In this document: in pieces, positions 1 to 41,536 of the stretch
Position numbering within the stretch: the stretch's first letter is position 1
How the letters are laid out: every line of letters starts with the position of its first letter
Assembly: GCA_001819095.1 (NCBI GenBank)
Contig: MHLS01000002.1
Location: 11,517-53,052 of the forward strand
Length of the DNA: 41,536 nucleotides
From: Candidatus Lloydbacteria bacterium RIFCSPLOWO2_02_FULL_54_12
GTDB lineage: Bacteria; Patescibacteriota; Minisyncoccia; Phycocordibacterales; UBA6899
Reading direction: 5' to 3'
Program-made: the position numbers and the translations under genes
Notes under the pieces: model-generated
What the model was told of the DNA's origin: nothing
The model's database searches: none
What the model saw: the letters and a program-made list of their open reading frames with translations, nothing else

Positions 1-948
1 CCCGGACTTCAGGCACTGTTTCGCGAGGCCGGAGTCGATCAGCGATACCTCACTGAAGAGGATGTGGGCTTCACTATCGGGCCGCGCATCAACGCCGCAT
101 CGCGCATGGATGTTCCATTGCGCGCATTTGAACTCCTTTCCACACAAGATCCGACCCTAGGCGGTGAACGCGCAAAACATCTTGCGGGTTTGAACGGGGA
201 GCGAAAACTCGAGGTAGCGCGGATGATGAAAGAGGCAAAAAAAGTCCTTCGTGAGCGTGGGATTCGCGAAGTGATCGTCGTCGGCAACCCCACGTGGCGC
301 GTCGGCGTGGTCGGTATCGTTGCAAATCAACTTGCCGAAGAGCATGACCGCCCCGTATTTGTTTGGGGAAGAGAAGGAAGTAAGGAAGGCAGCACGGTGA
401 TCAAGGGTTCGTGTCGCTCTGACGGGCGCGTGAATCTCGTTGACCTTATGGTCGCGGTCAAAGACGGGATCTTTATCGATAAAGGCGGCCACGAGTTCTC
501 GGGCGGCTTCTCGGTCTCCTATGAGCACATTCACTTGCTTGAGGATGCGCTTATCGAGGCGCACGGACGGATTCCGAAAAAAGAGAAAGAAAAAGGCAAT
601 GTACGGGTGGATGCGGAACTGACACTGGACGAAGTAAATGAGGAAACGTTCTCCGCAGTCGACCTTTTGGCACCCTTCGGCGAGGGAAACCCTAAACCGA
701 AATTTCACTTTCGTCATGTGCAAATTGCCGCCGTTACACAATTCGGGAAAGACAAGAACCATCTCAAACTTACGTTCAGAAAGAGTTCGGGTGACCGTAT
801 CGACGCGATCAGCTTTTTTCTTTTGCCGAGTGACTTCCCCGGCGCCGATGTGCGTCAAGGCGGCACCGTTGACCTTGTCGCGACCTTCGAGAAATCCTAT
901 TTTCGCAGTCGCCCAGAACTGCGTCTGCGGATCGTGGACATTAAATAG
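1..948 (+). CDS. recJ: Single-stranded-DNA-specific exonuclease RecJ, C-terminal part (5' end lies upstream of the window)
   Basis: Frame 1 is open from nt 1. It carries the GFTIGPRINAASRMD and GGHEFSGGF motifs typical of RecJ DHH/DHHA1 exonucleases. Stop at 946-948. Confidence 0.8.
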   Translation, partial: PGLQALFREAGVDQRYLTEEDVGFTIGPRINAASRMDVPLRAFELLSTQDPTLGGERAKHLAGLNGERKLEVARMMKEAKKVLRERGIREVIVVGNPTWRVGVVGIVANQLAEEHDRPVFVWGREGSKEGSTVIKGSCRSDGRVNLVDLMVAVKDGIFIDKGGHEFSGGFSVSYEHIHLLEDALIEAHGRIPKKEKEKGNVRVDAELTLDEVNEETFSAVDLLAPFGEGNPKPKFHFRHVQIAAVTQFGKDKNHLKLTFRKSSGDRIDAISFFLLPSDFPGADVRQGGTVDLVATFEKSYFRSRPELRLRIVDIK

Positions 949-977
949 TTTTTTGGAACGCGTGTTATAGTACGCTC

Positions 978-1712
978 ATGCGTGGCGCTAAAGAACACAT
1001 CATTTTCACTGACGGATCGTCCTTGGGGAATCCCGGTCCCGGCGGGTGGGGAACCGTCCTGGTGCACTCCGGCGGGCGCGTGACGGAAATGGGGGGAGCG
1101 GAGAAAAAAACAACGAATAACAGGATGGAGCTCGTCGCGCTTATTGAAGGTCTCCTGCGCATTGAAAAAGAAAAAGGAGACATCACCATTTACCTCGACT
1201 CGTCTTACGTGCACAAGGGCGCGACCGAGTGGTCGCATGCGTGGGTAAAAAATGGTTGGCGGACGAAGGCGAAGAAGGACGTCGAGAACCGCGACCTTTG
1301 GGAGACACTGCTCCCGCTCCTCGAGGGACGAAAAAAAATCGGAAAGATCGTTTGGGAACACATTCCCGGACATTCCGGTCTTGCGGGCAATGAACGTGCG
1401 GATGCGATCGCCACAGGATTTGCAAAAGGTGATGCTGTGGAATTATTTGAGGGCGACCTCGGAGATTACGACGTTGATATTTTGAATACCGCGGTCGACG
1501 AAGGTATCGCGCAAAAACGCACTCTCTCCCGTGCACACTCGCGTGCCAGAGCGTACTCATACCTAAGTCTTATCAACGGCAAAGCAATGCGGCACACGAT
1601 GTGGGTCGACTGTGAGAAGCGCGTGAAAGGGAAAGCGGGTGCAAGGTACAAGAAGGCGTTATCTGCCGAGGATGAAAAGCAAATTTTAGGGCAGTGGGGG
1701 GCGAGATTATAA
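978..1712 (+). CDS. rnhA: Ribonuclease HI with a C-terminal hybrid-binding (Cauli_VI-like) domain
   Basis: The RNase H catalytic pattern is present: FTDGSSLGNPGPGGWG, NNRMELVALIEGL, IYLDSSYV and HIPGHSGLAGNERADAIA. The C-terminal ~55 aa (YSYLSLINGKAMRHTMWVDCEKRVKGKAGARYKKALSAEDE) match the W..C...V.G..GA.YKK pattern of the RNase H1 hybrid-binding domain. Confidence 0.85.
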   Translation: MRGAKEHIIFTDGSSLGNPGPGGWGTVLVHSGGRVTEMGGAEKKTTNNRMELVALIEGLLRIEKEKGDITIYLDSSYVHKGATEWSHAWVKNGWRTKAKKDVENRDLWETLLPLLEGRKKIGKIVWEHIPGHSGLAGNERADAIATGFAKGDAVELFEGDLGDYDVDILNTAVDEGIAQKRTLSRAHSRARAYSYLSLINGKAMRHTMWVDCEKRVKGKAGARYKKALSAEDEKQILGQWGARL

Positions 1713-1741
1713 GAAGCGCATCGCTTTAGTTGAAGCACCGC

Positions 1742-1873
1742 ACCTTCATGGACGATTGCGCGGTGTAATGTTGTGGCGTCAGCGGTTGCGAGGCGTGACC
1801 TCGTGAGGTCAAGAAAGCGCTCTCACCCGAGGATGAGAGCGTGATACTAAAAAACTGGAAGGCTTTGCTTTAG
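1742..1873 (+). pseudogene. Degenerate duplicate of the rnhA 3' (hybrid-binding domain) segment
   Basis: A single frame reads TFMDDCAV*CCGVSGCEA*PREVKKALSPEDESVILKNWKALL*. This parallels HTMWVDCEKRV...YKKALSAEDEKQILGQWGARL* at the end of rnhA. It has two in-frame stops (TAA at 1766, TGA at 1796). Confidence 0.4.
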
Positions 1874-2217
1874 AGCGCGATGGCTTCTTGTTCGAAGGGC
1901 GGGTCGCCTGCCTCGCCCTTCATGTACTTCACCCAGCCGGCGATGGCGCTCTCCACGAGTCGGTATTCGGTCGGAGTCATAAAGACGTCTTCAACTCCCG
2001 GATCAAACGACGGGATGTTGTCATATACTCGCCCGGCCTTTTCCTGCGCCTGAACGAGAGCGATGATTTCCGCCGACGGAAGAGTGTTGAAACACTCGAC
2101 ACAGATCGCCATGATCTCGCCTTCGGGACACGTCGGAATGTACTTTGGCTGCGTCTCTTTTCCTTCGTGTTTGCTATACCACTCGCGCTTGCAGTGCGCG
2201 CATGTTCCCATTGCCAT
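1870..2217 (-). CDS. Small Cys-rich hypothetical protein (putative zinc ribbon, CxxC...C...CxxC)
   Basis: 115-aa ORF with an ATG at 2217 preceded by GGAGG. Cysteines fall in CAHC ... CPEGEIMAICVEC. No family recognised. Confidence 0.55.
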   Translation of the reverse strand: MAMGTCAHCKREWYSKHEGKETQPKYIPTCPEGEIMAICVECFNTLPSAEIIALVQAQEKAGRVYDNIPSFDPGVEDVFMTPTEYRLVESAIAGWVKYMKGEAGDPPFEQEAIAL

Positions 2218-2653
2218 TGACGACCTCCGCAGTTGAAGAAAAATGACGGTTGATCTGATTTCCCCGTTTTTGGAGCAGACGATAGATCCTCGCTCGGTTA
2301 TAGCGTTGGAGCATGACGGGGTACACGTTCACAAGAAGGTTCGCTGTTACCACAAACCAAAGAGGCGTGGCGAGAAAGAACGAAAGATAAAGCACGCATG
2401 CCGCGCATCCCGCGAGATGAGTTAACTCGCAGGCGACCGTAAAACCATTGGCATATTTCATGAGGGCATCTTTTTTCGTAGAGTCGAGGGTCCTTGTTTT
2501 CCAGACACATCGCATCACGAGGTCGCCCGAAGTCGGCAGATACCTCTTGAAAAGTCTTACCCCGAGGAGTTCGTACAACCTTTCCTCGAAAGGCTGTGGG
2601 GTGAGGTAACGCCGTGCCACAGTTGTCGGCAGTCCTTCCGAAGATCGGGTCAT
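2174..2653 (-). CDS. Membrane protein of the glycosyl-4,4'-diaponeurosporenoate acyltransferase (CrtO-like) family
   Basis: The C-terminal NVYPVMLQRYNRARIYRLLQKRG and the upstream ELTH motif resemble S. aureus CrtO (NVPIIIVQRYNRPRLTQLL..RRG, recalled from memory). Hydrophobic segments are present. The ATG at 2653 has an AAAGGAA upstream, whereas the longest ORF starts at a TTG at 2680. It overlaps the next gene by 44 nt. Confidence 0.55.
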   Translation of the reverse strand: MTRSSEGLPTTVARRYLTPQPFEERLYELLGVRLFKRYLPTSGDLVMRCVWKTRTLDSTKKDALMKYANGFTVACELTHLAGCAACVLYLSFFLATPLWFVVTANLLVNVYPVMLQRYNRARIYRLLQKRGNQINRHFSSTAEVVNGNGNMRALQARVV

Positions 2654-2797
2654 GAGCCAGTTCCTTTTTGAGAAGATCAATTGGCAATATTATACAACAA
2701 CTTCATATTTTTTGCAAGTCGACCATTGACCGAGGGGTACCGGGGGAGTAGGTTAAGCAAGGAATGTTCCATTCATCTTCACAACAAGGAGTAGCGC

Positions 2798-4150
2798 ATG
2801 ATCACATTCGGCGACGGAAATCTTCGCGTCCCGAAACTTTCGCGCCGCGTTTTTCTTGTCGGCGCGGGAATGACCGATTTTCGGAAGTTCTATCCCGCCA
2901 AACAGTCGTCGGAACTTTGTCTCGAGGCGATGAAAATGGCGGTGGAACGCCTCCGGATCTCGCCGCACGAGTTTCGCCAAAGGGTGAACTACGCGGTCTA
3001 TCCGCAGTTCGCCGATCACTTCGGCGACCAGCTGTTGGCCGAAGCGAAGATCCACGACTATCTCGGCTTTGACCCCATCGGGAATGTCGGCGTGAAGACT
3101 GGCGGCGCGACCGGCGGCACCGGTGCGAACACCGCCATCATGGCCGTTGCGTCGGGGTATGCATCCTGCGTTCCGGTCGTCGGATGGGAACGCATGGACG
3201 AGGTGGACACCCGCCAAGGGAATGCGTACATTGCGGGGGCGGCGTGCAAAGACTTCGAGTCGAACCTCGGCTGGTCGTACACCACGTACTACGCGCTCAT
3301 GATGCGGCGATACCTCGAGGAGAATCATCCCAACAGGGAAACGCTCGCCAAGATCGCGCAGAAGAATCACGGTTATGCGCGCTTCTCGCCGTTCTCGCAG
3401 ATTCCCGGTGACTACACCATCGAGGAGATCTTAAGTGCGAAAGTGGTGTCTGATCCGCTCACATTTCCTGAATGCTGTGCGATGTCGGTCGGCGCGACCG
3501 CGCTCATCTTCTGCGATGAGGAAACCGCGTTTCATCTGACGGATCACCCCGTTGAGGTCACCGGCATCGGAGCGGGTTCACATACGCTACGCACCGCCGA
3601 TCGGCGCAACATGCCGATACTTCTTCTTCCCAATGAAACAGAGGAGACCTACAAGGGTCGCGATCTTGACTGGCCCGGATTCACGAGTTTTCTCGCGGCA
3701 CGGTTCGCGGCGCGCCAGGCGTACCTCATGGCGGGTATCAAGGATCCGGTTGAAGAACTCGACCTTGCCGAGACGCATGACGCTTTCACCGTTTCCGACA
3801 TCCAGACATACGAAGACGTCGGCTTCCGTCCTTACGGTCGGGGTGCAGAGTTCGTTGAGAGCGGCGACGCCTATTTGGGCGGTCGGCTTCCGACGAATCT
3901 CTCCGGCGGGCTCATCGGTTCCATGCATTCGGTCGGCGCCACGGGGCTCTTCCAGTTGGCGGAGATCTTCTGGCAAGTGCGCGGCGAGTGGAACGAAGTT
4001 CACGGCGACGAAAAGCTCTGGCAGAAATACGGCAAGATCAAGCCGCCGGTCTGGCAGTGTCTCCAAGTGCCGGATGCGCGCCGCGGCATGGCGATAAGCC
4101 ACGCCGGTACGGGTTCGCATGTGACGTCAATCATCCTCGAGCGGAGATAG
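2798..4150 (+). CDS. Thiolase-like (SCP-x/archaeal-type) protein lacking the nucleophilic cysteine
   Basis: AAGGAG RBS. Thiolase landmarks are present: VGAGMTDF, MAVASGYASCVPVVGWERM, ETHDAFT and GGLIGSMHSVGATG. The position of the acyl-accepting Cys, 17 residues before the ASG glycine, is Gly (KTGGATGGTG). Confidence 0.8.
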   Translation: MITFGDGNLRVPKLSRRVFLVGAGMTDFRKFYPAKQSSELCLEAMKMAVERLRISPHEFRQRVNYAVYPQFADHFGDQLLAEAKIHDYLGFDPIGNVGVKTGGATGGTGANTAIMAVASGYASCVPVVGWERMDEVDTRQGNAYIAGAACKDFESNLGWSYTTYYALMMRRYLEENHPNRETLAKIAQKNHGYARFSPFSQIPGDYTIEEILSAKVVSDPLTFPECCAMSVGATALIFCDEETAFHLTDHPVEVTGIGAGSHTLRTADRRNMPILLLPNETEETYKGRDLDWPGFTSFLAARFAARQAYLMAGIKDPVEELDLAETHDAFTVSDIQTYEDVGFRPYGRGAEFVESGDAYLGGRLPTNLSGGLIGSMHSVGATGLFQLAEIFWQVRGEWNEVHGDEKLWQKYGKIKPPVWQCLQVPDARRGMAISHAGTGSHVTSIILERR

Positions 4151-4154
4151 AGCA

Positions 4155-4694
4155 ATGAAAAAAACGACGAAAGAGAGACAGAAAGTCGCACTGCTTTCCC
4201 GGCGGAAAGTCGTGCTTGCCGAGAATCTTTTTCGCGAGGTTGTTCCGAGCGACGTGATCGTCCGAGAAAATCCCCGCACCGTCACGCACCGACATACCTA
4301 CGGCGGACTCTCGAAATTCTTCCTGCAACTGACTGCAAGGAAACTCTACGGAACGAAGTGTCGGAGTACGTCGTGTGCGCATACCGGCATATGGCTTCCG
4401 CCGAGAGTGCACTGTCCGGACTGCTGGGAAAAAATGTGTTGGGTTGAGATCGACACGAGCGGAGCAAAAGTCTATACCCACTCGATGACCAACCTCCCCG
4501 GTGCCGGCTTCATGCTCTCGACGCCATGCCCACTGATTTCCGTTGAGATACCGGGAGTGTGCACGAAGTTCATGAGCTATCTGTCGAAATTCGGCGAAGG
4601 TGAGCCGTATATCGGGATGCCGGTCAAACCCGTGTTCCGCACGCGAAGACCGACATACACCATCCTTGATGTCAGTTGGGTCCCGAACGAATAA
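4155..4694 (+). CDS. DUF35 family protein (zinc ribbon + OB fold), thiolase partner
   Basis: Four-Cys ribbon (KCRSTSC...HCPDC) followed by an OB-like C-terminus. It starts 4 nt after the thiolase-like gene, the canonical thiolase/DUF35 arrangement. Confidence 0.75.
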   Translation: MKKTTKERQKVALLSRRKVVLAENLFREVVPSDVIVRENPRTVTHRHTYGGLSKFFLQLTARKLYGTKCRSTSCAHTGIWLPPRVHCPDCWEKMCWVEIDTSGAKVYTHSMTNLPGAGFMLSTPCPLISVEIPGVCTKFMSYLSKFGEGEPYIGMPVKPVFRTRRPTYTILDVSWVPNE

Positions 4695-4719
4695 CGTACT
4701 CGTGCTTTGTGCTCGTTAT

Positions 4720-4767
4720 CCGCTCCATGAAATAGGCGAAGTTGCCATTTCACGGGGCGGTTTTTTT
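4720..4767 (+). terminator. Intrinsic terminator after the DUF35 gene
   Basis: The long imperfect stem ccgctccatgaaat / atttcacggggcgg is followed by T7 (4761-4767). Confidence 0.6.
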
Positions 4768-4773
4768 ATTGGT

Positions 4774-4808
4774 GTGTAATACCCCGCGACTCTGTCGCGG
4801 GGATACAC
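4774..4808. repeat. Strong stand-alone hairpin in the 230-nt gap upstream of the acyl-CoA dehydrogenase gene
   Basis: Stem ccccgcgac (4782-4790) / gtcgcgggg (4794-4802) with flanking gtgta..tacac pairing. No U-run follows. Confidence 0.6.
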
Positions 4809-4998
4809 TAAAGTCAGCATCGGCGGCGGCCGATTCTTCTTCCAAAAAAACACCCCCGGTACCGCGTGCCGAACACCCCGTCGGCGAGCCCTGGGGTAAG
4901 GACACGCGGTGTGTTTTATGCAAGTTGAAATTCTGCGTTTCCTGTGATAAAAAAAGTGCGGACAGTACGGATCTCAAAATCTCAAAGAAGAAGGAGGA

Positions 4999-6153
4999 GT
5001 GATGCGGTGGCAGGAACCCAAAGACGAAACACTTTCGATATTGCTCGAGAGCGTACGTCGGTTCGGAAAAGAGGAGATTGAGCCCGCTTACGGGAAATAC
5101 GAAGAGCAAGGATTTTTTCCCGCCGAGTTGGTGAAGAAGATGGGCGCAATGGGACTTTTCGGCCTCATGATTCCGGAGGAATACGGCGGGTCGGGGATGG
5201 GCACCGTGGCCGCTTCGTTCGTCGCGCGCGAGCTCGCCTATCGTTGGCCGGCGCTCCACTTGATCTGGACCGCGAACTCCTCGCTCGCGGCATTTCCGAT
5301 CGCGTATGCCGGAACGAAGGAACAGAAGGCACGTATCTTGCCCCAGCTCGCATCGGGCGAGATCCTCGGGTGCTATGCGCTCACGGAGCCAAACTCCGGT
5401 TCCGACGCAGGGTCGATGACCATGAAAGCGGAGTGGCGGCCCGATTCGCTCACGTGGAGTTTGAACGGCTCGAAGATCTTCATTACCAACGCTTTTCACG
5501 CGTCGGTGGCCGTCGTTTTCGCGCGGACAAGCAAGAAGTCGATCTCGGCTTTCCTCGTTGAGTCGTCCGAACCGGGCCTTCGCCATCCGGGAGTGACCGT
5601 GCGTTACATACCGAAACGGGTGCAGAAGAGCTCTGACTTCTGTGAGATCCATTGCAACGACGTGTTTCTTCCGGTTTCTGCGCTCCTCGGGAAGGAAGGA
5701 AAAGGATTTGCGATCGCGATGCAAACGCTCGACGGCGGACGGATCAATATCGCCGCGCAGGCGATCGGCATGGCGATGCGGGTCTTCGACGATGCGTATG
5801 CCTATGTGCATGTACGCAAGCAATTCGGCCGCCTCGTTTGGGAGAACCAAAAGGTGCAGTTCGACTTTGCCGAAGCGTACGCACGACTCATTGCGGCATG
5901 GGCGCTTGTCATCGAAGCTTCCGAGCGTCGCGATGCGGGGGAGAATATCACACGCATCGCCTCGTCGGCGAAACTGGTTGCGACCGAGACGGCGTGGAAG
6001 GTCGCTTCCGATCTCGAGACTTACTTCGGCGGGATGGCGTTCACGCAGGAGTCTGCGTGGCTTCCGCGTCTCCTCGACATCGCGCCGACGCGCGTGTACG
6101 AAGGCGCGAACAACATCCAGCACATGGTCATTGCGAAGCATCTCGACGACTGA
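4999..6153 (+). CDS. Acyl-CoA dehydrogenase
   Basis: AAGGAGGAG RBS. It carries GCYALTEPNSGSDAGSM (ACAD signature), a C-terminal YEGANNIQ catalytic-base region, and a typical length of 384 aa. Confidence 0.9.
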   Translation: MMRWQEPKDETLSILLESVRRFGKEEIEPAYGKYEEQGFFPAELVKKMGAMGLFGLMIPEEYGGSGMGTVAASFVARELAYRWPALHLIWTANSSLAAFPIAYAGTKEQKARILPQLASGEILGCYALTEPNSGSDAGSMTMKAEWRPDSLTWSLNGSKIFITNAFHASVAVVFARTSKKSISAFLVESSEPGLRHPGVTVRYIPKRVQKSSDFCEIHCNDVFLPVSALLGKEGKGFAIAMQTLDGGRINIAAQAIGMAMRVFDDAYAYVHVRKQFGRLVWENQKVQFDFAEAYARLIAAWALVIEASERRDAGENITRIASSAKLVATETAWKVASDLETYFGGMAFTQESAWLPRLLDIAPTRVYEGANNIQHMVIAKHLDD

Positions 6154-6157
6154 TTCG

Positions 6158-6178
6158 GTACAAGGTCGGACCTCGTAT
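6158..6178. repeat. REP-like palindrome, family 1 (degenerate short copy)
   Basis: The sequence gtacaaggtcggacctcgtat shares the core ACAAGGTCGGACC with the copies at 6221, 34675, 38551 and 41431. Confidence 0.6.
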
Positions 6179-6197
6179 CAATAGAACACGAATCACC

Positions 6198-6221
6198 AAG
6201 GAGGCAACTGCCTCCTTTTTT
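6198..6221 (+). terminator. Intrinsic terminator after the acyl-CoA dehydrogenase gene
   Basis: Stem ggaggc / gcctcc with loop aact, followed by T6. Confidence 0.75.
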
Positions 6222-6242
6222 GTACAAGGTCGGACCTTGTAC
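6221..6242. repeat. REP-like palindrome, family 1 (short perfect copy)
   Basis: The sequence tgtacaaggtcggaccttgtac is a perfect palindrome around one central base. Confidence 0.7.
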
Positions 6243-6271
6243 GGAGACGATGGTCGGATTAATATTGCCTC

Positions 6272-7804
6272 ATGAAATTTCTTGAGCGCGTATTCGTCCC
6301 GGCGCTTGTCGCCTTTCTTTTCGGTATCGGTTTCGCGGCCTATGCCCTCCCGTCGTTTGCATTCGGAATGCTCTTTCTCCTCGTTGGCGTCGCGGCACTC
6401 GCCCTCTCCGCGTTCTATGAGAATAAAATGCGTCTTTTACTCGTCGGCGCGTGCGCTGTCCTGTTCGCGCTCGGCATGTTTCGTTTCTCCTTTTGGGCGA
6501 GTGCGCCGGACGATCCGTCTCTTGTGGCGATCGTCGGAGAGACCGTTATCCTCCGCGGCGTCGTCATCGACGATCCCGATGTGCGGGAGAAGAATACGCA
6601 GTTGAAGTTTCGTATAGAGAAGATCGTCAACGGCAGTGAGGAGGTCGCCGCAGCAGGCGGACTGCTTGTCATCGTTTCGCGTTACCCCGAGTATCGCTAC
6701 GGCGATATGCTCGAATTCCGCGGAAAGGTCGTGCGTCCCAAGGAATTTTCCGGTGACGACGGAAGGGTCTTTGACTATCCGAACTATCTTAAGGCGAAAG
6801 GGGTCGCGTACCAGATCTTTTACCCCGACGTGCGATTGCTCGGACAAAACGGGGGCAGTGCCGTGCGCGCGAAACTTTTTCAAGCGAAGCATGCATTTCT
6901 CGATCGTCTCGCACTTGCGCTTCCCGAACCCGAGAATGCGCTCGCCGGCGGGATACTCCTCGGTGGAAAACGGTCGCTCGGAGAAGCGTGGACCGAACGT
7001 TTCCGCGAGTCCGGCCTCGTCCACATCGTCGTGCTCTCCGGCTACAACATGACGATCGTCGCGGAGTGGCTCGGGTCTGCGTTCCTCTTTCTCGGATTCT
7101 ACGGGAGCCTCGCCGTCTCCGCCTTCGGCATCACTATTTTTGCACTTACTGCCGGCGCCGGCGCGACGGTCGTGCGTGCGGCGATCATGGCGCTTCTGGT
7201 GCTTCTCGCGCGCCTCACCGGCCGGACCTCCACGATGGGAAGGACACTGCTCGTCGCAGGCGTGCTTATGGTCCTTCATAATCCGTCGATCCTTGCATTC
7301 GATCCCTCGTTCCAGCTTTCTTTCCTTGCTTCACTCGGCCTTGTGTTTGTTGCGCCGCTCATTCGTCTGCGCATCCACTTCTTTCGCTTTTTTCGCGGCC
7401 ATCCTGTCGTTGAAGAAGCGGTGGTTTCGACTCTCGCGACGCAAGTGATGGTACTCCCGCTCCTTCTTTATCAGACGGGTCTGCTTTCGGTCATTGCCAT
7501 CGCCGCAAACGTGCTCGTGCTTCCTTTCATTCCCGCCGCAATGATCACCGCTTTCATTACCGGTCTCGTCGGCTTTCTCGGAACTTTCCCCGCGCTTATT
7601 GCCGCGCTCCCGACACAGGCGCTTCTCTCCTACGTCCTTGCGGTGGCGAAATACGGCGCGGCGCTCCCGTTCGCCGCAGTACACCTCCCGCCGATACCCG
7701 GCTGGTCGGTCTTTCTTTTGTACGGAGTGCTCGCGTTCGTCATTTATCGGTCTTCGCGAGAGGTGTCTCAAGATGTAGAGGGTCCGCACCAAGTTCGTCG
7801 GTGA
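6272..7804 (+). CDS. comEC: ComEC/Rec2-family DNA internalisation membrane protein (no metallo-beta-lactamase domain)
   Basis: Polytopic hydrophobic protein with an N-terminal DUF4131-like region (DDPDVREKNTQLKF). It has the competence-domain motif ESGLVHIVVLSGYNMTIV. Confidence 0.8.
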   Translation: MKFLERVFVPALVAFLFGIGFAAYALPSFAFGMLFLLVGVAALALSAFYENKMRLLLVGACAVLFALGMFRFSFWASAPDDPSLVAIVGETVILRGVVIDDPDVREKNTQLKFRIEKIVNGSEEVAAAGGLLVIVSRYPEYRYGDMLEFRGKVVRPKEFSGDDGRVFDYPNYLKAKGVAYQIFYPDVRLLGQNGGSAVRAKLFQAKHAFLDRLALALPEPENALAGGILLGGKRSLGEAWTERFRESGLVHIVVLSGYNMTIVAEWLGSAFLFLGFYGSLAVSAFGITIFALTAGAGATVVRAAIMALLVLLARLTGRTSTMGRTLLVAGVLMVLHNPSILAFDPSFQLSFLASLGLVFVAPLIRLRIHFFRFFRGHPVVEEAVVSTLATQVMVLPLLLYQTGLLSVIAIAANVLVLPFIPAAMITAFITGLVGFLGTFPALIAALPTQALLSYVLAVAKYGAALPFAAVHLPPIPGWSVFLLYGVLAFVIYRSSREVSQDVEGPHQVRR

Positions 7805-8363
7805 TCGCCCTGCTGTTCATGTAGCGATAGAATAGGAAAACGACGGTGAAAGCCACGATCATGAGAACGATGCCGTAGGACCTCCACATTTCCGCTCCTT
7901 TCCCGAAAAAATAGCCGATCGCAATGAAGATGAAGGACCAAAACCACGATGCGACGAACATGATCCCCGCGAACGCTCCGCGGTGGACCCGTCCGACGCC
8001 GGCGGGAATTGGCACGAAAACTTTGATTGCCGGGAGAAGTTTTCCGATGAAGAGGAACCAGAGGCCTTTTTTCTTGAAAACGACTTCCACTTTGCGAACG
8101 TCTTCCGGTCGGAAGATCTTGAATCGTTCGATGTACCGTATGCCGTGCGCACGCACCGCTTCGTAGAGGAGGATGTTTCCACCTGTGTTCCCGAGGGCGC
8201 CGACAAGCGAGGCGGGTAAAAGTGCAAGATATCCGGTCGAGACAAAGTATCCGACGATGATGTAGAGGATCTGGCTCGACGGAAAGGAGATAAAACCGTT
8301 CGCGAGCATGAGGAGGAATATCCCGCCGTAGCTTGATACCCTGATGATTGATTCGATATCCAT
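7740..8363 (-). CDS. dedA: DedA/SNARE-associated family membrane protein
   Basis: FPSSQILYIIVGYF, GNTGGNILLYEAVR and GKLLPAIKVFVPIPAGV are typical DedA motifs. ATG with a GGAG RBS. Its 3' end overlaps the comEC 3' end by 65 nt (convergent). Confidence 0.8.
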   Translation of the reverse strand: MDIESIIRVSSYGGIFLLMLANGFISFPSSQILYIIVGYFVSTGYLALLPASLVGALGNTGGNILLYEAVRAHGIRYIERFKIFRPEDVRKVEVVFKKKGLWFLFIGKLLPAIKVFVPIPAGVGRVHRGAFAGIMFVASWFWSFIFIAIGYFFGKGAEMWRSYGIVLMIVAFTVVFLFYRYMNSRAITDELGADPLHLETPLAKTDK

Positions 8364-8510
8364 GAGGACTCCAGTATAACAGACAGTCGTTTTTTCTTGC
8401 CGACGGGGCGTTTTTGTGGCCCAGTTACCACTCGCGTTGATGATTGAAAATGGAATGCTAGGCTCATAAAAGGAGGGTAGTGTGTCTGTTCCTTGAAAAG
8501 GTGAGCAATA

Positions 8511-10502
8511 ATGAAAACATCAGTGCGTTTCAGCACGTGCGCTCTGTTTTTCTTCGCGTGTGTTGCCGGCATGACCGTTGCTACCGCAGGGACTCCTGAC
8601 ACGGGACCCTTGGTGCCATTCGTGAACGGCGTAGGCGTCTCGCAGTTACCTGTAGACGCGCTAAGGCGGGGGGAGTCTTCGACTTCTCCGGCGTACGTTC
8701 CGCCGGTCTACGATCAGCAGGAGTTCCAGTATTTCGTAGACCAAAGCGACAAAGGGAATTCCGCCAACATGCGTGCGGAACTGCGACAACTGTTGCTTGC
8801 TCCGAAGTTCGTCGTGCGTATATCGTCAGACGGGACCAACCTCGAGCCGCTCAAAAGAGCTCTTTCGGAAAAGTACAAAGCACGGGTGACGGACGTTCCG
8901 ACGGTTTTTGTGGAACAGGGCATTGCGCTTTTTGTGCTCGAATTTCCCGCCGATACGAAGCAGGAACGCTTGGTTGAGACACTGAACGCGATCGTCGCGC
9001 AGTCGGGCGGAGCGTTCGAGGTCATTCCCGTGTTCTATGTTGAAAACAGAGAAGCCATGGCTTCGGGCGTTGTCGTCACGTTCGCTGCGCCATTTTCAGG
9101 CCGCCAAGTTGAACAGATGCTCAGGAGTTACGGCGGGTTCCGCGGGCTCGAACTCAAAGGAGATGCGAGCGGACTGCGTTGGACCATTACGCCCCTCTCT
9201 CCGCGATTCACCCTCGAATCTCTCTTGAGCAAGGGTGGAAAAGCGCGCGGAGGGAAATTCGACGTACACCTGCTCACGCTTGCGAATCTGCTTGAGGCGC
9301 AAAAGCTTTTGCCGGGAGTTCCCGTCGTTAGCGCGCGTCCCATGTGGAATTTCATGGAAGAACCGCTTTCCGCGGCGCTTTCCATCGAATGGCCGGCAGA
9401 TACGATAGGCGGCACAAGAGTTCTTCGACTCACGGTTACGATCATCGACCACGAACGTGTGCGTTTCGAGCCGTCCAAGGTGACCCCATTGGGCAGTTCC
9501 GGATTCGAACTGAAGTTCGGTTCACCCGAGAACACGGTCATTCCCGGCTGGTTGAAACTTGCGGAGAACGGAAAGATTACCGAGAAGAATCAGTGGATCG
9601 TCGCCGCGCCGAAGAATGTTGTCGTGGGGGACCGTTCCTTCACGGTACATACGCTTTCGCGGCCGTTCTACCTGCTTCAACCGGAAACGGCATTTTCTTT
9701 GTCCTCTCTTCCCGTCGTGTATGAGCATTGGGATGACGTAAGCAGGCAGTGGAAGCGGAAGACCGTTTCCACCAACTCGCTCGTCGTCGGAGTACTGCCG
9801 CATCGGATGAGCAACAACGCTCTTTCCATGCCGGAGCCTCCCTCTTCGCAACTTCCAAGAATGGTGGAGATATTCATCGCACCGCCGGAGGTCACGCGAG
9901 GTGTGAACGATCACTGGTTTTCCGGATGGGCCGAACGCGCGAAAGAGCGGAATGTTTCCGTCGGTGCGATTGGGACCGTTTCGATCGCCGCCTTTGCGCT
10001 CGCGTTCATACTCCTTACGATGTCAGGATTTCTCTTCCGGCAAGAACGTCGGAGGATGGACGCCGCGAAACCGGTCGCCGTCTTGTTCATGAGCCCCGAA
10101 GAATTCAACGGGCGCATGTCGAGGGTCACGGCAACGGAGAATTCAGTCGACGGTCTGTCGCTCCAGATGGTCCTTGGCCGAAAGTTGGTCGAAGATCTGC
10201 TGGTCGCGAGGATTCCCGGCATCGATCATGGGCATGTGACGGCCTCGTCGGTCAAAGACGCGATGAGCGACTTGCACGGAGAGGATCCGCGTTTCGCAAA
10301 CGTGCTTGGGGCGGCGTTAGAGTTGCTCCGGCTCACCAATGCGATCAACGCGCCGAAAGGGTCGCTCGACACCGAGTATCTCTCTGGCGAACTCGAACAG
10401 CTACGGAGCCTCTTGCCGGCGTTTTATGCCGAGCTTGGAGCGCTTCCGCCGCGCATGAAAAAAGGAGAACAGTATGACACTCCCGTATCTGGGAACGTTT
10501 GA
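8511..10502 (+). CDS. Secreted/membrane-anchored hypothetical protein (BatD-like by position only)
   Basis: It has an N-terminal signal peptide (MKTSVRFSTCALFFFACVAGMTVATAG) and one TM helix near residue 500 (IGTVSIAAFALAFILLTMSGFLF). It is the first gene of the vWA/MoxR cluster. Confidence 0.55.
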   Translation: MKTSVRFSTCALFFFACVAGMTVATAGTPDTGPLVPFVNGVGVSQLPVDALRRGESSTSPAYVPPVYDQQEFQYFVDQSDKGNSANMRAELRQLLLAPKFVVRISSDGTNLEPLKRALSEKYKARVTDVPTVFVEQGIALFVLEFPADTKQERLVETLNAIVAQSGGAFEVIPVFYVENREAMASGVVVTFAAPFSGRQVEQMLRSYGGFRGLELKGDASGLRWTITPLSPRFTLESLLSKGGKARGGKFDVHLLTLANLLEAQKLLPGVPVVSARPMWNFMEEPLSAALSIEWPADTIGGTRVLRLTVTIIDHERVRFEPSKVTPLGSSGFELKFGSPENTVIPGWLKLAENGKITEKNQWIVAAPKNVVVGDRSFTVHTLSRPFYLLQPETAFSLSSLPVVYEHWDDVSRQWKRKTVSTNSLVVGVLPHRMSNNALSMPEPPSSQLPRMVEIFIAPPEVTRGVNDHWFSGWAERAKERNVSVGAIGTVSIAAFALAFILLTMSGFLFRQERRRMDAAKPVAVLFMSPEEFNGRMSRVTATENSVDGLSLQMVLGRKLVEDLLVARIPGIDHGHVTASSVKDAMSDLHGEDPRFANVLGAALELLRLTNAINAPKGSLDTEYLSGELEQLRSLLPAFYAELGALPPRMKKGEQYDTPVSGNV

Positions 10503-11787
10503 CGTCCTCTACCCCTGGAATCTCCTTTGGGTGATACCGGGGGTTCTTCTTCTCTTGTTTCACCGTGGCGGGTTCGTTCGCTTCGGGTCGGGGATGGGGC
10601 CGTCGCGGCTGCACTTTTTGACCCGTCTGCGTTCACTCGCTCCGTCGCTTTTGCTTTTTGTCGCTTGGGTGGCGCTTGGCTTTGGCCTTGCGGATCTGGG
10701 CGGCGGCTACACAAAGGTGACGACGGAAGAGTCCGTGAGTCGCATTGTGGTCACACAGGACCAGTCCGGTTCGATGTACACCAGCGTTGTGCCAATGCTT
10801 CAGTGCGTCCTTAAGGGCGATCTCGAGATGGTGGCGCGGTATTCCGCTTTCGACCTTTCGGGTGAGGTTCCTCCTTCGACGGGAGACAAAACAACGGATC
10901 GCGAGCTTCGGAAGGCGTGGAGTAAGAATCTTTCCATTGCCGCATTGCCGGAGCGTCCGCGTATCGAAGGGTCATGTGCGGCGCTTGAAACGCTCCTCGA
11001 TGATCTCAAAGAGCGTGCGGCACGACCGGAGGGAAGTGTGCACCACGAGGTCGCCTTTTTGCGCTTCGCGGACACATCGATCCTCCAAGAGCCGTTCACG
11101 ACCGATTACGGACATCTGCGAGACTTCCTGTCAGAGCACAACTGGTCGGCACCGGAGCATCTGCGTTCGATCGGTTCCGGAACGAGCCTCCATTTTGCGC
11201 TCTACGATATGTTTCTCGTTGCGCTTCGGAGGCACATCGATGCCGAGCCGGGTGTCACTGCAATTCCTCCCGAAGTGTCGAATGAACTCTTGGGACGAGC
11301 ACTTGCGAACTCTCGTGATAGCGGCGAGGTCGATAGTCTGGTGGCCCAGTACCCCGAACTTTTTCGAAAGCTCGGACTGGAGCTTGCGGACACGTCGCTC
11401 GTCGTCATCACCGATGCGACGGACGGAAGTTCCCGCTGGGTGCAGAGTCCGTCGGTCGAGAAGATGCTCAAGTTGGCGGGGGTGTTTCACATACCCGTCT
11501 ACATCATCTCGACGGAACAGGATGACGCCGAACTCCGTGCGGCGGTCGAATCGACGGGAACGAAAGAGCGTCCGGGCGGATACTTCGTGACGAACAAGCT
11601 CGAAGGATACGCCTCAATGAAGGACGACATGAAGACGATCCTCGACCGCGCCTTCGTGCGCAAACAGGAAAGGGTCGCAGTGGAGCGGAGAAGTCATGCC
11701 GCATGGTGTTTCGGTGCGGCGCTTGCTCTTTTGTGCCTCGCGTTCTTTCTCAAGGAAGGACCGCTGGGGAGATCACTCACCGGATGA
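10474..11787 (+). CDS. BatA-like protein: aerotolerance-regulator N-terminal TM domain + vWA domain
   Basis: N-terminal FDVLYPWNLLWVIPGVLLLLF (BatA_N-like), MIDAS DQSGSM, and a C-terminal TM helix. It overlaps the upstream gene by 29 nt. Confidence 0.7.
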   Translation: MTLPYLGTFDVLYPWNLLWVIPGVLLLLFHRGGFVRFGSGMGPSRLHFLTRLRSLAPSLLLFVAWVALGFGLADLGGGYTKVTTEESVSRIVVTQDQSGSMYTSVVPMLQCVLKGDLEMVARYSAFDLSGEVPPSTGDKTTDRELRKAWSKNLSIAALPERPRIEGSCAALETLLDDLKERAARPEGSVHHEVAFLRFADTSILQEPFTTDYGHLRDFLSEHNWSAPEHLRSIGSGTSLHFALYDMFLVALRRHIDAEPGVTAIPPEVSNELLGRALANSRDSGEVDSLVAQYPELFRKLGLELADTSLVVITDATDGSSRWVQSPSVEKMLKLAGVFHIPVYIISTEQDDAELRAAVESTGTKERPGGYFVTNKLEGYASMKDDMKTILDRAFVRKQERVAVERRSHAAWCFGAALALLCLAFFLKEGPLGRSLTG

Positions 11788-11800
11788 ACGGAGGATATCA

Positions 11801-12616
11801 ATGACTATGAAACGAAGACGCCTCGTGATGCTCGTTACCGCGGTCGCCGGAGCCCTTGTATTTGGCTTCGGCCTCGCCGTGTATACGGGACTCGCAGGCT
11901 GGGAGCATGCCGAACGCCGTCTGACGGATGAAGCGAAAGGGCGGGTCGAAGTCGAGCGGAAGAAGAATTTCTCCGCGAAAGAGGCGATAGCGAATGCGGC
12001 AAACGCGAGAACACCCGAAGCATGGGATCAAGCGATGGCCGCCATTGATGCGCTTGAGGACCGGCAGGAAAAAGCCGTCCTCAAAAGCGCGATCACACTG
12101 GAGCGTGTCGACGCGTACGGCCGTGCGCGGGATCAGTTGCTTGAGCGCGCGGTCGAACTTGCGCGGTATAACGAGAACGATCCGCGCATTCTCGAGTTCA
12201 TCGAGCGTGCGAAGCCCCTTCAGGCGGAGATCGTGAAGATGCTTGAAAATCCCGATCAGTTGGCGCGCGAGTTGCCGTCCGGAATGAGCGACGAGGAGCG
12301 GAAGGCGTGGAATGCCACATTGTGGTACCACGTCGGACACGCCAATTACTCGCAATTGTGGTTCACTCCGTCGGAGAACAAGACGGAGATCAATAAACTA
12401 ATCCAGAAGTCGCTCGGAAGCTACGCTCGGGTGTTCGCGTTCATTCCCAAAGATACGCGGACCGAGTACGCCATCGAAGCGCTCTACGAGGTGAACAAGA
12501 CCAAGAACAGGGACGGCGACGCGCAGGGGAAAGGAAAGCCGAAACGGCCTATCCTGCTCCCGCGTAACGAGCAAGCGCCGACTTCGGGGCCTGGTACGAC
12601 GGATCCGGGGATCTGA
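11801..12616 (+). CDS. Membrane-anchored helical hypothetical protein
   Basis: The ATG at 11801 is preceded by GGAGGA. An N-terminal TM helix (LVMLVTAVAGALVFGFGLAVY) is followed by a helix-rich region. It occupies the position of BatC-like proteins, but I could not see a TPR signature. Confidence 0.5.
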   Translation: MTMKRRRLVMLVTAVAGALVFGFGLAVYTGLAGWEHAERRLTDEAKGRVEVERKKNFSAKEAIANAANARTPEAWDQAMAAIDALEDRQEKAVLKSAITLERVDAYGRARDQLLERAVELARYNENDPRILEFIERAKPLQAEIVKMLENPDQLARELPSGMSDEERKAWNATLWYHVGHANYSQLWFTPSENKTEINKLIQKSLGSYARVFAFIPKDTRTEYAIEALYEVNKTKNRDGDAQGKGKPKRPILLPRNEQAPTSGPGTTDPGI

Positions 12617-12618
12617 TC

Positions 12619-13875
12619 ATGGGCTTTTGGGGATTGTCCGGCATCGAGTTTCTCGCACCCGAGAGGCTCTGGGCCATCCCCGGAGCCATTCTCTTCTTTG
12701 TAGCGGTCGGCATCTTTTCGCTCCGACGTCTCGCCGAATTGAAGCGGTCGCTCTTCGCAAAGGAATTCGTTCGGAACGAGAACGTACTCCCGCTTCGGAT
12801 GAAGGTCGTTGCTATTGTTGCGACGGCGCTTGCGGCGGTCGCTTTGGCGGTCGCGTGGGCGATGCCGGTGGCCGTCTACGAAGTTTCCACTCCGCGTTTC
12901 GGAGGCATTCGCCTCACGTATATCGCCGACGTCTCTATTTCGATGGATGCACTCGACGTCAAAGACGGCGAGAAGACCACGAGCCGCATTGCCGCAGGAA
13001 AGCGATTCCTCTTTGCGCTCGAACGTGCACTCGCCTCCGATCCGGAAATTCGCGGGAGTTATCCGCGTACCGTGATCCCGTTCGCGGGTGCGACAACGAC
13101 GTACGGCGGGTGGACGACGAGTTCGGTGTACATTCACGAACTCATCACCGTGCTTTCGACCGAAGGAATGATCGGCAAGCAAGGTTCGGATCTTGCGTTT
13201 GTACTCGAGACTTATCGGGGACTGATCGAGGAATATCCGAAGGAGAGTGCGGTGACCGACATCGCCATCGTACTTTCCGACGGCGGAAATGACCCCGGCG
13301 GATTCGTCATTGATGTCGGTGCGCTTCGGGCGTCGCTCGCCCTCCTTCGCGGAAATGCCGAGATCGTCGCCGTAGGTTTCGGCGAGGATGCGTCGTCGAC
13401 GATACCCAACCGCCGCATCGTTGAAGAAGCGGTCGTGGTCGGCGATATGATGGAGTCGGTGATGGTCCCCAACCCTCGTTTGGTCGAACGGACAGAAGGC
13501 GTGCTCCGGAAACAAAACGGCGAGCCATGGCTTTCTGCGTTCGATGAGGAAATGATGGCCGACCTTGCCGGAACACCGGAGCGATGCTTCCGCCTTGCCC
13601 CCGGCGTCTCGTCCGGATCAGTGGCGTACCGTTGCGGTCGCGTCGAGAGTATCGAGGGAATGGTGGGTGAGATCAAGAAGCTCCTGCTCAAGAAGCGTGT
13701 TCCGCTTCCTCCCTTGGTCTCCCTCCAGCGTTCGTCAATCATGCTTTGGTTCGGCGCAGTTGGCCTCTTTTTTTTGCTCACCGGACTCTTGTGCGAACGC
13801 ACCTACGGCCTTTGGCGCCGCCGCATGGCCGAGCGGCCGATGCGGGAGGTGCTCTTTCGCCGGGTCGTCGATTGA
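12619..13875 (+). CDS. BatB-like protein: BatA_N TM domain + vWA domain
   Basis: N-terminal FLAPERLWAIPGAILFFV, MIDAS DVSISM, and a C-terminal TM helix (IMLWFGAVGLFFLLTGLL). Confidence 0.7.
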   Translation: MGFWGLSGIEFLAPERLWAIPGAILFFVAVGIFSLRRLAELKRSLFAKEFVRNENVLPLRMKVVAIVATALAAVALAVAWAMPVAVYEVSTPRFGGIRLTYIADVSISMDALDVKDGEKTTSRIAAGKRFLFALERALASDPEIRGSYPRTVIPFAGATTTYGGWTTSSVYIHELITVLSTEGMIGKQGSDLAFVLETYRGLIEEYPKESAVTDIAIVLSDGGNDPGGFVIDVGALRASLALLRGNAEIVAVGFGEDASSTIPNRRIVEEAVVVGDMMESVMVPNPRLVERTEGVLRKQNGEPWLSAFDEEMMADLAGTPERCFRLAPGVSSGSVAYRCGRVESIEGMVGEIKKLLLKKRVPLPPLVSLQRSSIMLWFGAVGLFFLLTGLLCERTYGLWRRRMAERPMREVLFRRVVD

Positions 13876-13892
13876 ATCGTTTCGGTAACCTA

Positions 13893-13934
13893 CCCCATAG
13901 TGTCCCGCTTTCTCCGGGCACTATGGGGTTTTTT
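13893..13934 (+). terminator. Intrinsic terminator splitting the vWA genes from the MoxR/DUF58 genes
   Basis: Stem ccccatagtg(t)ccc / gggcactatgggg followed by T6. Confidence 0.7.
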
Positions 13935-14043
13935 CTTGCCTTAGGAATGATTGCATGGTGTTATCTTTTTTGACATCTTGTGAGATGGAGGAAACCGCTT
14001 ACAGTAAAGTAAGAAGCACATTCTCTAAAGGGAGGTAGTCATC

Positions 14044-15399
14044 ATGACCTCGCGCTATCATCGTTTCACCAAAGAGGACGCCGAGACGTTCCTTCCGAAA
14101 GATCCGGTCGTCAACAAACACACCGAAAAAACGACCCGTATTCCGCTCGATCCGAAATTTCCCGAGGCGGGTGCGTACTGCACCGAAGAGCAACTCGCGT
14201 ATACGCTTCGATATGTGTACCCGTCGATCTTCTGCTGTTCCCAGCTTCTCGTCGGTCAGAAGTCGCTCATCGCGTACACGACTGCGGGGCTTTTCGGGAC
14301 CGGTGACCGCGATCCGCACCACTTGGGTGCCGGTCACGTGCATTACGAAGGCCCTCCGGGAACGGGAAAAACCTACCTCGGCACGACGCCGCGGCGAATT
14401 TTTTCCTGCGATTTCGGCCGCATTCAGTGCGTTGCCGACACGATCCCTTCCGACATCCTGGGGTCGCGCGTCATCGATTTTGAGACGAACGACAACGCAG
14501 AGATGGCGCAGTTGGTCGGCGACGACCCGTCAGAATTCATGCGTGCGGCACGCTTCATCGCCCGCGAGATCGGGAAGGGCAATCAGCAGAAATACTATCG
14601 CCTGATCAAAGGCCCCGCGTTCTCCGACATCACGCTCTACGACGAGGCGAACCGGATGCCCGAGCGTTCGCAATCCGCGATGCTCGAGCCGATGAGTGAG
14701 GACCAGATCACGCTCTTCGGCGAGACCATTCCTGTGTCGGTGTTCGCGATATTGACGACGAACCCCCATGAAACGGGATCCGTTGTTCCGTTCGGGAAAG
14801 CGCTCCGCGACCGTCTCATGTTCTCCATCTACGCGGAAGGTTTCAAGGCGAAAGACTACGCGGAGATCCTGAAGCGCACGCAACATGCGGAAGACATCGA
14901 ACTTCCCGTCTTGGGAACGATGAAGAACGTGATCACCGCGCGACGCTATTTCCATCACAATATCGCCATTTCCGACGAGAACCGCCTCTTCATCGGCGCC
15001 ATCCTCGAGCGCATCAAAAGCCCGTGGCTTTTCCCCGGCATGATGCGCCGGTTCGCCGACGATCCGAAGACGGCGCTCCTCTACAAGTTGTTCTCGGGGC
15101 GGGAACGGGAAGGGCAGATCAGCGGTGCAGTGGAAGGACGCGGCGCAACGCACTTGGAAGGCGCGGCGCGCATGCTCGCGGTCTTCAACTACCGTACGTA
15201 CGTGACCCGGGATGACATCATCAAGGTGCTCCCTCCGGTATGCGCCCACCGCATGGATTTCGCGCCGTCCTTGCTCGCACAGTACATGTACGAGAAGAAC
15301 ATCATGTTGCGTTCCAAAGGCAATCGCGCGCTCGCGAGTGACATCATCAAAGCGGCGTCTATCGACGCCGAGCGTGCGACGGATACGGACGGGACGTAA
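14044..15399 (+). CDS. MoxR-like AAA+ ATPase with an N-terminal extension
   Basis: GGAGG RBS. Walker A is YEGPPGTGKT and Walker B is ITLYDEANR. It lies directly upstream of a DUF58 gene, as is typical for MoxR. Confidence 0.8.
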   Translation: MTSRYHRFTKEDAETFLPKDPVVNKHTEKTTRIPLDPKFPEAGAYCTEEQLAYTLRYVYPSIFCCSQLLVGQKSLIAYTTAGLFGTGDRDPHHLGAGHVHYEGPPGTGKTYLGTTPRRIFSCDFGRIQCVADTIPSDILGSRVIDFETNDNAEMAQLVGDDPSEFMRAARFIAREIGKGNQQKYYRLIKGPAFSDITLYDEANRMPERSQSAMLEPMSEDQITLFGETIPVSVFAILTTNPHETGSVVPFGKALRDRLMFSIYAEGFKAKDYAEILKRTQHAEDIELPVLGTMKNVITARRYFHHNIAISDENRLFIGAILERIKSPWLFPGMMRRFADDPKTALLYKLFSGREREGQISGAVEGRGATHLEGAARMLAVFNYRTYVTRDDIIKVLPPVCAHRMDFAPSLLAQYMYEKNIMLRSKGNRALASDIIKAASIDAERATDTDGT

Positions 15400-15401
15400 G
15401 C

Positions 15402-16292
15402 ATGGACGACGTTTACCGCGGCATTTCGGGGCCGCTCCTGTTCCAAGTGCGTGCCATTCTCGAGAATTTCCGTTTCGGGATACACGAAAGCGTGAGGAAG
15501 GGCGAGGGGATGAACTTTGCGGCAATCCGTGAATATCAGGAAGGCGAGTCGCTTCGAAGGGTCGATTGGATGCGCAGTCTCGAGCGCTCTACCGACCTCG
15601 ATGAGCTCATGATCCGCGAGTTCGAACCGGAGAAACAGATGCAGGTCGCGGTTCTCCTCGACGCGGCGCGGGGACTCCATGTTCCCGAGCGCAAGGCGAG
15701 GATGGCGGTCGCATTGCTCTGGCTTGCTCTTCTTTCCGCATTCAAGATGAGAGACACCGCACGCATCATCGTCGCTTTCGACGACGACGAGGGCGGTATC
15801 GTCTCCTCGCCCACGCTCTCCGGCGAACAGGATGCGGACGAATTCCTCCGCGCCGTTTCGGAAGGCCATGTACCGACGCATCACCCTCGTGGTGCCACTG
15901 CGCTTGAAGTGCTCGGCGGCAGTCTCCCGAACGACACGTTCCTCGTTGCGATCTCGGACTTCGAGCGGGAGGACGGATTTCTTTCCCGCATTGCGGAGAC
16001 GGTCGCGCCGTCGCGTCACAGCAGGTTACTGCTTCTTGCAATCGACGGGTGGAAGAGCGTTTCCCCAGTGTCTTCTCTCCTCTCGATAGAGGAAGGCGGC
16101 CACGGGAGGACTCGGGAGATCGATGCACGCTCCGGTGGAGAACTGGATCTCATGAAAATGAGGATCCATGAACGCCAGCAGGCAATCCTGACGAATGCGT
16201 GGAAACGCGGACATATCGCGGCACGCGTCCCCGTCTTCTCGGAGCGCCCGTTCGAAGAACTTGTGCGAAAACTGGCGATCGCCAACCTGTGA
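15402..16292 (+). CDS. DUF58 domain protein (MoxR partner)
   Basis: It carries the DUF58 signature GEGMNFAAIREYQEGESLRRVDWMRS and starts 2 nt after the MoxR-like gene. Confidence 0.8.
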   Translation: MDDVYRGISGPLLFQVRAILENFRFGIHESVRKGEGMNFAAIREYQEGESLRRVDWMRSLERSTDLDELMIREFEPEKQMQVAVLLDAARGLHVPERKARMAVALLWLALLSAFKMRDTARIIVAFDDDEGGIVSSPTLSGEQDADEFLRAVSEGHVPTHHPRGATALEVLGGSLPNDTFLVAISDFEREDGFLSRIAETVAPSRHSRLLLLAIDGWKSVSPVSSLLSIEEGGHGRTREIDARSGGELDLMKMRIHERQQAILTNAWKRGHIAARVPVFSERPFEELVRKLAIANL

Positions 16293-16315
16293 AAGGGGCG
16301 ACCGCTCAATGAACC

Positions 16316-16352
16316 AAAACCCCGCTCGTTGTTATGTGCGGGGTTTTTCTTT
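16316..16352 (+). terminator. Intrinsic terminator after the DUF58 gene
   Basis: Stem aaaaccccgc / gcggggtttt with a trailing T-run. Confidence 0.7.
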
Positions 16353-16479
16353 TCAGCAATCGACAGATATTTTTAATTGTCAATCCTCCGTTTTCGGGAA
16401 AAGACGTGTACGCTCAATGGTAGTTTGCGTACATTGAACGGCCAATACCCGAGGGGTCGGCCGGAGAGAGGAGAATAAC

Positions 16480-17739
16480 ATGTTTGACAGAGTGGTGGAC
16501 ATACTGTCGTGGCGCAAGAAGAAGGTGCCGGAAGCCGGAGCAGTGTTGACTGAAGCAGAGAAGACCGAAAGTGTCTCCCAGCCTTCTCCGGGGGTTTCGG
16601 TATCGGCACTCGGGCAGATGAGCGTTGCCGAGTTCGAGCAGGCGTTGACGCGTATCGAAGTTGCAAAAAAGGTCGTTGAAGTCCGTGAACAGCACGCAGG
16701 AATGAACCGCAACAGGGTGAAACGTCTTTTCCGCGGCATCGGCCTTGCCGCTTTGGTGGGTGCGTTGTTCGCGTTCCTTTCGCCAAGCGGGCCGAAGGAA
16801 AAGTTGCCCATCGACAAGGTCGCCGCCGCGGGCGTGCTGCTTCCTGTCGTCGGTGCGCTTCCCGGCGCCTCAAAGACGGGGCACATCGCCATCATCAAGA
16901 TCTCGGGCGGGATCGGCGGAACACTGCATGGTCCGAGCGTTGCATCGAATACACCGCTTTATCTCGATACTGCACTCAAGACCGCCGAAGAAGATCCGGA
17001 TCTTGCGGGAGTCATCATCGAGATCGACTCTCCGGGGGGCGGCGTGTCGGCAAGCGAGCAAAGCTATCGCATTGTGAAGGCGGCGAGAGAGCGCCTTGCG
17101 AAGCGGAAGGTGAAGCTCATTGCCTATACATCGGTCGGAGCATACTCGGGCGGGTATTACATCGCCATGGGTGCCGGTCAGGGGAATTTCTATGCCGATC
17201 CGGGCGCATCGGTCGCGAACATCGGCGTCATCATGACGATGTTGAACACCTCCGCGCTCGGCGAGAAGTTCGGTATCACCGAGACGATCGTCAAAAGCGG
17301 ACCGTTGAAGTCGACCGGTTCACAGTGGGAAAAACTCACTCCGGAACAGCGGACAATGCTTCAGGAGTCGATTGACGACAGTTTCAAACTTTTCCTCGAA
17401 GCCGTTTCGGAAAGTCGCGGCATCGATATGCCGACCTTGGTGCGTGAGTCACAGCTTCCGGTCGGGCGCACGAACGGCGGATGGTTCTCCGCACGGCGTG
17501 CTCTTGATAAGAAGCTGATCGACGGGATCATCCCCGTCGAGGATCTCTACAAGCTGCAGGCGAGCGCACTTCCCGACCAGCAGAAGTTCAAGAACGTCGA
17601 ATTCGTGGACTATCGTGCGCGTCTCGGCGTCTTCGAACAGTTGACGATGGAGACGGGGCGCATCAGCGGCATCTTCATGAGAAACCTGTTCTCGGAGATG
17701 ACCCACCGCGATCAACCCGTGCGTTCGGAAAGAGAGTAA
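16480..17739 (+). CDS. sppA: Signal peptide peptidase SppA (S49 family, 36K type)
   Basis: IIEIDSPGGGVSAS, GAYSGGYYIAMG and VKSGPLKS motifs, plus an N-terminal TM segment. Confidence 0.85.
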   Translation: MFDRVVDILSWRKKKVPEAGAVLTEAEKTESVSQPSPGVSVSALGQMSVAEFEQALTRIEVAKKVVEVREQHAGMNRNRVKRLFRGIGLAALVGALFAFLSPSGPKEKLPIDKVAAAGVLLPVVGALPGASKTGHIAIIKISGGIGGTLHGPSVASNTPLYLDTALKTAEEDPDLAGVIIEIDSPGGGVSASEQSYRIVKAARERLAKRKVKLIAYTSVGAYSGGYYIAMGAGQGNFYADPGASVANIGVIMTMLNTSALGEKFGITETIVKSGPLKSTGSQWEKLTPEQRTMLQESIDDSFKLFLEAVSESRGIDMPTLVRESQLPVGRTNGGWFSARRALDKKLIDGIIPVEDLYKLQASALPDQQKFKNVEFVDYRARLGVFEQLTMETGRISGIFMRNLFSEMTHRDQPVRSERE

Positions 17740-17744
17740 AGAAC

Positions 17745-17770
17745 AAAACCGCCTTTTTCAGGCGGTTTTT
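17745..17770. terminator. Bidirectional intrinsic terminator between sppA and the convergent minus-strand operon
   Basis: Stem aaaaccgcc / ggcggtttt. It is flanked by an A-run on the 5' side and a T-run on the 3' side. Confidence 0.75.
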
Positions 17771-17821
17771 GATCTCACGAGGTCATGCCACGCAATCGTC
17801 AATTAAGGCGTGGCGCCTTGC

Positions 17822-18487
17822 TTACGTGAGTTCGTCACGGTCGAGATGCGCGTGGTCGTTCCACGAGACGAGTTTCCAGTAGAGACCTTTCCCGTCGAAA
17901 CGGTCGGTGAATTCGACGTGCATGATGCCGGTGTTCGCGATGTTCTTCGCGGGAACAAAACAGTCCCAGAAGATCCGTCCGTCGAGCCGATCTCCGAGAA
18001 GGATGTGCGCGAGGAGCATCTTGAGCGTCATGCCGTGCGAGACGACGATGACGCACTCTTCCGGAAGCGCTTCAAGGAACGCCAGCGCTTGTTTCGCGCG
18101 AAGGAGAAGGTCGGTGAAGTTCTCCTCGTCGGAATGGCGCCATCCGGGAACGTGTGCGTTGGTGCTGATCTCGTGCCACACCCGCCTGACTTCCGGCTCG
18201 TCGCCGTGGCGGTTGTGGACCACCGACGGCCCGCGCCGTTCGACGAAGAGCTCCGAGTATTCGAGCGGAAGCCCCAGCGCCCCCGCGATCTCCTCTCCGG
18301 TTGCCCTTGTGCGCTTGTAAGGGCTTGCAATGATCCGCGTCGCCCCGATCTTCTTCAGACGCCCTGCAACCACTTTGGCCTGCTCTTTTCCAAGTTCGGT
18401 CAATTCCACAGAAGGGCCGAAGTGGATCTTCGTGGCGTTCGTGACGGATTCCCCGTGCCGTACGAGATAGACTTGTTTTTTTATCAT
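17822..18487 (-). CDS. Histidine phosphatase (phosphoglycerate-mutase-like) family protein
   Basis: MIKKQVYLVRHGESVTN (RHG motif) and a downstream SHG. The ATG at 18487 forms an ATGA overlap with the stop of the upstream gene. The longer ORF to 18676 lacks support. Confidence 0.8.
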   Translation of the reverse strand: MIKKQVYLVRHGESVTNATKIHFGPSVELTELGKEQAKVVAGRLKKIGATRIIASPYKRTRATGEEIAGALGLPLEYSELFVERRGPSVVHNRHGDEPEVRRVWHEISTNAHVPGWRHSDEENFTDLLLRAKQALAFLEALPEECVIVVSHGMTLKMLLAHILLGDRLDGRIFWDCFVPAKNIANTGIMHVEFTDRFDGKGLYWKLVSWNDHAHLDRDELT

Positions 18488-19032
18488 ACGCCGAGCACCT
18501 CCTTGTAATTCGTCCATGTGAGTCGGCGCCCTTTGTGTGTGCGGTTGTACGGCTGGTCGTAGAAGATGTGCTCCCACGACGGTTGCCGTACCCCCTTCAC
18601 GTTCGGCTTGTCGTCGATCAGAATGTCGCCGGAGACGAGCGTCTTGTCGCGGGTGATGATGGTCCGCTCGGACCATTTGCGTCCGAAGTGTTCGTCAATC
18701 CACTCCAGCTTCTCCAGCGTGCAGTTCCTGAAGTCGCGCTTGGGAGCCGTGCAGATGCGCACGTCGTTTCCCTGTGCAAGCAGGTACTCGAGCGCTTCAC
18801 ACCCGCCCACGATCGGCGGAAGGTTCCGGTAGAAACCCTTCCGGAGGACGATCTCTTCGATCACGTCCGTCCACTCGCGAGAATAGTTCTTCTCTGTATC
18901 GTGGTGGACGAGCTCATGAATGGGTCGCCAAGGGCCCGTTGGGTGCTCACGCGCCAAGATCGCGTGCAGGCTTTCTTGATAGTTGGCCAGTACGCCGTCT
19001 TGGTCGATGAGGATGATCTTTTTGTTGAGCAT
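18484..19032 (-). CDS. 5'(3')-deoxyribonucleotidase (NT5C-type HAD phosphatase)
   Basis: AAGGAG RBS. ILIDQDGVLANY (HAD motif I in the NT5C style) and ILIDDKP near the C-terminus. Confidence 0.7.
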   Translation of the reverse strand: MLNKKIILIDQDGVLANYQESLHAILAREHPTGPWRPIHELVHHDTEKNYSREWTDVIEEIVLRKGFYRNLPPIVGGCEALEYLLAQGNDVRICTAPKRDFRNCTLEKLEWIDEHFGRKWSERTIITRDKTLVSGDILIDDKPNVKGVRQPSWEHIFYDQPYNRTHKGRRLTWTNYKEVLGV

Positions 19033-19044
19033 GAAGTGTTCTCC

Positions 19045-19584
19045 TTATGGTGTGAGTATGAAGCGAGCGATGCGTGATTGGATGATCGCATCGTCGAGGG
19101 CGCGGTGGGGAAGTTTTTCAAAGGCGATCCCCGCATATTTCGCCATGTTGGCAAGGGTCGCCTCTTTCCACGGACATCCGGTAAGCCCCATGAAGTACGC
19201 CTTCATATCGAGTGCGGAATGTCCGAAGGGATTCGCGACGTCGAACTCCCCGAAGTACCATGCGACGAACATCCAGTCGAAGGGCGCATTGTTGGCGACG
19301 AAGACCGGACGCGTTCTTGCCGAGACTTTCGCGACCCACGCACCGAATTTCGTCATCGCCTCTTTGGGTTCTGGGGCGGTGCGGCTGGTGATGACACGGA
19401 TGTCGTCGATGCCGACCGCTCGAAGTGCGTCTTTTTCGTACCGGACTACCGGAGGAAGGGCAATATTCGTTTGGAATCGCAGGCGCTCCTTGCCGACGAC
19501 GCAGGCACCCAGTTCGTACATGTCGTACTTGCCCGGTGTCGGACCCGTCGTTTCCACGTCGACCGATATGTAGCATGCGTTCAT
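19045..19584 (-). CDS. DEDDh 3'-5' exonuclease (DnaQ/epsilon-like)
   Basis: ISVDVETTG (ExoI), NAPFDW (ExoII) and HRALDDA (ExoIII, H-x4-D). The ATG at 19584 is preceded by AAAGAGG; an alternative ATG lies at 19614. Confidence 0.75.
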   Translation of the reverse strand: MNACYISVDVETTGPTPGKYDMYELGACVVGKERLRFQTNIALPPVVRYEKDALRAVGIDDIRVITSRTAPEPKEAMTKFGAWVAKVSARTRPVFVANNAPFDWMFVAWYFGEFDVANPFGHSALDMKAYFMGLTGCPWKEATLANMAKYAGIAFEKLPHRALDDAIIQSRIARFILTP

Positions 19585-19757
19585 TTTCGCGACCTCTTTC
19601 AATGTACCGTTCATCTGCCGTGACTATAGCGCAAAACAAGGGTTTTGTGCGAGTCGGGCGGAAAAGTTGTACGAAAATCAAACGGTATGTTCCAGATAGT
19701 TGAAAATAAACCAAGATATGAGACAATGTTATTGTATAAAATTCATACAACTTTAGG

Positions 19758-20491
19758 ATGGACCACATCATATTCCTTCAGAAACTCGGCTTGAGTGAGC
19801 GTGAAAGTGCCGTCTTCTTGCGCTCCTTGAATACGGCCGCTCCGGCGTCTCCGAACTCGCGCGGCGCACTGGGCTCTACCGCACCATGGTCTATGAAGCG
19901 CTCGACGGACTTTCGCGCGAAGGACTTGTCGCCGTCTCTCCGAAGGGGAAGTATAAAGTCTACACCGCGGAATCACCGAAGAAACTTGAGGGCAAATTCC
20001 TCGAACTCTCCAACCGCTTCGACGACGAGATCGCGGAACTCTCCTCGCTTGAGCGCTCCCCTGACGCTTGTCGGCCGGTTGTGAAATATGTCGAAGGACA
20101 GAAGGGGATCGTGTCGATACACGACGACATTGTGACCACACTCAAGAAGGGAGACATCTACTATCGCTACAGTTCGTCGAAGATCACGAAGGACGAGCGT
20201 CGGCACAACTACCTCTCGAAGAAATATCGCGTCCTTCGTGACCAGAAACAACTTGAGCGCAAGGTGATCACCAACCTCCCCAACAAGATGGGGAAGCGCC
20301 CGCGCCTTGAGCGCGAGATCAAGGTCGTACCCCCCGACTTTGACCTCTTCGAGTACAATGTCTCCCAAGTGATCTACGGCAACAAGGTCGCCGTTATCGA
20401 CTACAACACCGAGACCGCGGTCGTCATCGAGAATCCCACCGTCGCCCGATTCCAAGGGAAGATCTTCGAGCTTTTGTTCCGGAAGTTGTAG
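19758..20491 (+). pseudogene. TrmB-like winged-helix regulator with an apparent frameshift near 19805-19820
   Basis: The frame from 19758 gives MDHIIFLQKLGLSERESAVF. The frame open from 19805 continues LLALLEYGRSGVSELARRTGLYRTMVYEALDGLSREGLVAVSPKGKYKVYTA. Together they make a complete TrmB-type HTH, and one missing nt (or two extra) separates them. Confidence 0.6.
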
Positions 20492-20587
20492 CTAGGGGTG
20501 CTCCTCCACCCCGCTTGTGGCCCCACCACAAAAGGAACATTTCGCACTTTATCAAAGTGAGCGAAGGTGGTAGATTGGCGCTCAACT

Positions 20588-21226
20588 ATGGGAAAACCAC
20601 TACAACTTGTACTGATCGACGAAACTGGAGATCCTGGTTTTAAACTCGACGGCGGTTCGAGCCCAATTTTTGCCATTGGCATGGTTATATTTTCCGACTT
20701 TCTTGAGGCGGAAAAAACATCAGTTGCGATTAAGCAACTGCGGAGGGATATTTTTCATAATGATCACGCTGAATTTAAGTTTTCAAAGATACGGCCAGAG
20801 TTTCGCCACAGGTTCTTTGAGGCCATGGCACCATTTGATTTTACCGTAAGGGTTCTCTTGGTGGAAAAAGAAAAATTACGGAGCAAAAATCTCAAGTCAA
20901 ACAAAGGATCATTTTACAATTACTTTGTGAAAATGCTTCTCAAGCACAACAAAGGTACTGTCGCAAACGCAAGCGTGAAAATTGACGGAAGTGGAGACAG
21001 GGAATTTAAAAGAAAATTCTGCTCGTATTTAAGCGGAGAGTTAAACGCTCAGAATAGAATCGTGGAGAAGATAAAATTTGCCGATTCGCGCTCAGATGTG
21101 CTTATTCAATTGGCAGACATGGTGGTGGGTTGTGTTAGACGATGCCACGAATCCGAGAACAAAGAAGAGCAAAAGATGTTTGCCCTTCTTAAGCCAAAGA
21201 TCAGTGATATTTGGAAATTCGAGTAA
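20588..21226 (+). CDS. DUF3800 domain protein
   Basis: LVLIDETGDPG near the N-terminus and VLIQLADMVVG near the C-terminus fit the DUF3800 pattern (DE.G ... LQ.AD). ATG at 20588; the tracked ORF begins at a GTG at 20567. Confidence 0.65.
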   Translation: MGKPLQLVLIDETGDPGFKLDGGSSPIFAIGMVIFSDFLEAEKTSVAIKQLRRDIFHNDHAEFKFSKIRPEFRHRFFEAMAPFDFTVRVLLVEKEKLRSKNLKSNKGSFYNYFVKMLLKHNKGTVANASVKIDGSGDREFKRKFCSYLSGELNAQNRIVEKIKFADSRSDVLIQLADMVVGCVRRCHESENKEEQKMFALLKPKISDIWKFE

Positions 21227-21417
21227 AAGAAAACCCCCTTTCGGAGGTTTTCCCAATCTTCGAACCTATGCTGGTGTCCCAGCCACGCTACCTTAAGGTA
21301 ACAGTTCGGATGCGAAAATCTTTGTACCCTTATATTGCCTTATGGTACCACGCTGGTCAAGTGTACAACACGGGAGTCCCTAAAGGCGTTGAAAAATCTA
21401 GGGAATTAGGAAACACG

Positions 21418-21478
21418 CTTGCCAATCTGTACGCCTTCGCCCCAAACGCTAACTGGCGAAAGCGTACAGATTGGCAAG
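21418..21478. repeat. 61-nt near-perfect extended hairpin upstream of the RM gene
   Basis: The 17-bp perfect arms cttgccaatctgtacgc (21418-21434) / gcgtacagattggcaag (21462-21478) are extended by ttcgcc / ggcgaa (21436-21441 / 21455-21460). The loop is 13 nt. Confidence 0.85.
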
Positions 21479-21648
21479 GAAAAAATCAAGATTGCGAGCG
21501 CAGAAAATTGTGTTACGAGTACAAATTTTGAAATTGACACGAACGACCTGCTGGAAAATATTCGGCTCATATTTCAGTTCATTTTATCACGAAAGAATCT
21601 TCGAAAAAAGAAGTTCCTTGTTACCCATAAATCCGCTATAGTGAAGCG

Positions 21649-24600
21649 ATGGCTGGTTTATTTAAGAACCGTATTATCAAGGAGAAAGCTGGAGTTTTCG
21701 GCATTTCCGATCTTGAGAAAAAACTAGCCATTGTAAAAAAGTGGCATGGGGCGTACCACGATACCACCTCAAGCAATGCGTTGAAGTCAAAGACCGAAAC
21801 ACAGTGCGAACAGGCCTTCAATCACGATTTTTTCGTTGAGATTCTCGGATATAAAACTTTTCCAAACGACGTTTACACCATCGAGCCGAAAGCAAGCACG
21901 GAAGCGACAGGACAAAAACCCGATGCGGCGCTTGGCTGGTTTTCGTCGCGCAAGGGGCGTGTTATCGCAGTGGTTGAGATAAAGGATGCAAAAACACCGC
22001 TTGATCGCTCGCAAAAACGCGAAGGGAACCTAAGCCCCATCCAGCAGGCGTTCAAATACAAGCCGCAGTTTAAGGACTGCGAGTTTGTCATTGCGACCAA
22101 TTTTTACGAGACACGATTGTTCAAGGACAACCAACTCGACTACGAACGCTTTACGCTCGACGAACTTATTGACCCGAAAGACGGCTATTTCAACTTCCGA
22201 AAATTTTATTATCTCCTTTGCGCGGAAAACTTCATTCGAGAGGAAGGAAAAACGGAAACGGCGAACCTCCTTTCCGAGATTCGCGAAGAGCAAGAAGAGA
22301 TCACGAAGGAATTTTATGAATTGTACCGGATGTTGCGCCGTGAGCTCATACGGGACATCGTTCGCAACAACGAAACAGCAAAGAAGCCGAAGAATTTCTA
22401 CAGTATCGCCGTTGAAAAGGCGCAGAAACTCATTGATCGCGTGGTCCTCGTCAGTTTTTTTGAAGACAGCGGATTACTCCCCGAGAAAAAGCTTAAAGAG
22501 GTGGTGAATTATGCGGCGAAAGGAGGAGTGGAGACGCCGGTGTGGGAGACAATGAAGCGATTTTTTGCCGCGATTGACAAGGGGTCGTCGAAACTTGAAA
22601 TCCCCGACGGATATAACGGAGAACTGTTCAAGCCCGATCCGGAACTTGACCAGTTGGTGATCAGCGACGAGATCTGCCGGAAATTTGTCGAATTGGGTAA
22701 GTACAATTTTACTGAAGATTTGAGCGTGAACATTCTCGGGCATATTTTTGAGCAATCAATCAGCGACCTTGAATCATTGCGTAATTTTGCGGAAAAGAAA
22801 GAGGGCGAAGCGGAAAAGAAAGACTCGCGGCGCAAAAAAGAGGGCATCTTCTATACGCCGGATTACATCGTGGATTACATCGTCAAAAATTCTCTGGGAA
22901 AATATCTTGAGGAAAAAGAAAAAGAAGTTTTTGGAAAGTGGCGCCTAAAAGAACATCTTTTGGATGATACCTACGACAAGCGTCTCCTTCCGGCGTATCG
23001 AGAGTACAAAGAGGACTTGTTCAAGATAAAAGTGCTAGACCCCGCCTGTGGCTCCGGCGCGTTTCTTGTGCGCGTATTTGATTATCTGTGTGACGAACAC
23101 AATCGTGTTGCCGAGGCAATGGAGGCGCTCGGGGACACGTCTGGCCTTTTTGATATGGAACTCAAGAAAAAAATCCTCGAGTGCAATATCTTTGGTGTAG
23201 ACCTTAACCGCGAAAGCGTCGAGATCACGAAACTCTCGCTCTGGCTCAAGTCGGCAAGAAAAGGAGAAAAACTCACGAACCTCTCGCGAAATATCAAATG
23301 CGGCAATAGTTTGATCGACGACCCTGCGGTTGCGGGCGAGAAGGCATTCGACTGGAAAAGAGAGTTTGAGGATATTATGGACGATGGCGGGTTCGATGTT
23401 GTGGTTGGCAATCCGCCGTATGTTCAATTGAGTAAAATTGAAGCGACGACCGAGGTCGAAAAAAACTATTTACTGAAAAAATACAACACATCAGGTGGTC
23501 GTCTGAATACTTTTATATTTTTTATCCATCTCGCCGAAGAATTGCTAAAGAAAAATGGCTCCCTAAGTTTCATAATTCCCAACACACTACTTACTCAAGA
23601 ATATTACGCAGATACCAGAAAATTATTGGTAGAGAAATTGTGTCTTGAGCAGATTGTAACTTATCCGCACATGCCCTTTGCCGGCGCTGTGGTGGAAAAT
23701 ATTACTTTTTTTGCAAAAAAAGCTCTCCTGAAACACATCGGCATATTTCAGCAAACTCCTGAAGAAATAACTCAGATTGGACAAATAAACCTAGCGGAGA
23801 TAGGCAAGAAAGAAAATTATTTAATCGACATTAGAAATGACAGTGTTTGTAGAAAAATAGACGCCCTGAAACTTCCTTTGTTGAACGGTATTGTAAATAT
23901 AAATCAGGCCATTGCCTTAAAAGGCGATAAGAGTCTGAGCGTCAAAGAAACTTTTAAGGACGGCTACTACAAGCTAATTGATGGTAGAAACATAAGTAGA
24001 TACGCACTTGCTTGGTCTGGGGAATACTTGGAATATGAGCTTAGTCGCATACATTCATGTAAAACCAAAGACATATTTCTTCAGCCGAAATTATTTTTCA
24101 GAAGGGTGTCCGCTGACCTTGTTTTCACATATGATGATGAAAACTATTTTGCCCTCAACACGCTTGTCGTCATAACACCAAAGACAGGAAAGAATGTCAG
24201 CCTAAAATCGTTGTTGGCCGTGCTGAACTCAAAACTCATAAATTACTATTACATCAACAAGTATAAGTCTACAAAAAAAGTATTTTCCGAAATACAGGCT
24301 CGAACCATTGGATTGATACCCACACCAGCACTTGATGGGCGATCTCTCGAGGAGAGGGCAGAGACAATGCTCCGAATGAATAAAGAATTTCACGAAAAAT
24401 TGGAAAAGCACCTCACCATCCTCAAATCAGACCTTGGGATAGAAAAATTGCCGACGAAACTGGAAAAGTTCTATGAACTGTCTTTTGAAGATTTTGTGAA
24501 AGCGGCGAAGGTTAAGGTGTTGCTCTCCAAAAAATCGGAACTTTTCGACTATTTCGAAAAAGCAAAAAGCGAACTCGCCGGACTCAAGGCGAACATCGGC

Positions 24601-24690
24601 GCAACCGACAGCGCGATCGATCAAATGGTCTACAAACTCTACGACCTTACCCCGGAAGAAATAAAAATCGTCGAACAGTCAACAAAATGA
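21649..24690 (+). CDS. Type IIG restriction-modification enzyme (fused PD-(D/E)xK nuclease, gamma-class N6-adenine methyltransferase and target-recognition domain)
   Basis: N-terminal PDAALGWF...VVEIKDAK (D...ExK), methyltransferase motif I VLDPACGSGAFL, motif IV VVGNPPY, and a long C-terminal TRD. Total length is 1013 aa. Confidence 0.85.
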   Translation: MAGLFKNRIIKEKAGVFGISDLEKKLAIVKKWHGAYHDTTSSNALKSKTETQCEQAFNHDFFVEILGYKTFPNDVYTIEPKASTEATGQKPDAALGWFSSRKGRVIAVVEIKDAKTPLDRSQKREGNLSPIQQAFKYKPQFKDCEFVIATNFYETRLFKDNQLDYERFTLDELIDPKDGYFNFRKFYYLLCAENFIREEGKTETANLLSEIREEQEEITKEFYELYRMLRRELIRDIVRNNETAKKPKNFYSIAVEKAQKLIDRVVLVSFFEDSGLLPEKKLKEVVNYAAKGGVETPVWETMKRFFAAIDKGSSKLEIPDGYNGELFKPDPELDQLVISDEICRKFVELGKYNFTEDLSVNILGHIFEQSISDLESLRNFAEKKEGEAEKKDSRRKKEGIFYTPDYIVDYIVKNSLGKYLEEKEKEVFGKWRLKEHLLDDTYDKRLLPAYREYKEDLFKIKVLDPACGSGAFLVRVFDYLCDEHNRVAEAMEALGDTSGLFDMELKKKILECNIFGVDLNRESVEITKLSLWLKSARKGEKLTNLSRNIKCGNSLIDDPAVAGEKAFDWKREFEDIMDDGGFDVVVGNPPYVQLSKIEATTEVEKNYLLKKYNTSGGRLNTFIFFIHLAEELLKKNGSLSFIIPNTLLTQEYYADTRKLLVEKLCLEQIVTYPHMPFAGAVVENITFFAKKALLKHIGIFQQTPEEITQIGQINLAEIGKKENYLIDIRNDSVCRKIDALKLPLLNGIVNINQAIALKGDKSLSVKETFKDGYYKLIDGRNISRYALAWSGEYLEYELSRIHSCKTKDIFLQPKLFFRRVSADLVFTYDDENYFALNTLVVITPKTGKNVSLKSLLAVLNSKLINYYYINKYKSTKKVFSEIQARTIGLIPTPALDGRSLEERAETMLRMNKEFHEKLEKHLTILKSDLGIEKLPTKLEKFYELSFEDFVKAAKVKVLLSKKSELFDYFEKAKSELAGLKANIGATDSAIDQMVYKLYDLTPEEIKIVEQSTK
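24643..24690 (+). repeat. Copy 0 (in-gene) of the RM-tail repeat
   Basis: The sequence gaccttaccccggaagaaataaaaatcgtcgaacagtcaacaaaatga encodes DLTPEEIKIVEQSTK*, the 3' end of the type IIG gene. Confidence 0.8.
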
Positions 24691-24783
24691 CCGTCGTGTC
24701 AACGGTCATTGCGTTTATTGAAAGAGTCTTATAAAATGTTACTATAGTTTCTACTCCTTTTTCTTTTTAGGCACACAAAATCT

Positions 24784-25152
24784 ATGGAAAGTTGGACATT
24801 AACTTGGACAAAACTTACAGGACTATCTAACAGTTCTGTAACAGCGCTTGCTGGTAATTTAGCAGGTGTTTATAGGTTTTCTTATTTGGCTGAAGATGGT
24901 AATTATTACATATTTTATGTTGGGCAGACAGAAGATATCAAAAAGAGATTATTGGAACATTTGTCGTCGAGTGAAACAAATGTTTGTATAAAAAATTATC
25001 TTTCATCAAAAAAATGTTTTTTTAGATATGCAAAGATAACCAAAGACTACATAAGAAATGCCGCAGAAAAACAGATGTATAAACAATATGAGCCAAGTTG
25101 TAATGAGAAAGAACCAAGTGGTCGCGATGACGTGAAAGTGAATCTAACATGA
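24784..25152 (+). CDS. Stand-alone GIY-YIG nuclease-domain protein
   Basis: GVYRFSY (GIY), YIFYVGQT (YIG), KKRLLEH (Arg/His), AEKQMY (Glu) and CNEKEP (Asn) occur in canonical order. It is 122 aa with no additional DNA-binding domain. Confidence 0.7.
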   Translation: MESWTLTWTKLTGLSNSSVTALAGNLAGVYRFSYLAEDGNYYIFYVGQTEDIKKRLLEHLSSSETNVCIKNYLSSKKCFFRYAKITKDYIRNAAEKQMYKQYEPSCNEKEPSGRDDVKVNLT

Positions 25153-25856
25153 CACTTACTATTTGTATCATAGCAAAGGATGGAGTTTTATTTGCTTCCG
25201 ATAGTCGCGCGAGTTCTTTCCTAACAAGTAACGATACAGTCAAGAAAATTTTTAAACTAGATGACCATAATGCAGTAGGCATTGCAGGTGATGGCCCCTT
25301 GGCCATGCATTTTTTTGACACCATTTCTCGCCAGTTAAATTTTCGCAATGGTATATCTGTTTTGGCAGAACAGATGCGCTCGCTTGGCAAAGCACGATTC
25401 GACGAATTTTTTTCTCATCAAGCGCCAAAAGATCGTCCGTCGTTAAGTATTATTCTTGCTGGTTACATGCCAGACGGAAAGCCAGAAATTTATACTCTGA
25501 ACAGTAATGACAACTTTGTTCCACGGAAAAGCCCGATAGGTTTTGAATGTATCGGGATACCAATCATTGCCAACTATTTACTTAACCGTTTATATGAACC
25601 AGACATTACCACACAACACGCCGCAGAACTTGCTACCTTTTGTATAAAAGAAACTAGCTCACAAGACAACCGCGTGGGTGGGCCTACGCAAATAGCTTCT
25701 TTTTCAGACACAAAACAGTATGCGGAGTTGTCGCGAGATGAAGTTGAAAAGATAGAGCAAAAATGTGACCAGTTTCGGTTGCTACAGAAGGGCAACTTTT
25801 ACCCGGAGGATAGCGCTGGCGGAGCAACAAATCCACAAGACGCAACAAGGTCTTAG
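25149..25856 (+). CDS. Proteasome beta-subunit/HslV-like Ntn hydrolase
   Basis: The start forms an ATGA overlap with the GIY-YIG stop. MTLTICIIAKDGVLFASDSRAS places Thr1, Asp17 and Arg19 exactly as in 20S beta subunits. VKKIFKLDD aligns with GKKLFQID (Lys33 region), AVGIAGDG matches, and QDNRVGG aligns with RDSASGG. Confidence 0.75.
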   Translation: MTLTICIIAKDGVLFASDSRASSFLTSNDTVKKIFKLDDHNAVGIAGDGPLAMHFFDTISRQLNFRNGISVLAEQMRSLGKARFDEFFSHQAPKDRPSLSIILAGYMPDGKPEIYTLNSNDNFVPRKSPIGFECIGIPIIANYLLNRLYEPDITTQHAAELATFCIKETSSQDNRVGGPTQIASFSDTKQYAELSRDEVEKIEQKCDQFRLLQKGNFYPEDSAGGATNPQDATRS

Positions 25857-25893
25857 CCCAGCGTTAAATAGGGGACAGCCCCTCCAAAGATAT

Positions 25894-25942
25894 GGCCTCA
25901 CCCCCCGAAGAAATAAACATCGTTGAGCAGGGAACAAAATAG
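25894..25942 (+). repeat. Copy 1 of the RM-tail repeat (orphan 3' end of a type IIG gene)
   Basis: The sequence ggcctcaccccccgaagaaataaacatcgttgagcagggaacaaaatag would encode GLTPEEINIVEQGTK* apart from one extra C. It is identical to copy 2 except for that C and the last base. Confidence 0.85.
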
Positions 25943-26035
25943 CCAATTCACATGAAAGAAAATCAATTTGAAACAATCAAGCGACATATTGAGCGCTCCT
26001 CGGTCTTATGCAAGAAGTATGTGAGCATGTAATTT

Positions 26036-27031
26036 ATGAAACACAACAACCGTGCGACGGCTGTTTTTATTGATGGTAGTTGGCTTTATTCGACCTCGCA
26101 TCGAATCAATAAAAAGATTAATTATGTCACGTTTTTCAATACTCTTAAAAAAAACTTTGGTCCGAAAGCGGAGATCCACTTTTTTGGTGCGATTAATCCG
26201 ACTGACAAACAACAGAAGAAATTTTATCTTCTACTTGAAAAAAGTGGGTATGTAGTACATTGTGTAGGACTTGTAAAAATAAAAATGGACGGGAAAGACA
26301 CTTTTTTTTCAAAGGGGTTGGGATTGGATATTGACTTAGCGGTAAATGCAATGAAAATTTTCCCCTCAGTGGGAAAGTTTGTTCTTGTTTCGGGTGACGG
26401 CGATTTTGCACCCCTGTTGAAACAAGCAGTTAGTTATGGGATTGGTGTGTCAATAGTTTCGCTACCATTTAGCACAGGGTATCTTTTAAGAAAGGTTGTC
26501 GGTGGATCTTTTGTAAACCTCGAAACGCTGATAGAAGAACGAAAAAGTGTTAAGAAATTACCAATATTGATAAAGAGTAAAGAGAAAAAACCATTGGTTT
26601 CAGGTAGTTTATATATAGAAAAAGGGGATTACTATGGACCGTACCTCCGCATAAGAAATTTAATGATGTCTGCAAAAGGCAGCATTACTATAATTGACTG
26701 GTATATTGACGATCAGATTCTTGCAATGATTAAACTTCTAAAAACCGAAATTGAAGTCACTATTTTTACACAACAGATAGAGCCAGCAGATTTTTGTATA
26801 CAGGTTAAAAAATTACGAGAGGAGGGTCGGTCAATTACTATTCACAAAACCAAAAGGTTTCACGATCGATTTATGGGAATAGATAATGTTTGGTGGCACA
26901 GCGGACACTCGTTTAAAGATTTGGGAAGTAAAGACTCTATGTTAAATAAAATATTAGAAAAAGAATCTATAAACAAATTAGTGCATAGCGTAGAAAAAGA
27001 AAAGAAAAGTTTAGCAGAAATTTGCAAATAG
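26036..27031 (+). CDS. NYN/LabA-like (PIN-fold) RNase domain fused to a PLD-like HDR domain
   Basis: The N-terminal part has AVFIDGSWLY and FVLVSGDGDFAPLL (NYN/DUF88 motifs). The C-terminal part has RFHDRFMGIDNVWWHSGHSFKDLG, an HxK-type PLD signature with Arg for Lys. Confidence 0.7.
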   Translation: MKHNNRATAVFIDGSWLYSTSHRINKKINYVTFFNTLKKNFGPKAEIHFFGAINPTDKQQKKFYLLLEKSGYVVHCVGLVKIKMDGKDTFFSKGLGLDIDLAVNAMKIFPSVGKFVLVSGDGDFAPLLKQAVSYGIGVSIVSLPFSTGYLLRKVVGGSFVNLETLIEERKSVKKLPILIKSKEKKPLVSGSLYIEKGDYYGPYLRIRNLMMSAKGSITIIDWYIDDQILAMIKLLKTEIEVTIFTQQIEPADFCIQVKKLREEGRSITIHKTKRFHDRFMGIDNVWWHSGHSFKDLGSKDSMLNKILEKESINKLVHSVEKEKKSLAEICK

Positions 27032-27050
27032 CATATTGGAATAGGTCTGC

Positions 27051-27098
27051 GGCCTCACCCCCGAAGAAATAAACATCGTTGAGCAGGGAACAAAATAA
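27051..27098 (+). repeat. Copy 2 of the RM-tail repeat
   Basis: The sequence ggcctcacccccgaagaaataaacatcgttgagcagggaacaaaataa encodes GLTPEEINIVEQGTK* in a clean frame with no gene body upstream. Confidence 0.85.
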
Positions 27099-27191
27099 CT
27101 CCCCACTACGGATATCGCCAAAGAGTAAAACGCGGGGTTGTTAGGCCTCGCGCTTTTTAGCTAAACATATTTAGTTGTTGTTATCGGGTAT

Positions 27192-27335
27192 TTAGCGCTT
27201 TGGTGTATCGCCGTACCCCCTCTTGGGGACATGCTCAACAACATAGCGTTCCGGGTTCTCCCTTGCCTTCTCAACGGGGGCAAACCTGCCATTTCCCGCA
27301 TTCCGGCCGAGTTTGAACGATTTTGATTCGCTCAT
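27192..27335 (-). CDS. Possible 47-aa small protein (MSESKSFKLGRNAGNGRFAPVEKARENPERYVVEHVPKRGYGDTPKR)
   Basis: This ATG-to-TAA ORF is below the ORF-track length cutoff. The GRF..(K/E)..A..NP....V.E pattern resembles a widespread short basic protein I recall from other bacteria. No RBS is visible. Confidence 0.3.
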   Translation of the reverse strand: MSESKSFKLGRNAGNGRFAPVEKARENPERYVVEHVPKRGYGDTPKR

Positions 27336-27553
27336 TGTGGTTTTGTTTTAGGTCACTCTTTTGTAATGTTATTTTGTACACAGCGGTGATTTCTGCGTGG
27401 CAACCCTTTTCTCGTCGAATCTCATCGATCAAAGGCAGGTGAATCCCTCGGTGGAATTTTGTTGGCCCAAGGTCGGCTTGACCAAAAAAACCAGTAAAAT
27501 GAACACCTCAAGGCGATTGTATCATAGTATGTAAAGATTATCAACACTACATG

Positions 27554-27581
27554 TTGACATTTCATACACCTTGTGTATGCT
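27554..27581 (+). promoter_or_regulatory. Putative promoter with an embedded palindromic operator for the XRE-Panacea gene
   Basis: TTGACA (27554-27559), 16-nt spacer, TATGCT (27576-27581). The inverted repeat catacac-ctt-gtgtatg (27563-27579) lies between and over the boxes. Confidence 0.45.
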
Positions 27582-27624
27582 GGATGTATATCAATAACTA
27601 TTCACTAGTTAATTCCAGTAACGC

Positions 27625-28299
27625 ATGAGGACTAAATATGCATCGTTCATAAAAACCCTCCGGACAAAGAGGGGTGTTTCGCAATCCGAAGTAGCTAAGA
27701 AATTAGATATCTCACGTTCGTCGTACATCGCCGTTGAGCAAGGCATACGCGAACTTACTCTCGGAGAATTTGAAAAGCTTTCGGAAATTTTGGGCACATC
27801 CCTCGAAGATTTGGAGCGTGGGGAATTCCCTAATTACGAAAAATACAAGCAGATGATCCTTGCCTTTTTGCGTTTGAATAAAGATCTTACAAAGACAAAA
27901 CTCGCAAAACTTTTGTACCTGTCAGATTTCGGTTGGTACTACTCACATCTCGAGAGCATGAGCGGGATGCAATATCGGAAGATCCAATATGGTCCTGTTG
28001 CCGATACGTATTTTCGCCTCATTGATGAGATGACAACGAACGGTGAAATAACAATTGAGCAGACGGAGGGTGGGGCAATGCGCATCACCGAGACTCGCGG
28101 TGGAGCGAAAATCCCGCTCTCCGAGATCAGTGCGGACGAAATGCGGTTGATACAAAAAATCGACAAGAAATGGAAAGGGAAAAAAACCGCCGAAATTGTG
28201 AAGTTTTCGCATCAACAGATGCCCTTCATGTTTGCGGAACCAAACGACATTGTCTCTTACGACGTTTTCACTCAAGAAAATCCCGACGAAATTTATTAG
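27625..28299 (+). CDS. XRE-family HTH fused to a Panacea (DUF4065/SocA-like) antitoxin domain
   Basis: The N-terminal part has RTKRGVSQSEVAKKLDISRSSYIAVEQG (Cro/C1 HTH). The C-terminal part has KTKLAKLLYLSDFGWYYSHLESMSGMQYRKIQYGPV, matching the DUF4065 pattern. Confidence 0.8.
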   Translation: MRTKYASFIKTLRTKRGVSQSEVAKKLDISRSSYIAVEQGIRELTLGEFEKLSEILGTSLEDLERGEFPNYEKYKQMILAFLRLNKDLTKTKLAKLLYLSDFGWYYSHLESMSGMQYRKIQYGPVADTYFRLIDEMTTNGEITIEQTEGGAMRITETRGGAKIPLSEISADEMRLIQKIDKKWKGKKTAEIVKFSHQQMPFMFAEPNDIVSYDVFTQENPDEIY

Positions 28300-28301
28300 C
28301 C

Positions 28302-28694
28302 ATGAAGTACGAGGTCACCTTCAGGCCTTTTACCGAAAGGCATTTCATAAAGACATTTGCCAAGAAATACCGAGGTGCTTGGGACCGCACACTGAAAGGT
28401 CTGGAGGTGGAGTTCGCTTTCGTCGAGTTGCTTTTTGGAAAGCAGATTGCCGAAACGATAAGTACTTCTGGCGATAATGATATAAGAATTTGTAAAACCG
28501 AGTTTAAAATTGCGGGCACTGAAATGTCCCGCCACGCTTCGGGGAATAGGTGCATTATCGCAATACAAAAAAGCGCCATGACTGTGCACGTGCTCTTGGT
28601 GTACCACAAAGGGGACATTGACGGACCCAGTGAAACGGCCGCATGGCAGTCTGTCATTAGGGACAATTATCCCGAGTATGCGAAGTTTCTATGA
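28302..28694 (+). CDS. Putative toxin partner of the Panacea antitoxin (family not recognised; possibly RelE-fold)
   Basis: 130-aa ORF starting 2 nt after the antitoxin stop. The assignment rests on small size and position. GNRCIIAIQKSAMTVHVLLVYHKGD loosely resembles the C-terminal strand pattern of RelE/ParE-type toxins. Confidence 0.45.
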   Translation: MKYEVTFRPFTERHFIKTFAKKYRGAWDRTLKGLEVEFAFVELLFGKQIAETISTSGDNDIRICKTEFKIAGTEMSRHASGNRCIIAIQKSAMTVHVLLVYHKGDIDGPSETAAWQSVIRDNYPEYAKFL

Positions 28695-28726
28695 TTTTTC
28701 TGCATCCCCGTGGCAAAGCCACTGGG

Positions 28727-28768
28727 TATTACACACCAATAAAAATCGTTGAGCAAAGAACAAAGTAA
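28727..28768 (+). repeat. Copy 3 (degenerate) of the RM-tail repeat
   Basis: The sequence tat tac aca cca ata aaa atc gtt gag caa aga aca aag taa reads YYTPIKIVEQRTK*, the same tail with the EE codons deleted. Confidence 0.6.
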
Positions 28769-28789
28769 CCATCCATCGAGGATGGTTAC
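28765..28789. terminator. Perfect 10-bp hairpin at the right edge of the island (weak terminator candidate)
   Basis: Stem gtaaccatcc / ggatggttac with loop atcga, followed only by TTT. Confidence 0.4.
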
Positions 28790-28838
28790 TTTGCGGGGAG
28801 GCGCATCTTTCTGGCGCCACCGTGTTTCGGGGTCTCGC

Positions 28839-29096
28839 TCACTCGTCAAGTATCTCAAGCGTGGCGATAACAGACGGGTTTTCGCTCGGAAGGTAGTGTA
28901 GGCGATCTCCGTACATCGTCTTCATTGCGCCAAAAAACTCGTCCGCCCAAGAGGGTGAAAGAGAGATGACACCGGAAAAGTCGATCTCGACATTCTCGGC
29001 GGCGGGGTCAATCGTCGGGCGGATGGCCGCAAACGCCTCCTTCCCTAGGGGGCGCGAGGTGAGCACCTGACCGAATTTTTTGAGTTCGATACGCAT
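28839..29096 (-). CDS. STAS-like DUF4325 domain protein
   Basis: MRIELKKFGQVLTSRPLGKEAF...VEIDFSGVISLSPSWADEFFG fits the DUF4325 pattern (..sR..G......v.ldF.gV..is.sfadEf.g). The ATG at 29096 lies 4 nt after the upstream gene. Confidence 0.65.
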   Translation of the reverse strand: MRIELKKFGQVLTSRPLGKEAFAAIRPTIDPAAENVEIDFSGVISLSPSWADEFFGAMKTMYGDRLHYLPSENPSVIATLEILDE

Positions 29097-29100
29097 GATG

Positions 29101-29826
29101 TTAATAGGTGATCTTGGCGATGGTTCCGCGGATGTTCCGATCTGCCAAGCGTATGGATAATTTTTTCGTCCCCTTCTTGATCTCTGCGACGGCAATTCCG
29201 GATTGTAGCGTCACACCGACACCGTATTTTTCAGCAACCTTTCGAACGAACTTCAGGCCGTTCCCTCTTTGTTCCGGTGCACGCCCCGATATACGCTCGT
29301 AGATCGCGATGGTGAGCGCCTCAATGTCGTCCTTGATGTCCGGTCGAACACGCAGAAGCGTCGCACGAATACCCACACCACGATCCGCGAGTACAACGAT
29401 GCGTTTCGGGAGATCGTACGCGAAGAAAATGCCGGTGACGTCGGGCCAATTCCCGATATTGTGATCGAAAGAGTTGTTGCCGATCTCTCCGGTCATGGAT
29501 GCGACGATTGGGGCGATTGCGCGAGTTTCCTCCTGTCGGTCAAGAAGGATCGCAAGAGTGTTCTGGCGCGCACGAAAGCGATCCGGCGTATCACAGTACA
29601 CCTCGGAAGGAAGTTCCGGAGGGGTGACACTTTCGGCCCATACGCGTGCGAGCGCGAAGAAGTCCTTGCTGAATCGCTCTATCGTATCGCGGTCGTAGTG
29701 CCGATGCCCGCCGGGGCTCCTTTCGGCCCGCAGTTTCCCGGACGCATCCCAGCGTCGAAGCGTATCGATCGAAACTCCAAGCAACTTGGCTACTTCGTTT
29801 ATGCTCATCATCCCATGTTTAGTCAT
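29101..29826 (-). CDS. MerR-type HTH fused to a GHKL (histidine-kinase-like/RsbW-like) ATPase domain
   Basis: MSINEVAKLLGVSIDTLRRWDASGKL (MerR HTH), N-box EIGNNSFDHN, G1 ADRGVGI and G2 QRGNGLKF. The start is set at the ATG at 29826 because the longer ORF (to 29877) would run through three direct repeats that look regulatory. Confidence 0.7.
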   Translation of the reverse strand: MTKHGMMSINEVAKLLGVSIDTLRRWDASGKLRAERSPGGHRHYDRDTIERFSKDFFALARVWAESVTPPELPSEVYCDTPDRFRARQNTLAILLDRQEETRAIAPIVASMTGEIGNNSFDHNIGNWPDVTGIFFAYDLPKRIVVLADRGVGIRATLLRVRPDIKDDIEALTIAIYERISGRAPEQRGNGLKFVRKVAEKYGVGVTLQSGIAVAEIKKGTKKLSIRLADRNIRGTIAKITY

Positions 29827-29846
29827 TGCACAGGTTACTATACCAA

Positions 29847-29896
29847 ATCTATGCAAATAGAGCAAATATCTATGCAATATTTACAGAATCTATGCG
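29847..29896 (-). promoter_or_regulatory. Three phased direct repeats ATCTATGC upstream of the MerR-GHKL gene
   Basis: The plus-strand sequence atctatgc occurs at 29847, 29868 and 29888 (spacings 21 and 20 nt). Confidence 0.5.
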
Positions 29897-30029
29897 TTTT
29901 GTGTCAAACGGACCAAGACCCCCACCACCAAGCCACTTTCGGGTGCTTGGTAGGGGGGGCATGTCCAAGGGGAGTACCCCCGAGTCGCCTATTTAGTGTA
30001 CTATCCACACTTTATCCACAGGCGGGGAC

Positions 30030-30066
30030 TTGCAGGTATTATATATAGTGTATATAATACACTAAG
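30030..30066 (+). promoter_or_regulatory. Promoter with palindromic operator (copy A) upstream of the nicotinamidase-like gene
   Basis: TTGCAG (30030-30035), 17-nt spacer, TATAAT (30053-30058). The palindrome TAGTGTAT-ata-ATACACTA (30046-30064) is centred on the -10 box. Confidence 0.55.
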
Positions 30067-30212
30067 TAAGAACGTTGACGCGCCTCGGGAAACGCAATCT
30101 CCCCATCGGTATAGGCGCCGTTTTGTTCTCTTCTCCGAACGGTCCAAAAACCGCTCGCGGGAGGCAACGTTCTTCCGTTCGTTGACAACCCAAACAGAGA
30201 AAGGTAAAGACA

Positions 30213-31040
30213 ATGGCCAAAGCACTGAAGGTGCACCTCCTCGTCATCGACCCGCAAGTGGACTTCATGGACGCTTCGGGATCGAGCTTGCCGGTTGCAG
30301 GCGCAACCCAAGACATGAAACGCCTTTCGGCCCTGATCGGCCGCGTCGGGCACAAGTTCGAGGACATCCACGTGACGCTCGATTCGCATCACACGATCGA
30401 CGTCGGACATCCGGGCATGTGGCGCGACCGAGACGGGCAAATGCCCAACCCGTTCACGCTCATCTTCGGGAAGGATATCGAGAACGGCATCTGGACGCCG
30501 CGCGATCCGTCGCTCCGCGCCCGCATGCTCACGTATGCGAACACGCTCGAAAAGAACGGGAATTACAACCTGATGGTCTGGCCCGAGCACTGCAAGATCG
30601 GCTCGCCGGGGCACAATGTGGAAGCGAACTTACTTGCGTCGCTCGAAGCATGGGAGCGCAAGGAATTCGCGACGGTGAATTACGTCACCAAGGGCACGAA
30701 TCCGTTCACCGAGCACTACGGCGCACTCATGGCCGAAGTGCCGGACCCGAACGATCCGTCGACCATGTTGAACGGTGACTTTCTTGCAATGCTTCAGGAT
30801 GCGGATATCGTCGGCGTGGCCGGCGAAGCGCTTTCGCATTGCGTGAAGTCGACCGTCGACCAGATCGCGCGGAATATCGGCGACGAGCACATCAAGAAGT
30901 TCCATATCCTGACCGACTGCTCGAATCCGGTCCCGCAAGTGGGCGGGGGCCCCGATTTCCCTGCGATCGCCAAGAAATGGCTCGGGGAGATGCAGTCCCA
31001 AGGGATGACGCTGGTGTCCTCGGCGGATTTTCTCAAGTAA
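30213..31040 (+). CDS. Divergent isochorismatase-family hydrolase, nicotinamidase (PncA)-like paralog
   Basis: LLVIDPQVDF (catalytic Asp region), LDSHHTIDVGHP (compare DWHPAGHLSF in pncA), WPEHCKIGSPGH (compare WPDHCIQDSKGA) and GEALSHCVKST (catalytic Cys region). It is 275 aa versus 215 aa for the canonical pncA at 34841. Confidence 0.7.
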   Translation: MAKALKVHLLVIDPQVDFMDASGSSLPVAGATQDMKRLSALIGRVGHKFEDIHVTLDSHHTIDVGHPGMWRDRDGQMPNPFTLIFGKDIENGIWTPRDPSLRARMLTYANTLEKNGNYNLMVWPEHCKIGSPGHNVEANLLASLEAWERKEFATVNYVTKGTNPFTEHYGALMAEVPDPNDPSTMLNGDFLAMLQDADIVGVAGEALSHCVKSTVDQIARNIGDEHIKKFHILTDCSNPVPQVGGGPDFPAIAKKWLGEMQSQGMTLVSSADFLK

Positions 31041-31067
31041 CGATCAAGACGAAAAAAGGAGAACATC

Positions 31068-31820
31068 ATGCCGCGTATCACCACTCCCGACGGGATGAAG
31101 GACCACAAGCTGGGCGGAAACTTTACATTCACCGCGAAGCGCATCGAGCACTTGGGTGCGACGGAGTACACGCTCGTCACCGTTGCGGTCGACGAATCCG
31201 GCTCGGTGTCCGGGTTCATGGACCAGCTCTTGGCGATGCTCAAGGAGGCGGTCGGCTCGTGCAAAGCGTCGCCGCGTTCGGACAATCTCCTCGTTCGCGT
31301 GCTCTACTTTTCGGACCGGTACCGCGGGGGCGTGACGGAGATCCACGGCTTCAAGCCGCTCGCCGAAATCGACCCCGCGCAATACCCGATGCCGAATCCG
31401 GGCGGATGGACGCCCCTTTGCGATGCGGTCTATTCCGCGGTCGGCGCAATGAACAAGTACGGCAAGGAGCTGTACGACCGCGATTACCTCGCGAACGGCA
31501 TCGCCTTCGTCATTACCGACGGCGGCGAGAATGCGTCGGTCGCGACGATGCCGATGGTGAAGGCGGAGCTGGCGAAGTCGGTGACTGGAGAGATTCTTGA
31601 GTCGATGGTCTCGATTCTGATCGGCGTTAATACCGCTTCCTGCAAGGATCATCTCGACCGTTTCAGCAAAGAGGCCGGTATGACGCAGTTCATCGATGCG
31701 GGCGACGCAAGCGCGAAAACGCTGGCGAAGATCGCGAAGTTCGTTTCGCGTTCCGTGTCGAGCCAGTCGCAGTCACTGGGAACAGGCGGGCCGAGCAAGC
31801 AAATCGCCGCCACGATCTAA
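31068..31820 (+). CDS. TerY-like vWA domain protein (TerY-P triad component)
   Basis: Strong AAGGAGA RBS. MIDAS VAVDESGSV plus FVITDGGEN. It is followed by PP2C and kinase genes. Confidence 0.8.
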   Translation: MPRITTPDGMKDHKLGGNFTFTAKRIEHLGATEYTLVTVAVDESGSVSGFMDQLLAMLKEAVGSCKASPRSDNLLVRVLYFSDRYRGGVTEIHGFKPLAEIDPAQYPMPNPGGWTPLCDAVYSAVGAMNKYGKELYDRDYLANGIAFVITDGGENASVATMPMVKAELAKSVTGEILESMVSILIGVNTASCKDHLDRFSKEAGMTQFIDAGDASAKTLAKIAKFVSRSVSSQSQSLGTGGPSKQIAATI

Positions 31821-31958
31821 AAGCCGTACCCCGTTAATTCATTCTTCTTTTTGCCGCATTTCCGAGGACTCACCTTGGCGTAAAGCCCCAAGGAGAGACC
31901 TCGGAGCATGGGGCGGTATGGAAATTGTTTATCGGGAATGGTAAGTCTATCAACAGCG

Positions 31959-31985
31959 GGGGCGGCCATGTGCCGCCCCTTTTTT
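31959..31985 (+). terminator. Strong intrinsic terminator between the vWA and PP2C genes
   Basis: Stem ggggcggc (31959-31966) / gccgcccc (31972-31979) followed by T6. The PP2C RBS (AAGGAGAG) starts immediately after the T-run. Confidence 0.75.
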
Positions 31986-32000
31986 CTCAAGGAGAGCACA

Positions 32001-32903
32001 ATGAAGTTTCGCGCAGACCACCACTTCGTGATCGGAGGCGACCACGTGACGTACGGGAAGCCGTGTCAGGACCACGCACTGTCGCAGGCGGACGACGGCA
32101 TGGCCGCTGTCGTCGTCTCCGACGGATGTTCGTCCGGCGGGGAGACCGACATGGGTGCACGTCTCACCACGTTCCTCCTCATGCAGACGATACGAGAGCT
32201 CGACAAAGGAAATCTGGGCCAAGAAAGTATTTTCGCCTCAAGGCACGCGGCGTTTTCCGCGGCGGCGACACTTCTCGGACTTCGGGAGACGGATACACTC
32301 GCCACGCTCCTCTATGCATATCTTGCACCGTCGGGCGGACACGTATATTTACAGGGCGACGGTGTCGTCGCACGAGAGCTCCGTGACGGCACGGTCATGC
32401 TTTCGCGCTTCGATTGGGCGAACAACATGCCGTTCTATCCGGCGTATGCGGATAGTGTGAACGGAAATTCCGAGCGTTTTGTCTTGGCCCACGGCGGAGA
32501 TCCTTCGGCGCGTCTCTTTACGGCGGAACACTGGGTGCGCTCTCCCGGTTCTTTGTGGACGAAAGCGTCCGAAGAAGCATCTTCGCTTCAGGACGGAATG
32601 AAGGGTGTCTCCATCGCCTTTGACGCCGCGGCAATGGAAGAAACATCGGCGGTCGCCGTCTTCACGGACGGTGTGACCTCGGTCTCTGGGGTTGACTGGA
32701 AAGATGCCGTGCTCCGGCTCCTTGATTTCAAGACGACGGAAGGAGCATTCATGAAACGCAGACTAAGCCGTGCGCTCAAGGAATTCGGCAAAGACGGCAA
32801 CGGACCGCGTGACGACCTCGCCTGCGCGGTCGTCCTTATCGCACATGACAAGAAAGGAGGGACCGATGAGTGCATTGAAACAACCGCGGAAACTCTCGCT
32901 TGA
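32001..32903 (+). CDS. PP2C-family protein phosphatase (TerY-P triad component)
   Basis: The ATG at 32001 follows AAGGAGAG. GKPCQDHAL...AAVVVSDGCSSGGETDMGAR matches the PP2C_2 pattern (QD ... vaDG.g). Confidence 0.75.
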   Translation: MKFRADHHFVIGGDHVTYGKPCQDHALSQADDGMAAVVVSDGCSSGGETDMGARLTTFLLMQTIRELDKGNLGQESIFASRHAAFSAAATLLGLRETDTLATLLYAYLAPSGGHVYLQGDGVVARELRDGTVMLSRFDWANNMPFYPAYADSVNGNSERFVLAHGGDPSARLFTAEHWVRSPGSLWTKASEEASSLQDGMKGVSIAFDAAAMEETSAVAVFTDGVTSVSGVDWKDAVLRLLDFKTTEGAFMKRRLSRALKEFGKDGNGPRDDLACAVVLIAHDKKGGTDECIETTAETLA

Positions 32904-34599
32904 AGGGAAGGGGACGGTCACGATCCATCCCTCGGATTACCTCACCAGCGGGGGCGAGGGCGAACTCTACCGCATCGGTGATACGGTAGTGAAACTCTAT
33001 ACCGACAAAGAAAAGATGCGCCGCGACGGAATGATCGCAAAGATCGCGCTCTTGCGCCCCCTGAAGCATCCGTCGGTTGTTGCACCTGCCGGCGTTGTCG
33101 CCTTGCCGACCGGGGAGCCCGTCGGTTTCCACATGCCGTATGTTTCGGGGGAACCGTTGTCGCGTCTTTTCACGAACGACTTTCGCCAGCGCGAGGGATT
33201 CACTCACGATATGACGAAGACTCTTGTCGAGCGGATGCGCGAGGCAGTCACCTTCGCTCACGACAAAGGAGCGGTGCTTGTCGACGCCAACGAGCTCAAT
33301 TGGCTTGCACGTGTGAAGGGCGCTGATGCGCCGATGCCTTACGTGATCGACGTTGACTCGTGGGCGATCGGCAAGTTCGGTGCCTCGGTCATCATGCCTT
33401 CGATCCGCGACTGGCACCGAGCCACCTTCGACCAAGGGAGCGACTGGTTCGCATGGGCGATTGTGACTTTCCAACTGTGGAGCGGCATCCATCCGTACAA
33501 AGGAAAGCTCGACGGGTACGGTCCCGGCGACCTTCTCGCGCGCATGAAAGCGAACAAGTCGGTTTTCACTTCCGGTGTCCGTCTCAATCGGGCGGTGCGG
33601 GATTTCCGCGTCATTCCGCCGCATCTTGCCCAGTGGTATGAAGCGACGTTCGAGTCCGGTTTGCGGGAACGACCGCCGTCCGCATTTGCGAGCGCTGTTG
33701 CTTTAGGTGGCGCGAAGACGGTGCTCTATGCGGTAACGACCGGAGCGGGGACGCTCGTGTTCGAGAAACTCTTCGACGAACCCTTGCGGCGCGTCGTCGG
33801 AGTTTGGCCCTCGGGGGTCCTCCGTTTGAAAGACGATTCGCTCGTCGAGCTTCGGACGAAGCGCACGATCAGTACCAACGCACCGCCAAGATGTGAGGTG
33901 GTGAAGGTGGAAGGCGGATGGCTTATCGCGCATGTTGAGAACGGTACACTCGCGGCGGAATACATCGCTCTAGCCACACTCCTTCCGACGAAGCTCACGC
34001 TCCCCATTGGCGCGCAAGGACTCTTTCGTTCGGGAGACCGACTTTTCGTCGTCACCCTACGGGGGATTACCGAGCTTACGCTCCGACTTTTCTCGAAGCC
34101 TGTGCTTGCGGTCGGTGGCACGTGGGCGGTGGCGACCAACTCGACTGCGTTTTTTGACGGCGTCGGTGTGAGCGACGTTCTGGGTGCGAAATTCCTCGTT
34201 CTTCCGTTCGGAGAAAGTGCATGCGCTCTTGTTCGTGCGCCGGAGCTTGATTCCGTGGCGGTCGTCAACGCGAAAGGCTTCGGGCGGTTCGTCGCGGCGA
34301 CTGTGCTCTCGAAAACGGGCGACTACAAGCTGCTCACGTTCACCTTCGACCGCGAGCACGGCGCTTACACATTCGCGGGACGGATCGTCGACTCGCCGGA
34401 ACTCAATATGGCGATACTTCCGAAAGGGGTCGCCGCGTCGATCGAGAACGACGGCGTGCTTTCGCTCACCGTCCCTACGGAAGGGCGCGTGGTCGAAGTT
34501 AGGGATAAGCACATCACGACCGACATGTTGCTCATGCGCATCGACGATCAGGTGCTTGCCGTTACAGGCGGCGCGCTCTCGAGCGTACGGATGCGGTAG
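32866..34599 (+). CDS. Ser/Thr protein kinase-like protein with a large beta-rich C-terminal domain (TerY-P triad component)
   Basis: The ATG at 32866 follows AAAGGAGGG. It has a glycine loop SGGEGELY, VVKLY (Lys) and HDKGAVLVDANELNWL (catalytic-loop-like). It overlaps the PP2C 3' end by 38 nt. Confidence 0.7.
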   Translation: MSALKQPRKLSLEGKGTVTIHPSDYLTSGGEGELYRIGDTVVKLYTDKEKMRRDGMIAKIALLRPLKHPSVVAPAGVVALPTGEPVGFHMPYVSGEPLSRLFTNDFRQREGFTHDMTKTLVERMREAVTFAHDKGAVLVDANELNWLARVKGADAPMPYVIDVDSWAIGKFGASVIMPSIRDWHRATFDQGSDWFAWAIVTFQLWSGIHPYKGKLDGYGPGDLLARMKANKSVFTSGVRLNRAVRDFRVIPPHLAQWYEATFESGLRERPPSAFASAVALGGAKTVLYAVTTGAGTLVFEKLFDEPLRRVVGVWPSGVLRLKDDSLVELRTKRTISTNAPPRCEVVKVEGGWLIAHVENGTLAAEYIALATLLPTKLTLPIGAQGLFRSGDRLFVVTLRGITELTLRLFSKPVLAVGGTWAVATNSTAFFDGVGVSDVLGAKFLVLPFGESACALVRAPELDSVAVVNAKGFGRFVAATVLSKTGDYKLLTFTFDREHGAYTFAGRIVDSPELNMAILPKGVAASIENDGVLSLTVPTEGRVVEVRDKHITTDMLLMRIDDQVLAVTGGALSSVRMR

Positions 34600-34610
34600 T
34601 GGTATCTAAT

Positions 34611-34635
34611 GGGGCGAGGAAACTCGCCCCTTTTT
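34611..34635 (+). terminator. Intrinsic terminator after the kinase gene
   Basis: Stem ggggcgag / ctcgcccc with loop gaaa, followed by T5. Confidence 0.8.
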
Positions 34636-34674
34636 GTTTTAAGTTTGGTGAGTTGTAACGCGTATGTGGTAATT

Positions 34675-34730
34675 CAAAGTACGAGGTCGAACCTTGAGGA
34701 ATGATTCTTAAGGTTCGACCTCGTACTTTG
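34675..34730. repeat. REP-like inverted repeat, family 1 (long copy)
   Basis: The 21-bp perfect arms are caaagtacgaggtcgaacctt / aaggttcgacctcgtactttg. The loop gaggaatgattct is similar to the loops at 38570 and 41448. Confidence 0.85.
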
Positions 34731-34769
34731 AGCGTCGCTTGAGCATATTTCACCAAACTTTTTATGCCG

Positions 34770-34799
34770 TTGACAGTAGTATTCCCTCCTGTTACTGTC
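34770..34799 (+). promoter_or_regulatory. Putative pncA promoter with an embedded inverted repeat
   Basis: TTGACA (34770-34775), 17-nt spacer, TACTGT (34793-34798). The inverted repeat is gacagta (34772-34778) / tactgtc (34793-34799). Confidence 0.4.
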
Positions 34800-34840
34800 T
34801 TCTGCAGTTGTTCGAATGAAATGAAAAGGAAAACAGAGCG

Positions 34841-35488
34841 ATGGATACAATCGACCGTATCGGAATAAACGGGAGCGACGCGCTTCTCGTGATCGATCTC
34901 CAGAACGATTTCATGCCGGGCGGCGCACTTGCCGTCCCTTACGGCAACGAAGTGGTTCCCGTGGCGAATGCGCTCATGAGACACTTTGCGAACGTCATTC
35001 TGACAGAGGACTGGCATCCGGCAGGCCACCTTTCTTTCGCGTCGTCTCATGCCGGCAAGGGAGTGTTTGAAACGATCGCACTTCCCTACGGCGACCAAGT
35101 GCTTTGGCCCGACCACTGCATCCAAGACTCGAAAGGCGCAGAATTGCACGCCGGACTCGAGACGTGGCGCGCACAGCTTATCGTTCGGAAGGGGTACCGT
35201 CCGCACGTCGACAGCTACTCCGCGTTCACCGAGGCGGACGGCAAGCCGACGGGACTCACCGGCTATCTTCGCGAGCGCGGTATCAGGCGCGTGTTCATGT
35301 GCGGCCTTGCGACGGATTATTGCGTCCTCTGGTCCGCGACCTCCGCACGCAAGGAACGTTTCGGTGTCATCGTCGTCGGGGACGCCTGCCGTGCGATCGA
35401 CCTCAACGGTTCGCTTGCGTCAGCGCGGAGTGAAATGGAAAAAGTCGGAGTGGGCATGACCCACTCTGGGGCCATCCTCGCGCCGTAA
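34841..35488 (+). CDS. pncA: Nicotinamidase/pyrazinamidase
   Basis: ALLVIDLQNDFMPGGALAV, EDWHPAGHLSFAS, WPDHCIQDSKGAEL and GLATDYCVLWSA are all canonical PncA motifs. Confidence 0.9.
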   Translation: MDTIDRIGINGSDALLVIDLQNDFMPGGALAVPYGNEVVPVANALMRHFANVILTEDWHPAGHLSFASSHAGKGVFETIALPYGDQVLWPDHCIQDSKGAELHAGLETWRAQLIVRKGYRPHVDSYSAFTEADGKPTGLTGYLRERGIRRVFMCGLATDYCVLWSATSARKERFGVIVVGDACRAIDLNGSLASARSEMEKVGVGMTHSGAILAP

Positions 35489-35591
35489 CTATTTTCGTCA
35501 AAGCCCGCGTTCAGCGGGTTTTTCTTTGCGCTCGACAACGGCCGGACGCTGTGATTGACTAGTGCCAGTTGTCACTTAAGGAGAGTATGAG

Positions 35592-36035
35592 ATGTCTGAC
35601 CCCGTTCAGGATTCACCCCAGAAGGCGTTGATCCACGGCATGGTGGCCGGACTTGTTTTCGGACTGCTGTTCGCCTATTTTCAAGGTCCGAAGGTGATAG
35701 CGGAGGTGCCCGCCGTCACGGTCATCGTCGGCAACCTCGCATTTGCCGCCATCTTTGCGTTCGCCTATTTCTTCTTTTTTCGCACCTCGGTCGCGAATGT
35801 GAAGGGAGATCCGAAGGGGCGGACCAAGTTCGCGGAGATCTATTTTCTCTGGATCGGCATGATCGTCGCGATGGAGAGCGTCAGGTTTTTCTTTGGCGCA
35901 TCGCTCGTCGACACCGCATCAACGGTCCTCTCGGTGGTCGTCGGCCTGTCCGTTTCCTACCGCAAGCTCTGCCAGATCTACCGGGCGGGAGGGGAAGGGG
36001 GCGGGGGAAACACTCCACAACCACCGTCGTCCTAA
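35592..36035 (+). CDS. Hypothetical membrane protein (about 4 TM helices)
   Basis: AAGGAGAG RBS. Hydrophobic segments run throughout, with a Gly/Pro-rich C-terminus. No family recognised. Confidence 0.55.
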   Translation: MSDPVQDSPQKALIHGMVAGLVFGLLFAYFQGPKVIAEVPAVTVIVGNLAFAAIFAFAYFFFFRTSVANVKGDPKGRTKFAEIYFLWIGMIVAMESVRFFFGASLVDTASTVLSVVVGLSVSYRKLCQIYRAGGEGGGGNTPQPPSS

Positions 36036-36046
36036 GTACAGCATCG

Positions 36047-36070
36047 AACGGCCGCCTCGGCCGTTTTTTT
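36047..36070 (+). terminator. Intrinsic terminator
   Basis: Stem aacggcc / ggccgtt followed by T7. Confidence 0.75.
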
Positions 36071-36096
36071 GTCCGCCCACTTGGGTTGGGCTTGCA

Positions 36097-36127
36097 CTCA
36101 CTTAGTGTATATGATACACTAAGTGAG
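36097..36127 (+). promoter_or_regulatory. Perfect 14+3+14 palindromic operator (copy B) upstream of pnuC-nadR-nadD
   Basis: The palindrome ctcacttagtgtat-atg-atacactaagtgag has TATGAT at its centre and a possible -35 TTGGGC 18 nt upstream. Confidence 0.6.
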
Positions 36128-36144
36128 TAGGAGGAGAGTGTGAG

Positions 36145-36231
36145 ATGAGATTATCAGTTATTTCACTTTATCTATGTCAGAATACTTTTCTGTGGGGACG
36201 ACACTATTTACCGTCTGGGGTTACCCGATGA
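36145..36231 (+). CDS. Possible 28-aa upstream ORF coupled to pnuC
   Basis: AGGAGG (36129-36134) lies 10 nt before the ATG at 36145. The ORF (MRLSVISLYLCQNTFLWGRHYLPSGVTR) ends in an ATGA overlap with the in-frame pnuC Met19 codon at 36228. Confidence 0.3.
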   Translation: MRLSVISLYLCQNTFLWGRHYLPSGVTR

Positions 36232-36860
36232 GCCCCATCGAATTCATCGGGACGGTATTCAACATCCTCTGCGTGTGGCTCATCGCGCGCAACAATATCT
36301 GGAATTGGCCGGTCGGGCTCGTCGGTACACTCCTTTTCGGTATGCTCTTTTGGCAGGTCGCGCTTTACTCGGATTTCTTCGAGCAGATATACTTCTTTGT
36401 TACGGGGATCTGGGGGTGGTGGCTCTGGCTTCGTCCGAGAGACGAAGAAGATAAGGCGAAGGGCGGACGTCGCATCGTCACCATTTCGGCGCGTGCCCGC
36501 CTTATTTATGTTTTTGCCATCGCGCTCGGGACGGTCGCTTTGGGTGCTTTGACCTTTAGACTTCCGGAACTCTTTCCCGTCCTTTTTCCCGAGCCGACGT
36601 CGTTCCCGTATCTCGACGCGTTCACCACGGTCATGAGTTTCGCGGCGACCATCCTCATCATGCGCAAGGAACTTGAGTGCTGGGCGCTCTGGATCATCGT
36701 CGACATCATCGGTATCGGTCTCTACTGGGCGAAGGACGTGAAACTCGTTGCGATACTTTACGTGATCTTCCTTGTGCTTGCGACACGAGGTCTTATCAAC
36801 TGGTACAGACTATGGAAGACGAACGCTCCCTTACCGGCCATAAGTGTCACGGCACAATGA
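36174..36860 (+). CDS. pnuC: Nicotinamide riboside transporter PnuC
   Basis: FNILCVWLIARNNIWNWPVG and a multi-TM profile are typical of PnuC. The start is ambiguous: the ATG at 36174 has no RBS, and the ATG at 36228 is coupled to the upstream ORF. Confidence 0.85.
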   Translation: MSEYFSVGTTLFTVWGYPMSPIEFIGTVFNILCVWLIARNNIWNWPVGLVGTLLFGMLFWQVALYSDFFEQIYFFVTGIWGWWLWLRPRDEEDKAKGGRRIVTISARARLIYVFAIALGTVALGALTFRLPELFPVLFPEPTSFPYLDAFTTVMSFAATILIMRKELECWALWIIVDIIGIGLYWAKDVKLVAILYVIFLVLATRGLINWYRLWKTNAPLPAISVTAQ

Positions 36861-37870
36861 AGACCGGTCTTGTCATCGGCAAATTCCTCCCGCCCCATCG
36901 GGGGCACCTGTATCTCATCGACGTTGCGCGTGCGCATTGTGACCGGTTGATCGTTGTCGTGTGCGACAGGGCGGGAGATGTTGTAGAGGCCCGTTCGCGT
37001 GCGGGGTGGTTGCGGGAACTCTATCCCGACGTCGATGTGCGCGTGGTGCCGGATATCGGTTTCGATGATGATTCCAAGAAGTGGGCAGCTTATACGGTGG
37101 AGTTCTTGGGTTTTGCGCCGGACATCGTCTTCACTTCCGAAGACTACGGCGAACCGTACGCGAAGTTTCTCGGTGCGGAGCATTACCTTGTCGACCACGA
37201 GCGCAAGGGTGTCTTTATGTCCGGAACGACAGTCCGTGCCGACGTGTCGAAAGCATGGTCCTATCTCCCTCCTCAAGTGCGGGTGCATTTCGTGCGTCGC
37301 GTTGCCGTCGTCGGTGCCGAGTCAACGGGGACAACGACCTTGGCGAGGGCACTTGCCGAGCGTTACGAAACGACGTGGGTTCCGGAGTACGGCAGGGAGT
37401 ACTCGGAAGAGAAGATGCGCCGCGGCGTTCTCGAGTGGAAGAGCGACGAATTCATCCACATTGCCGTGGAGCAGCTGCGGCGGGAGAATGAGGCGGCACG
37501 GAATGCGAAGCATCTCCTCGTCTGTGACACCGACGCATTTGCCACCACGCTGTGGCACGAGCGTTACATGGGTCTTCCGTCTGAAACGGTCGCACGCATT
37601 GCGGATCAGGTAGTGCACGACCTCTATATATTGACGGGTGACGAGATACCCTTCGTTCAAGACGGTTTCCGCGACGGTGAGCACATCCGCCACGGGATGC
37701 AACGGAGATTTTTTGAGGAATTGAAGCGCACTGGACGTCCGTATCTCCACGTGGAAGGTTCTCCCGAGGAGCGCCTTGCGGCGGCCTCGCGCGCCGTCGA
37801 CAAACTTTTGACGCTTCCCCACGGTCGCCGCCTCACACAGGCACATATCGACGAGTCTCTTGCGCGCTGA
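36857..37870 (+). CDS. nadR: NadR-type bifunctional NMN adenylyltransferase / ribosylnicotinamide kinase, without the HTH domain
   Basis: ATGA overlap with the pnuC stop. GKFLPPHRGHLYLI (GxFxPxHxGH) and MSGTTVR are present. The P-loop VVGAESTGTTTLARALA has Thr where the Walker A Lys is expected. No N-terminal HTH is present. Confidence 0.8.
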   Translation: MKTGLVIGKFLPPHRGHLYLIDVARAHCDRLIVVVCDRAGDVVEARSRAGWLRELYPDVDVRVVPDIGFDDDSKKWAAYTVEFLGFAPDIVFTSEDYGEPYAKFLGAEHYLVDHERKGVFMSGTTVRADVSKAWSYLPPQVRVHFVRRVAVVGAESTGTTTLARALAERYETTWVPEYGREYSEEKMRRGVLEWKSDEFIHIAVEQLRRENEAARNAKHLLVCDTDAFATTLWHERYMGLPSETVARIADQVVHDLYILTGDEIPFVQDGFRDGEHIRHGMQRRFFEELKRTGRPYLHVEGSPEERLAAASRAVDKLLTLPHGRRLTQAHIDESLAR

Positions 37871-37905
37871 TCTCATTCTTGGTGTACAGTAATAAGCATC
37901 GGCGT

Positions 37906-38550
37906 ATGCAAAGAAAAAGACGCATCGCAATAGCGGGGTCCGCGGCGAATCCAATCTCGCTCGGTCATGAGGAGTTCGCGGAAGCGCTGACACATTCCGG
38001 ACTTTTTGCTCTGGTGCTCTGGTTCCCGTCGGGGACCCGCACCGACAAGCCCGATCTTGCTTCTCCGGAAGATCGCGTGCATATGACCGAGATTGTCTTC
38101 AACGAAGCGTGGCGAACAGCACAGCCGACGGCATTTCGCATCGATCTGCGCGAGGCGTTCCGTCCGTCGATCCCGACGATACAACTCCTGCGCGAGATAC
38201 AACAAGAGCACATCGACGCCGAGATCGTCTTTGCGACCGGTGTTGACGTCCTCGCGCCGCGCAAGGAATACGGCAATCGCTCCGATGTTGAGCGCTATTG
38301 GGTCGAGGGAGAGAAACTCCTTTGCGACTGGACGTTCGCGGTATTTCCGCGCGAAGGGTATCCCCGTCCGGAAATTTTACAAAAAGAGGGGAAGCTCCCC
38401 GCGCATTTTTTGCTTCTTCCGCGTTCGGAGTCGCCGGCCGCGGGCATCTCGAGCACCGAGGTGAGGCGAAGGGTGAAAGCGGGGGAGTCTTTTGACGACC
38501 TCGTCCGTCCCGAGGTAGCGAAATATATCCGAGAACACGGGTTATATTGA
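37906..38550 (+). CDS. nadD: Nicotinate/nicotinamide mononucleotide adenylyltransferase (NadD-like)
   Basis: IAIAGSAANPISLGHEE (variant of GxFxPxHxGH, with SxGH) and ISSTEVRRRV (ISSTxxR). ATG at 37906; the tracked ORF starts at a TTG at 37879. Confidence 0.75.
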   Translation: MQRKRRIAIAGSAANPISLGHEEFAEALTHSGLFALVLWFPSGTRTDKPDLASPEDRVHMTEIVFNEAWRTAQPTAFRIDLREAFRPSIPTIQLLREIQQEHIDAEIVFATGVDVLAPRKEYGNRSDVERYWVEGEKLLCDWTFAVFPREGYPRPEILQKEGKLPAHFLLLPRSESPAAGISSTEVRRRVKAGESFDDLVRPEVAKYIREHGLY

Positions 38551-38602
38551 ACGTACAAGGTCGGACCTTGGGGATTAATTCTTAAGGTCCGACCTTGTAC
38601 GT
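38551..38602. repeat. REP-like inverted repeat, family 1 (long copy)
   Basis: The 19-bp perfect arms acgtacaaggtcggacctt / aaggtccgaccttgtacgt start directly after the nadD stop codon. The loop is ggggattaattctt. Confidence 0.85.
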
Positions 38603-38677
38603 TGAGGGGCCTGCCTTGCCTGCCTCGTGAGTAGCTGGAGTTCTGCGCGAGGTGGGCGGCTTTGTCTCCGCACGGGG

Positions 38678-38713
38678 TTGACAGGATTTATATAGTGTAT
38701 ATACTACACTAAG
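38678..38713 (+). promoter_or_regulatory. Promoter with palindromic operator (copy C) upstream of pncB
   Basis: TTGACA (38678-38683), 16-nt spacer, TATACT (38700-38705). The operator is tatagtgtat-ata-ctacactaag (38691-38713). Confidence 0.6.
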
Positions 38714-38823
38714 AAGCATGAGGGAGTTTCCGAGTCAGAAATTGACATATCACGATGTCTGTGGTAGTTAACGTCTAGCCTTGTGCGTTGTTTTTGGTCT
38801 TTGAGTTCTTTGAGGAGAAGGTG

Positions 38824-40164
38824 ATGACCGCGTTCCTGAATACTCCCGTAAGTGAGGGTCCACCCAACCGCTCCGTGGTGGATGACGACATTTACAAGTT
38901 CATCATGTTGCAGTTCATTCTGCGCTTCTATCCGGACGTGCAGGTGAAGTTTTCGCTCATCAATCGCGACAAGAAGATCCCGCTTGGAGACGTTGTCTCC
39001 GAGCACGAACTTCGCGCCGCGTTTGACCATGCCCGTACATTGCGTTTTGGCCCGCGCGTCAAAGACACCAACATTGCGTACATGCGGGGCATGCGCATGC
39101 ATCAGCAGGTGATGTTTGACGAGCCATACTTCGAATTCCTCGAACACTTCGAGCTTCCGCCGTACGAACTTTCGCGTGTGGGAAACCAGTATGCGATGAG
39201 CTCCTCGGGGCCGTGGTCGAGGGCGACGTTCTGGGAAATTCGGATGATGCAGATCCCCGTGGAGTTGTATTACCGCGAACTGATGCGTCGCATGACACCC
39301 ATCGAGCGCGAGGTGCTTTATAGCCGGGCGACCGACCGTATCTACAAGGAGCTTTCGAAGCTCTCGAACTCGAAGTACAAACCCAAGGTGGTGAACTTCG
39401 GCACACGCCGTCGCCACAGCTTCCTCTGGGAAAAGTTCGTCACTGCGATGTGCAAGGAAGTGCTCGGCGACCAACTCATCGGCACGTCGAACATCTGGAT
39501 GGCACATCACTTCAATCTCGTTCCCATGGGTACGAACGCCCACGAACTTCCGATGGTGGCGACCGCGATCGCGAAGGGTGATGACGCCAAGCGGAGAGCG
39601 CAGTATCAGGTGCTCGAGCAGTGGCAGAAACTGTACGGAGTCTTTTTGCGCATCTGCCTCCCTGATACGTTCGGAACGAAGCAGTTCCTCGCGAACGCAC
39701 CGGAGTGGCTCGCCGACTGGCGTGGCTTCCGCGACGACTCGGGCGATACCTTCGAGAACATCGAGGGGTACATCGACTGGTATAAGGAGCGGGGGATACT
39801 CAAGCCGAAGGAGGCGGGTAAGATAGTTATTCCGAGCGACGGAGAAAACGCGGACCACGCCCTAAAAGTCTGTGAAGCGTTCGATGAACACATCAACCTT
39901 TCCTTCGGTATCGGTCCGAATCTCACCAATGCATTCTTCGGATGCCATCCGACCCCCGACAAGAAGGTGCCCGGCCTCGACGTCACCTGGGCCGAAGCGT
40001 TTCGCCCCTTCTCCATCGTTGCGAAGGTCGAAGAGGCGGACGGAAATCCTGTCGTTAAGCTCTCGAACAACATCACGAAAGCGACCGGCCCAAAAGATGC
40101 GGTTGCCGAGAGCGTGAGGATCTTCGGTGGGGAAGGCCGGATCAAGCAAAGAGTTGTTGTGTAG
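38824..40164 (+). CDS. pncB: Nicotinate phosphoribosyltransferase
   Basis: GAGGAG RBS before the ATG at 38824. DDDIYKFIMLQF, NFGTRRRHS and PMGTNAHELPM are PncB hallmarks. Confidence 0.85.
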   Translation: MTAFLNTPVSEGPPNRSVVDDDIYKFIMLQFILRFYPDVQVKFSLINRDKKIPLGDVVSEHELRAAFDHARTLRFGPRVKDTNIAYMRGMRMHQQVMFDEPYFEFLEHFELPPYELSRVGNQYAMSSSGPWSRATFWEIRMMQIPVELYYRELMRRMTPIEREVLYSRATDRIYKELSKLSNSKYKPKVVNFGTRRRHSFLWEKFVTAMCKEVLGDQLIGTSNIWMAHHFNLVPMGTNAHELPMVATAIAKGDDAKRRAQYQVLEQWQKLYGVFLRICLPDTFGTKQFLANAPEWLADWRGFRDDSGDTFENIEGYIDWYKERGILKPKEAGKIVIPSDGENADHALKVCEAFDEHINLSFGIGPNLTNAFFGCHPTPDKKVPGLDVTWAEAFRPFSIVAKVEEADGNPVVKLSNNITKATGPKDAVAESVRIFGGEGRIKQRVVV

Positions 40165-40212
40165 TTGTTTTTGGCGGAAGGGATGTCCTTCCTTCCGCCC
40201 ATTCATTCAGTC
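40165..40212. repeat. Hairpin repeat, family 2 (copy 1)
   Basis: The sequence ttgtttttGGCGGAAGGgatgtccttCCTTCCGCCcattcattcagtc lies directly after the pncB stop. It has the same architecture as the copy at 41359. Confidence 0.8.
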
Positions 40213-40268
40213 TCGCACCGTGGTGGTGAGTGACTGAACAAATGGGTTCTTTTAAAAGGGAATAGCAA

Positions 40269-41357
40269 ATGAATTCACGAGAGGTACTCACTGACCGTAT
40301 TTTCGCCATGTTCGCGTTGGGCGCGATAGGGGACGCATTGGGCGCTCCGGTCGAGATGATGAGCGCGGAGGCTATCGCGAAGCGCTACGGCTGGCTCAAG
40401 GCGTTCGTCGAACGGAAAGAGCACAAATTCGGTCCGATCGCGAAGGGCGAGACGACCGACGACACGCAACTCAAACTTGCGATCGCGCGTTCTATCGCGC
40501 GCATGCGCGGGATCGACCACGGCGATATCGCCAAGGAGCATATTGCCGAAATGCGGAAGGTGACGCGCGGCTGGGGCGGATCGACGAGACAAGCGGTCGA
40601 ACGACTTTTCGAGGGCGTTCATTGGAGCGCTTCGGGGAGCACTCCCGACACGCCAAGCGACAAACGCGGTAAAGGGAACGGCGTCGCGATGAAGATTGAC
40701 CCGGTCGGGGCGTACTACGCTCTCCGTGGCGTCGATCCCATGATGAATTGGGAGCATCGAGCGGCGGTGAGAGACATTGCGCTCATGACGCATGCGAGTG
40801 CGATGGGTGTTGCGTCGGGACTGGCGCAAGTTGCGGCGGTCCGTTACCTGCTCGGAACCACGGTCGTCAACTCTGAAGAGTTTGCGGAGAGAGTGACGTC
40901 GGCCGCGTTCTCCGGCGAAAGAGTATTTATGCCGATCACCGCCCTCGACGAACGTGTCGATGAAATGATGGACGCGGGTTTACTCGGTGGTCGAATACTT
41001 TCCACGGCCGCTTTTGATGACGACCGGCTCTCGGAGCGCTTTCGCTTGCTCGGGAGCGTCACACGGGAGACATCAGACGAAACACTGCGGTCAACGTTCG
41101 GGAACGGCGCCTGCTATGTTTACGAGTCGCTTCCGCTCGCGTATGCGCTCTTTTTGCGCAAACCCGATTCCGTCGAAGCACTCTACGACGCGGTCAATTT
41201 CGGCGGAGACACCGACACCGTCGCGTCCATCGTCGGCTCCTTGCTCGGAGCGTACAACGGTTCCGCAATCATCCCTTGGGAGTTGTGGGCCGACATCGAC
41301 CGACAAGAGGAGATCGATGCGACCGTCGACGAATTCGTTCGCGCTCTCACGGTTTGA
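40269..41357 (+). CDS. ADP-ribosylglycohydrolase (DraG/ARH family)
   Basis: GAIGDALGAPVEMMS, ETTDDTQL and GGDTDTVASIVGSLLGAYNG are canonical ARH motifs. Confidence 0.85.
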   Translation: MNSREVLTDRIFAMFALGAIGDALGAPVEMMSAEAIAKRYGWLKAFVERKEHKFGPIAKGETTDDTQLKLAIARSIARMRGIDHGDIAKEHIAEMRKVTRGWGGSTRQAVERLFEGVHWSASGSTPDTPSDKRGKGNGVAMKIDPVGAYYALRGVDPMMNWEHRAAVRDIALMTHASAMGVASGLAQVAAVRYLLGTTVVNSEEFAERVTSAAFSGERVFMPITALDERVDEMMDAGLLGGRILSTAAFDDDRLSERFRLLGSVTRETSDETLRSTFGNGACYVYESLPLAYALFLRKPDSVEALYDAVNFGGDTDTVASIVGSLLGAYNGSAIIPWELWADIDRQEEIDATVDEFVRALTV

Positions 41358-41358
41358 A

Positions 41359-41404
41359 GTTTTTGGCGGATGGAAAACACCCCATCCGCCCGTTCATTCA
41401 GTCC
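41359..41404. repeat. Hairpin repeat, family 2 (copy 2)
   Basis: The sequence gtttttGGCGGATGGaaaacaccCCATCCGCCcgttcattcagtc lies directly after the ARH stop. The stem carries a compensated A:T to T:A change relative to copy 1. Confidence 0.8.
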
Positions 41405-41430
41405 CCGAGCACAAGGTCGACCACTTGGAA

Positions 41431-41473
41431 ATACAAGGTCGGACCTTGAGGAAACGGTTTTAAGGTCCGACCC
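41431..41473. repeat. REP-like inverted repeat, family 1 (copy with truncated right arm)
   Basis: The sequence atacaaggtcggaccttgaggaaacggttttaaggtccgaccc forms an 11-bp stem. A related half-site, acaaggtcgacc, lies at about 41411. Confidence 0.7.
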
Positions 41474-41536
41474 ACTCGTGTCCCGTTAAAAACAAAACAA
41501 CGACAACGTATTTCCGGGGTCCTCGTCCGTATTTTG

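Follow-up and report, generated by a model that had tools for sequence, protein, structure and literature searches.

The window, by which we mean the whole 41,536-nt stretch of DNA analysed here, contains a low-GC defence island in a Candidatus Lloydbacteria (CPR) genome. The island is situated between RNase_T and DUF4325/MerR genes. Its G+C content is 43.8% in the RM gene and 39.3%, 35.2% and 45.3% in the three gene cassettes behind it, and 47% for the DUF3800 gene, as against 57% in the flanks. ComEC is also encoded within the window.

Genes, tail copies and hairpins of the island (positions counted from the first nucleotide of the window)
Feature	Position	Strand	Remarks
DUF3800 gene	20567..21226	+	Upstream of RM gene, part of low-GC island; Pfam PF12686 3.3e-15; PADLOC PDC-M04A 1.5e-13
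Type IIG RM gene	21649..24690	+	Intact, 1013 aa; Pfam, PADLOC, full-length alignment
T0	24637..24690	+	In-frame tail of the 1013-aa RM gene, ...LYDLTPEEIKIVEQSTK-stop
Terminator-like hairpin	24686..24710	+	9-bp stem; 5' arm begins in last codons of T0
Cassette 1	24784..25856	+	GIY-YIG (24784-25152) and proteasome-like (25149-25856) pair; Pfam
T1	25891..25942	+	Orphan tail YGLTP[+1 C]EEINIVEQGTK-stop, without gene body
Cassette 2	26036..27031	+	NYN-PLD fusion gene; Pfam NYN 3.4e-18; PADLOC PDC-S05 6e-26, residues 171-323
T2	27045..27098	+	Orphan tail VCGLTPEEINIVEQGTK-stop; starts 14 nt past NYN-PLD stop codon
Terminator-like hairpin	27131..27152	+	9-bp stem, 6 GC pairs, T-run; 32 nt past T2
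Cassette 3	27625..28694	+	HTH-Panacea (SocA-like) gene (27625-28299) and 130-aa partner (28302-28694); Pfam HTH_3 3.8e-15, SocA_Panacea 1.7e-13
T3	28727..28768	+	Degenerate orphan tail YYTP--IKIVEQRTK-stop; at right G+C boundary of island
Hairpin	28760..28794	.	15-bp stem; overlaps last 9 nt of T3; terminator-like on both strands; faces convergent DUF4325 gene

Judged from its sequence, the product of the RM gene fits the type IIG (Eco57I/MmeI-like) definition: one polypeptide that combines a predicted nuclease region at the N-terminus with an N6-adenine methylase of the gamma class and a specificity domain of TaqI_C type. Pfam matches include Eco57I (2.6e-42) and TaqI_C (4.6e-24) as well as N6_Mtase and MmeI_Mtase, the PADLOC model REase_MTase_IIG matches over residues 23-690 (9e-117), and the protein aligns end to end with homologues of 1005-1030 aa.

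The original prediction held that the tail of this gene recurs three times downstream with no gene body in front of it, and all four copies, T0 within the gene and T1, T2 and T3 behind it, proved real and correctly placed. Repeat detection returned a four-copy family at 24660-24693, 25912-25945, 27068-27101 and 28738-28771, and also one three-copy family of 54 nt. The pattern GAAGAAATAAANATCGTYGARCA matches T0, T1 and T2 and gave 0.00 matches over 100 dinucleotide shuffles; the chance expectation for the tail copies is none. A fifth copy was not found in the window by an nhmmer profile built from the four. The order of the modules is identical in independent ENA, NCBI and JGI assemblies spanning T1 and T2, only k=31 Logan contigs being broken within the 47-nt repeat, and thus the array is not an assembly artefact.

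T1 and T2 are 48/51 identical, and 25894-25942 differs from 27051-27098 solely, as had been noticed, by one extra C and by TAG in place of TAA. T0 is less similar to either (43/54 with T2, 41/50 with T1), while T3, which does lack two codons (the EE codons), is identical to the other copies at 30-32 of 42 positions. Compared with T0, T1 to T3 show 9-11 differences, of which about half fall on third-codon positions; this bears out the earlier view that the orphans are not products of slippage in the resident gene. Even so, the rare ending IVEQxTK-stop is common to all four copies. On either side of the copies, the adjoining 40 nt are no more alike than shuffles (p 0.02-1.0 in 12 tests, none significant after correction), so the repeat is confined to the segment from LYGLT to the stop. 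Its two limits, the conserved LYGLT codons and the stop codon, coincide with those of DNA conservation among RM genes. The longest invariant block common to all four copies is at most 6 nt.

The copies are best read as the last ~48 nt of type IIG RM genes from one narrow lineage, with the predicted product ...LYGLTPEEIxIVEQxTK; only T0 is still part of a gene. The exact ending IVEQxTK is absent from the other 119 RM homologues listed, the nearest being IVESQTK in P0225, and it occurs in no tail found outside the window. Among RM genes that have otherwise diverged, similarity at the DNA level is confined to the tail. Searches by tblastn with 120 homologues and with a full-length profile detected no remnants of an RM body near the orphan tails.

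Each gap between successive tails holds one functional unit, as originally proposed: the GIY-YIG and proteasome-like pair, the NYN-PLD gene, and the HTH-Panacea gene with its 130-aa partner, the last behind a 526-nt spacer (27099-27624). All cassettes are co-oriented, with one repeat between neighbouring units, and the three tail-separated elements, of 1.1-1.6 kb, carry defence genes only. A terminator-like hairpin follows T0, T2 and T3 alike within 35 nt, resembling real gene ends. Cassettes 1 and 3 are each preceded by a terminator-like hairpin and, on weak evidence, by promoter-like sites; sites of this kind are not enriched (17 vs 14.2 expected in shuffles). The tails themselves have no hairpin potential on either strand (DNA folding -0.8 to -5.5 kcal/mol; z -0.1 to +1.4) and contain no inverted repeats.

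In other CPR contigs the GIY-YIG and proteasome-like pair is conserved and invariably adjacent, with DNA homology to cassette 1 covering 24774-25847 only. Cassette 1 occurs without flanking tails at three loci (L074, L075 and L078), and cassettes 2 and 3 do so at L039. NYN-PLD homologues begin 3 nt past type IIG stop codons at L035 and L039, so an RM tail ahead of NYN-PLD is a native neighbour of that gene; at L039 a homologous Panacea pair follows in the same order downstream. Wherever an assembly carries exactly this RM gene and extends as far as the tails, the arrangement is the same. The strain variant L081, 100% identical over 2706 nt, diverges after 25843, where, with 13 nt of the proteasome-like gene still to go, it passes into a different downstream gene. 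Both C-terminal endings of the proteasome-like gene are found among its homologues, and together these observations show homologous exchange at shared modules in the population. This is the sole strain-level breakpoint found, and it lies within cassette 1, outside any tail. RM decay at comparable loci (L039, L018, L021, L026 and L058) takes the form of full-length frameshifted genes. No relative was found in which intact RM genes end at each copy, the arrangement that the original prediction had named as the mark of simple decay, and no related genome with an empty site was recovered.

Orphan tails recur in unrelated genomes. At L057 ~120 nt separate the RM tail from the orphan tail YGLTPDEIAIVKKCGAKQ-stop; the TAA of this orphan overlaps the ATG of DarT, and DarG comes next; at L025 an ATGA-coupled ORF of 102 aa follows the RM tail and itself ends in a second tail; at L050, L022 and L031 orphan tails stand alone. 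By our own comparison of sequences, the two tails are 22/26 identical at L025 and ~67% identical at L057. In a profile search, five of the seven orphan tails begin at profile positions 20-23, which is the LYGLT region. Such tails are present in several phyla, with quite different sequences. In three collections no other stretch matched the tail pattern exactly more than once, the two public scans being incomplete in that neither returned the window's own contig.

The explanation that we favour, giving it an even chance, is that the tail copies are scars of repeated recombination at the conserved end of the RM gene. It also corresponds to the better-fitting of the two alternatives in the original prediction, namely that RM genes had been replaced one after another by recombination anchored in the conserved segment that codes for the C-terminus. 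T1 to T3 would be displaced ends of other or earlier RM genes, marking the seams of a mosaic defence island that would have grown by tandem accretion at the RM gene's 3' end. We infer that an incoming segment would recombine within the conserved tail-coding stretch, bring a tail that leaves the RM reading frame unbroken, and push the prior tail and everything behind it downstream. T3, at the island edge, would then be the oldest and most decayed copy, and T1 and T2, around NYN-PLD, would bound the latest tail-bounded insertion. The joining would be homology-dependent, by host recombination in a ComEC-encoding organism, and a dedicated integrase is less likely as the machinery; the enzymology may be that of the host's homologous recombination, of an integrase supplied in trans, or of an insertion that duplicates a long target. 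The orphan tails are now without a function of their own and can still be used as short portable homology for further exchange.

Several observations argue for serial recombination at the tail. The limits of the repeat match RM DNA conservation while the flanks are unrelated, all four copies share a rare ending, the terminator-like hairpins stand where they stand after real gene ends, the modules differ in G+C, and NYN-PLD is natively found behind type IIG genes. No RM-body remnant is left, whereas real decay leaves full-length frameshifted genes; L081 documents homologous exchange and short orphan tails recur at other loci; and ComEC is present in a window that has no recombinase. It is, moreover, established that the specificity domains of type I and type IIG systems recombine at their conserved flanks (PMC2853133, PMC3467074). 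Against this reading, no tail exchange was observed directly, the one strain breakpoint being in cassette 1, and a plain double crossover of two RM genes would yield one hybrid tail and no orphan, and the first tail-cassette-tail unit would require a hypothetical step, be it an illegitimate joint, a circular intermediate or duplication of the target. For RecA, 48 nt at 80% identity is a poor substrate. Cassettes 1-3 are tail-free in other genomes, no second array was found, and close RM homologues lie on elements with large serine recombinases.

This last association, which at L070 goes as far as a large serine recombinase gene overlapping the RM stop codon, favours site-specific, gene-restoring integration, an unlikely alternative in which small elements with a tail-mimicking attP would enter the RM 3' end and stack in tandem, their integrase lost or supplied in trans as in a CIME or pseudo-SCC. 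Islands integrate at the 3' ends of tRNA, ssrA, fda and rlmH, and here too each element is bounded by direct repeats that match the target gene's 3' end, running from an internal point to the exact gene end, with the target intact and the oldest copy at the far edge. Yet the ORFs of 90 aa or more across the 41.5 kb yielded no integrase, recombinase or transposase domain, nor was there a recombinase among the called genes in the examined parts of the 53-kb source contig, although one may be encoded elsewhere in the ~1-Mb genome. Defence genes are all that the three elements contain, their modules are found tail-free elsewhere, and no invariant block exceeds 6 nt. The differing orphan tails of several phyla would call for many tail-specific integrases, and large serine recombinases are not known to leave 48-nt direct repeats. 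The integron-like or att-like array of the original prediction found no support: the window has no recombinase, the tails do not fold, the modules occur elsewhere without tails, and the assemblies with exactly this RM gene all show one arrangement. A dedicated platform, with the RM tail as attI, the orphan tails as attC and promoterless cassettes caught by a specialised recombinase, would account for co-oriented cassettes with one repeat between successive units, but it is hardly credible, as no IntI-type tyrosine recombinase is found in window ORFs of at least 90 aa or in the source-contig gene tables, the tails form no single-strand hairpins, the repeats are coding remnants of the RM gene, terminator-like hairpins separate the units and (weak) promoter-like sites accompany cassettes 1 and 3, and no other stretch in the three collections gave more than one match to the tail pattern. 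A phase-variable specificity shufflon was likewise rejected; the orphans contain no TaqI_C or other RM-body sequence, the repeats are direct and not inverted, and there is no recombinase.

T1 and T2 taken by themselves, 48/51 identical repeats of more than 30 bp around 1102 nt that hold NYN-PLD alone and no mobility gene, resemble insertion with long target duplication, in which the NYN-PLD segment would have entered the RM 3' end and duplicated ~47 bp, the other tail pairs being older events of the same kind. Reported duplications measure 46-47 bp and come mostly from competent species (PMC2853133), and ComEC is present here. We nevertheless consider this improbable. Arbitrary limits would be expected, but both limits are those of the conserved coding segment from LYGLT to stop; the tails at L025 and L057 share these limits and are not duplicates of each other; and T0/T1 and T2/T3 are too diverged for recent duplication. 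Plain decay, by which former tandem type IIG genes, each with an accessory module, lost three members to independent deletions that left only the ends, would agree with the hairpins after T2 and T3 and with the decay of RM genes in related loci. It is very improbable all the same: three deletions would each have had to halt within ~50-70 nt of the stop of a 3-kb gene (roughly (100/3000)^3 ~ 4e-5), no other RM fragment remains, decay elsewhere leaves full-length frameshifted genes, and T1 and T2 are near-identical though supposedly from different genes.

Integrases, transposons and recombination in the flanks of core genes are still the main explanations offered for the assembly of defence islands. 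If RM ends are recurrent crossover points, this would account for accessory defence genes (NYN-PLD, DarTG, TA pairs) often standing directly behind RM genes, and orphan tails, which are inexpensive to search for, would be a sequence signature of island seams and of new defence genes nearby. Such a process would also operate in CPR bacteria, which have few recognisable mobile elements. A broader generalisation, which we think rather unlikely, is that the conserved C-terminal stretch of type IIG and related methylase genes is a recombinase-free portable recombination site across phyla, tail-bracketed defence genes circularising and re-inserting behind RM genes with a similar tail, so that RM genes would be general landing pads for accessory defence genes. 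The finding itself is a well-documented scar pattern with a proposed mechanism.

Among known systems, integron arrays with defence genes (bioRxiv 10.1101/2024.07.02.601686) have similarly small, co-oriented, repeat-separated defence cassettes, but here there is no IntI and no attC-type hairpin, the repeats are gene remnants, and the cassettes have promoter-like and terminator-like signals of their own. Exchange of type I and type IIG specificity domains (PMC2853133, PMC3467074) likewise uses short conserved RM coding segments as crossovers and gives mosaic RM loci; it swaps sequence within one ORF and leaves no orphan copies, whereas here whole foreign genes lie between the copies. Insertion with long target duplication at RM loci (Nobusato et al. 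2000; Furuta, Abe and Kobayashi 2010, PMC2853133), with duplications of 46-47 bp in Haemophilus and Thermus, shares the ~46-47 bp direct repeats around an insert without a mobility gene, the RM setting and the competent organisms (here, the ComEC gene). There, however, the insert is the RM unit and the duplicated target arbitrary host DNA, while here the insert is a non-RM defence gene and the repeat a conserved RM end with limits set by coding conservation. ICESt1/3 and CIMEs accrete at fda, and SCC composite islands at rlmH. Tandem accretion of integrative or cis-mobilizable elements at the 3' end of a conserved gene is also known from the ssrA islands of Dehalococcoides (PMC3146451). We rate the array as an altered form of this accretion: unlike those systems, the window is without any integrase, the repeats are ~48 nt and 76-81% alike bar one pair, the target is a mobile defence gene and not a housekeeping gene, and the modules are 1.1-1.6 kb and occur elsewhere without repeats; as in those systems, the direct repeats reproduce the end of a single target gene, that gene is intact, and modules without a recombinase of their own are stacked in one orientation behind it.

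The original prediction described four copies of the 3' end of a type IIG RM gene, and these are real: at the same coordinates, repeat detection recovered two families, one of four copies and one of three copies of 54 nt. One copy (T0) terminates the intact RM gene, while the other three (T1 to T3) are orphans with no gene body. A 23-nt degenerate pattern matches T0, T1 and T2, as against 0.00 matches in shuffled sequence, and an nhmmer profile built from the four copies found no fifth tail in the 41.5-kb window. T1 and T2 agree at 48/51 positions, their cores differing only in one extra C and in TAG versus TAA; T0 agrees with T2 at 43/54 and with T1 at 41/50, and T3, in which two EE codons are missing, matches the other copies at 30-32 of 42 positions. 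Neither the 40 nt on the 5' side nor the 40 nt on the 3' side of the copies resemble each other beyond the level of shuffled sequence, so the repeat consists only of the codons from LY(G/D)LT to the stop codon. The order of modules and tails is identical in independent ENA, NCBI and JGI assemblies spanning T1 and T2, and only k=31 Logan contigs break within the 47-nt repeat. Two other matches in the window were rejected as a fifth tail or RM remnant: 37604-37660 is a NadR motif within a 397-aa NadR-like gene, and 29317-29541 (E = 3e-4, one of 120 queries, antisense to a MerR gene) was taken as chance. A hairpin follows each of T0 and T3, beginning in the last codons in both cases, but the similarity of the two in sequence is not significant (p = 0.135) and homology is not claimed.

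Coordinates of the tails, the island modules and associated features
Feature	Position	Remarks
T0	24637-24690	end of 1013-aa ORF
T1	25891-25942	orphan tail
T2	27045-27098	orphan tail
T3	28727-28768	orphan tail at right G+C boundary of island
DUF3800 gene	20567-21226	first island element
DUF3800-IX RNA motif (RF02968)	21252-21319 (- strand)	45 bits; gathering score 36.8
106-aa ORF	21211-21531	mechanical ORF
Palindrome	21418-21478	24-nt arms, 96% complementary, 13-nt loop
Intact type IIG RM gene	21649-24690	Eco57I, N6_Mtase, MmeI_Mtase, TaqI_C; PADLOC REase_MTase_IIG 9e-117
GIY-YIG + proteasome-like pair (c1)	24784-25856	between T0 and T1; 122 aa and 235 aa
NYN-PLD fusion (c2)	26036-27031	between T1 and T2; C-terminal half matches PADLOC PDC-S05
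526-nt spacer, then HTH-Panacea gene + 130-aa partner (c3)	27099-28694	between T2 and T3
ComEC gene	6272-7804	Competence and DUF4131 domains
RecJ C-terminal fragment	64-948	
DarT/macro-domain (DarG-like) pair	L057 786-2016 (- strand)	
AAA_21 + DUF4276 (PARIS-like) pair, RadC gene, reverse-transcriptase fragment	L025 3549-7571	after doubled tail
RM gene of IVEQN-tail family, then CRISPR repeat array	L051 ~3380-3560	

At the protein level the repeat corresponds to ...VYxLYGLTxEEIxIVE..., a conserved C-terminal motif of Eco57I/TaqI_C-type enzymes. It is present in most of the 120 listed homologues, with highly variable final residues. All four window copies end in IVEQxTK-stop. This exact ending occurs in none of the 119 other listed homologues (the nearest, P0225, has IVESQTK) and in none of the tails recovered from other genomes or metagenomes, a small comparison set of about 20 true RM tails; the four copies therefore come from one narrow RM lineage. 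T1 to T3 differ from T0 at 9-11 positions and are not copies of it. T0, T2 and T3 each have a terminator-like hairpin no more than 35 nt downstream, like real gene ends. Neither tblastn of the 120 homologues nor a full-length RM profile run against six-frame fragments found remnants of an RM body around T1 to T3. The codon-position split between T0 and T1/T2 (1:3:5 by our own count) is too small a sample to indicate past purifying selection, and the sequences are too short to decide on crossover signatures or hybrid tails among T0 to T3.

The tails lie in a low-GC island (about 20-28.8 kb), flanked by RNase_T and DUF4325/MerR genes, inside the 57% G+C backbone of this Rifle-aquifer Candidatus Lloydbacteria (CPR/Patescibacteria) genome. 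Rifle data sets containing this population include SRR2090155, SRR2090161, SRR3989344 and the reads underlying ERZ27254836 and ERZ27254752. G+C differs among the modules (RM 43.8%, c1 39.3%, c2 35.2%, c3 45.3%), so the island is a mosaic. Integrase, recombinase and transposase domains are absent from every ORF of the window; the ComEC gene indicates that the organism encodes a DNA-uptake channel. An Rfam search of the window found no family over the tails, its sole match being the DUF3800-IX motif. This motif is upstream of the RM gene, immediately 3' of the DUF3800 gene and within the 106-aa ORF, which for that reason is probably no gene. The near-perfect palindrome between the DUF3800 and RM genes, which could be a terminator or operator, also gave spurious miRNA matches in the Rfam search.

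Rearrangement of the island can be seen in a strain variant from the same aquifer, L081 (1-2823). It matches window positions 23138-25843 (2706 nt) with 100% identity, covering the 3' part of the RM gene, T0 and c1. At 13 nt before the proteasome-like stop codon, L081 switches to a different downstream gene (MNKKTIFIGHPIGGD...) in place of T1. Both C-terminal endings of the proteasome-like gene occur among its homologues, so the island is indeed reshuffled by homologous exchange at shared modules.

The cassette modules are also found elsewhere. The GIY-YIG and proteasome-like genes form a two-gene module, adjacent in every case (the window, L074, L075, L078 and L080). The module is represented in over 200 protein clusters, many of them 85-91% identical, and its CPR contexts are unrelated; as the proteasome-like protein has no PADLOC match, the pair is an uncharacterised candidate defence pair. 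In L035 and L039, NYN-PLD homologues start 3 nt past a type IIG stop codon, the tail of the type IIG gene being ...ELTPEEIKVIET-stop in the former and ...GLTSEEIEIVET-stop in the latter; an RM tail is therefore the native upstream neighbour of NYN-PLD. The same close translational coupling (3 nt) is seen across the CPR loci L033-L038 and L039. A second NYN gene follows NYN-PLD in L033-L036 and L038, L037 ends inside NYN-PLD, and in L039 the RM gene is split into three ORFs with NYN-PLD intact.

Unrelated organisms also carry short orphan tails, and in a profile search five of seven orphans start within the LYGLT region (profile positions 20-23). In L057, an RM tail is followed after about 120 nt by an orphan YGLTPDEIAIVKKCGAKQ-stop, then by DarT and a macro-domain (DarG-like) gene; the orphan's TAA overlaps the DarT start codon (TAATG), implying a former coupling of DarTG to a type IIG gene. 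The RM tail of L025 (Elusimicrobia) is followed by a 102-aa ORF, coupled through ATGA, and a second tail forms the end of this ORF. The L050 orphan begins 12 nt past the stop of an FG-GAP gene, and those of L022 and L031 lie among housekeeping genes or IS fragments. An AAATAA.CGGGGACAGGTACAATTAAT-like sequence adjoins several RM or orphan tails (L057 ~1985-2080, L058, L022, and window 25866-25893, before T1) and is not at T2 or T3. No second array was found: scans of three collections matched 16 genome, 21 metagenome and 1 viral stretch, and none of these other stretches had the exact pattern more than once. Neither public scan returned the window's own contig, and about half of the exact matches were unrelated genes happening to encode EEIKIVEQ. 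On plasmids, tblastn of a 26-aa tail consensus showed no array; most of its 22 matches were RM genes of haloarchaea or unlisted pseudogenes.

We suggest that at each acquisition incoming DNA would be joined to the resident locus within the conserved tail, so that the RM ORF would retain a complete end and the earlier tail would be pushed downstream. The oldest copy would be T3, which is the most decayed and lies at the island edge, and T1 and T2 would bracket the most recent event. We favour host homologous recombination as the means of joining, because the limits of the repeat are those of DNA conservation among RM genes, because the pattern spans phyla with differing tail sequences, and because ComEC is present while an integrase is not. 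Against it, plain double crossover does not produce orphans, a 48-nt stretch of about 80% identity makes a poor substrate, and no exchange at a tail has been seen directly. A self-consistent route might be circularisation of a tail-cassette-tail segment via its terminal repeats, followed by its insertion at any similar tail through one crossover; the NYN-PLD circle junction would then read …GCATATTGGAATAG (NYN-PLD end) + tail + GCCAATTCACATGAAAG, and the matching empty junction …CCTCCAAAGATATGGCC + tail + CTCCCCACTACGG.

The integron-like or att-like array of the original prediction is not supported. Besides the lack of a recombinase in the window, the tails show no single-strand folding on either strand (z-scores -0.1 to +1.4), and hairpins and promoter-like sites lie between the units, which is weak evidence. 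In L074, L075 and L078, three CPR contexts unrelated to one another, the c1 pair has no tail nearby, DNA homology to these copies being confined to 24774-25847; in L039 NYN-PLD and the Panacea module stand in the same order with no tail between or after them; and all assemblies that carry the exact RM gene and reach the tails have one arrangement. With its defining features failing, a dedicated integron-like platform is scarcely credible.

Site-specific, gene-restoring integration with a recombinase supplied in trans would yield the same architecture, and large serine recombinases do accompany close homologues of the window RM gene, yet we consider it unlikely. The closest of them (L066-L071) are on elements with these enzymes; L066 additionally has a Prim-Pol primase and a UvrD-like helicase, its RM stop being 2 nt from a convergent metallo-beta-lactamase-fold gene, and in L070 the recombinase gene overlaps the RM stop codon. 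[quoted passage not shown] RM decay in comparable loci takes the form of full-length frameshifted genes (L039, L018, L021, L026 and L058), not 48-nt stubs; independent decay of tandem RM genes is very unlikely, at about 4e-5 by our rough estimate.

In the literature searched, coverage of which is incomplete, no account of module boundaries formed by RM C-terminal remnants came to light. Related phenomena are known: direct repeats of gene 3' ends arise via tandem accretion (PMC3146451), long target duplications occur at RM loci (PMC2853133), and recombination takes place within conserved RM segments (PMC3467074).

Follow-up and report, generated by a model that had tools for sequence, protein, structure and literature searches.

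The question raised by this locus is what a small protein of a nuclease fold and a proteasome-like protease, encoded by two overlapping genes, might do together. The window, by which we mean the whole 41,536-nt stretch of Candidatus Lloydbacteria (Patescibacteria) DNA that was analysed, carries the two genes and their immediate signals as follows.

24784..25152, plus strand: GIY-YIG gene, encoding a 122-aa minimal protein of the GIY-YIG fold (ORF, Pfam, AF2, Foldseek).
25149..25856, plus strand: gene for a 235-aa proteasome-like N-terminal-nucleophile (Ntn) threonine hydrolase (Pfam, AF2, Foldseek).
25149..25152, plus strand: ATGA stop/start overlap of the two genes (ORF coordinates).
24686..24710, plus strand: terminator-like hairpin directly 3' of the stop codon of the preceding restriction-modification (RM) gene (inverted repeat).
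24718..24745, plus strand: promoter-like site, TTGAAA, a 16-nt spacer, TG and TACTAT (consensus scan; weak evidence).

Both ORFs and their overlap lie exactly where a sequence-only reading of the window had placed them, and the ATGA overlap implies that the two genes are translationally coupled. The promoter-like site, itself weak evidence from a consensus scan, lies 39 nt 5' of the GIY-YIG start codon. That reading had also remarked on the AT-richness of the genes, and its count of 16/60 G+C on the line 24901-24960 was reproduced; the G+C fraction is 0.33 for the GIY-YIG gene and 0.42 for the protease gene, in flanks of 0.57.

One reading of such an arrangement is that two unrelated ORFs overlap by chance, or through an annotation artefact, in an AT-rich insert, and a GIY-YIG Pfam score barely above the cut-off could be taken in its favour. 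The related loci speak strongly to the contrary. The two genes are adjacent in 19 of 19 genome loci, where they overlap by as much as 4 nt or stand as much as 7 nt apart, and in 45 of the 47 metagenome loci with room for both, loci that were found through the GIY-YIG gene. Of the 66 related loci that offer room for both, 64 thus keep the genes side by side, even where identity has fallen to 35-40%, and the co-occurrence on which the sequence-only reading had staked its proposal proves to be near-obligatory. Matches of the two genes in the metagenome tblastn searches lie no more than about 16 nt apart, except in L061 (38 nt) and the partial L042. Their divergences are correlated, with r=0.90 for identities to the window pair across 60 loci, and for both genes dN is 0.07-0.32 with dS saturated, so that dN/dS is far below 1. 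Both genes are under purifying selection. Conserved adjacency, co-divergence and low dN/dS together refute chance adjacency, to which we attach a negligible probability.

The unit appears to comprise these two genes and no others. When loci are compared, their DNA ceases to be similar where the two ORFs end, and all-against-all clustering of neighbours yielded no third conserved gene, with only RM methyltransferases recurring. It had been noted that no ATPase, alpha-subunit or Pup-like gene lies nearby, and the wider comparison agrees: neither the window nor the 68 related loci consistently carry an ATPase, an alpha subunit or second PF00227 gene, or a Pup-like gene near the pair.

The 235-aa protein belongs to the proteasome-like Ntn hydrolases (PF00227 superfamily) by its fold, its Thr nucleophile and its Asp17, Lys33 and Gly47. 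The assignment, first made from the letters of the window, is shared by Pfam (PF00227, E=5.7e-20), by an AF2 model with a pLDDT of 84.9, and by Foldseek, whose top matches are 20S beta subunits from Thermoplasma and Rhodococcus (E~1e-12, TM 0.8). Against the PDB there are 1251 matches at E<=1e-3, of which the top 50 are all 20S subunits, and the family profile matches archaeal alpha and beta subunits alike at ~1e-10. In Met numbering, T2, D18, K33 and G47 are invariant in 56 of 56 complete homologues, and D18, R20, K33 and G47 align with Asp17, Arg19, Lys33 and Gly47 of an archaeal beta subunit; the protein from M. jannaschii confirms this register. The equivalents of Thr1, Asp17, Arg19 and Lys33 are therefore in place, as had been proposed, with Thr1, Asp17 and Lys33 invariant family-wide. 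All 56 complete homologues begin with Met-Thr, which is encoded as ATGACN in all 19 genome loci; the N-terminal Thr is a fixed feature of the family.

The rest of the active-site surroundings is less like that of a 20S subunit, where Ser129, Asp166 and Ser169 position Thr1. Equivalents of Ser129 and Ser169, which had not been seen from the letters, are replaced in the window copy by Ile135 and Val176, and across the family the two positions hold Ile in 53/56 and Val in 55/56. The Asp166 equivalent is kept in 47/56 homologues and lost in 9/56. Given these hydrophobic replacements and the Asp166 losses, activity as a threonine protease, with Thr1 exposed by an assumed removal of Met1, is likely and not certain. 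Since the family is defined by the catalytic triad and Gly47 only (Fuchs et al., 2021; PMC8665760), the missing serines lower confidence in 20S-like kinetics and leave membership untouched. The protein has no propeptide. Its C-terminal helix resembles H5, its polar tail is disordered, and an FYPE motif is conserved. Its family is nested in a wider one of proteins with Met-Thr or Met-Ser starts (235 clusters at E<=1e-10), and the GIY-YIG partner is absent from the sister protease family (P0230-like).

The partner is a more marginal case. It matches Pfam PF01541 narrowly (E=8e-5; 23.3 bits, the cut-off being 22.6), its AF2 model is good for residues 5-86 and poor for residues 87-122, and its best Foldseek match is the UvrC GIY-YIG domain 1yd6 (E=7e-4, TMt 0.62), so that the fold is assigned by a modest margin. 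The sequence-only reading had described a minimal domain with its elements in order, and these were all found in the window copy: GVY (28-30), YVG (45-47), R55, H59, E95 and N107. Y30, Y45, R55, H59, E95 and N107 align with UvrC Y19, Y29, R39, Y43, E76 and N88. The GIY-YIG fold of the 122-aa protein is genuine, if marginal. The protein consists of this single domain, with no DNA-binding or targeting domain, preceded by a conserved N-terminal extension of 25 aa (W8, L11) and followed by a C-terminal tail (P111, N120). W8, R31 and G47 are invariant in the family, P111 is present in 61/62 copies, and N107 and N120 are found wherever the position is covered. The only GIY-YIG relatives without the protease, L059 and L063, are both also without the C-terminal tail. 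Judging from the conserved sequences, the two proteins probably act as a complex.

Conservation of the nuclease site follows a different pattern from that of the protease. The full Y-Y-R-H-E-N set is present in 34 of 66 GIY-YIG copies. The catalytic Arg is Lys in 14/66 and changed non-conservatively in 17/66 (11 to Glu, 6 to other residues), the catalytic His is lost in 13/66 (to Leu or Ile), and the first Tyr is Phe in 9/66. Apart from the fifth of copies with an Arg-to-Lys change, about a fifth have lost Arg/His, and often the Tyr too. With these residues lost in part of the family, the nuclease cannot be the universal effector. The catalytic residues are not conserved family-wide, as selection for nuclease activity would have implied. 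The earlier suggestion of a nuclease effector merely gated by the protease misfits this pattern, in which the protease residues are invariant and the GIY-YIG Arg, His and Tyr are variable.

The surroundings of the pair offer a second line of evidence. The neighbouring features of the window are these.

21649..24690, plus strand: Type IIG RM enzyme of 1013 aa, Eco57I/MmeI-like, encoded immediately 5' of the pair (Pfam, PADLOC).
24638..24693, plus strand: RM-tail repeat copy 1, which is the authentic 3' end of that RM gene (…LYDLTPEEIKIVEQSTK, then stop).
25890..25945, plus strand: RM-tail repeat copy 2, a decayed remnant of coding sequence into which 1 nt is inserted, closing the cassette of the GIY-YIG and protease genes.
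26036..27031, plus strand: NYN nuclease domain joined to a C-terminal PDC-S05 domain, a neighbouring cassette (Pfam, PADLOC).
27046..27101, plus strand: RM-tail repeat copy 3, closing the NYN cassette.
27625..28694, plus strand: HTH and SocA/Panacea antitoxin-type gene (27625-28299), then a 130-aa ORF (28302-28694).
28738..28771, plus strand: RM-tail repeat copy 4, shorter (34 nt), closing the HTH-Panacea cassette and followed by a perfect hairpin.

The Type IIG gene was counted as context and not as part of the pair. Together with the NYN/PDC-S05 gene, the Panacea toxin-antitoxin (TA)-type pair and a DUF3800 gene it belongs to a low-GC island, in which Pfam scans of the ORFs checked found no integrase or recombinase; the sole match of an Rfam scan was a DUF3800-IX RNA, which has no connection with the pair. 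Four direct copies of the RM-tail repeat lie in the window, where none is expected by chance. Copies 1 and 2 do flank the pair, as had been reported, but the repeats are specific to the island of the window and not to the pair: around related pairs the DNA pattern had no match, the RM tail peptide recurred only as the genuine end of the RM protein in L033, and the only significant upstream or downstream repeats were tRNA-linked ones in L061. We therefore rejected the repeats as a feature of the pair. Integron attC sites were considered and set aside, since the repeats share a conserved sequence, all point the same way and are a gene's 3' end. Presence/absence polymorphism of the cassettes was not seen among 24 contigs encoding an identical RM protein, which show the same island wherever the contig reached. 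The array delimited by RM tails in the window may show how such modules accumulate behind RM genes.

The association with RM genes extends beyond the window. Of 28 non-redundant loci whose sequence reaches 1.5 kb or more upstream, 9 have a co-directional RM system ahead of the pair, and in three loci the gap between RM gene and pair is only 2-5 nt. Homologous Type IIG genes stand directly upstream in L033 and L055 also, and L024 carries a bona fide Type II REase (E=1.5e-79). The two genes downstream of the pair in related loci include AbiEi/AbiEii, SduA (Shedu), SspH, mad8, PD-T4-6, PDC-S18 and NYN genes; about 8 of 52 downstream neighbours match the PADLOC models AbiE, SduA, SspH, mad8, PD-T4-6, PDC-S18 or PDC-S05, a suggestive raw count from short contigs. 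Many loci lie amid housekeeping genes (DnaA/DnaN, RNA polymerase, ribosomal proteins). The description of the surroundings as a defence-type island thus stands as far as the frequency of RM and defence genes among the neighbours is concerned; the defence function is itself read from gene context, and on that reading a defence role of the pair is plausible. The protease has no PADLOC v2 match, and the GIY-YIG protein matches PRTase_III-A, PDC-S14 and UzuA weakly (E 7e-5 to 4e-3). We found no description of the pair in the literature or in PADLOC, in keeping with the initial statement that no described defence system is built from it.

A compact, translationally coupled two-gene architecture, patchily distributed by horizontal transfer and set among TA-type and RM genes that are themselves addictive, also invites comparison with an addiction module. 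Such a module would stabilise islands or RM cassettes: the co-translated protease would continuously degrade or sequester a GIY-YIG toxin, and loss or shut-off of the locus would free the nuclease, which in the window keeps every catalytic residue. The conservation pattern is the reverse of what this would lead one to expect, since the presumed toxin is without its catalytic Arg, His and Tyr in about one fifth of the family and the presumed antitoxin is fully intact. The toxin-first gene order is atypical, no DNA-binding autoregulator is present, and we know of no TA system that uses a protease as the antitoxin. We consider an addiction module unlikely.

The pair is found mainly in ultra-small groundwater bacteria, and its distribution is patchy across phyla. 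The Patescibacterial copy of the window shares 87% protein identity with a copy from Planctomycetota and 79% with one from an archaeal-labelled bin, and comparisons of this kind indicate that the pair spreads horizontally. IS1595 and tRNA genes lie close by in some loci. As tRNA genes are present in only 7 of the 41 loci scanned, tRNA-linked integration was judged minor.

How the pair moves bears on a further alternative. GIY-YIG is a classic homing-endonuclease fold, and the pair could be a selfish mobile element whose homing-type endonuclease inserts at conserved sites, such as RM 3' ends, with the protease as cargo. This would suit the confinement of sequence conservation to the two ORFs, the highly varied contexts that include housekeeping neighbourhoods, the repeated position right behind RM genes and the nearby IS1595 and tRNA genes. 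The protein in question, however, is 122 aa long and lacks any domain for DNA binding or targeting, entire clades have retained the pair with eroded GIY-YIG catalytic residues, and no conserved target sequence or flanking repeat was found across loci. Relatives of the pair had no match among the viruses of IMG/VR, the phages of INPHARED or the plasmids of PLSDB. The supposed cargo, moreover, is under strong purifying selection with invariant catalytic residues, an argument that the unit exists for the sake of its protease. We regard a selfish element as very improbable.

Another alternative is a role in accessory housekeeping or repair, for example the removal of DNA-protein crosslinks or of stalled proteins bound to DNA, in which the protease would digest the adduct and a UvrC-like GIY-YIG nuclease would incise the DNA. 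The pairing of protease and nuclease is logical for crosslink repair (as with SPRTN/Wss1 and proteasome-dependent repair), in structure as in sequence the nearest match of the GIY-YIG domain is the incision domain of UvrC, and several loci lie amid replication and transcription genes. A patchy, horizontally transferred distribution with atypical GC is not what such a role would suggest, nor is the loss of nuclease residues in part of the family or the frequency of RM and defence genes among the neighbours; the N6/N4 methyltransferases encoded nearby form no covalent DNA adducts. A repair function is in our view improbable.

We favour the reading that the pair is a self-contained mobile module of protease and GIY-YIG protein, most likely serving conflict or defence as a second-line or abortive-infection type of system, and put its probability at about one half. 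The constant core of this module would be a proteasome-type threonine protease whose activity is always required, made in step with its GIY-YIG partner through translational coupling. The partner would be the nucleic-acid-facing subunit, docking on the protease through its C-terminal tail, as the conservation of the tail and the two tail-less solo relatives suggest, and coupling a DNA-related cue to proteolysis. Copies with the full Y-Y-R-H-E-N set, including that of the window, probably also cut DNA. The pair is frequently carried at the 3' end of RM operons and in defence islands. In its most specific form, which we put forward tentatively as a possibility, the proteasome-type protease is the executioner of a new type of immune or conflict module, switched on by a tail-docked GIY-YIG subunit that replaces ATPase or activator caps and couples foreign or damaged DNA, or RM failure, to proteolysis.

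The pair thus makes a credible candidate module, new in kind, for defence or conflict. We know of no function for bacterial proteasome homologues beyond HslV and the actinobacterial 20S proteasome, and a near-obligatory coupled partner gives one orphan family of such homologues a concrete hypothesis and a biochemical handle. If the executioner reading is true, it would provide the first functional context for an orphan bacterial proteasome homologue and the first proteasome-family protease in anti-phage defence. A defensive module would represent a new protease class in prokaryotic immunity, and would imply ATP-independent control of a proteasome-type protease. Patescibacteria are thought to depend mainly on RM systems for defence (PMC12455944), and an RM-linked accessory module spreading among them would alter the picture of defence in ultra-small bacteria.

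Among known systems, the 20S beta subunits (archaeal PsmB, actinobacterial PrcB) share with the protease the alpha-beta-beta-alpha Ntn fold, the Thr1/Asp17/Lys33 triad, Gly47, in most copies Asp166, and the H5-like C-terminal helix. In contrast to them, the window protease has no alpha-subunit gene, propeptide, ATPase or Pup/ubiquitin-like gene, which sets it apart from a canonical 20S proteasome. It is also equidistant from alpha and beta subunits by sequence, and its family has Ile for Ser129 and Val for Ser169 nearly throughout, the FYPE motif, the polar tail and the near-obligate GIY-YIG partner.

A further comparison is with the 22 orphan families of proteasome homologues, among them Anbu, BPH, WPH, PHI and PMI, described by Fuchs, Alva and Lupas (2021; PMC8665760), a set missing from the list of homologues in the sequence-only reading. 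These families likewise lack a propeptide and an AAA+ partner and conserve the triad with Gly47, and, like the WPH/group II families, the window family resembles both alpha and beta subunits and has a long H5 helix. Informative genomic context was found for none of them (PMC8665760), and the difference here is the near-obligatory GIY-YIG pairing; the window family may itself be among the 22.

The GIY-YIG protein is comparable to the UvrC N-terminal domain and to minimal stand-alone GIY-YIG proteins; UvrC is its best structural and sequence match, with Y, Y, R, H/Y, E and N of the window protein in register. It differs from them in its marginal Pfam score, its 25-aa N-terminal extension and partner-specific C-terminal tail, and in that some family members have replaced the catalytic Arg, His and Tyr. 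It is unlike a free-standing homing endonuclease in its 122-aa single domain, its absence from phage and viral collections and the lack of conserved flanks. The pair is likewise unlike a Type II TA module with a small labile DNA-binding antitoxin: neither protein has an HTH, RHH or AbrB domain, and the second is an enzyme whose catalytic residues do not vary.

Some likenesses are of function only. PrrC with EcoprrI offers an effector inside or directly behind an RM operon, and CalpL/Craspase and the gasdermins with their proteases offer proteases in immune-type modules, although these systems have no sequence or structural kinship to the pair and, to our knowledge, none has a proteasome-type protease or a GIY-YIG partner.

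HslVU (ClpQY) is likewise a two-gene unit of a proteasome-like protease with a Met-Thr start and a co-encoded partner, on which HslV depends. The pair is not HslV, as there is no hslU and the best 50-60 PDB matches include no HslV structure, and it is sporadic and horizontally transferred where HslVU is a housekeeping system. The partner here is a 122-aa protein of the GIY-YIG fold instead of an AAA+ unfoldase. HslV is nevertheless activated by HslU through the HslU C-terminal tails, and it is this activation that serves as the model for the docking that we propose for the GIY-YIG tail.

The pairing of the GIY-YIG-fold gene with the proteasome-like protease gene is robust and surprising, while the function of the pair is read from context alone. 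In the window the two genes are ATG open reading frames that have the four bases ATGA in common:

24784..25152, plus strand, GIY-YIG-fold gene, 122 aa
25149..25856, plus strand, protease gene, 235 aa

Both lie inside a low-GC stretch of ~20.5-29 kb between flanks of 0.57 GC (GIY gene 0.33, protease gene 0.42; 16/60 G+C on the line at 24901-24960), and the ORF positions, overlap and line composition given by the sequence-only reading were all borne out. A terminator-like hairpin and a promoter-like site separate the restriction-modification (RM) gene from the GIY gene and, as weak evidence, suggest that the pair may have its own transcript.

When the protease family was searched against one genome per GTDB species, all 19 loci recovered had a GIY homologue immediately upstream, with spacings from a 4-nt overlap to a 7-nt gap. 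The reverse search, with the GIY family against metagenomes, gave 50 loci, 47 of them with room downstream, and a protease gene adjoins the GIY gene in 45 of these 47. In the two exceptions, L059 and L063, the GIY relative is shorter, stopping before the C-terminal tail, and has no protease gene beside it. At L059 (1297-3226), HEPN_AbiV and NYN genes come after the tail-less gene, and an NYN cassette likewise follows the pair in the window. Over 60 loci, which are not phylogenetically independent, the identities of GIY protein and protease to their window counterparts correlate with r=0.90; dN is 0.07-0.32 with dS saturated for both genes, and DNA similarity between loci is confined to 24780-25848, exactly the two ORFs. 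The two genes thus form a unit.

The 235-aa protein belongs to the proteasome-type Ntn hydrolases, as indicated by its Pfam Proteasome match (E=5.7e-20), by an AlphaFold2 model built from 18 homologues (pLDDT 84.9) and by the best PDB matches of that model, the 20S beta subunits of Thermoplasma and Rhodococcus (E~1e-12, TM 0.8). The family profile matches archaeal alpha subunits about as well as beta subunits (E~1e-10), and HslV is absent from the 60 matches listed for it. Alignment to the Methanocaldococcus beta subunit places T2 at Thr1, D18 at Asp17, R20 at Arg19, K33 at Lys33, G47 at Gly47 and D173 at Asp166. Profile and predicted structure therefore agree with the original proposal of a threonine hydrolase with Thr1, Asp17, Arg19 and Lys33 in register, its activity being predicted from sequence. 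Equivalents of Ser129 and Ser169 had not been seen, and the alignment puts Ile135 and Val176 at these positions. Among 56 complete homologues from the related loci, the Met-Thr start, D18, K33 and G47 are present in every one, the Asp166 position is kept in 47, and the Ser129 and Ser169 positions are Ile in 53 and Val in 55. The catalytic triad that defines the family of proteasome homologues (Fuchs et al. 2021, PMC8665760) is under strict selection, because it is invariant in 56/56. The protein has no propeptide, and its core leads into a C-terminal helix spanning residues 196-217, then a FYPE motif that is conserved, and a disordered tail.

The 122-aa partner is a minimal GIY-YIG fold, with its elements in the order originally described. 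Its Pfam score is marginal (23.3 vs a threshold of 22.6 bits), residues 5-86 form the confident core of the AlphaFold2 model, and the best PDB matches are UvrC GIY-YIG domains (E=7e-4), with which the family profile is in register (Y30=Y19, Y45=Y29, R55=R39, H59=Y43, E95=E76, N107=N88). No catalytic residue is missing from the window copy. In the family, however, this YYRHEN set is complete in only 34 of 66 members, against 56/56 for the protease triad, which speaks against the suggestion that the nuclease is the effector. The catalytic Arg is replaced by Lys in 14, by Glu in 11 and by another residue in 6; the catalytic His is Leu or Ile in 13, and the first Tyr is Phe in 9. Invariant residues in the family are W8, R31 and G47; N107 and N120 occur in every member that covers the position, and P111 occurs in 61/62.

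Whereas the triad and Gly47 residues of the protease are invariant, the nuclease residues of its partner are dispensable in whole clades. The N-terminal extension and C-terminal tail of the GIY protein nonetheless stay conserved, the only two unpaired relatives being without the tail. On the simplest reading, the conserved job of the GIY-fold protein would be binding, of the protease and probably of nucleic acid, and protease activity would be what selection maintains. We favour a complex of the two proteins because of this asymmetric conservation and the loss of the tail in unpaired relatives. In such a complex the GIY subunit would face the DNA as adaptor or sensor, and canonical copies, that of the window among them, would probably also be nucleases, while the effector role would fall throughout to the protease. 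Control by tail docking has a model in HslU tails and in ATP-independent proteasome activators, and by analogy the protease may be controlled through docking of the GIY tail.

Hosts of the pair include Saccharibacteria, Parcubacteria/Paceibacterota, Berkelbacteria, Planctomycetota, Bacteroidota, Gammaproteobacteria and one archaeal-labelled bin. We infer that the pair moves horizontally, because protein identity across phyla reaches 87%; searches of IMG/VR, INPHARED phages and PLSDB plasmids gave no match. An identical pair (proteins P0001 and P0121) occurs under three Candidatus Lloydbacteria assemblies and one Alphaproteobacteria-labelled bin (RIFCSPLOWO2_12_FULL_40_11), the last label being probably a binning artefact. 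At the related locus L061 the pair is bracketed by direct repeats of 42 nt and 26 nt, 95-96% identical (177-295, 1789-1863), and the upstream 26-nt copy overlaps the 3' end of a tRNA-Asp gene (160-235), the arrangement to be expected if an island had integrated at that gene. An in-frame stop within the GIY gene of L019 (223-591) and an apparent frameshift in the protease gene of L008 (6001-6706) are possible pseudogenes or assembly errors.

In the window, the pair sits within the following island:

20567-21226, DUF3800 gene, ahead of the RM gene
21252-21319, minus strand, Rfam DUF3800-IX RNA motif directly after the DUF3800 gene (45 bits, E=1.3e-6)
21649..24690, plus strand, Type IIG RM enzyme, 1013 aa, upstream of the pair (Pfam Eco57I/MmeI_Mtase/TaqI_C; PADLOC REase_MTase_IIG, E=9e-117)
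24638-24693, direct RM-tail repeat, copy 1
25890-25945, direct RM-tail repeat, copy 2
downstream of the pair, NYN nuclease fused to a PDC-S05 domain (Pfam, PADLOC)
27046-27101, direct RM-tail repeat, copy 3
after the NYN/PDC-S05 gene, HTH and SocA/Panacea antitoxin-type gene with a small partner ORF
28738-28771, direct RM-tail repeat, copy 4
28839-29877, minus strand, after the Panacea pair at the right-hand edge of the low-GC stretch, a gene for a 258-aa protein with an N-terminal MerR-type HTH, then a DUF4325 (STAS-like) gene

Four direct copies of the repeat are present where chance predicts none. Three successive cassettes occupy 24638-28771 (GIY and protease, NYN/PDC-S05, HTH-Panacea pair), each closed by a copy of the RM gene's final 34-55 nt together with a stop codon. 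We read the copies as decaying remnants because copy 2 carries a 1-nt insertion. The layout looks like serial capture at the RM 3' end and would fit serial Campbell-type or site-specific integration of circular cassettes there; the scanned ORFs of the island showed no recombinase. Every contig read with the same RM allele has the same island, as far as the contig extends, but the layout is absent at all other loci checked. The repeats flanking the pair are thus real, but a property of the window island and not of the pair.

All-against-all clustering of neighbouring ORFs gave no third conserved gene beside the pair, and recurrent same-strand RM genes upstream. Near-identical loci removed, an RM gene precedes the pair in 9 of the 28 loci with at least 1.5 kb upstream. 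Type IIG enzymes do so in the window, L033 and L055, and a methyltransferase-Mrr fusion in L004; in L021, L024, L025-30, L056 and L020 a Type II N6/N4 methyltransferase and a second gene (in L024 a genuine Type II REase, PADLOC E=1.5e-79) come before the pair, with 2-5 nt ahead of the GIY gene in L021, L024 and L025-30. Among 52 downstream neighbours PADLOC found AbiEi/AbiEii, SduA, SspH, mad8, PD-T4-6, PDC-S18 and PDC-S05/NYN. The defence neighbourhood of the sequence-only reading holds to this extent, but housekeeping genes make up many of the remaining neighbours (DnaA/DnaN, RNA polymerase, ribosomal proteins, tRNA synthetases), and an excess of defence genes beyond chance is suggestive, as raw counts, uncorrected for background, from short contigs. 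Because of the mobility, atypical GC, placement at the ends of RM operons and defence neighbours, a conflict or defence role is our best guess, at roughly even odds; rival readings would make the pair an addiction module, a homing-type selfish element or a crosslink-repair function.

When 1.84 billion representatives were searched exhaustively, the protease profile gave 907 matches at E<=1e-3, 235 at 1e-10 and 34 at 1e-30, and nearly all wider-family sequences examined have MT or MS at residue 1. A sister group of more than 430 P0230-like proteins is not paired with GIY-YIG. At two of its loci, L079 (4765-4956) and L081 (4701-4943), an ORF of 63-80 aa with the common motif I(T/I)PYDP..ANQT overlaps the 3' end of the protease gene and may be an alternative small partner or a substrate. 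Other sister-group protease genes adjoin IS91/IS1 transposases, which suggests that the wider family is also mobile; at the P0396 loci L083-L085, sister-family genes lie beside IS91-type (Y2) and IS1-type transposases and a phage-type integrase. Because the sister group lacks it, the GIY pairing appears to be an innovation of one subfamily in a mobile, partner-swapping group of proteasome homologues.

No PADLOC v2 model matches the protease and we found no description of a GIY-YIG and proteasome-homologue module in the literature, in keeping with the initial impression that no described defence system is built from this pair. The window protease resembles the WPH/group II orphans, a likeness rather than a family assignment, for which Fuchs et al. 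(2021, PMC8665760) reported finding no gene context that was informative. What is new here is an orphan proteasome-homologue subfamily with an obligate new partner and an RM-linked context, and, if a defence role is confirmed, the pair could be a new class.

What the first reader, a model, noticed from the sequence alone, without database searches (positions are those of the whole stretch)
30030..38713. Shared palindromic operator centred on the -10 box of three NAD-related promoters, with no cognate regulator in the window
The motif TAGTGTAT-N3-ATACACTA occurs three times.
- 30046-30064, upstream of the nicotinamidase-like/vWA unit.
- 36097-36127, as a perfect 14+3+14 palindrome upstream of pnuC-nadR-nadD.
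- 38691-38713, upstream of pncB and the ADP-ribosylglycohydrolase gene.

In each case the palindrome centre coincides with a plausible -10 hexamer (TATAAT, TATGAT, TATACT), and a -35-like box lies 16-18 nt upstream. This is the geometry of a repressor that occludes RNA polymerase.

The NadR homolog here lacks the HTH domain. I see no NiaR- or NrtR-like gene, and the motif does not match the enterobacterial NadR box (TGTTTA-N6-TAAACA) as I remember it. The canonical pncA promoter (34770-34799) carries a different inverted repeat.

This points to a lineage-specific NAD-salvage regulon with an unidentified regulator.
Basis: partly seen in the sequence, partly recalled or inferred. Interest (0 to 1): 0.68.

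Follow-up and report, generated by a model that had tools for sequence, protein, structure and literature searches.

The report
NrtR operators whose regulator gene was displaced
The repeated palindrome in front of three NAD-salvage operons is the binding site of NrtR, a repressor family described in 2008, and its gene is missing here because a 9.5-kb foreign DNA island sits exactly where relatives carry it.

Summary
TAGTGTA-N5-TACACTA occurs three times without mismatch (30046, 36103, 38693) and once with two mismatches (29994). These are the only matches in the 53-kb contig, and all lie in NAD-cluster intergenic regions.

The sites are promoter-overlapping operators of an NAD regulon. They are not lineage-specific, and the regulator is not unknown.
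- The motif fits the published NrtR signature: a 21-bp palindrome with core GT-N7-AC.
- In two database scans (239 loci, many phyla), 43 loci held an nrtR gene (Nudix + NrtR winged helix). In 22 of these its 5' end lay within 300 bp of the motif.
- The other recurrent neighbours were pncB, nadA, pncA, pnuC-nadR and nadD.

The source is a Candidatus Lloydbacteria (CPR) genome assembled from a metagenome (MAG). At least eight relatives have the order trmB-like, nrtR, boxes, NAD genes. Here the nrtR segment is replaced by a low-GC defence-type island (about 20485-29989).

I found no NrtR from this organism, so the boxes may be orphaned. A copy elsewhere is not excluded.

One box-controlled operon encodes a nicotinamidase-like protein, a vWA protein, a PP2C phosphatase and a Ser/Thr kinase. 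This module is NrtR-linked in several lineages and is the most novel element.

Verdict: a new member of a known kind, of modest interest.

The parts
29994..30012 (.). Auxiliary (weak) NrtR-type box, TAGTGTACTATCCACACTT, 52 bp upstream of box 1.
   Evidence: 2 mismatches to the core. A similar weak site at the same relative position occurs in relatives L265 (8780), L289 (1127) and L269 (4202), and upstream of pncA in L224 (9151) (alignment A3).
30046..30064 (.). NrtR-type box 1, TAGTGTATATAATACACTA. It overlaps the -10 TATAAT (30053-30058); the -35 is TTGCAG (30030-30035).
   Evidence: It aligns with the boxes of L265, L251 and L257 in A3.
30213..34599 (+). Operon 1, four genes:
- nicotinamidase-like hydrolase (30213-31040)
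- vWA protein (31068-31820)
- PP2C phosphatase (31968-32903)
- Ser/Thr kinase-like protein, 577 aa (32866-34599)
   Evidence: - Searches give the gene calls.
- (A6): the PncA catalytic residues D13/K160/C210 and metal ligands D57/H59 are conserved.
- 5 of the 10 A6 sequences match the Isochorismatase family (one of the ten is the window's canonical PncA).
- a homologue matches VWA at 6e-6.
- the kinase-domain profile hits PDB kinases.
- The same four genes follow nrtR in L251, L265 and L257. The first two are also seen after nrtR on the shorter contigs L271 and L289.
34841..35488 (+). Canonical pncA (nicotinamidase). It has its own promoter region and no NrtR box in this genome.
   Evidence: NF008623, 183 bits; no box. 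The relative L251 does have a perfect box upstream of its pncA.
36097..36127 (.). NrtR-type box 2. The core is 36103-36121, TAGTGTATATGATACACTA, which forms the 21-bp palindrome TTAGTGTATATGATACACTAA and extends to a perfect 14+3+14 palindrome.
   Evidence: An intrinsic terminator at 36046-36066 just upstream shows that a new transcription unit starts here.
36174..38550 (+). Operon 2:
- pnuC (36174-36860)
- nadR-like NMN adenylyltransferase / ribosylnicotinamide kinase without HTH (about 36857-37870)
- nadD (about 37906-38550)
38693..38711 (.). NrtR-type box 3, TAGTGTATATACTACACTA. It overlaps the -10 TATACT (38700-38705); the -35 is TTGACA (38678-38683).
   Evidence: In the alignment of five relatives (A5), the first five bases of the -35 (TTGAC), its spacing and 18 of the box's 19 positions are invariant, while the flanks diverge.
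38788..41357 (+). Operon 3: pncB (38788 or 38824 to 40164) and an ADP-ribosylglycohydrolase (40269-41357).
19820..20491 (+). trmB-like winged-helix gene. In relatives it is the immediate upstream neighbour of nrtR.
   Evidence: -: 40% identity to the TrmB-family protein of L251.
- 84% identity to those of L224 and L193.
- Pfam TrmB in the homologues.
- The order trmB-like then nrtR is seen in L224, L251, L265, L269, L284-286, L293 and L294.
20485..29989 (.). Low-GC island (GC 0.39-0.51 against about 0.57 in the flanks) occupying the slot where relatives carry nrtR. It encodes:
- a DUF3800 protein
- a type IIG restriction-modification enzyme
- a GIY-YIG protein
- a proteasome-like protein
- an NYN protein
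- an HTH-SocA/Panacea protein
- a DUF4325 protein
- a MerR-HTH + GHKL ATPase
   Evidence: - Composition. Annotation.
- Junctions. L289 matches the window at 20149-20484 and again from 29990, with only nrtR in between. Alignments A3 and A4 agree.
- No nrtR remnant is present.
- The island is present in all 24 contigs that carry the identical 275-aa protein.

Best explanation
The four palindromes are operators of the NrtR family. NrtR is a Nudix-related transcriptional regulator that represses NAD genes and is released from DNA by ADP-ribose.

Proposed mechanism:
- An NrtR dimer would bind the 21-bp palindrome (T)TAGTGTA-N5-TACACTA(A). This overlaps the -10 hexamer of the promoters of three operons: nicotinamidase-like/vWA/PP2C/kinase, pnuC-nadR-nadD, and pncB-ADP-ribosylglycohydrolase.
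- Binding would block RNA polymerase.
- ADP-ribose, the breakdown product of NAD, would bind the Nudix domain and release the repressor. NAD consumption would therefore switch on salvage.

In this Candidatus Lloydbacteria genome, the nrtR gene is absent from its usual place. Relatives carry it between the trmB-like gene and box 1. Here a 9.5-kb low-GC defence-type island replaces it.

What is shown:
- motif identity and its statistics
- its association with nrtR and NAD genes across phyla
- synteny with relatives
- the island junctions

What is inferred:
- binding and the ADP-ribose response, taken from work on other NrtR proteins
- the present status of the boxes

I could find no NrtR from this organism. 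My best guess (about 55%) is that the boxes are now orphaned and the three operons run constitutively. About 40% goes to the alternative that an nrtR copy elsewhere in the genome still represses them, and the small remainder to other regulators or a generic element.
For: 1. The motif is real and confined. There are 3 perfect sites and 1 weak site. These are the only matches in the 53-kb contig, and none of 100 shuffles reached that number.

2. It fits the published NrtR signature, a 21-bp palindrome with core GT-N7-AC (PMC2330246). All sites have GT-N7-AC. Box 2 is a perfect 21-mer palindrome.

3. Unbiased scans place it next to nrtR.
- 120 genome loci matched TAGTGTAT-N4-TACACTA. About 100 of these sites are intergenic.
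- The largest family of flanking genes was Nudix + NrtR_WHD, with 10 members. NAPRTase (6), NadA (3) and PnuC (2) were also recurrent.
- Across 239 loci (1.58 Mb), 43 contain nrtR, and 22 have its 5' end within 300 bp of the motif.
- In the NrtR/NAD-linked sites the flanks are T (69%) and A (77%), giving TTAGTGTA-N5-TACACTAA.

4. Locus L043 reproduces the '#pncB-nrtR-pncA' arrangement published for Blastopirellula.

5. Close relatives show nrtR next to the boxes.
- L251, L265, L269/L271, L289 and L257 have nrtR, then the boxes (or a degenerate 2-mismatch box in L257), then the same nicotinamidase-like/vWA genes; PP2C and kinase follow wherever the contig reaches that far.
- L224 and L284 have trmB, nrtR, pncA ... 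nadD, box, pncB.

6. Phylogenetic footprint: the first five bases of the -35 (TTGAC), the 16-nt spacing and box 3 (all but one position) are invariant in 5 relatives whose flanks have diverged.

7. The literature states that NrtR sites overlap promoters, that the proteins act as repressors, and that ADP-ribose suppresses DNA binding.

8. The island replacement is documented.
Against: - No nrtR gene is in the window or the rest of the 53-kb contig.
- I could not show one anywhere in this organism. The best 120 NrtR homologues of two close-relative queries contain none named Lloydbacteria. None has this organism's footprint of sources and contig count except P0295, which is from a Niyogibacteria MAG.
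- Binding therefore cannot be assumed to occur in this cell.
Its full regulon is unknown.
- About 60% of the motif hits elsewhere have no nrtR or NAD gene within the fetched block. The 14-base core alone is therefore not fully specific.
- The box centres are A/T-rich by nature, so some resemblance to a -10 hexamer is expected even without function.
- The -35 of site 2 is ambiguous.
Confidence: 0.88

Rival explanations
1. The boxes are working NrtR operators. The organism still has an nrtR gene on another contig, and that copy represses the three operons in trans.
For: - The three cores are perfect, and the auxiliary site is as good as in relatives that have nrtR. This fits continued selection.
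- L193, a second relative without nrtR in the fetched 13.9-kb stretch, also keeps a perfect pncB box.
- MAGs are incomplete, and only 53 kb of this genome could be inspected.
Against: - No candidate was found among the best 120 homologues of two closely related NrtR queries. Every one I looked up belongs to another organism and sits in the usual trmB-nrtR context.
- The syntenic slot is empty, with no pseudogene remnant.
Confidence: 0.4
2. The motif belongs to a lineage-specific NAD regulon controlled by a new, unidentified transcription factor.
For: - No NrtR, NiaR or HTH-bearing NadR is in the window.
- No nrtR was found for this organism.
Against: - The same motif sits next to nrtR genes across many phyla.
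- It lies directly downstream of nrtR in the closest relatives.
- It matches the published NrtR core.
- The motif is not lineage-specific.
Confidence: 0.03
3. A neighbouring regulator has taken over the boxes by non-orthologous replacement. Candidates are the conserved trmB-like protein (19820-20491) and the island-encoded MerR-HTH/GHKL ATPase with its DUF4325 partner (28839-29877).
For: - Both genes are adjacent to the cluster.
- The trmB-like gene is nrtR's constant neighbour in relatives.
- L193 has an HTH-GHKL-DUF4325 fusion in the slot between the trmB-like gene and pncA. No nrtR is seen in its fetched 13.9 kb.
Against: - trmB-like genes occur in only 3 of 239 motif loci. Homologues of the MerR-GHKL protein occur in none.
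- The L193 protein and the window protein share only 23% identity.
- The boxes predate the island, because they are conserved in relatives that lack it.
- MerR-type activation needs a 19-20-nt spacer, whereas these promoters have 16-18 nt. That requirement is from my own knowledge, not tested here.
Confidence: 0.05
4. The motif is a generic promoter or repeat element with no dedicated regulator, for example a strong-promoter cassette or a REP/MITE-like palindrome.
For: - Its centre doubles as a -10 hexamer.
- The genome does contain another repeated hairpin element.
Against: - It occurs only 4 times in 53 kb, always in front of NAD-linked operons.
- It is conserved in position in relatives whose flanks have diverged.
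- It is linked to nrtR and NAD genes across phyla.
Confidence: 0.02

Closest known systems
NrtR (Nudix-related transcriptional regulator) and its operator. Sources: Rodionov et al. 2008, PMC2330246; Shewanella oneidensis NrtR structures 3GZ5 and 3GZ6.
   Same: - A 21-bp palindrome with core GT-N7-AC.
- Position overlapping the promoters of pncB, pnuC-nadR and nadD-type genes.
- nrtR lies directly beside the boxes in relatives.
- NrtR of a relative (P0139) matches 3GZ5 at 1e-31 and AraR 5BS6 at 4e-41.
- The ADP-ribose logic fits the ADP-ribosylglycohydrolase gene in the regulon.
   Different: - The regulator gene is absent from this locus and possibly from this genome.
- The host is a CPR bacterium (Lloydbacteria). 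I found no paper linking NrtR with CPR or DPANN organisms.
- The regulon includes a nicotinamidase-like/vWA/PP2C/kinase operon that is not in the gene lists of the 2008 paper as far as I read them.
Enterobacterial NadR repressor and its box, TGTTTA-N6-TAAACA.
   Same: A palindromic operator of NAD salvage and biosynthesis genes. A NadR-family enzyme is encoded in the cluster.
   Different: - The NadR homologue here lacks the HTH domain; its alignment starts at model position 62.
- There is no NadR box near the NAD genes.
NiaR (YrxA), the niacin-responsive repressor.
   Same: A repressor of NAD genes with TGT/ACA-containing palindromes (PMC2330245).
   Different: - The NiaR cores are TGT-N4/5-ACA or ACA-N5-TGT, and the family is described from Firmicutes, Fusobacteria and Thermotogales.
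- No NiaR-like gene was seen among the annotated ORFs.
- The motif's genomic partner elsewhere is nrtR, not niaR.
NadQ, the NAD regulator of Alphaproteobacteria (PDB 7Q91).
   Same: It shares the C-terminal winged-helix region with NrtR (1e-10, query residues 127-215) and regulates NAD genes.
   Different: It has a different architecture and operator. No NadQ-like gene was seen beside the motif in the scans.
TerY-P triad (vWA protein + PP2C phosphatase + Ser/Thr kinase). I recall it as a described gene triad and as an anti-phage system; this is from memory.
   Same: Operon 1 has the same three domain types in the same order, after a nicotinamidase-like gene.
   Different: - No PADLOC model matched any of the four proteins at E <= 0.001.
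- The linkage to NrtR and to a PncA-like enzyme is not part of the triad as I know it.

Membership tests
NrtR operator (NrtR box) | Palindromic symmetry of about 21 bp. | tested here: met
   Box 2 is the perfect 21-mer TTAGTGTATATGATACACTAA. Boxes 1 and 3 are 19-bp palindromes apart from the central bases. Sites linked to NrtR or NAD genes elsewhere have T/A flanks in 69% and 77% of cases.
NrtR operator (NrtR box) | Conserved core GT-N7-AC (PMC2330246). | tested here: met
   All four sites read ..GT-ATATAAT-AC.. or an equivalent.
NrtR operator (NrtR box) | Location in the regulatory regions of NAD metabolism genes, overlapping or downstream of promoter elements. | tested here: met
   The sites lie upstream of pnuC-nadR-nadD, of pncB-ARH and of the nicotinamidase-like operon, and overlap -10-like hexamers.
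NrtR operator (NrtR box) | Co-occurrence with an nrtR gene (Nudix + NrtR winged helix) in the same genome, often adjacent. | tested here: inconclusive
   - Not met in the window or the 53-kb contig.
- Met in at least 8 relatives and in 43 of 239 motif loci.
- The rest of the source genome could not be read.
NrtR operator (NrtR box) | Specific binding by NrtR protein, relieved by ADP-ribose. | not testable with these tools
   This needs EMSA or footprinting. It is known for the Synechocystis and Shewanella NrtR proteins (PMC2330246 abstract).
NadR box (Enterobacteria) | TGTTTA-N6-TAAACA operator together with a NadR protein that carries an N-terminal HTH. | tested here: not met
   No box lies near the NAD genes. 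The NadR homologue lacks the HTH.
TerY-P triad (for operon 1) | Adjacent vWA, PP2C phosphatase and Ser/Thr kinase genes. | tested here: met
   PP2C_2 at 1.7e-13. The kinase profile hits PDB kinases at 1e-5. A vWA homologue matches VWA at 6e-6, and the window protein has a DxSxS motif.
TerY-P triad (for operon 1) | Sequence membership in the curated anti-phage TerY-P models. | tested here: not met
   No PADLOC hit for any of the four proteins at E <= 0.001.

The most novel reading that the evidence does not exclude
Two linked readings remain open.

1. In CPR bacteria and in some other phyla, the ADP-ribose sensor NrtR controls more than NAD salvage enzymes. It also controls a conserved signalling module: a nicotinamidase-like hydrolase, a vWA protein, a PP2C phosphatase and a Ser/Thr kinase, resembling a TerY-P triad. 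This would tie NAD breakdown to a phospho-signalling or defence-type response.

2. In this Lloydbacteria population, a defence island has deleted nrtR. The whole regulon would then be permanently derepressed, as a natural regulator knockout fixed in the aquifer population.
Probability: 0.4. Interest if true: 0.55.

Novelty: new member of a known kind. Interest (0 to 1): 0.35.

Why it matters
- The case against an unknown NAD regulator is strong. The palindrome is an NrtR box, a system described in 2008.
- It extends NrtR-type control of NAD salvage to CPR bacteria. These organisms are thought to depend on scavenged cofactors. I found no literature on NrtR in them.
- It shows how a regulon can lose its regulator gene. 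A foreign island replaced nrtR cleanly while every operator stayed intact. This gives a testable natural experiment: nrtR-plus and nrtR-minus relatives live in the same aquifer.
- It flags a four-gene nicotinamidase-like/vWA/PP2C/kinase module as a recurrent NrtR target. That is a lead on the function of TerY-P-like triads.

Tried and rejected
- Phage origin: megablast of 29-41 kb against the phage collection found nothing. The window is a bacterial chromosome segment.
- Riboswitches or other RNA elements: a permissive Rfam search of 28.5-41.5 kb gave only chance-level miRNA-like hits on hairpins.
- Leader structure: the 150-nt leader after box 1 has no conserved structure across 6 relatives.
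- NadR box: absent.
- Literature search for the motif string together with NrtR: nothing useful. The NrtR paper has no supplement held as text, so its logos could not be compared base by base.
- Finding its nrtR by homology: three searches and twelve contig look-ups returned only other organisms.
- nrtR pseudogene remnant in the window: none.
- Strain polymorphism (an allele without the island): none among the 24 contigs. An apparent variant, L283, is 100% identical to the window and differs only in gene calling.
- PADLOC membership of operon 1: none.
- A PDB sequence-profile search with the vWA protein alignment: no hit.
- Homology between the HTH-GHKL-DUF4325 protein of L193 and the island's MerR-GHKL protein: only 23% identity, so I treat their similar position as a coincidence of architecture.

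Full report
**1. Observation**

- 30046-30064: TAGTGTATATAATACACTA.
- 36103-36121: TAGTGTATATGATACACTA, inside a perfect 14+3+14 palindrome at 36097-36127.
- 38693-38711: TAGTGTATATACTACACTA.

None of 100 dinucleotide-preserving shuffles gave three matches.

Relaxing the pattern to the 7+5+7 core with up to 3 mismatches adds one more site. It lies at 29994-30012 (TAGTGTACTATCCACACTT), 52 bp upstream of site 1. L010, which adds about 9 kb of the same contig upstream of the window, has none.

Each strong site overlaps a -10-like hexamer, with a TTG-type -35 box 16-18 nt upstream (sequence reading; for site 3). Site 2 allows two alternative registers.

An intrinsic terminator precedes site 2, and a hairpin precedes site 3. 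The three sites therefore head three separate transcription units.

**2. Surroundings**

The window is a chromosome segment, not a phage. It belongs to contig MHLO01000005.1 of assembly GCA_001819035.1. A gene on the same contig is named Candidatus Lloydbacteria by NCBI and UniRef, so the host is a CPR/Parcubacteria bacterium from the Rifle aquifer.

The gene content behind the sites is as follows:
- Site 1: a 275-aa protein, a 250-aa protein, a PP2C phosphatase and a 577-aa kinase-like protein.
- Then pncA and a small membrane protein, with no box.
- Site 2: pnuC, an nadR-like gene without HTH, and nadD.
- Site 3: pncB and an ADP-ribosylglycohydrolase.

The four proteins of the site-1 operon were characterised further:
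- The 275-aa protein keeps the catalytic Asp/Lys/Cys and the metal ligands of PncA (alignment A6). Five of the ten A6 sequences, one of them the window's canonical PncA, reach the Isochorismatase family.
- The 250-aa protein has a DxSxS motif, and a homologue matches VWA.
- The 577-aa protein has an N-terminal Ser/Thr kinase domain.

No Rfam family explains the leaders.

**3. What the motif is**

The NrtR paper describes operators as 21-bp palindromes with a conserved core GT-N7-AC. It places them over or just downstream of promoters, with ADP-ribose as anti-repressor (PMC2330246). All sites here have that core, and site 2 is a perfect 21-mer.

I then tested the link without assuming it.
- About 100 of the sites are intergenic.
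- Clustering the genes that start next to the motif gave, as the largest family, ten 210-250-aa proteins with a NUDIX domain and the NrtR winged-helix domain PF21906.
- NAPRTase (6 members), NadA (3) and PnuC (2) were also recurrent.

A second scan, of metagenome contigs, gave 119 more loci. Over all 239 loci (1.58 Mb):
- 43 contain nrtR, and 22 of those have its 5' end within 300 bp of the motif.
- 48 contain NAD genes.

A gene present once or twice per genome would be expected less than once in that much DNA.

The hosts include Planctomycetota, Chloroflexota, Bacteroidota, Proteobacteria, several Patescibacteria, and MAGs labelled Woesearchaeota, Nanoarchaeota, Jordarchaeia and Methanosarcinales.

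Locus L043 shows box, pncB, nrtR, pncA. This is the arrangement published for Blastopirellula.

The motif is therefore the NrtR box. It is neither lineage-specific nor bound by an unknown factor.

**4. Why the regulator gene is missing**

NrtR homologues are abundant in Patescibacteria. Looking up their contigs revealed close relatives of this locus.
- L251: trmB-like, nrtR, 275 aa (76% identical to the window protein), vWA (72%), PP2C, 578 aa (54%), pncA, nadD, ARH, pncB.
- L265, L269/L271, L289 and L257 (Niyogibacteria) have the same nrtR-first order, although L271 and L289 end after the vWA gene.
- L224 and L284 have trmB-like, nrtR, pncA ... nadD, box, pncB.
- L293 and L294 show trmB-like directly followed by nrtR.

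In L265, L269 and L289 the intergenic region between nrtR and the 275-aa gene holds a weak box and a strong box 49-52 bp apart, as in the window. In L251 the two boxes are 26 bp apart, and L257 has a single degenerate box.

The junctions are well defined:
- The window's trmB-like gene (19820-20491) is 84% identical to those of L224 and L193.
- L289 matches the window at 20149-20484 and again from 29990 onward. In L289 only about 0.76 kb, consisting of nrtR, lies between these two points. Alignments A3 and A4 agree.
- In the window that interval is 9.5 kb of low-GC DNA.

The island carries a DUF3800 protein, a type IIG restriction-modification enzyme, and GIY-YIG, proteasome-like and NYN proteins. 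It also carries an HTH-SocA/Panacea protein, a DUF4325 protein and a MerR-HTH/GHKL ATPase.

No nrtR remnant is left. All 24 contigs that encode the identical 275-aa protein carry the island.

The slot looks like a hotspot for insertions. L269 has three extra genes there, and L193 has an HTH-GHKL-DUF4325 fusion between its trmB-like gene and pncA, with no nrtR in the fetched stretch.

**5. Is NrtR made elsewhere in this organism?**

I could not settle this. The best 120 homologues of two close-relative NrtR queries contain no Lloydbacteria entry.
- Only one cluster has the source organism's footprint (16 contigs; NCBI, JGI, Logan, ENA and UniRef). It belongs to a Niyogibacteria MAG.
- Every other candidate I looked up sits in the usual trmB-nrtR context of a different organism.

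This points towards loss, but MAGs are incomplete and the lists are truncated. On the other side, the perfect state of three boxes argues for a recent loss or for a copy acting in trans.

I put about 55% on orphaned boxes with constitutive expression, and about 40% on trans repression.

**6. Mechanism**

By analogy with characterised NrtR proteins:
- A dimer binds the 21-bp palindrome through its winged-helix domains.
- It occludes the -10 region and blocks transcription initiation.
- ADP-ribose bound to the Nudix-like domain releases it.

The comparative footprint supports the promoter overlap. In five relatives the first five bases of the -35 (TTGAC), the 16-nt spacing and TAGTGTATATA(C/A)TACACTAAG upstream of pncB are unchanged, while the flanking sequence has diverged.

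The ADP-ribosylglycohydrolase in the regulon could feed the effector pool; this is inference. Binding, the effector and the transcription start sites are all untested here.

**7. Comparison with known systems, and novelty**

The operator meets the sequence and position criteria of the NrtR family. The co-occurrence criterion is met in relatives but not shown for this genome. The sites are not NadR or NiaR boxes.

What is new is modest:
- NrtR control in CPR bacteria, for which no paper was found.
- A clean replacement of the regulator gene by an island.
- A nicotinamidase-like/vWA/PP2C/kinase operon as a recurrent NrtR target.

The last point rests on several observations. The module lies next to nrtR in L251, L265, L257, L269/L271 and L289. 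Its nicotinamidase-like gene sits beside an NrtR box or nrtR in the more distant loci L060, L107, L166, L188 and L225. The module resembles the TerY-P triad but matches no PADLOC model.

**8. Verdict**

The feature is a new member of a known kind. I score interest at 0.35, and the score rests mainly on the displaced regulator and the signalling module.

Noticed in passing
window 34674-34731, 38560-38594, 41437-41472: A second repeated element: the hairpin GGTCGRACCTTGAGGA...TTAAGGTYCGACC, with arms of up to 25 nt. It sits at the 3' end of each of the three box-controlled operons. Five half-site matches were found against 0.06 expected. It is probably a terminator-like or REP-like element. It also accounts for the weak miRNA-like Rfam hits.
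   Followed up: partly
window 38742-38770: A second promoter-like element, TTGACA-17-TAGTTA, lies about 30 nt downstream of box 3. Its TTGACA is invariant in all five relatives aligned. It could be an NrtR-independent promoter for pncB, or another binding site.
   Followed up: no
window 20485-29989: A low-GC island with defence-type content: a DUF3800/PDC-M04A protein, a type IIG restriction-modification enzyme (Eco57I-like, 1013 aa), GIY-YIG, proteasome-like and NYN/PDC-S05 proteins, and an HTH-SocA/Panacea antitoxin-like protein. Its last two genes encode a MerR-HTH (mad1-like) + GHKL ATPase and a DUF4325 STAS-like partner. No integrase was seen. A 9-bp direct repeat, CCCCACCAC, occurs near both ends, at 20521 and 29920. 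Two shared 9-mers were found where about 0.2 are expected.
   Followed up: partly
L193 3545-4627: A close relative (trmB-like protein 84% identical) has a single HTH + GHKL ATPase + DUF4325 fusion gene in the slot between its trmB-like gene and pncA. This is the same domain set as the two island genes next to box 1 in the window, but only 23% identical. Either it is a coincidence or this module type favours the slot.
   Followed up: partly
L026, L027, L050, L072, L097, L110, L118: NrtR boxes together with nrtR and NAD genes (pnuC-nadR, nadA, pncB) occur in MAG contigs labelled Woesearchaeota, Nanoarchaeota, Nanobdellati, Jordarchaeia and Methanosarcinales. The 2008 description covers bacteria only. 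Mis-binning was not ruled out.
   Followed up: no
window 36097-36127: Box 2 is palindromic for 5 bp beyond the 21-bp NrtR box on each side (CTCAC...GTGAG). No explanation was found. The probability of five extra complementary pairs by chance is about 0.001.
   Followed up: no
window 30213-34599; L251, L265, L257, L271, L289, L107, L225, L060, L166, L188: The nicotinamidase-like protein keeps the PncA catalytic triad but has long insertions and scores below Pfam thresholds. It travels with vWA, PP2C and kinase genes and with NrtR boxes in several lineages. Its function is unknown.
   Followed up: partly
L012-L131 (for example L042, L055, L056, L074, L088, L111, L114; L095, L117, L128): Many motif hits in Bacteroidota lie next to unrelated conserved genes: a glucosaminidase paired with a 281-aa protein, or class II fructose-bisphosphate aldolase. 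No nrtR lies within the fetched block. These may be targets of NrtR-family paralogues, other factors, or chance.
   Followed up: no

Follow-up and report, generated by a model that had tools for sequence, protein, structure and literature searches.

The hydrolase-vWA-PP2C-kinase cassette analyzed here is probably, at roughly 60%, one copy of a widespread and horizontally spread module of the NAD regulon under the ADP-ribose-responsive repressor NrtR. Rather than a stand-alone anti-phage system, it seems to be a hitherto undescribed component of NAD recycling that is probably controlled by phosphorylation, because what appears to be a fixed, NrtR-controlled four-gene unit is encountered in tiny groundwater bacteria as well as on contigs classed as large phages. 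No paper describing the module was found in the literature. All elements reported by the initial annotation of this DNA (the genes, the 27-nt gap, the hairpin, and the operator palindrome) were located where it had placed them within the window, i.e., the whole stretch of 41,536 nt under analysis (Table 1). The hydrolase and vWA genes are spaced by exactly 27 nt hosting an AAAGGAG ribosome-binding site, and the PP2C and kinase genes overlap by 38 nt. A canonical PncA is encoded by the same genome 3.8 kb downstream of the hydrolase, and no operator match was found near its upstream region. A defence-type island with restriction-modification, NYN, and toxin-antitoxin genes adjoins the cassette.

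Table 1. Features of the cassette and its surroundings (positions within the window)
Feature	Position	Strand	Details
Weaker NrtR-like site	29995-30013	+	TAGTGTACTATCCACACTT; lines up with the conserved second site of related loci L001-L003
Predicted hydrolase promoter	30031-30059	+	-35 TTGCAG, 17-nt spacer, -10 TATAAT; read from sequence
NrtR operator	30046-30064	+	TAGTGTATATAATACACTA; perfect 19-bp palindrome TAGTGTAT-ATA-ATACACTA, GT-N7-AC core
Hydrolase gene	30213-31040	+	275 aa, PncA-like cysteine hydrolase, predicted nicotinamidase
vWA gene	31068-31820	+	250 aa, MIDAS intact
Predicted internal intrinsic terminator/attenuator	31958-31986	+	9-bp GC stem (31958-31980) and T6
PP2C-type Ser/Thr phosphatase gene	32001-32903	+	PF13672, E 1.3e-13
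Kinase gene	32866-34599	+	Hanks-type Ser/Thr kinase with all-beta C-terminal domain
Predicted cassette-end terminator	34611-34638	+	8-bp stem with 7 GC pairs, then TTTTTGTTTT
Canonical PncA (context)	34841-35488	+	NF008623, E 5.9e-54, exceeds the curated cut-off
Operator with pnuC, nadR-like, and nadD-like genes (context, same regulon)	36103-38550	+	
Operator over a TTGACA-16-TATACT promoter, then pncB (context, same regulon)	38693-40164	+	

The cassette as a probable member of the NrtR regulon

Judged by its sequence, the palindrome in front of the hydrolase gene is an NrtR operator. Its core fits the published NrtR motif, a 21-bp palindrome with a GT-N7-AC core (PMC2330246), and three copies are present in the window (30046, 36103, and 38693) compared with 0.02 expected. 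Genome-wide, the palindrome additionally stands in front of nadA-nadC, a Nudix gene, and an Mqo-like gene. A 226-aa NrtR is encoded on another contig of the genome (NrtR_WHD, E 1.2e-22), its gene being preceded by a weaker site with 3 mismatches. The recurrence of the palindrome before NAD genes and the presence of NrtR thus bear out the earlier proposal that the hydrolase stands under an NAD-regulon operator. The -10 box of the predicted hydrolase promoter, which was absent from the output of the promoter scanner, sits within the palindrome; therefore, NrtR should repress the operon. Considering that NrtR is released by ADP-ribose in vitro (PMC2330246), a rise of ADP-ribose, meaning that NAD is being cleaved, would make NrtR let go of the operon. 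When the analysis was extended to 80 related genome loci, 42 were found to have operator sites in the 450 nt preceding the hydrolase and 24 to have at least two; the density of sites there is 1.88 per kb versus 0.05 per kb elsewhere.

In 72 of the 80 loci, the genes follow the order hydrolase-vWA-PP2C-kinase, with carriers among CPR bacteria, Bradyrhizobium, Rhodoferax, Micavibrio, Chthonomonadaceae, and a cyanobacterial MAG, and the vWA gene lies immediately 3' of the hydrolase in 75. In five distant genomes, NrtR-like operators are followed by the genes in a second order, PP2C-kinase-hydrolase-vWA; nrtR is located directly upstream in three of them, and all four genes overlap within one operon predicted to be NrtR-controlled. 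The conserved neighbors are NAD genes, not defence genes: nrtR was found in 39, pncB in 38, and nadE in 18-22 of the 80 loci, any NAD gene in 53. Among 401 sampled genomes of the phylum, 7 out of 20 NrtR-positive ones encode the hydrolase, compared with 0 out of 381 NrtR-negative ones, and the vWA family matched in 7 out of 401, adjoining the hydrolase in 6. The link to NAD metabolism suggested by the initial annotation is consequently real and much stronger than proposed, with four genes co-travelling across phyla amid nrtR, pncB, and nadE and a hydrolase limited, in the sampled phylum, to NrtR-positive genomes.

The cassette was also found on many contigs classed as large phages. In IMG/VR, 65 loci encode the hydrolase, 61 of them with an adjacent vWA gene, the viral status of many contigs being given by the IMG/VR classification alone. 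Direct terminal repeats together with 100% CheckV completeness were recorded for 3 of 16 viral records checked, a Terminase_6N match likewise for 3, and a NAPRTase-family gene for 11, in several cases inside the same locus. Few genomes of the phylum carry the module, which has spread horizontally and is common on viral-classed contigs; conflict systems typically show such a pattern as well.

Encoded proteins and the internal hairpin

The hydrolase shares 27% identity with the canonical PncA of the same genome. Its residues D13, K160, and C210 align with the catalytic Asp/Lys/Cys and, like the metal ligands D57, H59, H66, and H126 (motif WPEHC), are invariant across 10 homologs out of a family of more than 2230. 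A PDB search with the family profile gave nicotinamidases as the only matches (best E 4e-6). With catalytic and metal residues kept and an alignment to canonical PncA, its designation as PncA-like is justified. No match was obtained among Pfam and NCBIfam models, including those for nicotinamidases and isochorismatases, so the substrate could differ from nicotinamide; relative to PncA, the protein carries three insertions and a C-terminal extension. A plain nicotinamidase would moreover be redundant here because of the canonical PncA, which accompanies the hydrolase in four related loci as well. No other isochorismatase-family gene was found in 15-17 of 24 cassette-bearing CPR genomes. Three Rhodoferax loci harbor the hydrolase without the triad, two of them with nrtR immediately upstream; hence, the hydrolase can stand alone.

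The 250-aa vWA protein was matched by no sequence model. Its AlphaFold model (pLDDT 86.9) retrieved integrin I and vWA domains in Foldseek with a probability of 1.0, the MIDAS residues D42, S46, T115, and D151 are invariant, and residues 227-243 form a conserved Ser-rich C-terminal tail. The phosphatase, which resembles E. coli PphC (BLASTP E 2e-6), retains all acidic/DG motifs invariantly (D24, D41-G42, D120-G121, D223-G224, and D271-D272). In the kinase (model pLDDT 90.3), the kinase domain comprises residues 1-270 and corresponds to that of E. coli YegI (hhalign probability 97.6%, E 3e-12), while the all-beta domain of residues 295-577 is, according to the model, probably a beta-propeller; the best Foldseek match of the protein is the WD40-containing kinase LRRK2.

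The hairpin between the vWA and PP2C genes (dG -19.7 kcal/mol, z -2.66) has an equivalent with T-run, at a conserved position, in 53 of 65 orthologous vWA-PP2C spacers, compared with 3 of 33 spacers between hydrolase and vWA genes and 0-6 of 65 spacers after shuffling. Its U-run abuts the PP2C ribosome-binding site (AAGGAGAG at 31989-31996, ATG at 32001), and in the orthologous spacers the median distance from the start of the T-run to the PP2C start codon is 27 nt. Consequently, no promoter fits downstream of the terminator, for which reason we read the hairpin as what looks like an attenuator setting the ratio of the products. The earlier suggestion that the two halves are under different control is doubtful, as there is no promoter space and the second gene order forms one overlapping operon.

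Proposed function and competing explanations

As part of NAD recycling, the cassette could work as follows. Transcription would start at the promoter with its -10 box in the perfect operator, and the first two genes would yield a nicotinamidase of the PncA type together with a vWA partner dedicated to it. The nicotinamidase would convert nicotinamide into nicotinate for PncB, followed by NadD and NadE. The hairpin just after the vWA gene would end most transcripts, leaving PP2C and kinase to be made from read-through only, thus in lower, catalytic amounts. In the most speculative steps, the C-terminal beta-propeller of the kinase may act as sensor, kinase and PP2C may set the phosphorylation of the Ser-rich vWA tail or of the hydrolase, and this phosphorylation state may gate nicotinamide deamidation.

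An unlikely but credible alternative sees the module mainly as a tool in NAD conflict, rebuilding NAD after NADase attack: phages would have in it a fourth route of NAD reconstitution, of the Preiss-Handler type, and in CPR bacteria it would be an NrtR-controlled module restoring NAD after self-inflicted or foreign cleavage. The 65 IMG/VR loci with 61 adjacent vWA genes, the records with terminal repeats and full completeness or Terminase_6N, the NAPRTase-family genes in 11 of 16 records, and the use of other enzymes by NARP1, NARP2, and NARP3, the routes known from phages, would suit it, whereas many contigs are viral by the IMG/VR classification alone, and the idea overlaps our preferred explanation, with the selective context as the sole difference. 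Somewhat less probable is that the cassette, as the initial annotation supposed, belongs to anti-phage TerY-P systems. In such a variant, kinase, PP2C, and vWA would sense infection and the hydrolase would be the effector, e.g., by removing nicotinamide and thereby keeping the phage from rebuilding NAD. The TerY-P-type architecture of the trio was confirmed, and the stand-alone triad defends against T7-like phages (PMC11090510, PMC7699616); the sporadic, horizontally spread distribution, the island beside the cassette in the window, and the expected NrtR-mediated induction upon NAD cleavage point the same way. Yet no test favored membership: PADLOC models matched neither vWA nor PP2C above noise and the kinase only by noise-level hits to other kinase models (a scan without TerY-P positive control), the modelled propeller of the kinase is neither OB-fold nor zinc ribbon, nrtR, pncB, and nadE are conserved nearby instead of defence genes, and many contigs classed as large phages themselves bear the cassette. 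Furthermore, converting nicotinamide to nicotinate beside pncB would build NAD without depleting it.

We consider it improbable that the hydrolase is not a nicotinamidase and acts on another amide (e.g., NMN, nicotinamide riboside, NAD, or a signalling nucleotide), with the triad reporting on or controlling this chemistry. The missed models, the insertions and extension, and the canonical PncA that accompanies it in this genome and in four related loci would fit, but the PncA metal site and catalytic triad are complete and invariant, pncB, which needs nicotinate, is the commonest metabolic neighbor, and most CPR carriers are devoid of any further PncA-like gene. That a metabolic hydrolase lies merely by chance beside an unrelated signalling triad is scarcely conceivable and contradicted by the conservation of gene order across phyla (72 of 80 loci), by a second order with the same members, and by a vWA family almost exclusively beside the hydrolase.

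Comparison with known systems

The TerY-P triad (PMC11090510, citing Anantharaman et al. 2012 and Gao et al. 2020) shares with the cassette a TerY-like, MIDAS-bearing vWA protein, a PP2C phosphatase, and a Ser/Thr kinase adjacent on one strand. The TerY-P kinase ends in a zinc ribbon or OB-fold, the cassette kinase, as modelled, in a beta-propeller; in addition, the cassette is headed by the hydrolase and tied to NrtR and NAD genes. The E. coli set YegL-PphC-YegI (bioRxiv 10.1101/819920) is similar in its homologous kinase domain, in PphC, which the PP2C resembles, and weakly in YegL, including the Ser-rich C-terminal tail of the vWA protein (51%, E 1.5e-4); most E. coli strains have overlapping pphC and yegI genes, which parallels the PP2C-kinase overlap here. 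However, YegI is a membrane protein without propeller, and the set has neither a hydrolase nor a link to NrtR or NAD, its substrates and role being unknown (bioRxiv 10.1101/819920).

NARP1, NARP2, and NARP3 (bioRxiv 10.1101/2024.02.11.579819; PMC13464706) are likewise phage-borne genes that rebuild NAD from breakdown products or precursors, and similarly the cassette is found on many large-phage-classed contigs beside NAPRTase-family genes. NARP1 employs Adps and Namat, NARP2 proceeds via nicotinamide mononucleotide, and NARP3 employs PnuC and NadR; in contrast to the cassette, all three are without nicotinamidase or kinase/phosphatase/vWA set.

The NrtR regulons of NAD salvage, e.g., nrtR-pncA-pncB(-nadD-nadE) in Clostridium, Pseudomonas, and Lactobacillus (Rodionov et al. 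2008, PMC2330246), have in common with the cassette a Nudix-related repressor, a palindromic operator of 21 bp with GT-N7-AC core over the promoter, a nicotinamidase-type first gene, and pncB, nadD, and nadE close by; their published effector is ADP-ribose (PMC2330246). The genes of unknown function nrtX-nrtY of that study were not identified here. Differing from these regulons, the predicted nicotinamidase of the cassette represents a divergent 275-aa subfamily, and its gene nearly always has vWA, PP2C, and kinase genes behind it, which are listed in no published NrtR regulon.

Gene layout and a predicted nicotinamidase

The initial annotation had described a cassette of PncA-like hydrolase, vWA, PP2C and kinase genes, and its coordinates and descriptions proved correct, with all gene calls, spacers and the hairpin being re-found (see table). 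Across related loci, the median spacer amounts to 38 nt between hydrolase and vWA, 73 nt between vWA and PP2C and -4 nt, i.e., an overlap, between PP2C and kinase. Within the same stretch, two related long palindromes (~50 nt) share the consensus GTAC(G/A)AGGTCG(A/G)ACCTTG...TTCTTAAGGT(T/C)CGACCT(C/T)GTAC and resemble a family of REP- or MITE-like hairpins.

Coordinates of the cassette and of further features, in the window or on named contigs (C numbers) of the same genome
Feature	Position	Strand	Remarks
DUF3800 gene	20567-21226		
Rfam DUF3800-IX RNA	21252-21319	-	45 bits, above the gathering score; just past the DUF3800 gene
Weaker second NrtR-like site	29995-30013		conserved in the closest relatives
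Operator of the hydrolase promoter	30046-30064		
Box GTTCGTTGACAAC	30180-30200		~25 nt ahead of the hydrolase start codon
PncA-like hydrolase ORF, 275 aa	30213-31040	+	
vWA ORF, 250 aa	31068-31820	+	27 nt after the hydrolase, good ribosome-binding site ahead
Extra part of the vWA-PP2C spacer, ~125 nt	31821-31957		small hairpin (ccttgg...ccaagg), ahead of the terminator
Internal hairpin, 9 bp, GC-rich	31958-31980		dG -19.7 kcal/mol, z-score -2.66
PP2C phosphatase	32001-32903	+	PF13672, E 1.3e-13
Kinase, 577 aa	32866-34599	+	38-nt overlap with PP2C
Terminator closing the cassette	34611-34638	+	
Long palindrome	34668-34730		after the kinase terminator
Canonical PncA	34841-35488		NF008623, E 5.9e-54
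Membrane protein, 147 aa	35592-36035		between canonical pncA and the pnuC operator; own terminator at 36046-36066; family unassigned
Long palindrome	38551-38600		after the nadD-like stop codon
Operator before nadA-nadC	C40:3270		
nrtR, 226 aa	C40:23869-24568		Nudix domain and PF21906 winged helix (E 1.2e-22)
Mqo/DAO-like FAD oxidoreductase, 483 aa	C10:8138-9681		preceded by an NrtR-type operator overlapping a TTGACA promoter
Nudix protein, 183 aa	C14:23969-24565		preceded by a one-mismatch operator; intact Nudix box, without winged helix

The hydrolase shares 27% identity with the canonical PncA of the window, from which it differs by three insertions and an extended C-terminus. Residues D13, K160, and C210 are invariant across 10 homologs and align with the catalytic Asp-Lys-Cys triad of this PncA. 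The metal site is formed by D57, H59, H66, and H126 (in WPEHC), equally invariant across the 10 homologs, which we take to correspond to the Asp, His, His, and His metal ligands of PncA structures that bind the pyridine nitrogen. The window hydrolase gave no match to the curated models PF00857 and NF008623 even at E 10, and searches of Pfam (up to E 10), NCBIfam, and PADLOC returned no usable model for either the hydrolase or the vWA protein. PF00857 is present in some homologs of the hydrolase, and a profile of the family compared with PDB sequences matched nicotinamidases only (E 4e-6). No other isochorismatase-family gene was found in 15-17 of 24 CPR genomes with the cassette.

In three loci of Rhodoferax metagenome-assembled genomes (L075, L077, and L078), the hydrolase occurs without vWA, PP2C or kinase genes in the 3.5-10 kb downstream; therefore, the enzyme can stand alone. 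The nrtR gene lies directly upstream, in divergent orientation, in L075 and L077, the available upstream sequence of L078 spanning only 147 nt.

NrtR operator, NAD neighborhood, and distribution

The hydrolase promoter (TTGCAG, 17 nt, then TATAAT) has its TATAAT box within the operator, and the 21-bp palindrome TTAGTGTATATAATACACTAA holds a GT-ATATAAT-AC core together with this -10 box. NrtR sites are described as 21-bp palindromes with a GT-N7-AC core, and ADP-ribose releases NrtR from DNA (PMC2330246). The operator, TAGTGTAT-N3-ATACACTA, occurs in three copies in the window vs 0.02 expected by chance, preceding the hydrolase, pnuC-nadR-nadD, and pncB. Further copies in the 1.37-Mb genome precede a Nudix ADP-ribose-pyrophosphatase-like gene, an Mqo-like oxidoreductase, and nadA-nadC, the latter sharing a contig with nrtR itself. 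A TTGACA box and a weak operator-like site (3 mismatches) just before the nrtR start codon suggest autoregulation. As for the other genes behind such operators, the Mqo/DAO-like oxidoreductase, whose family is also found near the cassette in four related loci, may be an NAD-regulon enzyme, e.g., a stand-in for NadB. The 183-aa Nudix protein probably acts as an NrtR-controlled ADP-ribose pyrophosphatase.

NiaR was rejected as regulator, its 3H domain being absent from the genome, and the upstream extension of the NadR-like gene holds no plausible HTH. A riboswitch or leader in the ~145-nt 5' UTR of the hydrolase was rejected as well, with an empty Rfam search and a fold z-score of only -0.84. 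Within this UTR, the box GTTCGTTGACAAC is kept in the window and its relatives L001-L003, the remainder not being conserved among these four.

From a scan covering one genome per species, 309 loci were obtained, 80 of which were analyzed. The order hydrolase, vWA, PP2C, kinase on one strand is found in 72 of the 80, most others being cut by a contig edge. Carriers comprise many CPR lineages, Bradyrhizobium (proviruses), Rhodoferax, Micavibrio, Chthonomonadaceae, and a cyanobacterial MAG. A second order, PP2C-kinase-hydrolase-vWA, is present in five distant CPR genomes (loci L081-L085 of genomes G245, G185, G086, G148, and G393) with 32-38% identical hydrolases. In these loci, one to three NrtR-like sites precede the genes, which overlap or follow each other closely; three of the genomes have nrtR as the immediate upstream neighbor.

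In 42 of the 80 loci, the 450 nt ahead of the hydrolase contain an NrtR-type site, often a pair, at a density of 1.88 per kb vs 0.05 per kb elsewhere (38-fold enrichment). Clustering of all flanking ORFs revealed an NAD gene as neighbor in 53 of the 80 loci: nrtR in 39 (mostly directly upstream, divergent in Rhodoferax), pncB in 38, nadE in 18-22, nadD in 11, NAD kinase and ADP-ribosylglycohydrolase in seven each, and canonical pncA in five. Among 401 genomes sampled from the phylum, NrtR was found in 20, and the hydrolase in seven of these and in none of the 381 others. In the same sample, the vWA and hydrolase families are nearly confined to each other (7/401 genomes each, six matches being adjacent pairs). 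Neighbors, upstream sites, NrtR co-occurrence, and the frequent lack of another isochorismatase-family gene in combination place the cassette inside the NrtR regulon, the likely role of the hydrolase being that of a nicotinamidase supplying PncB. The initial annotation had connected the cassette with anti-phage defense; a reading as defense island was rejected, since the recurrent neighbors in the 80 loci are NAD genes, not defense genes.

The cassette also occurs in contigs classed as viral. IMG/VR contains 65 loci with the hydrolase, many on contigs of 200-600 kb; the vWA gene adjoins in 61, and all four genes lie within 8 kb in 40. PP2C and kinase drift in these contigs, while hydrolase and vWA remain adjacent. 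Of 16 IMG/VR records checked, three have direct terminal repeats and 100% CheckV completeness, three match Terminase_6N, and 11 carry a NAPRTase-family gene, several of them in the cassette locus itself. A phylogenetic tree resolves three groups (support 1.0): sequences with the second gene order form one clade, mostly viral sequences another, and bacterial sequences a third, which includes the window protein beside a Lloydbacteria MAG; sequences of Bradyrhizobium proviruses nest among those of CPR. These proviruses (L034, L042, L049, and L087-L092) span 110-130 kb, are without the internal terminator (23-24 nt spacer) and have an extra 380-600 nt splitting PP2C from kinase.

The triad proteins and the internal hairpin

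The identity of the vWA protein was settled by fold search alone, the sequence models being silent: no sequence model matched, and a vWA profile against PDB sequences was empty as well, while the fold of an AlphaFold model (pLDDT 86.9) corresponds to integrin I and vWA domains at a probability of 1.0. The MIDAS residues of the protein are invariant, and strong conservation is also seen in its C-terminal tail, which is rich in Ser (S227 to S243). The PP2C keeps the invariant acidic and DG motifs. In the kinase model (pLDDT 90.3), a Hanks-type domain is followed by an all-beta domain of ~280 residues that appears propeller-like, the best fold match being LRRK2, in which a kinase precedes a WD40 propeller. 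An apparent vWA-PP2C fusion in a related locus (L074:10914-12752) was rejected as Rosetta-stone evidence because of a frameshift after approximately residue 137 of the vWA gene, pointing to either a pseudogene or a misassembly.

In the initial annotation, the triad of vWA, PP2C, and kinase was equated with TerY-P. This holds for the architecture, with genes for a MIDAS-bearing vWA protein, a PP2C, and a Ser/Thr kinase adjacent on one strand, but not for the kinase fusion. Described TerY-P kinases end in a C-terminal zinc ribbon (CoCoNuT-type) or an OB-fold (Gao-type defense) (PMC11090510), whereas the C-terminal 280 residues of the cassette kinase are modeled as all-beta and propeller-like. 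PADLOC yielded no match for vWA and PP2C at E up to 1 and only noise-level matches for the kinase, to mad6 and PD-T4-6. Applied to the E. coli set, it returned nothing for YegL and PphC and only weak kinase-model matches for YegI, so that this set provided no positive control for TerY-P models; thus, the negative outcome for the cassette is weak.

The 180-nt vWA-PP2C spacer of the window ends in the internal hairpin, followed by TTTTTT, then AAGGAGAG, and then the PP2C ATG. Counting hairpins with a dG of at most -9 kcal/mol (median -19.8 kcal/mol) and a T-run directly after, in spacers of at least 50 nt, we found them in 53 of 65 vWA-PP2C spacers, compared with 3 of 33 hydrolase-vWA spacers and 0-6 of 65 shuffled vWA-PP2C spacers. 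The stem sequence varies by locus, and the T-run starts at a median of 27 nt ahead of the PP2C start codon; no promoter fits downstream of the hairpin. The hairpin is missing from Bradyrhizobium and some Rhodoferax copies (17-24 nt spacers). At 180 nt, the window spacer is unusually long vs the median of related loci and the 55 nt of the closest relative, L001; its extra part, with a small hairpin of its own, precedes the terminator.

The hairpin had initially been taken as a sign of different control of the cassette halves. It provides no evidence for this, given the missing promoter room and the second gene order, which represents one operon. Together with the persistent adjacency of hydrolase and vWA in viral contigs, where PP2C and kinase drift, these points favor an attenuator, which would keep hydrolase and vWA abundant and PP2C and kinase scarce.

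A possible signal-gated NAD route in comparison with known systems

A far-reaching model can be outlined, to which we assign an estimated probability of only roughly 0.2. Hydrolase and vWA protein would form a stoichiometric complex with nicotinamidase activity, which kinase and PP2C would switch via the Ser-rich vWA tail, the beta-propeller of the kinase reading the signal that drives this switch. The conserved internal terminator would hold kinase and PP2C sub-stoichiometric to their substrate complex. With PncB, NadD, and NadE, the complex would constitute a signal-gated, Preiss-Handler-type route of NAD rebuilding not described before, which CPR bacteria would run under the ADP-ribose sensor NrtR and large phages might carry as a fourth NAD reconstitution pathway to counter NAD-depleting immunity. 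We infer the enzyme activity, the ADP-ribose response, the read-through, and the phosphorylation target of the cassette; the sequencing runs containing this stretch are DNA metagenomes only. As all parts of the cassette are small soluble proteins, the idea is directly testable in E. coli.

Our literature search yielded no paper that connects TerY to an isochorismatase or a nicotinamidase, none that connects NrtR to a vWA protein, and no description of the four-gene combination. Control of bacterial NAD salvage is generally placed at the transcriptional level (NadR, NiaR, NrtR). A nicotinamidase almost never found without kinase, phosphatase, and vWA adaptor suggests an added layer of post-translational control. 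The occurrence of the cassette beside NAPRTase-family genes in contigs classed as large phages bears on the phage-host fight over NAD; published phage routes of NAD reconstitution use other enzymes than those of the cassette (bioRxiv 10.1101/2024.02.11.579819; PMC13464706).

Among known systems, the triad has counterparts in E. coli, where the kinase domain of YegI is homologous to that of the cassette kinase (97.6% probability, E 3e-12), PphC resembles the cassette PP2C (E 2e-6), and YegL shows weak similarity to the vWA protein. We know of no substrate of any TerY-P-like triad, YegL-PphC-YegI included; if true, our model would provide the first concrete metabolic client for such a triad. Compared with an NrtR-controlled pncA-pncB salvage operon, the cassette would work alike, with a TerY-P-like phospho-switch attached.
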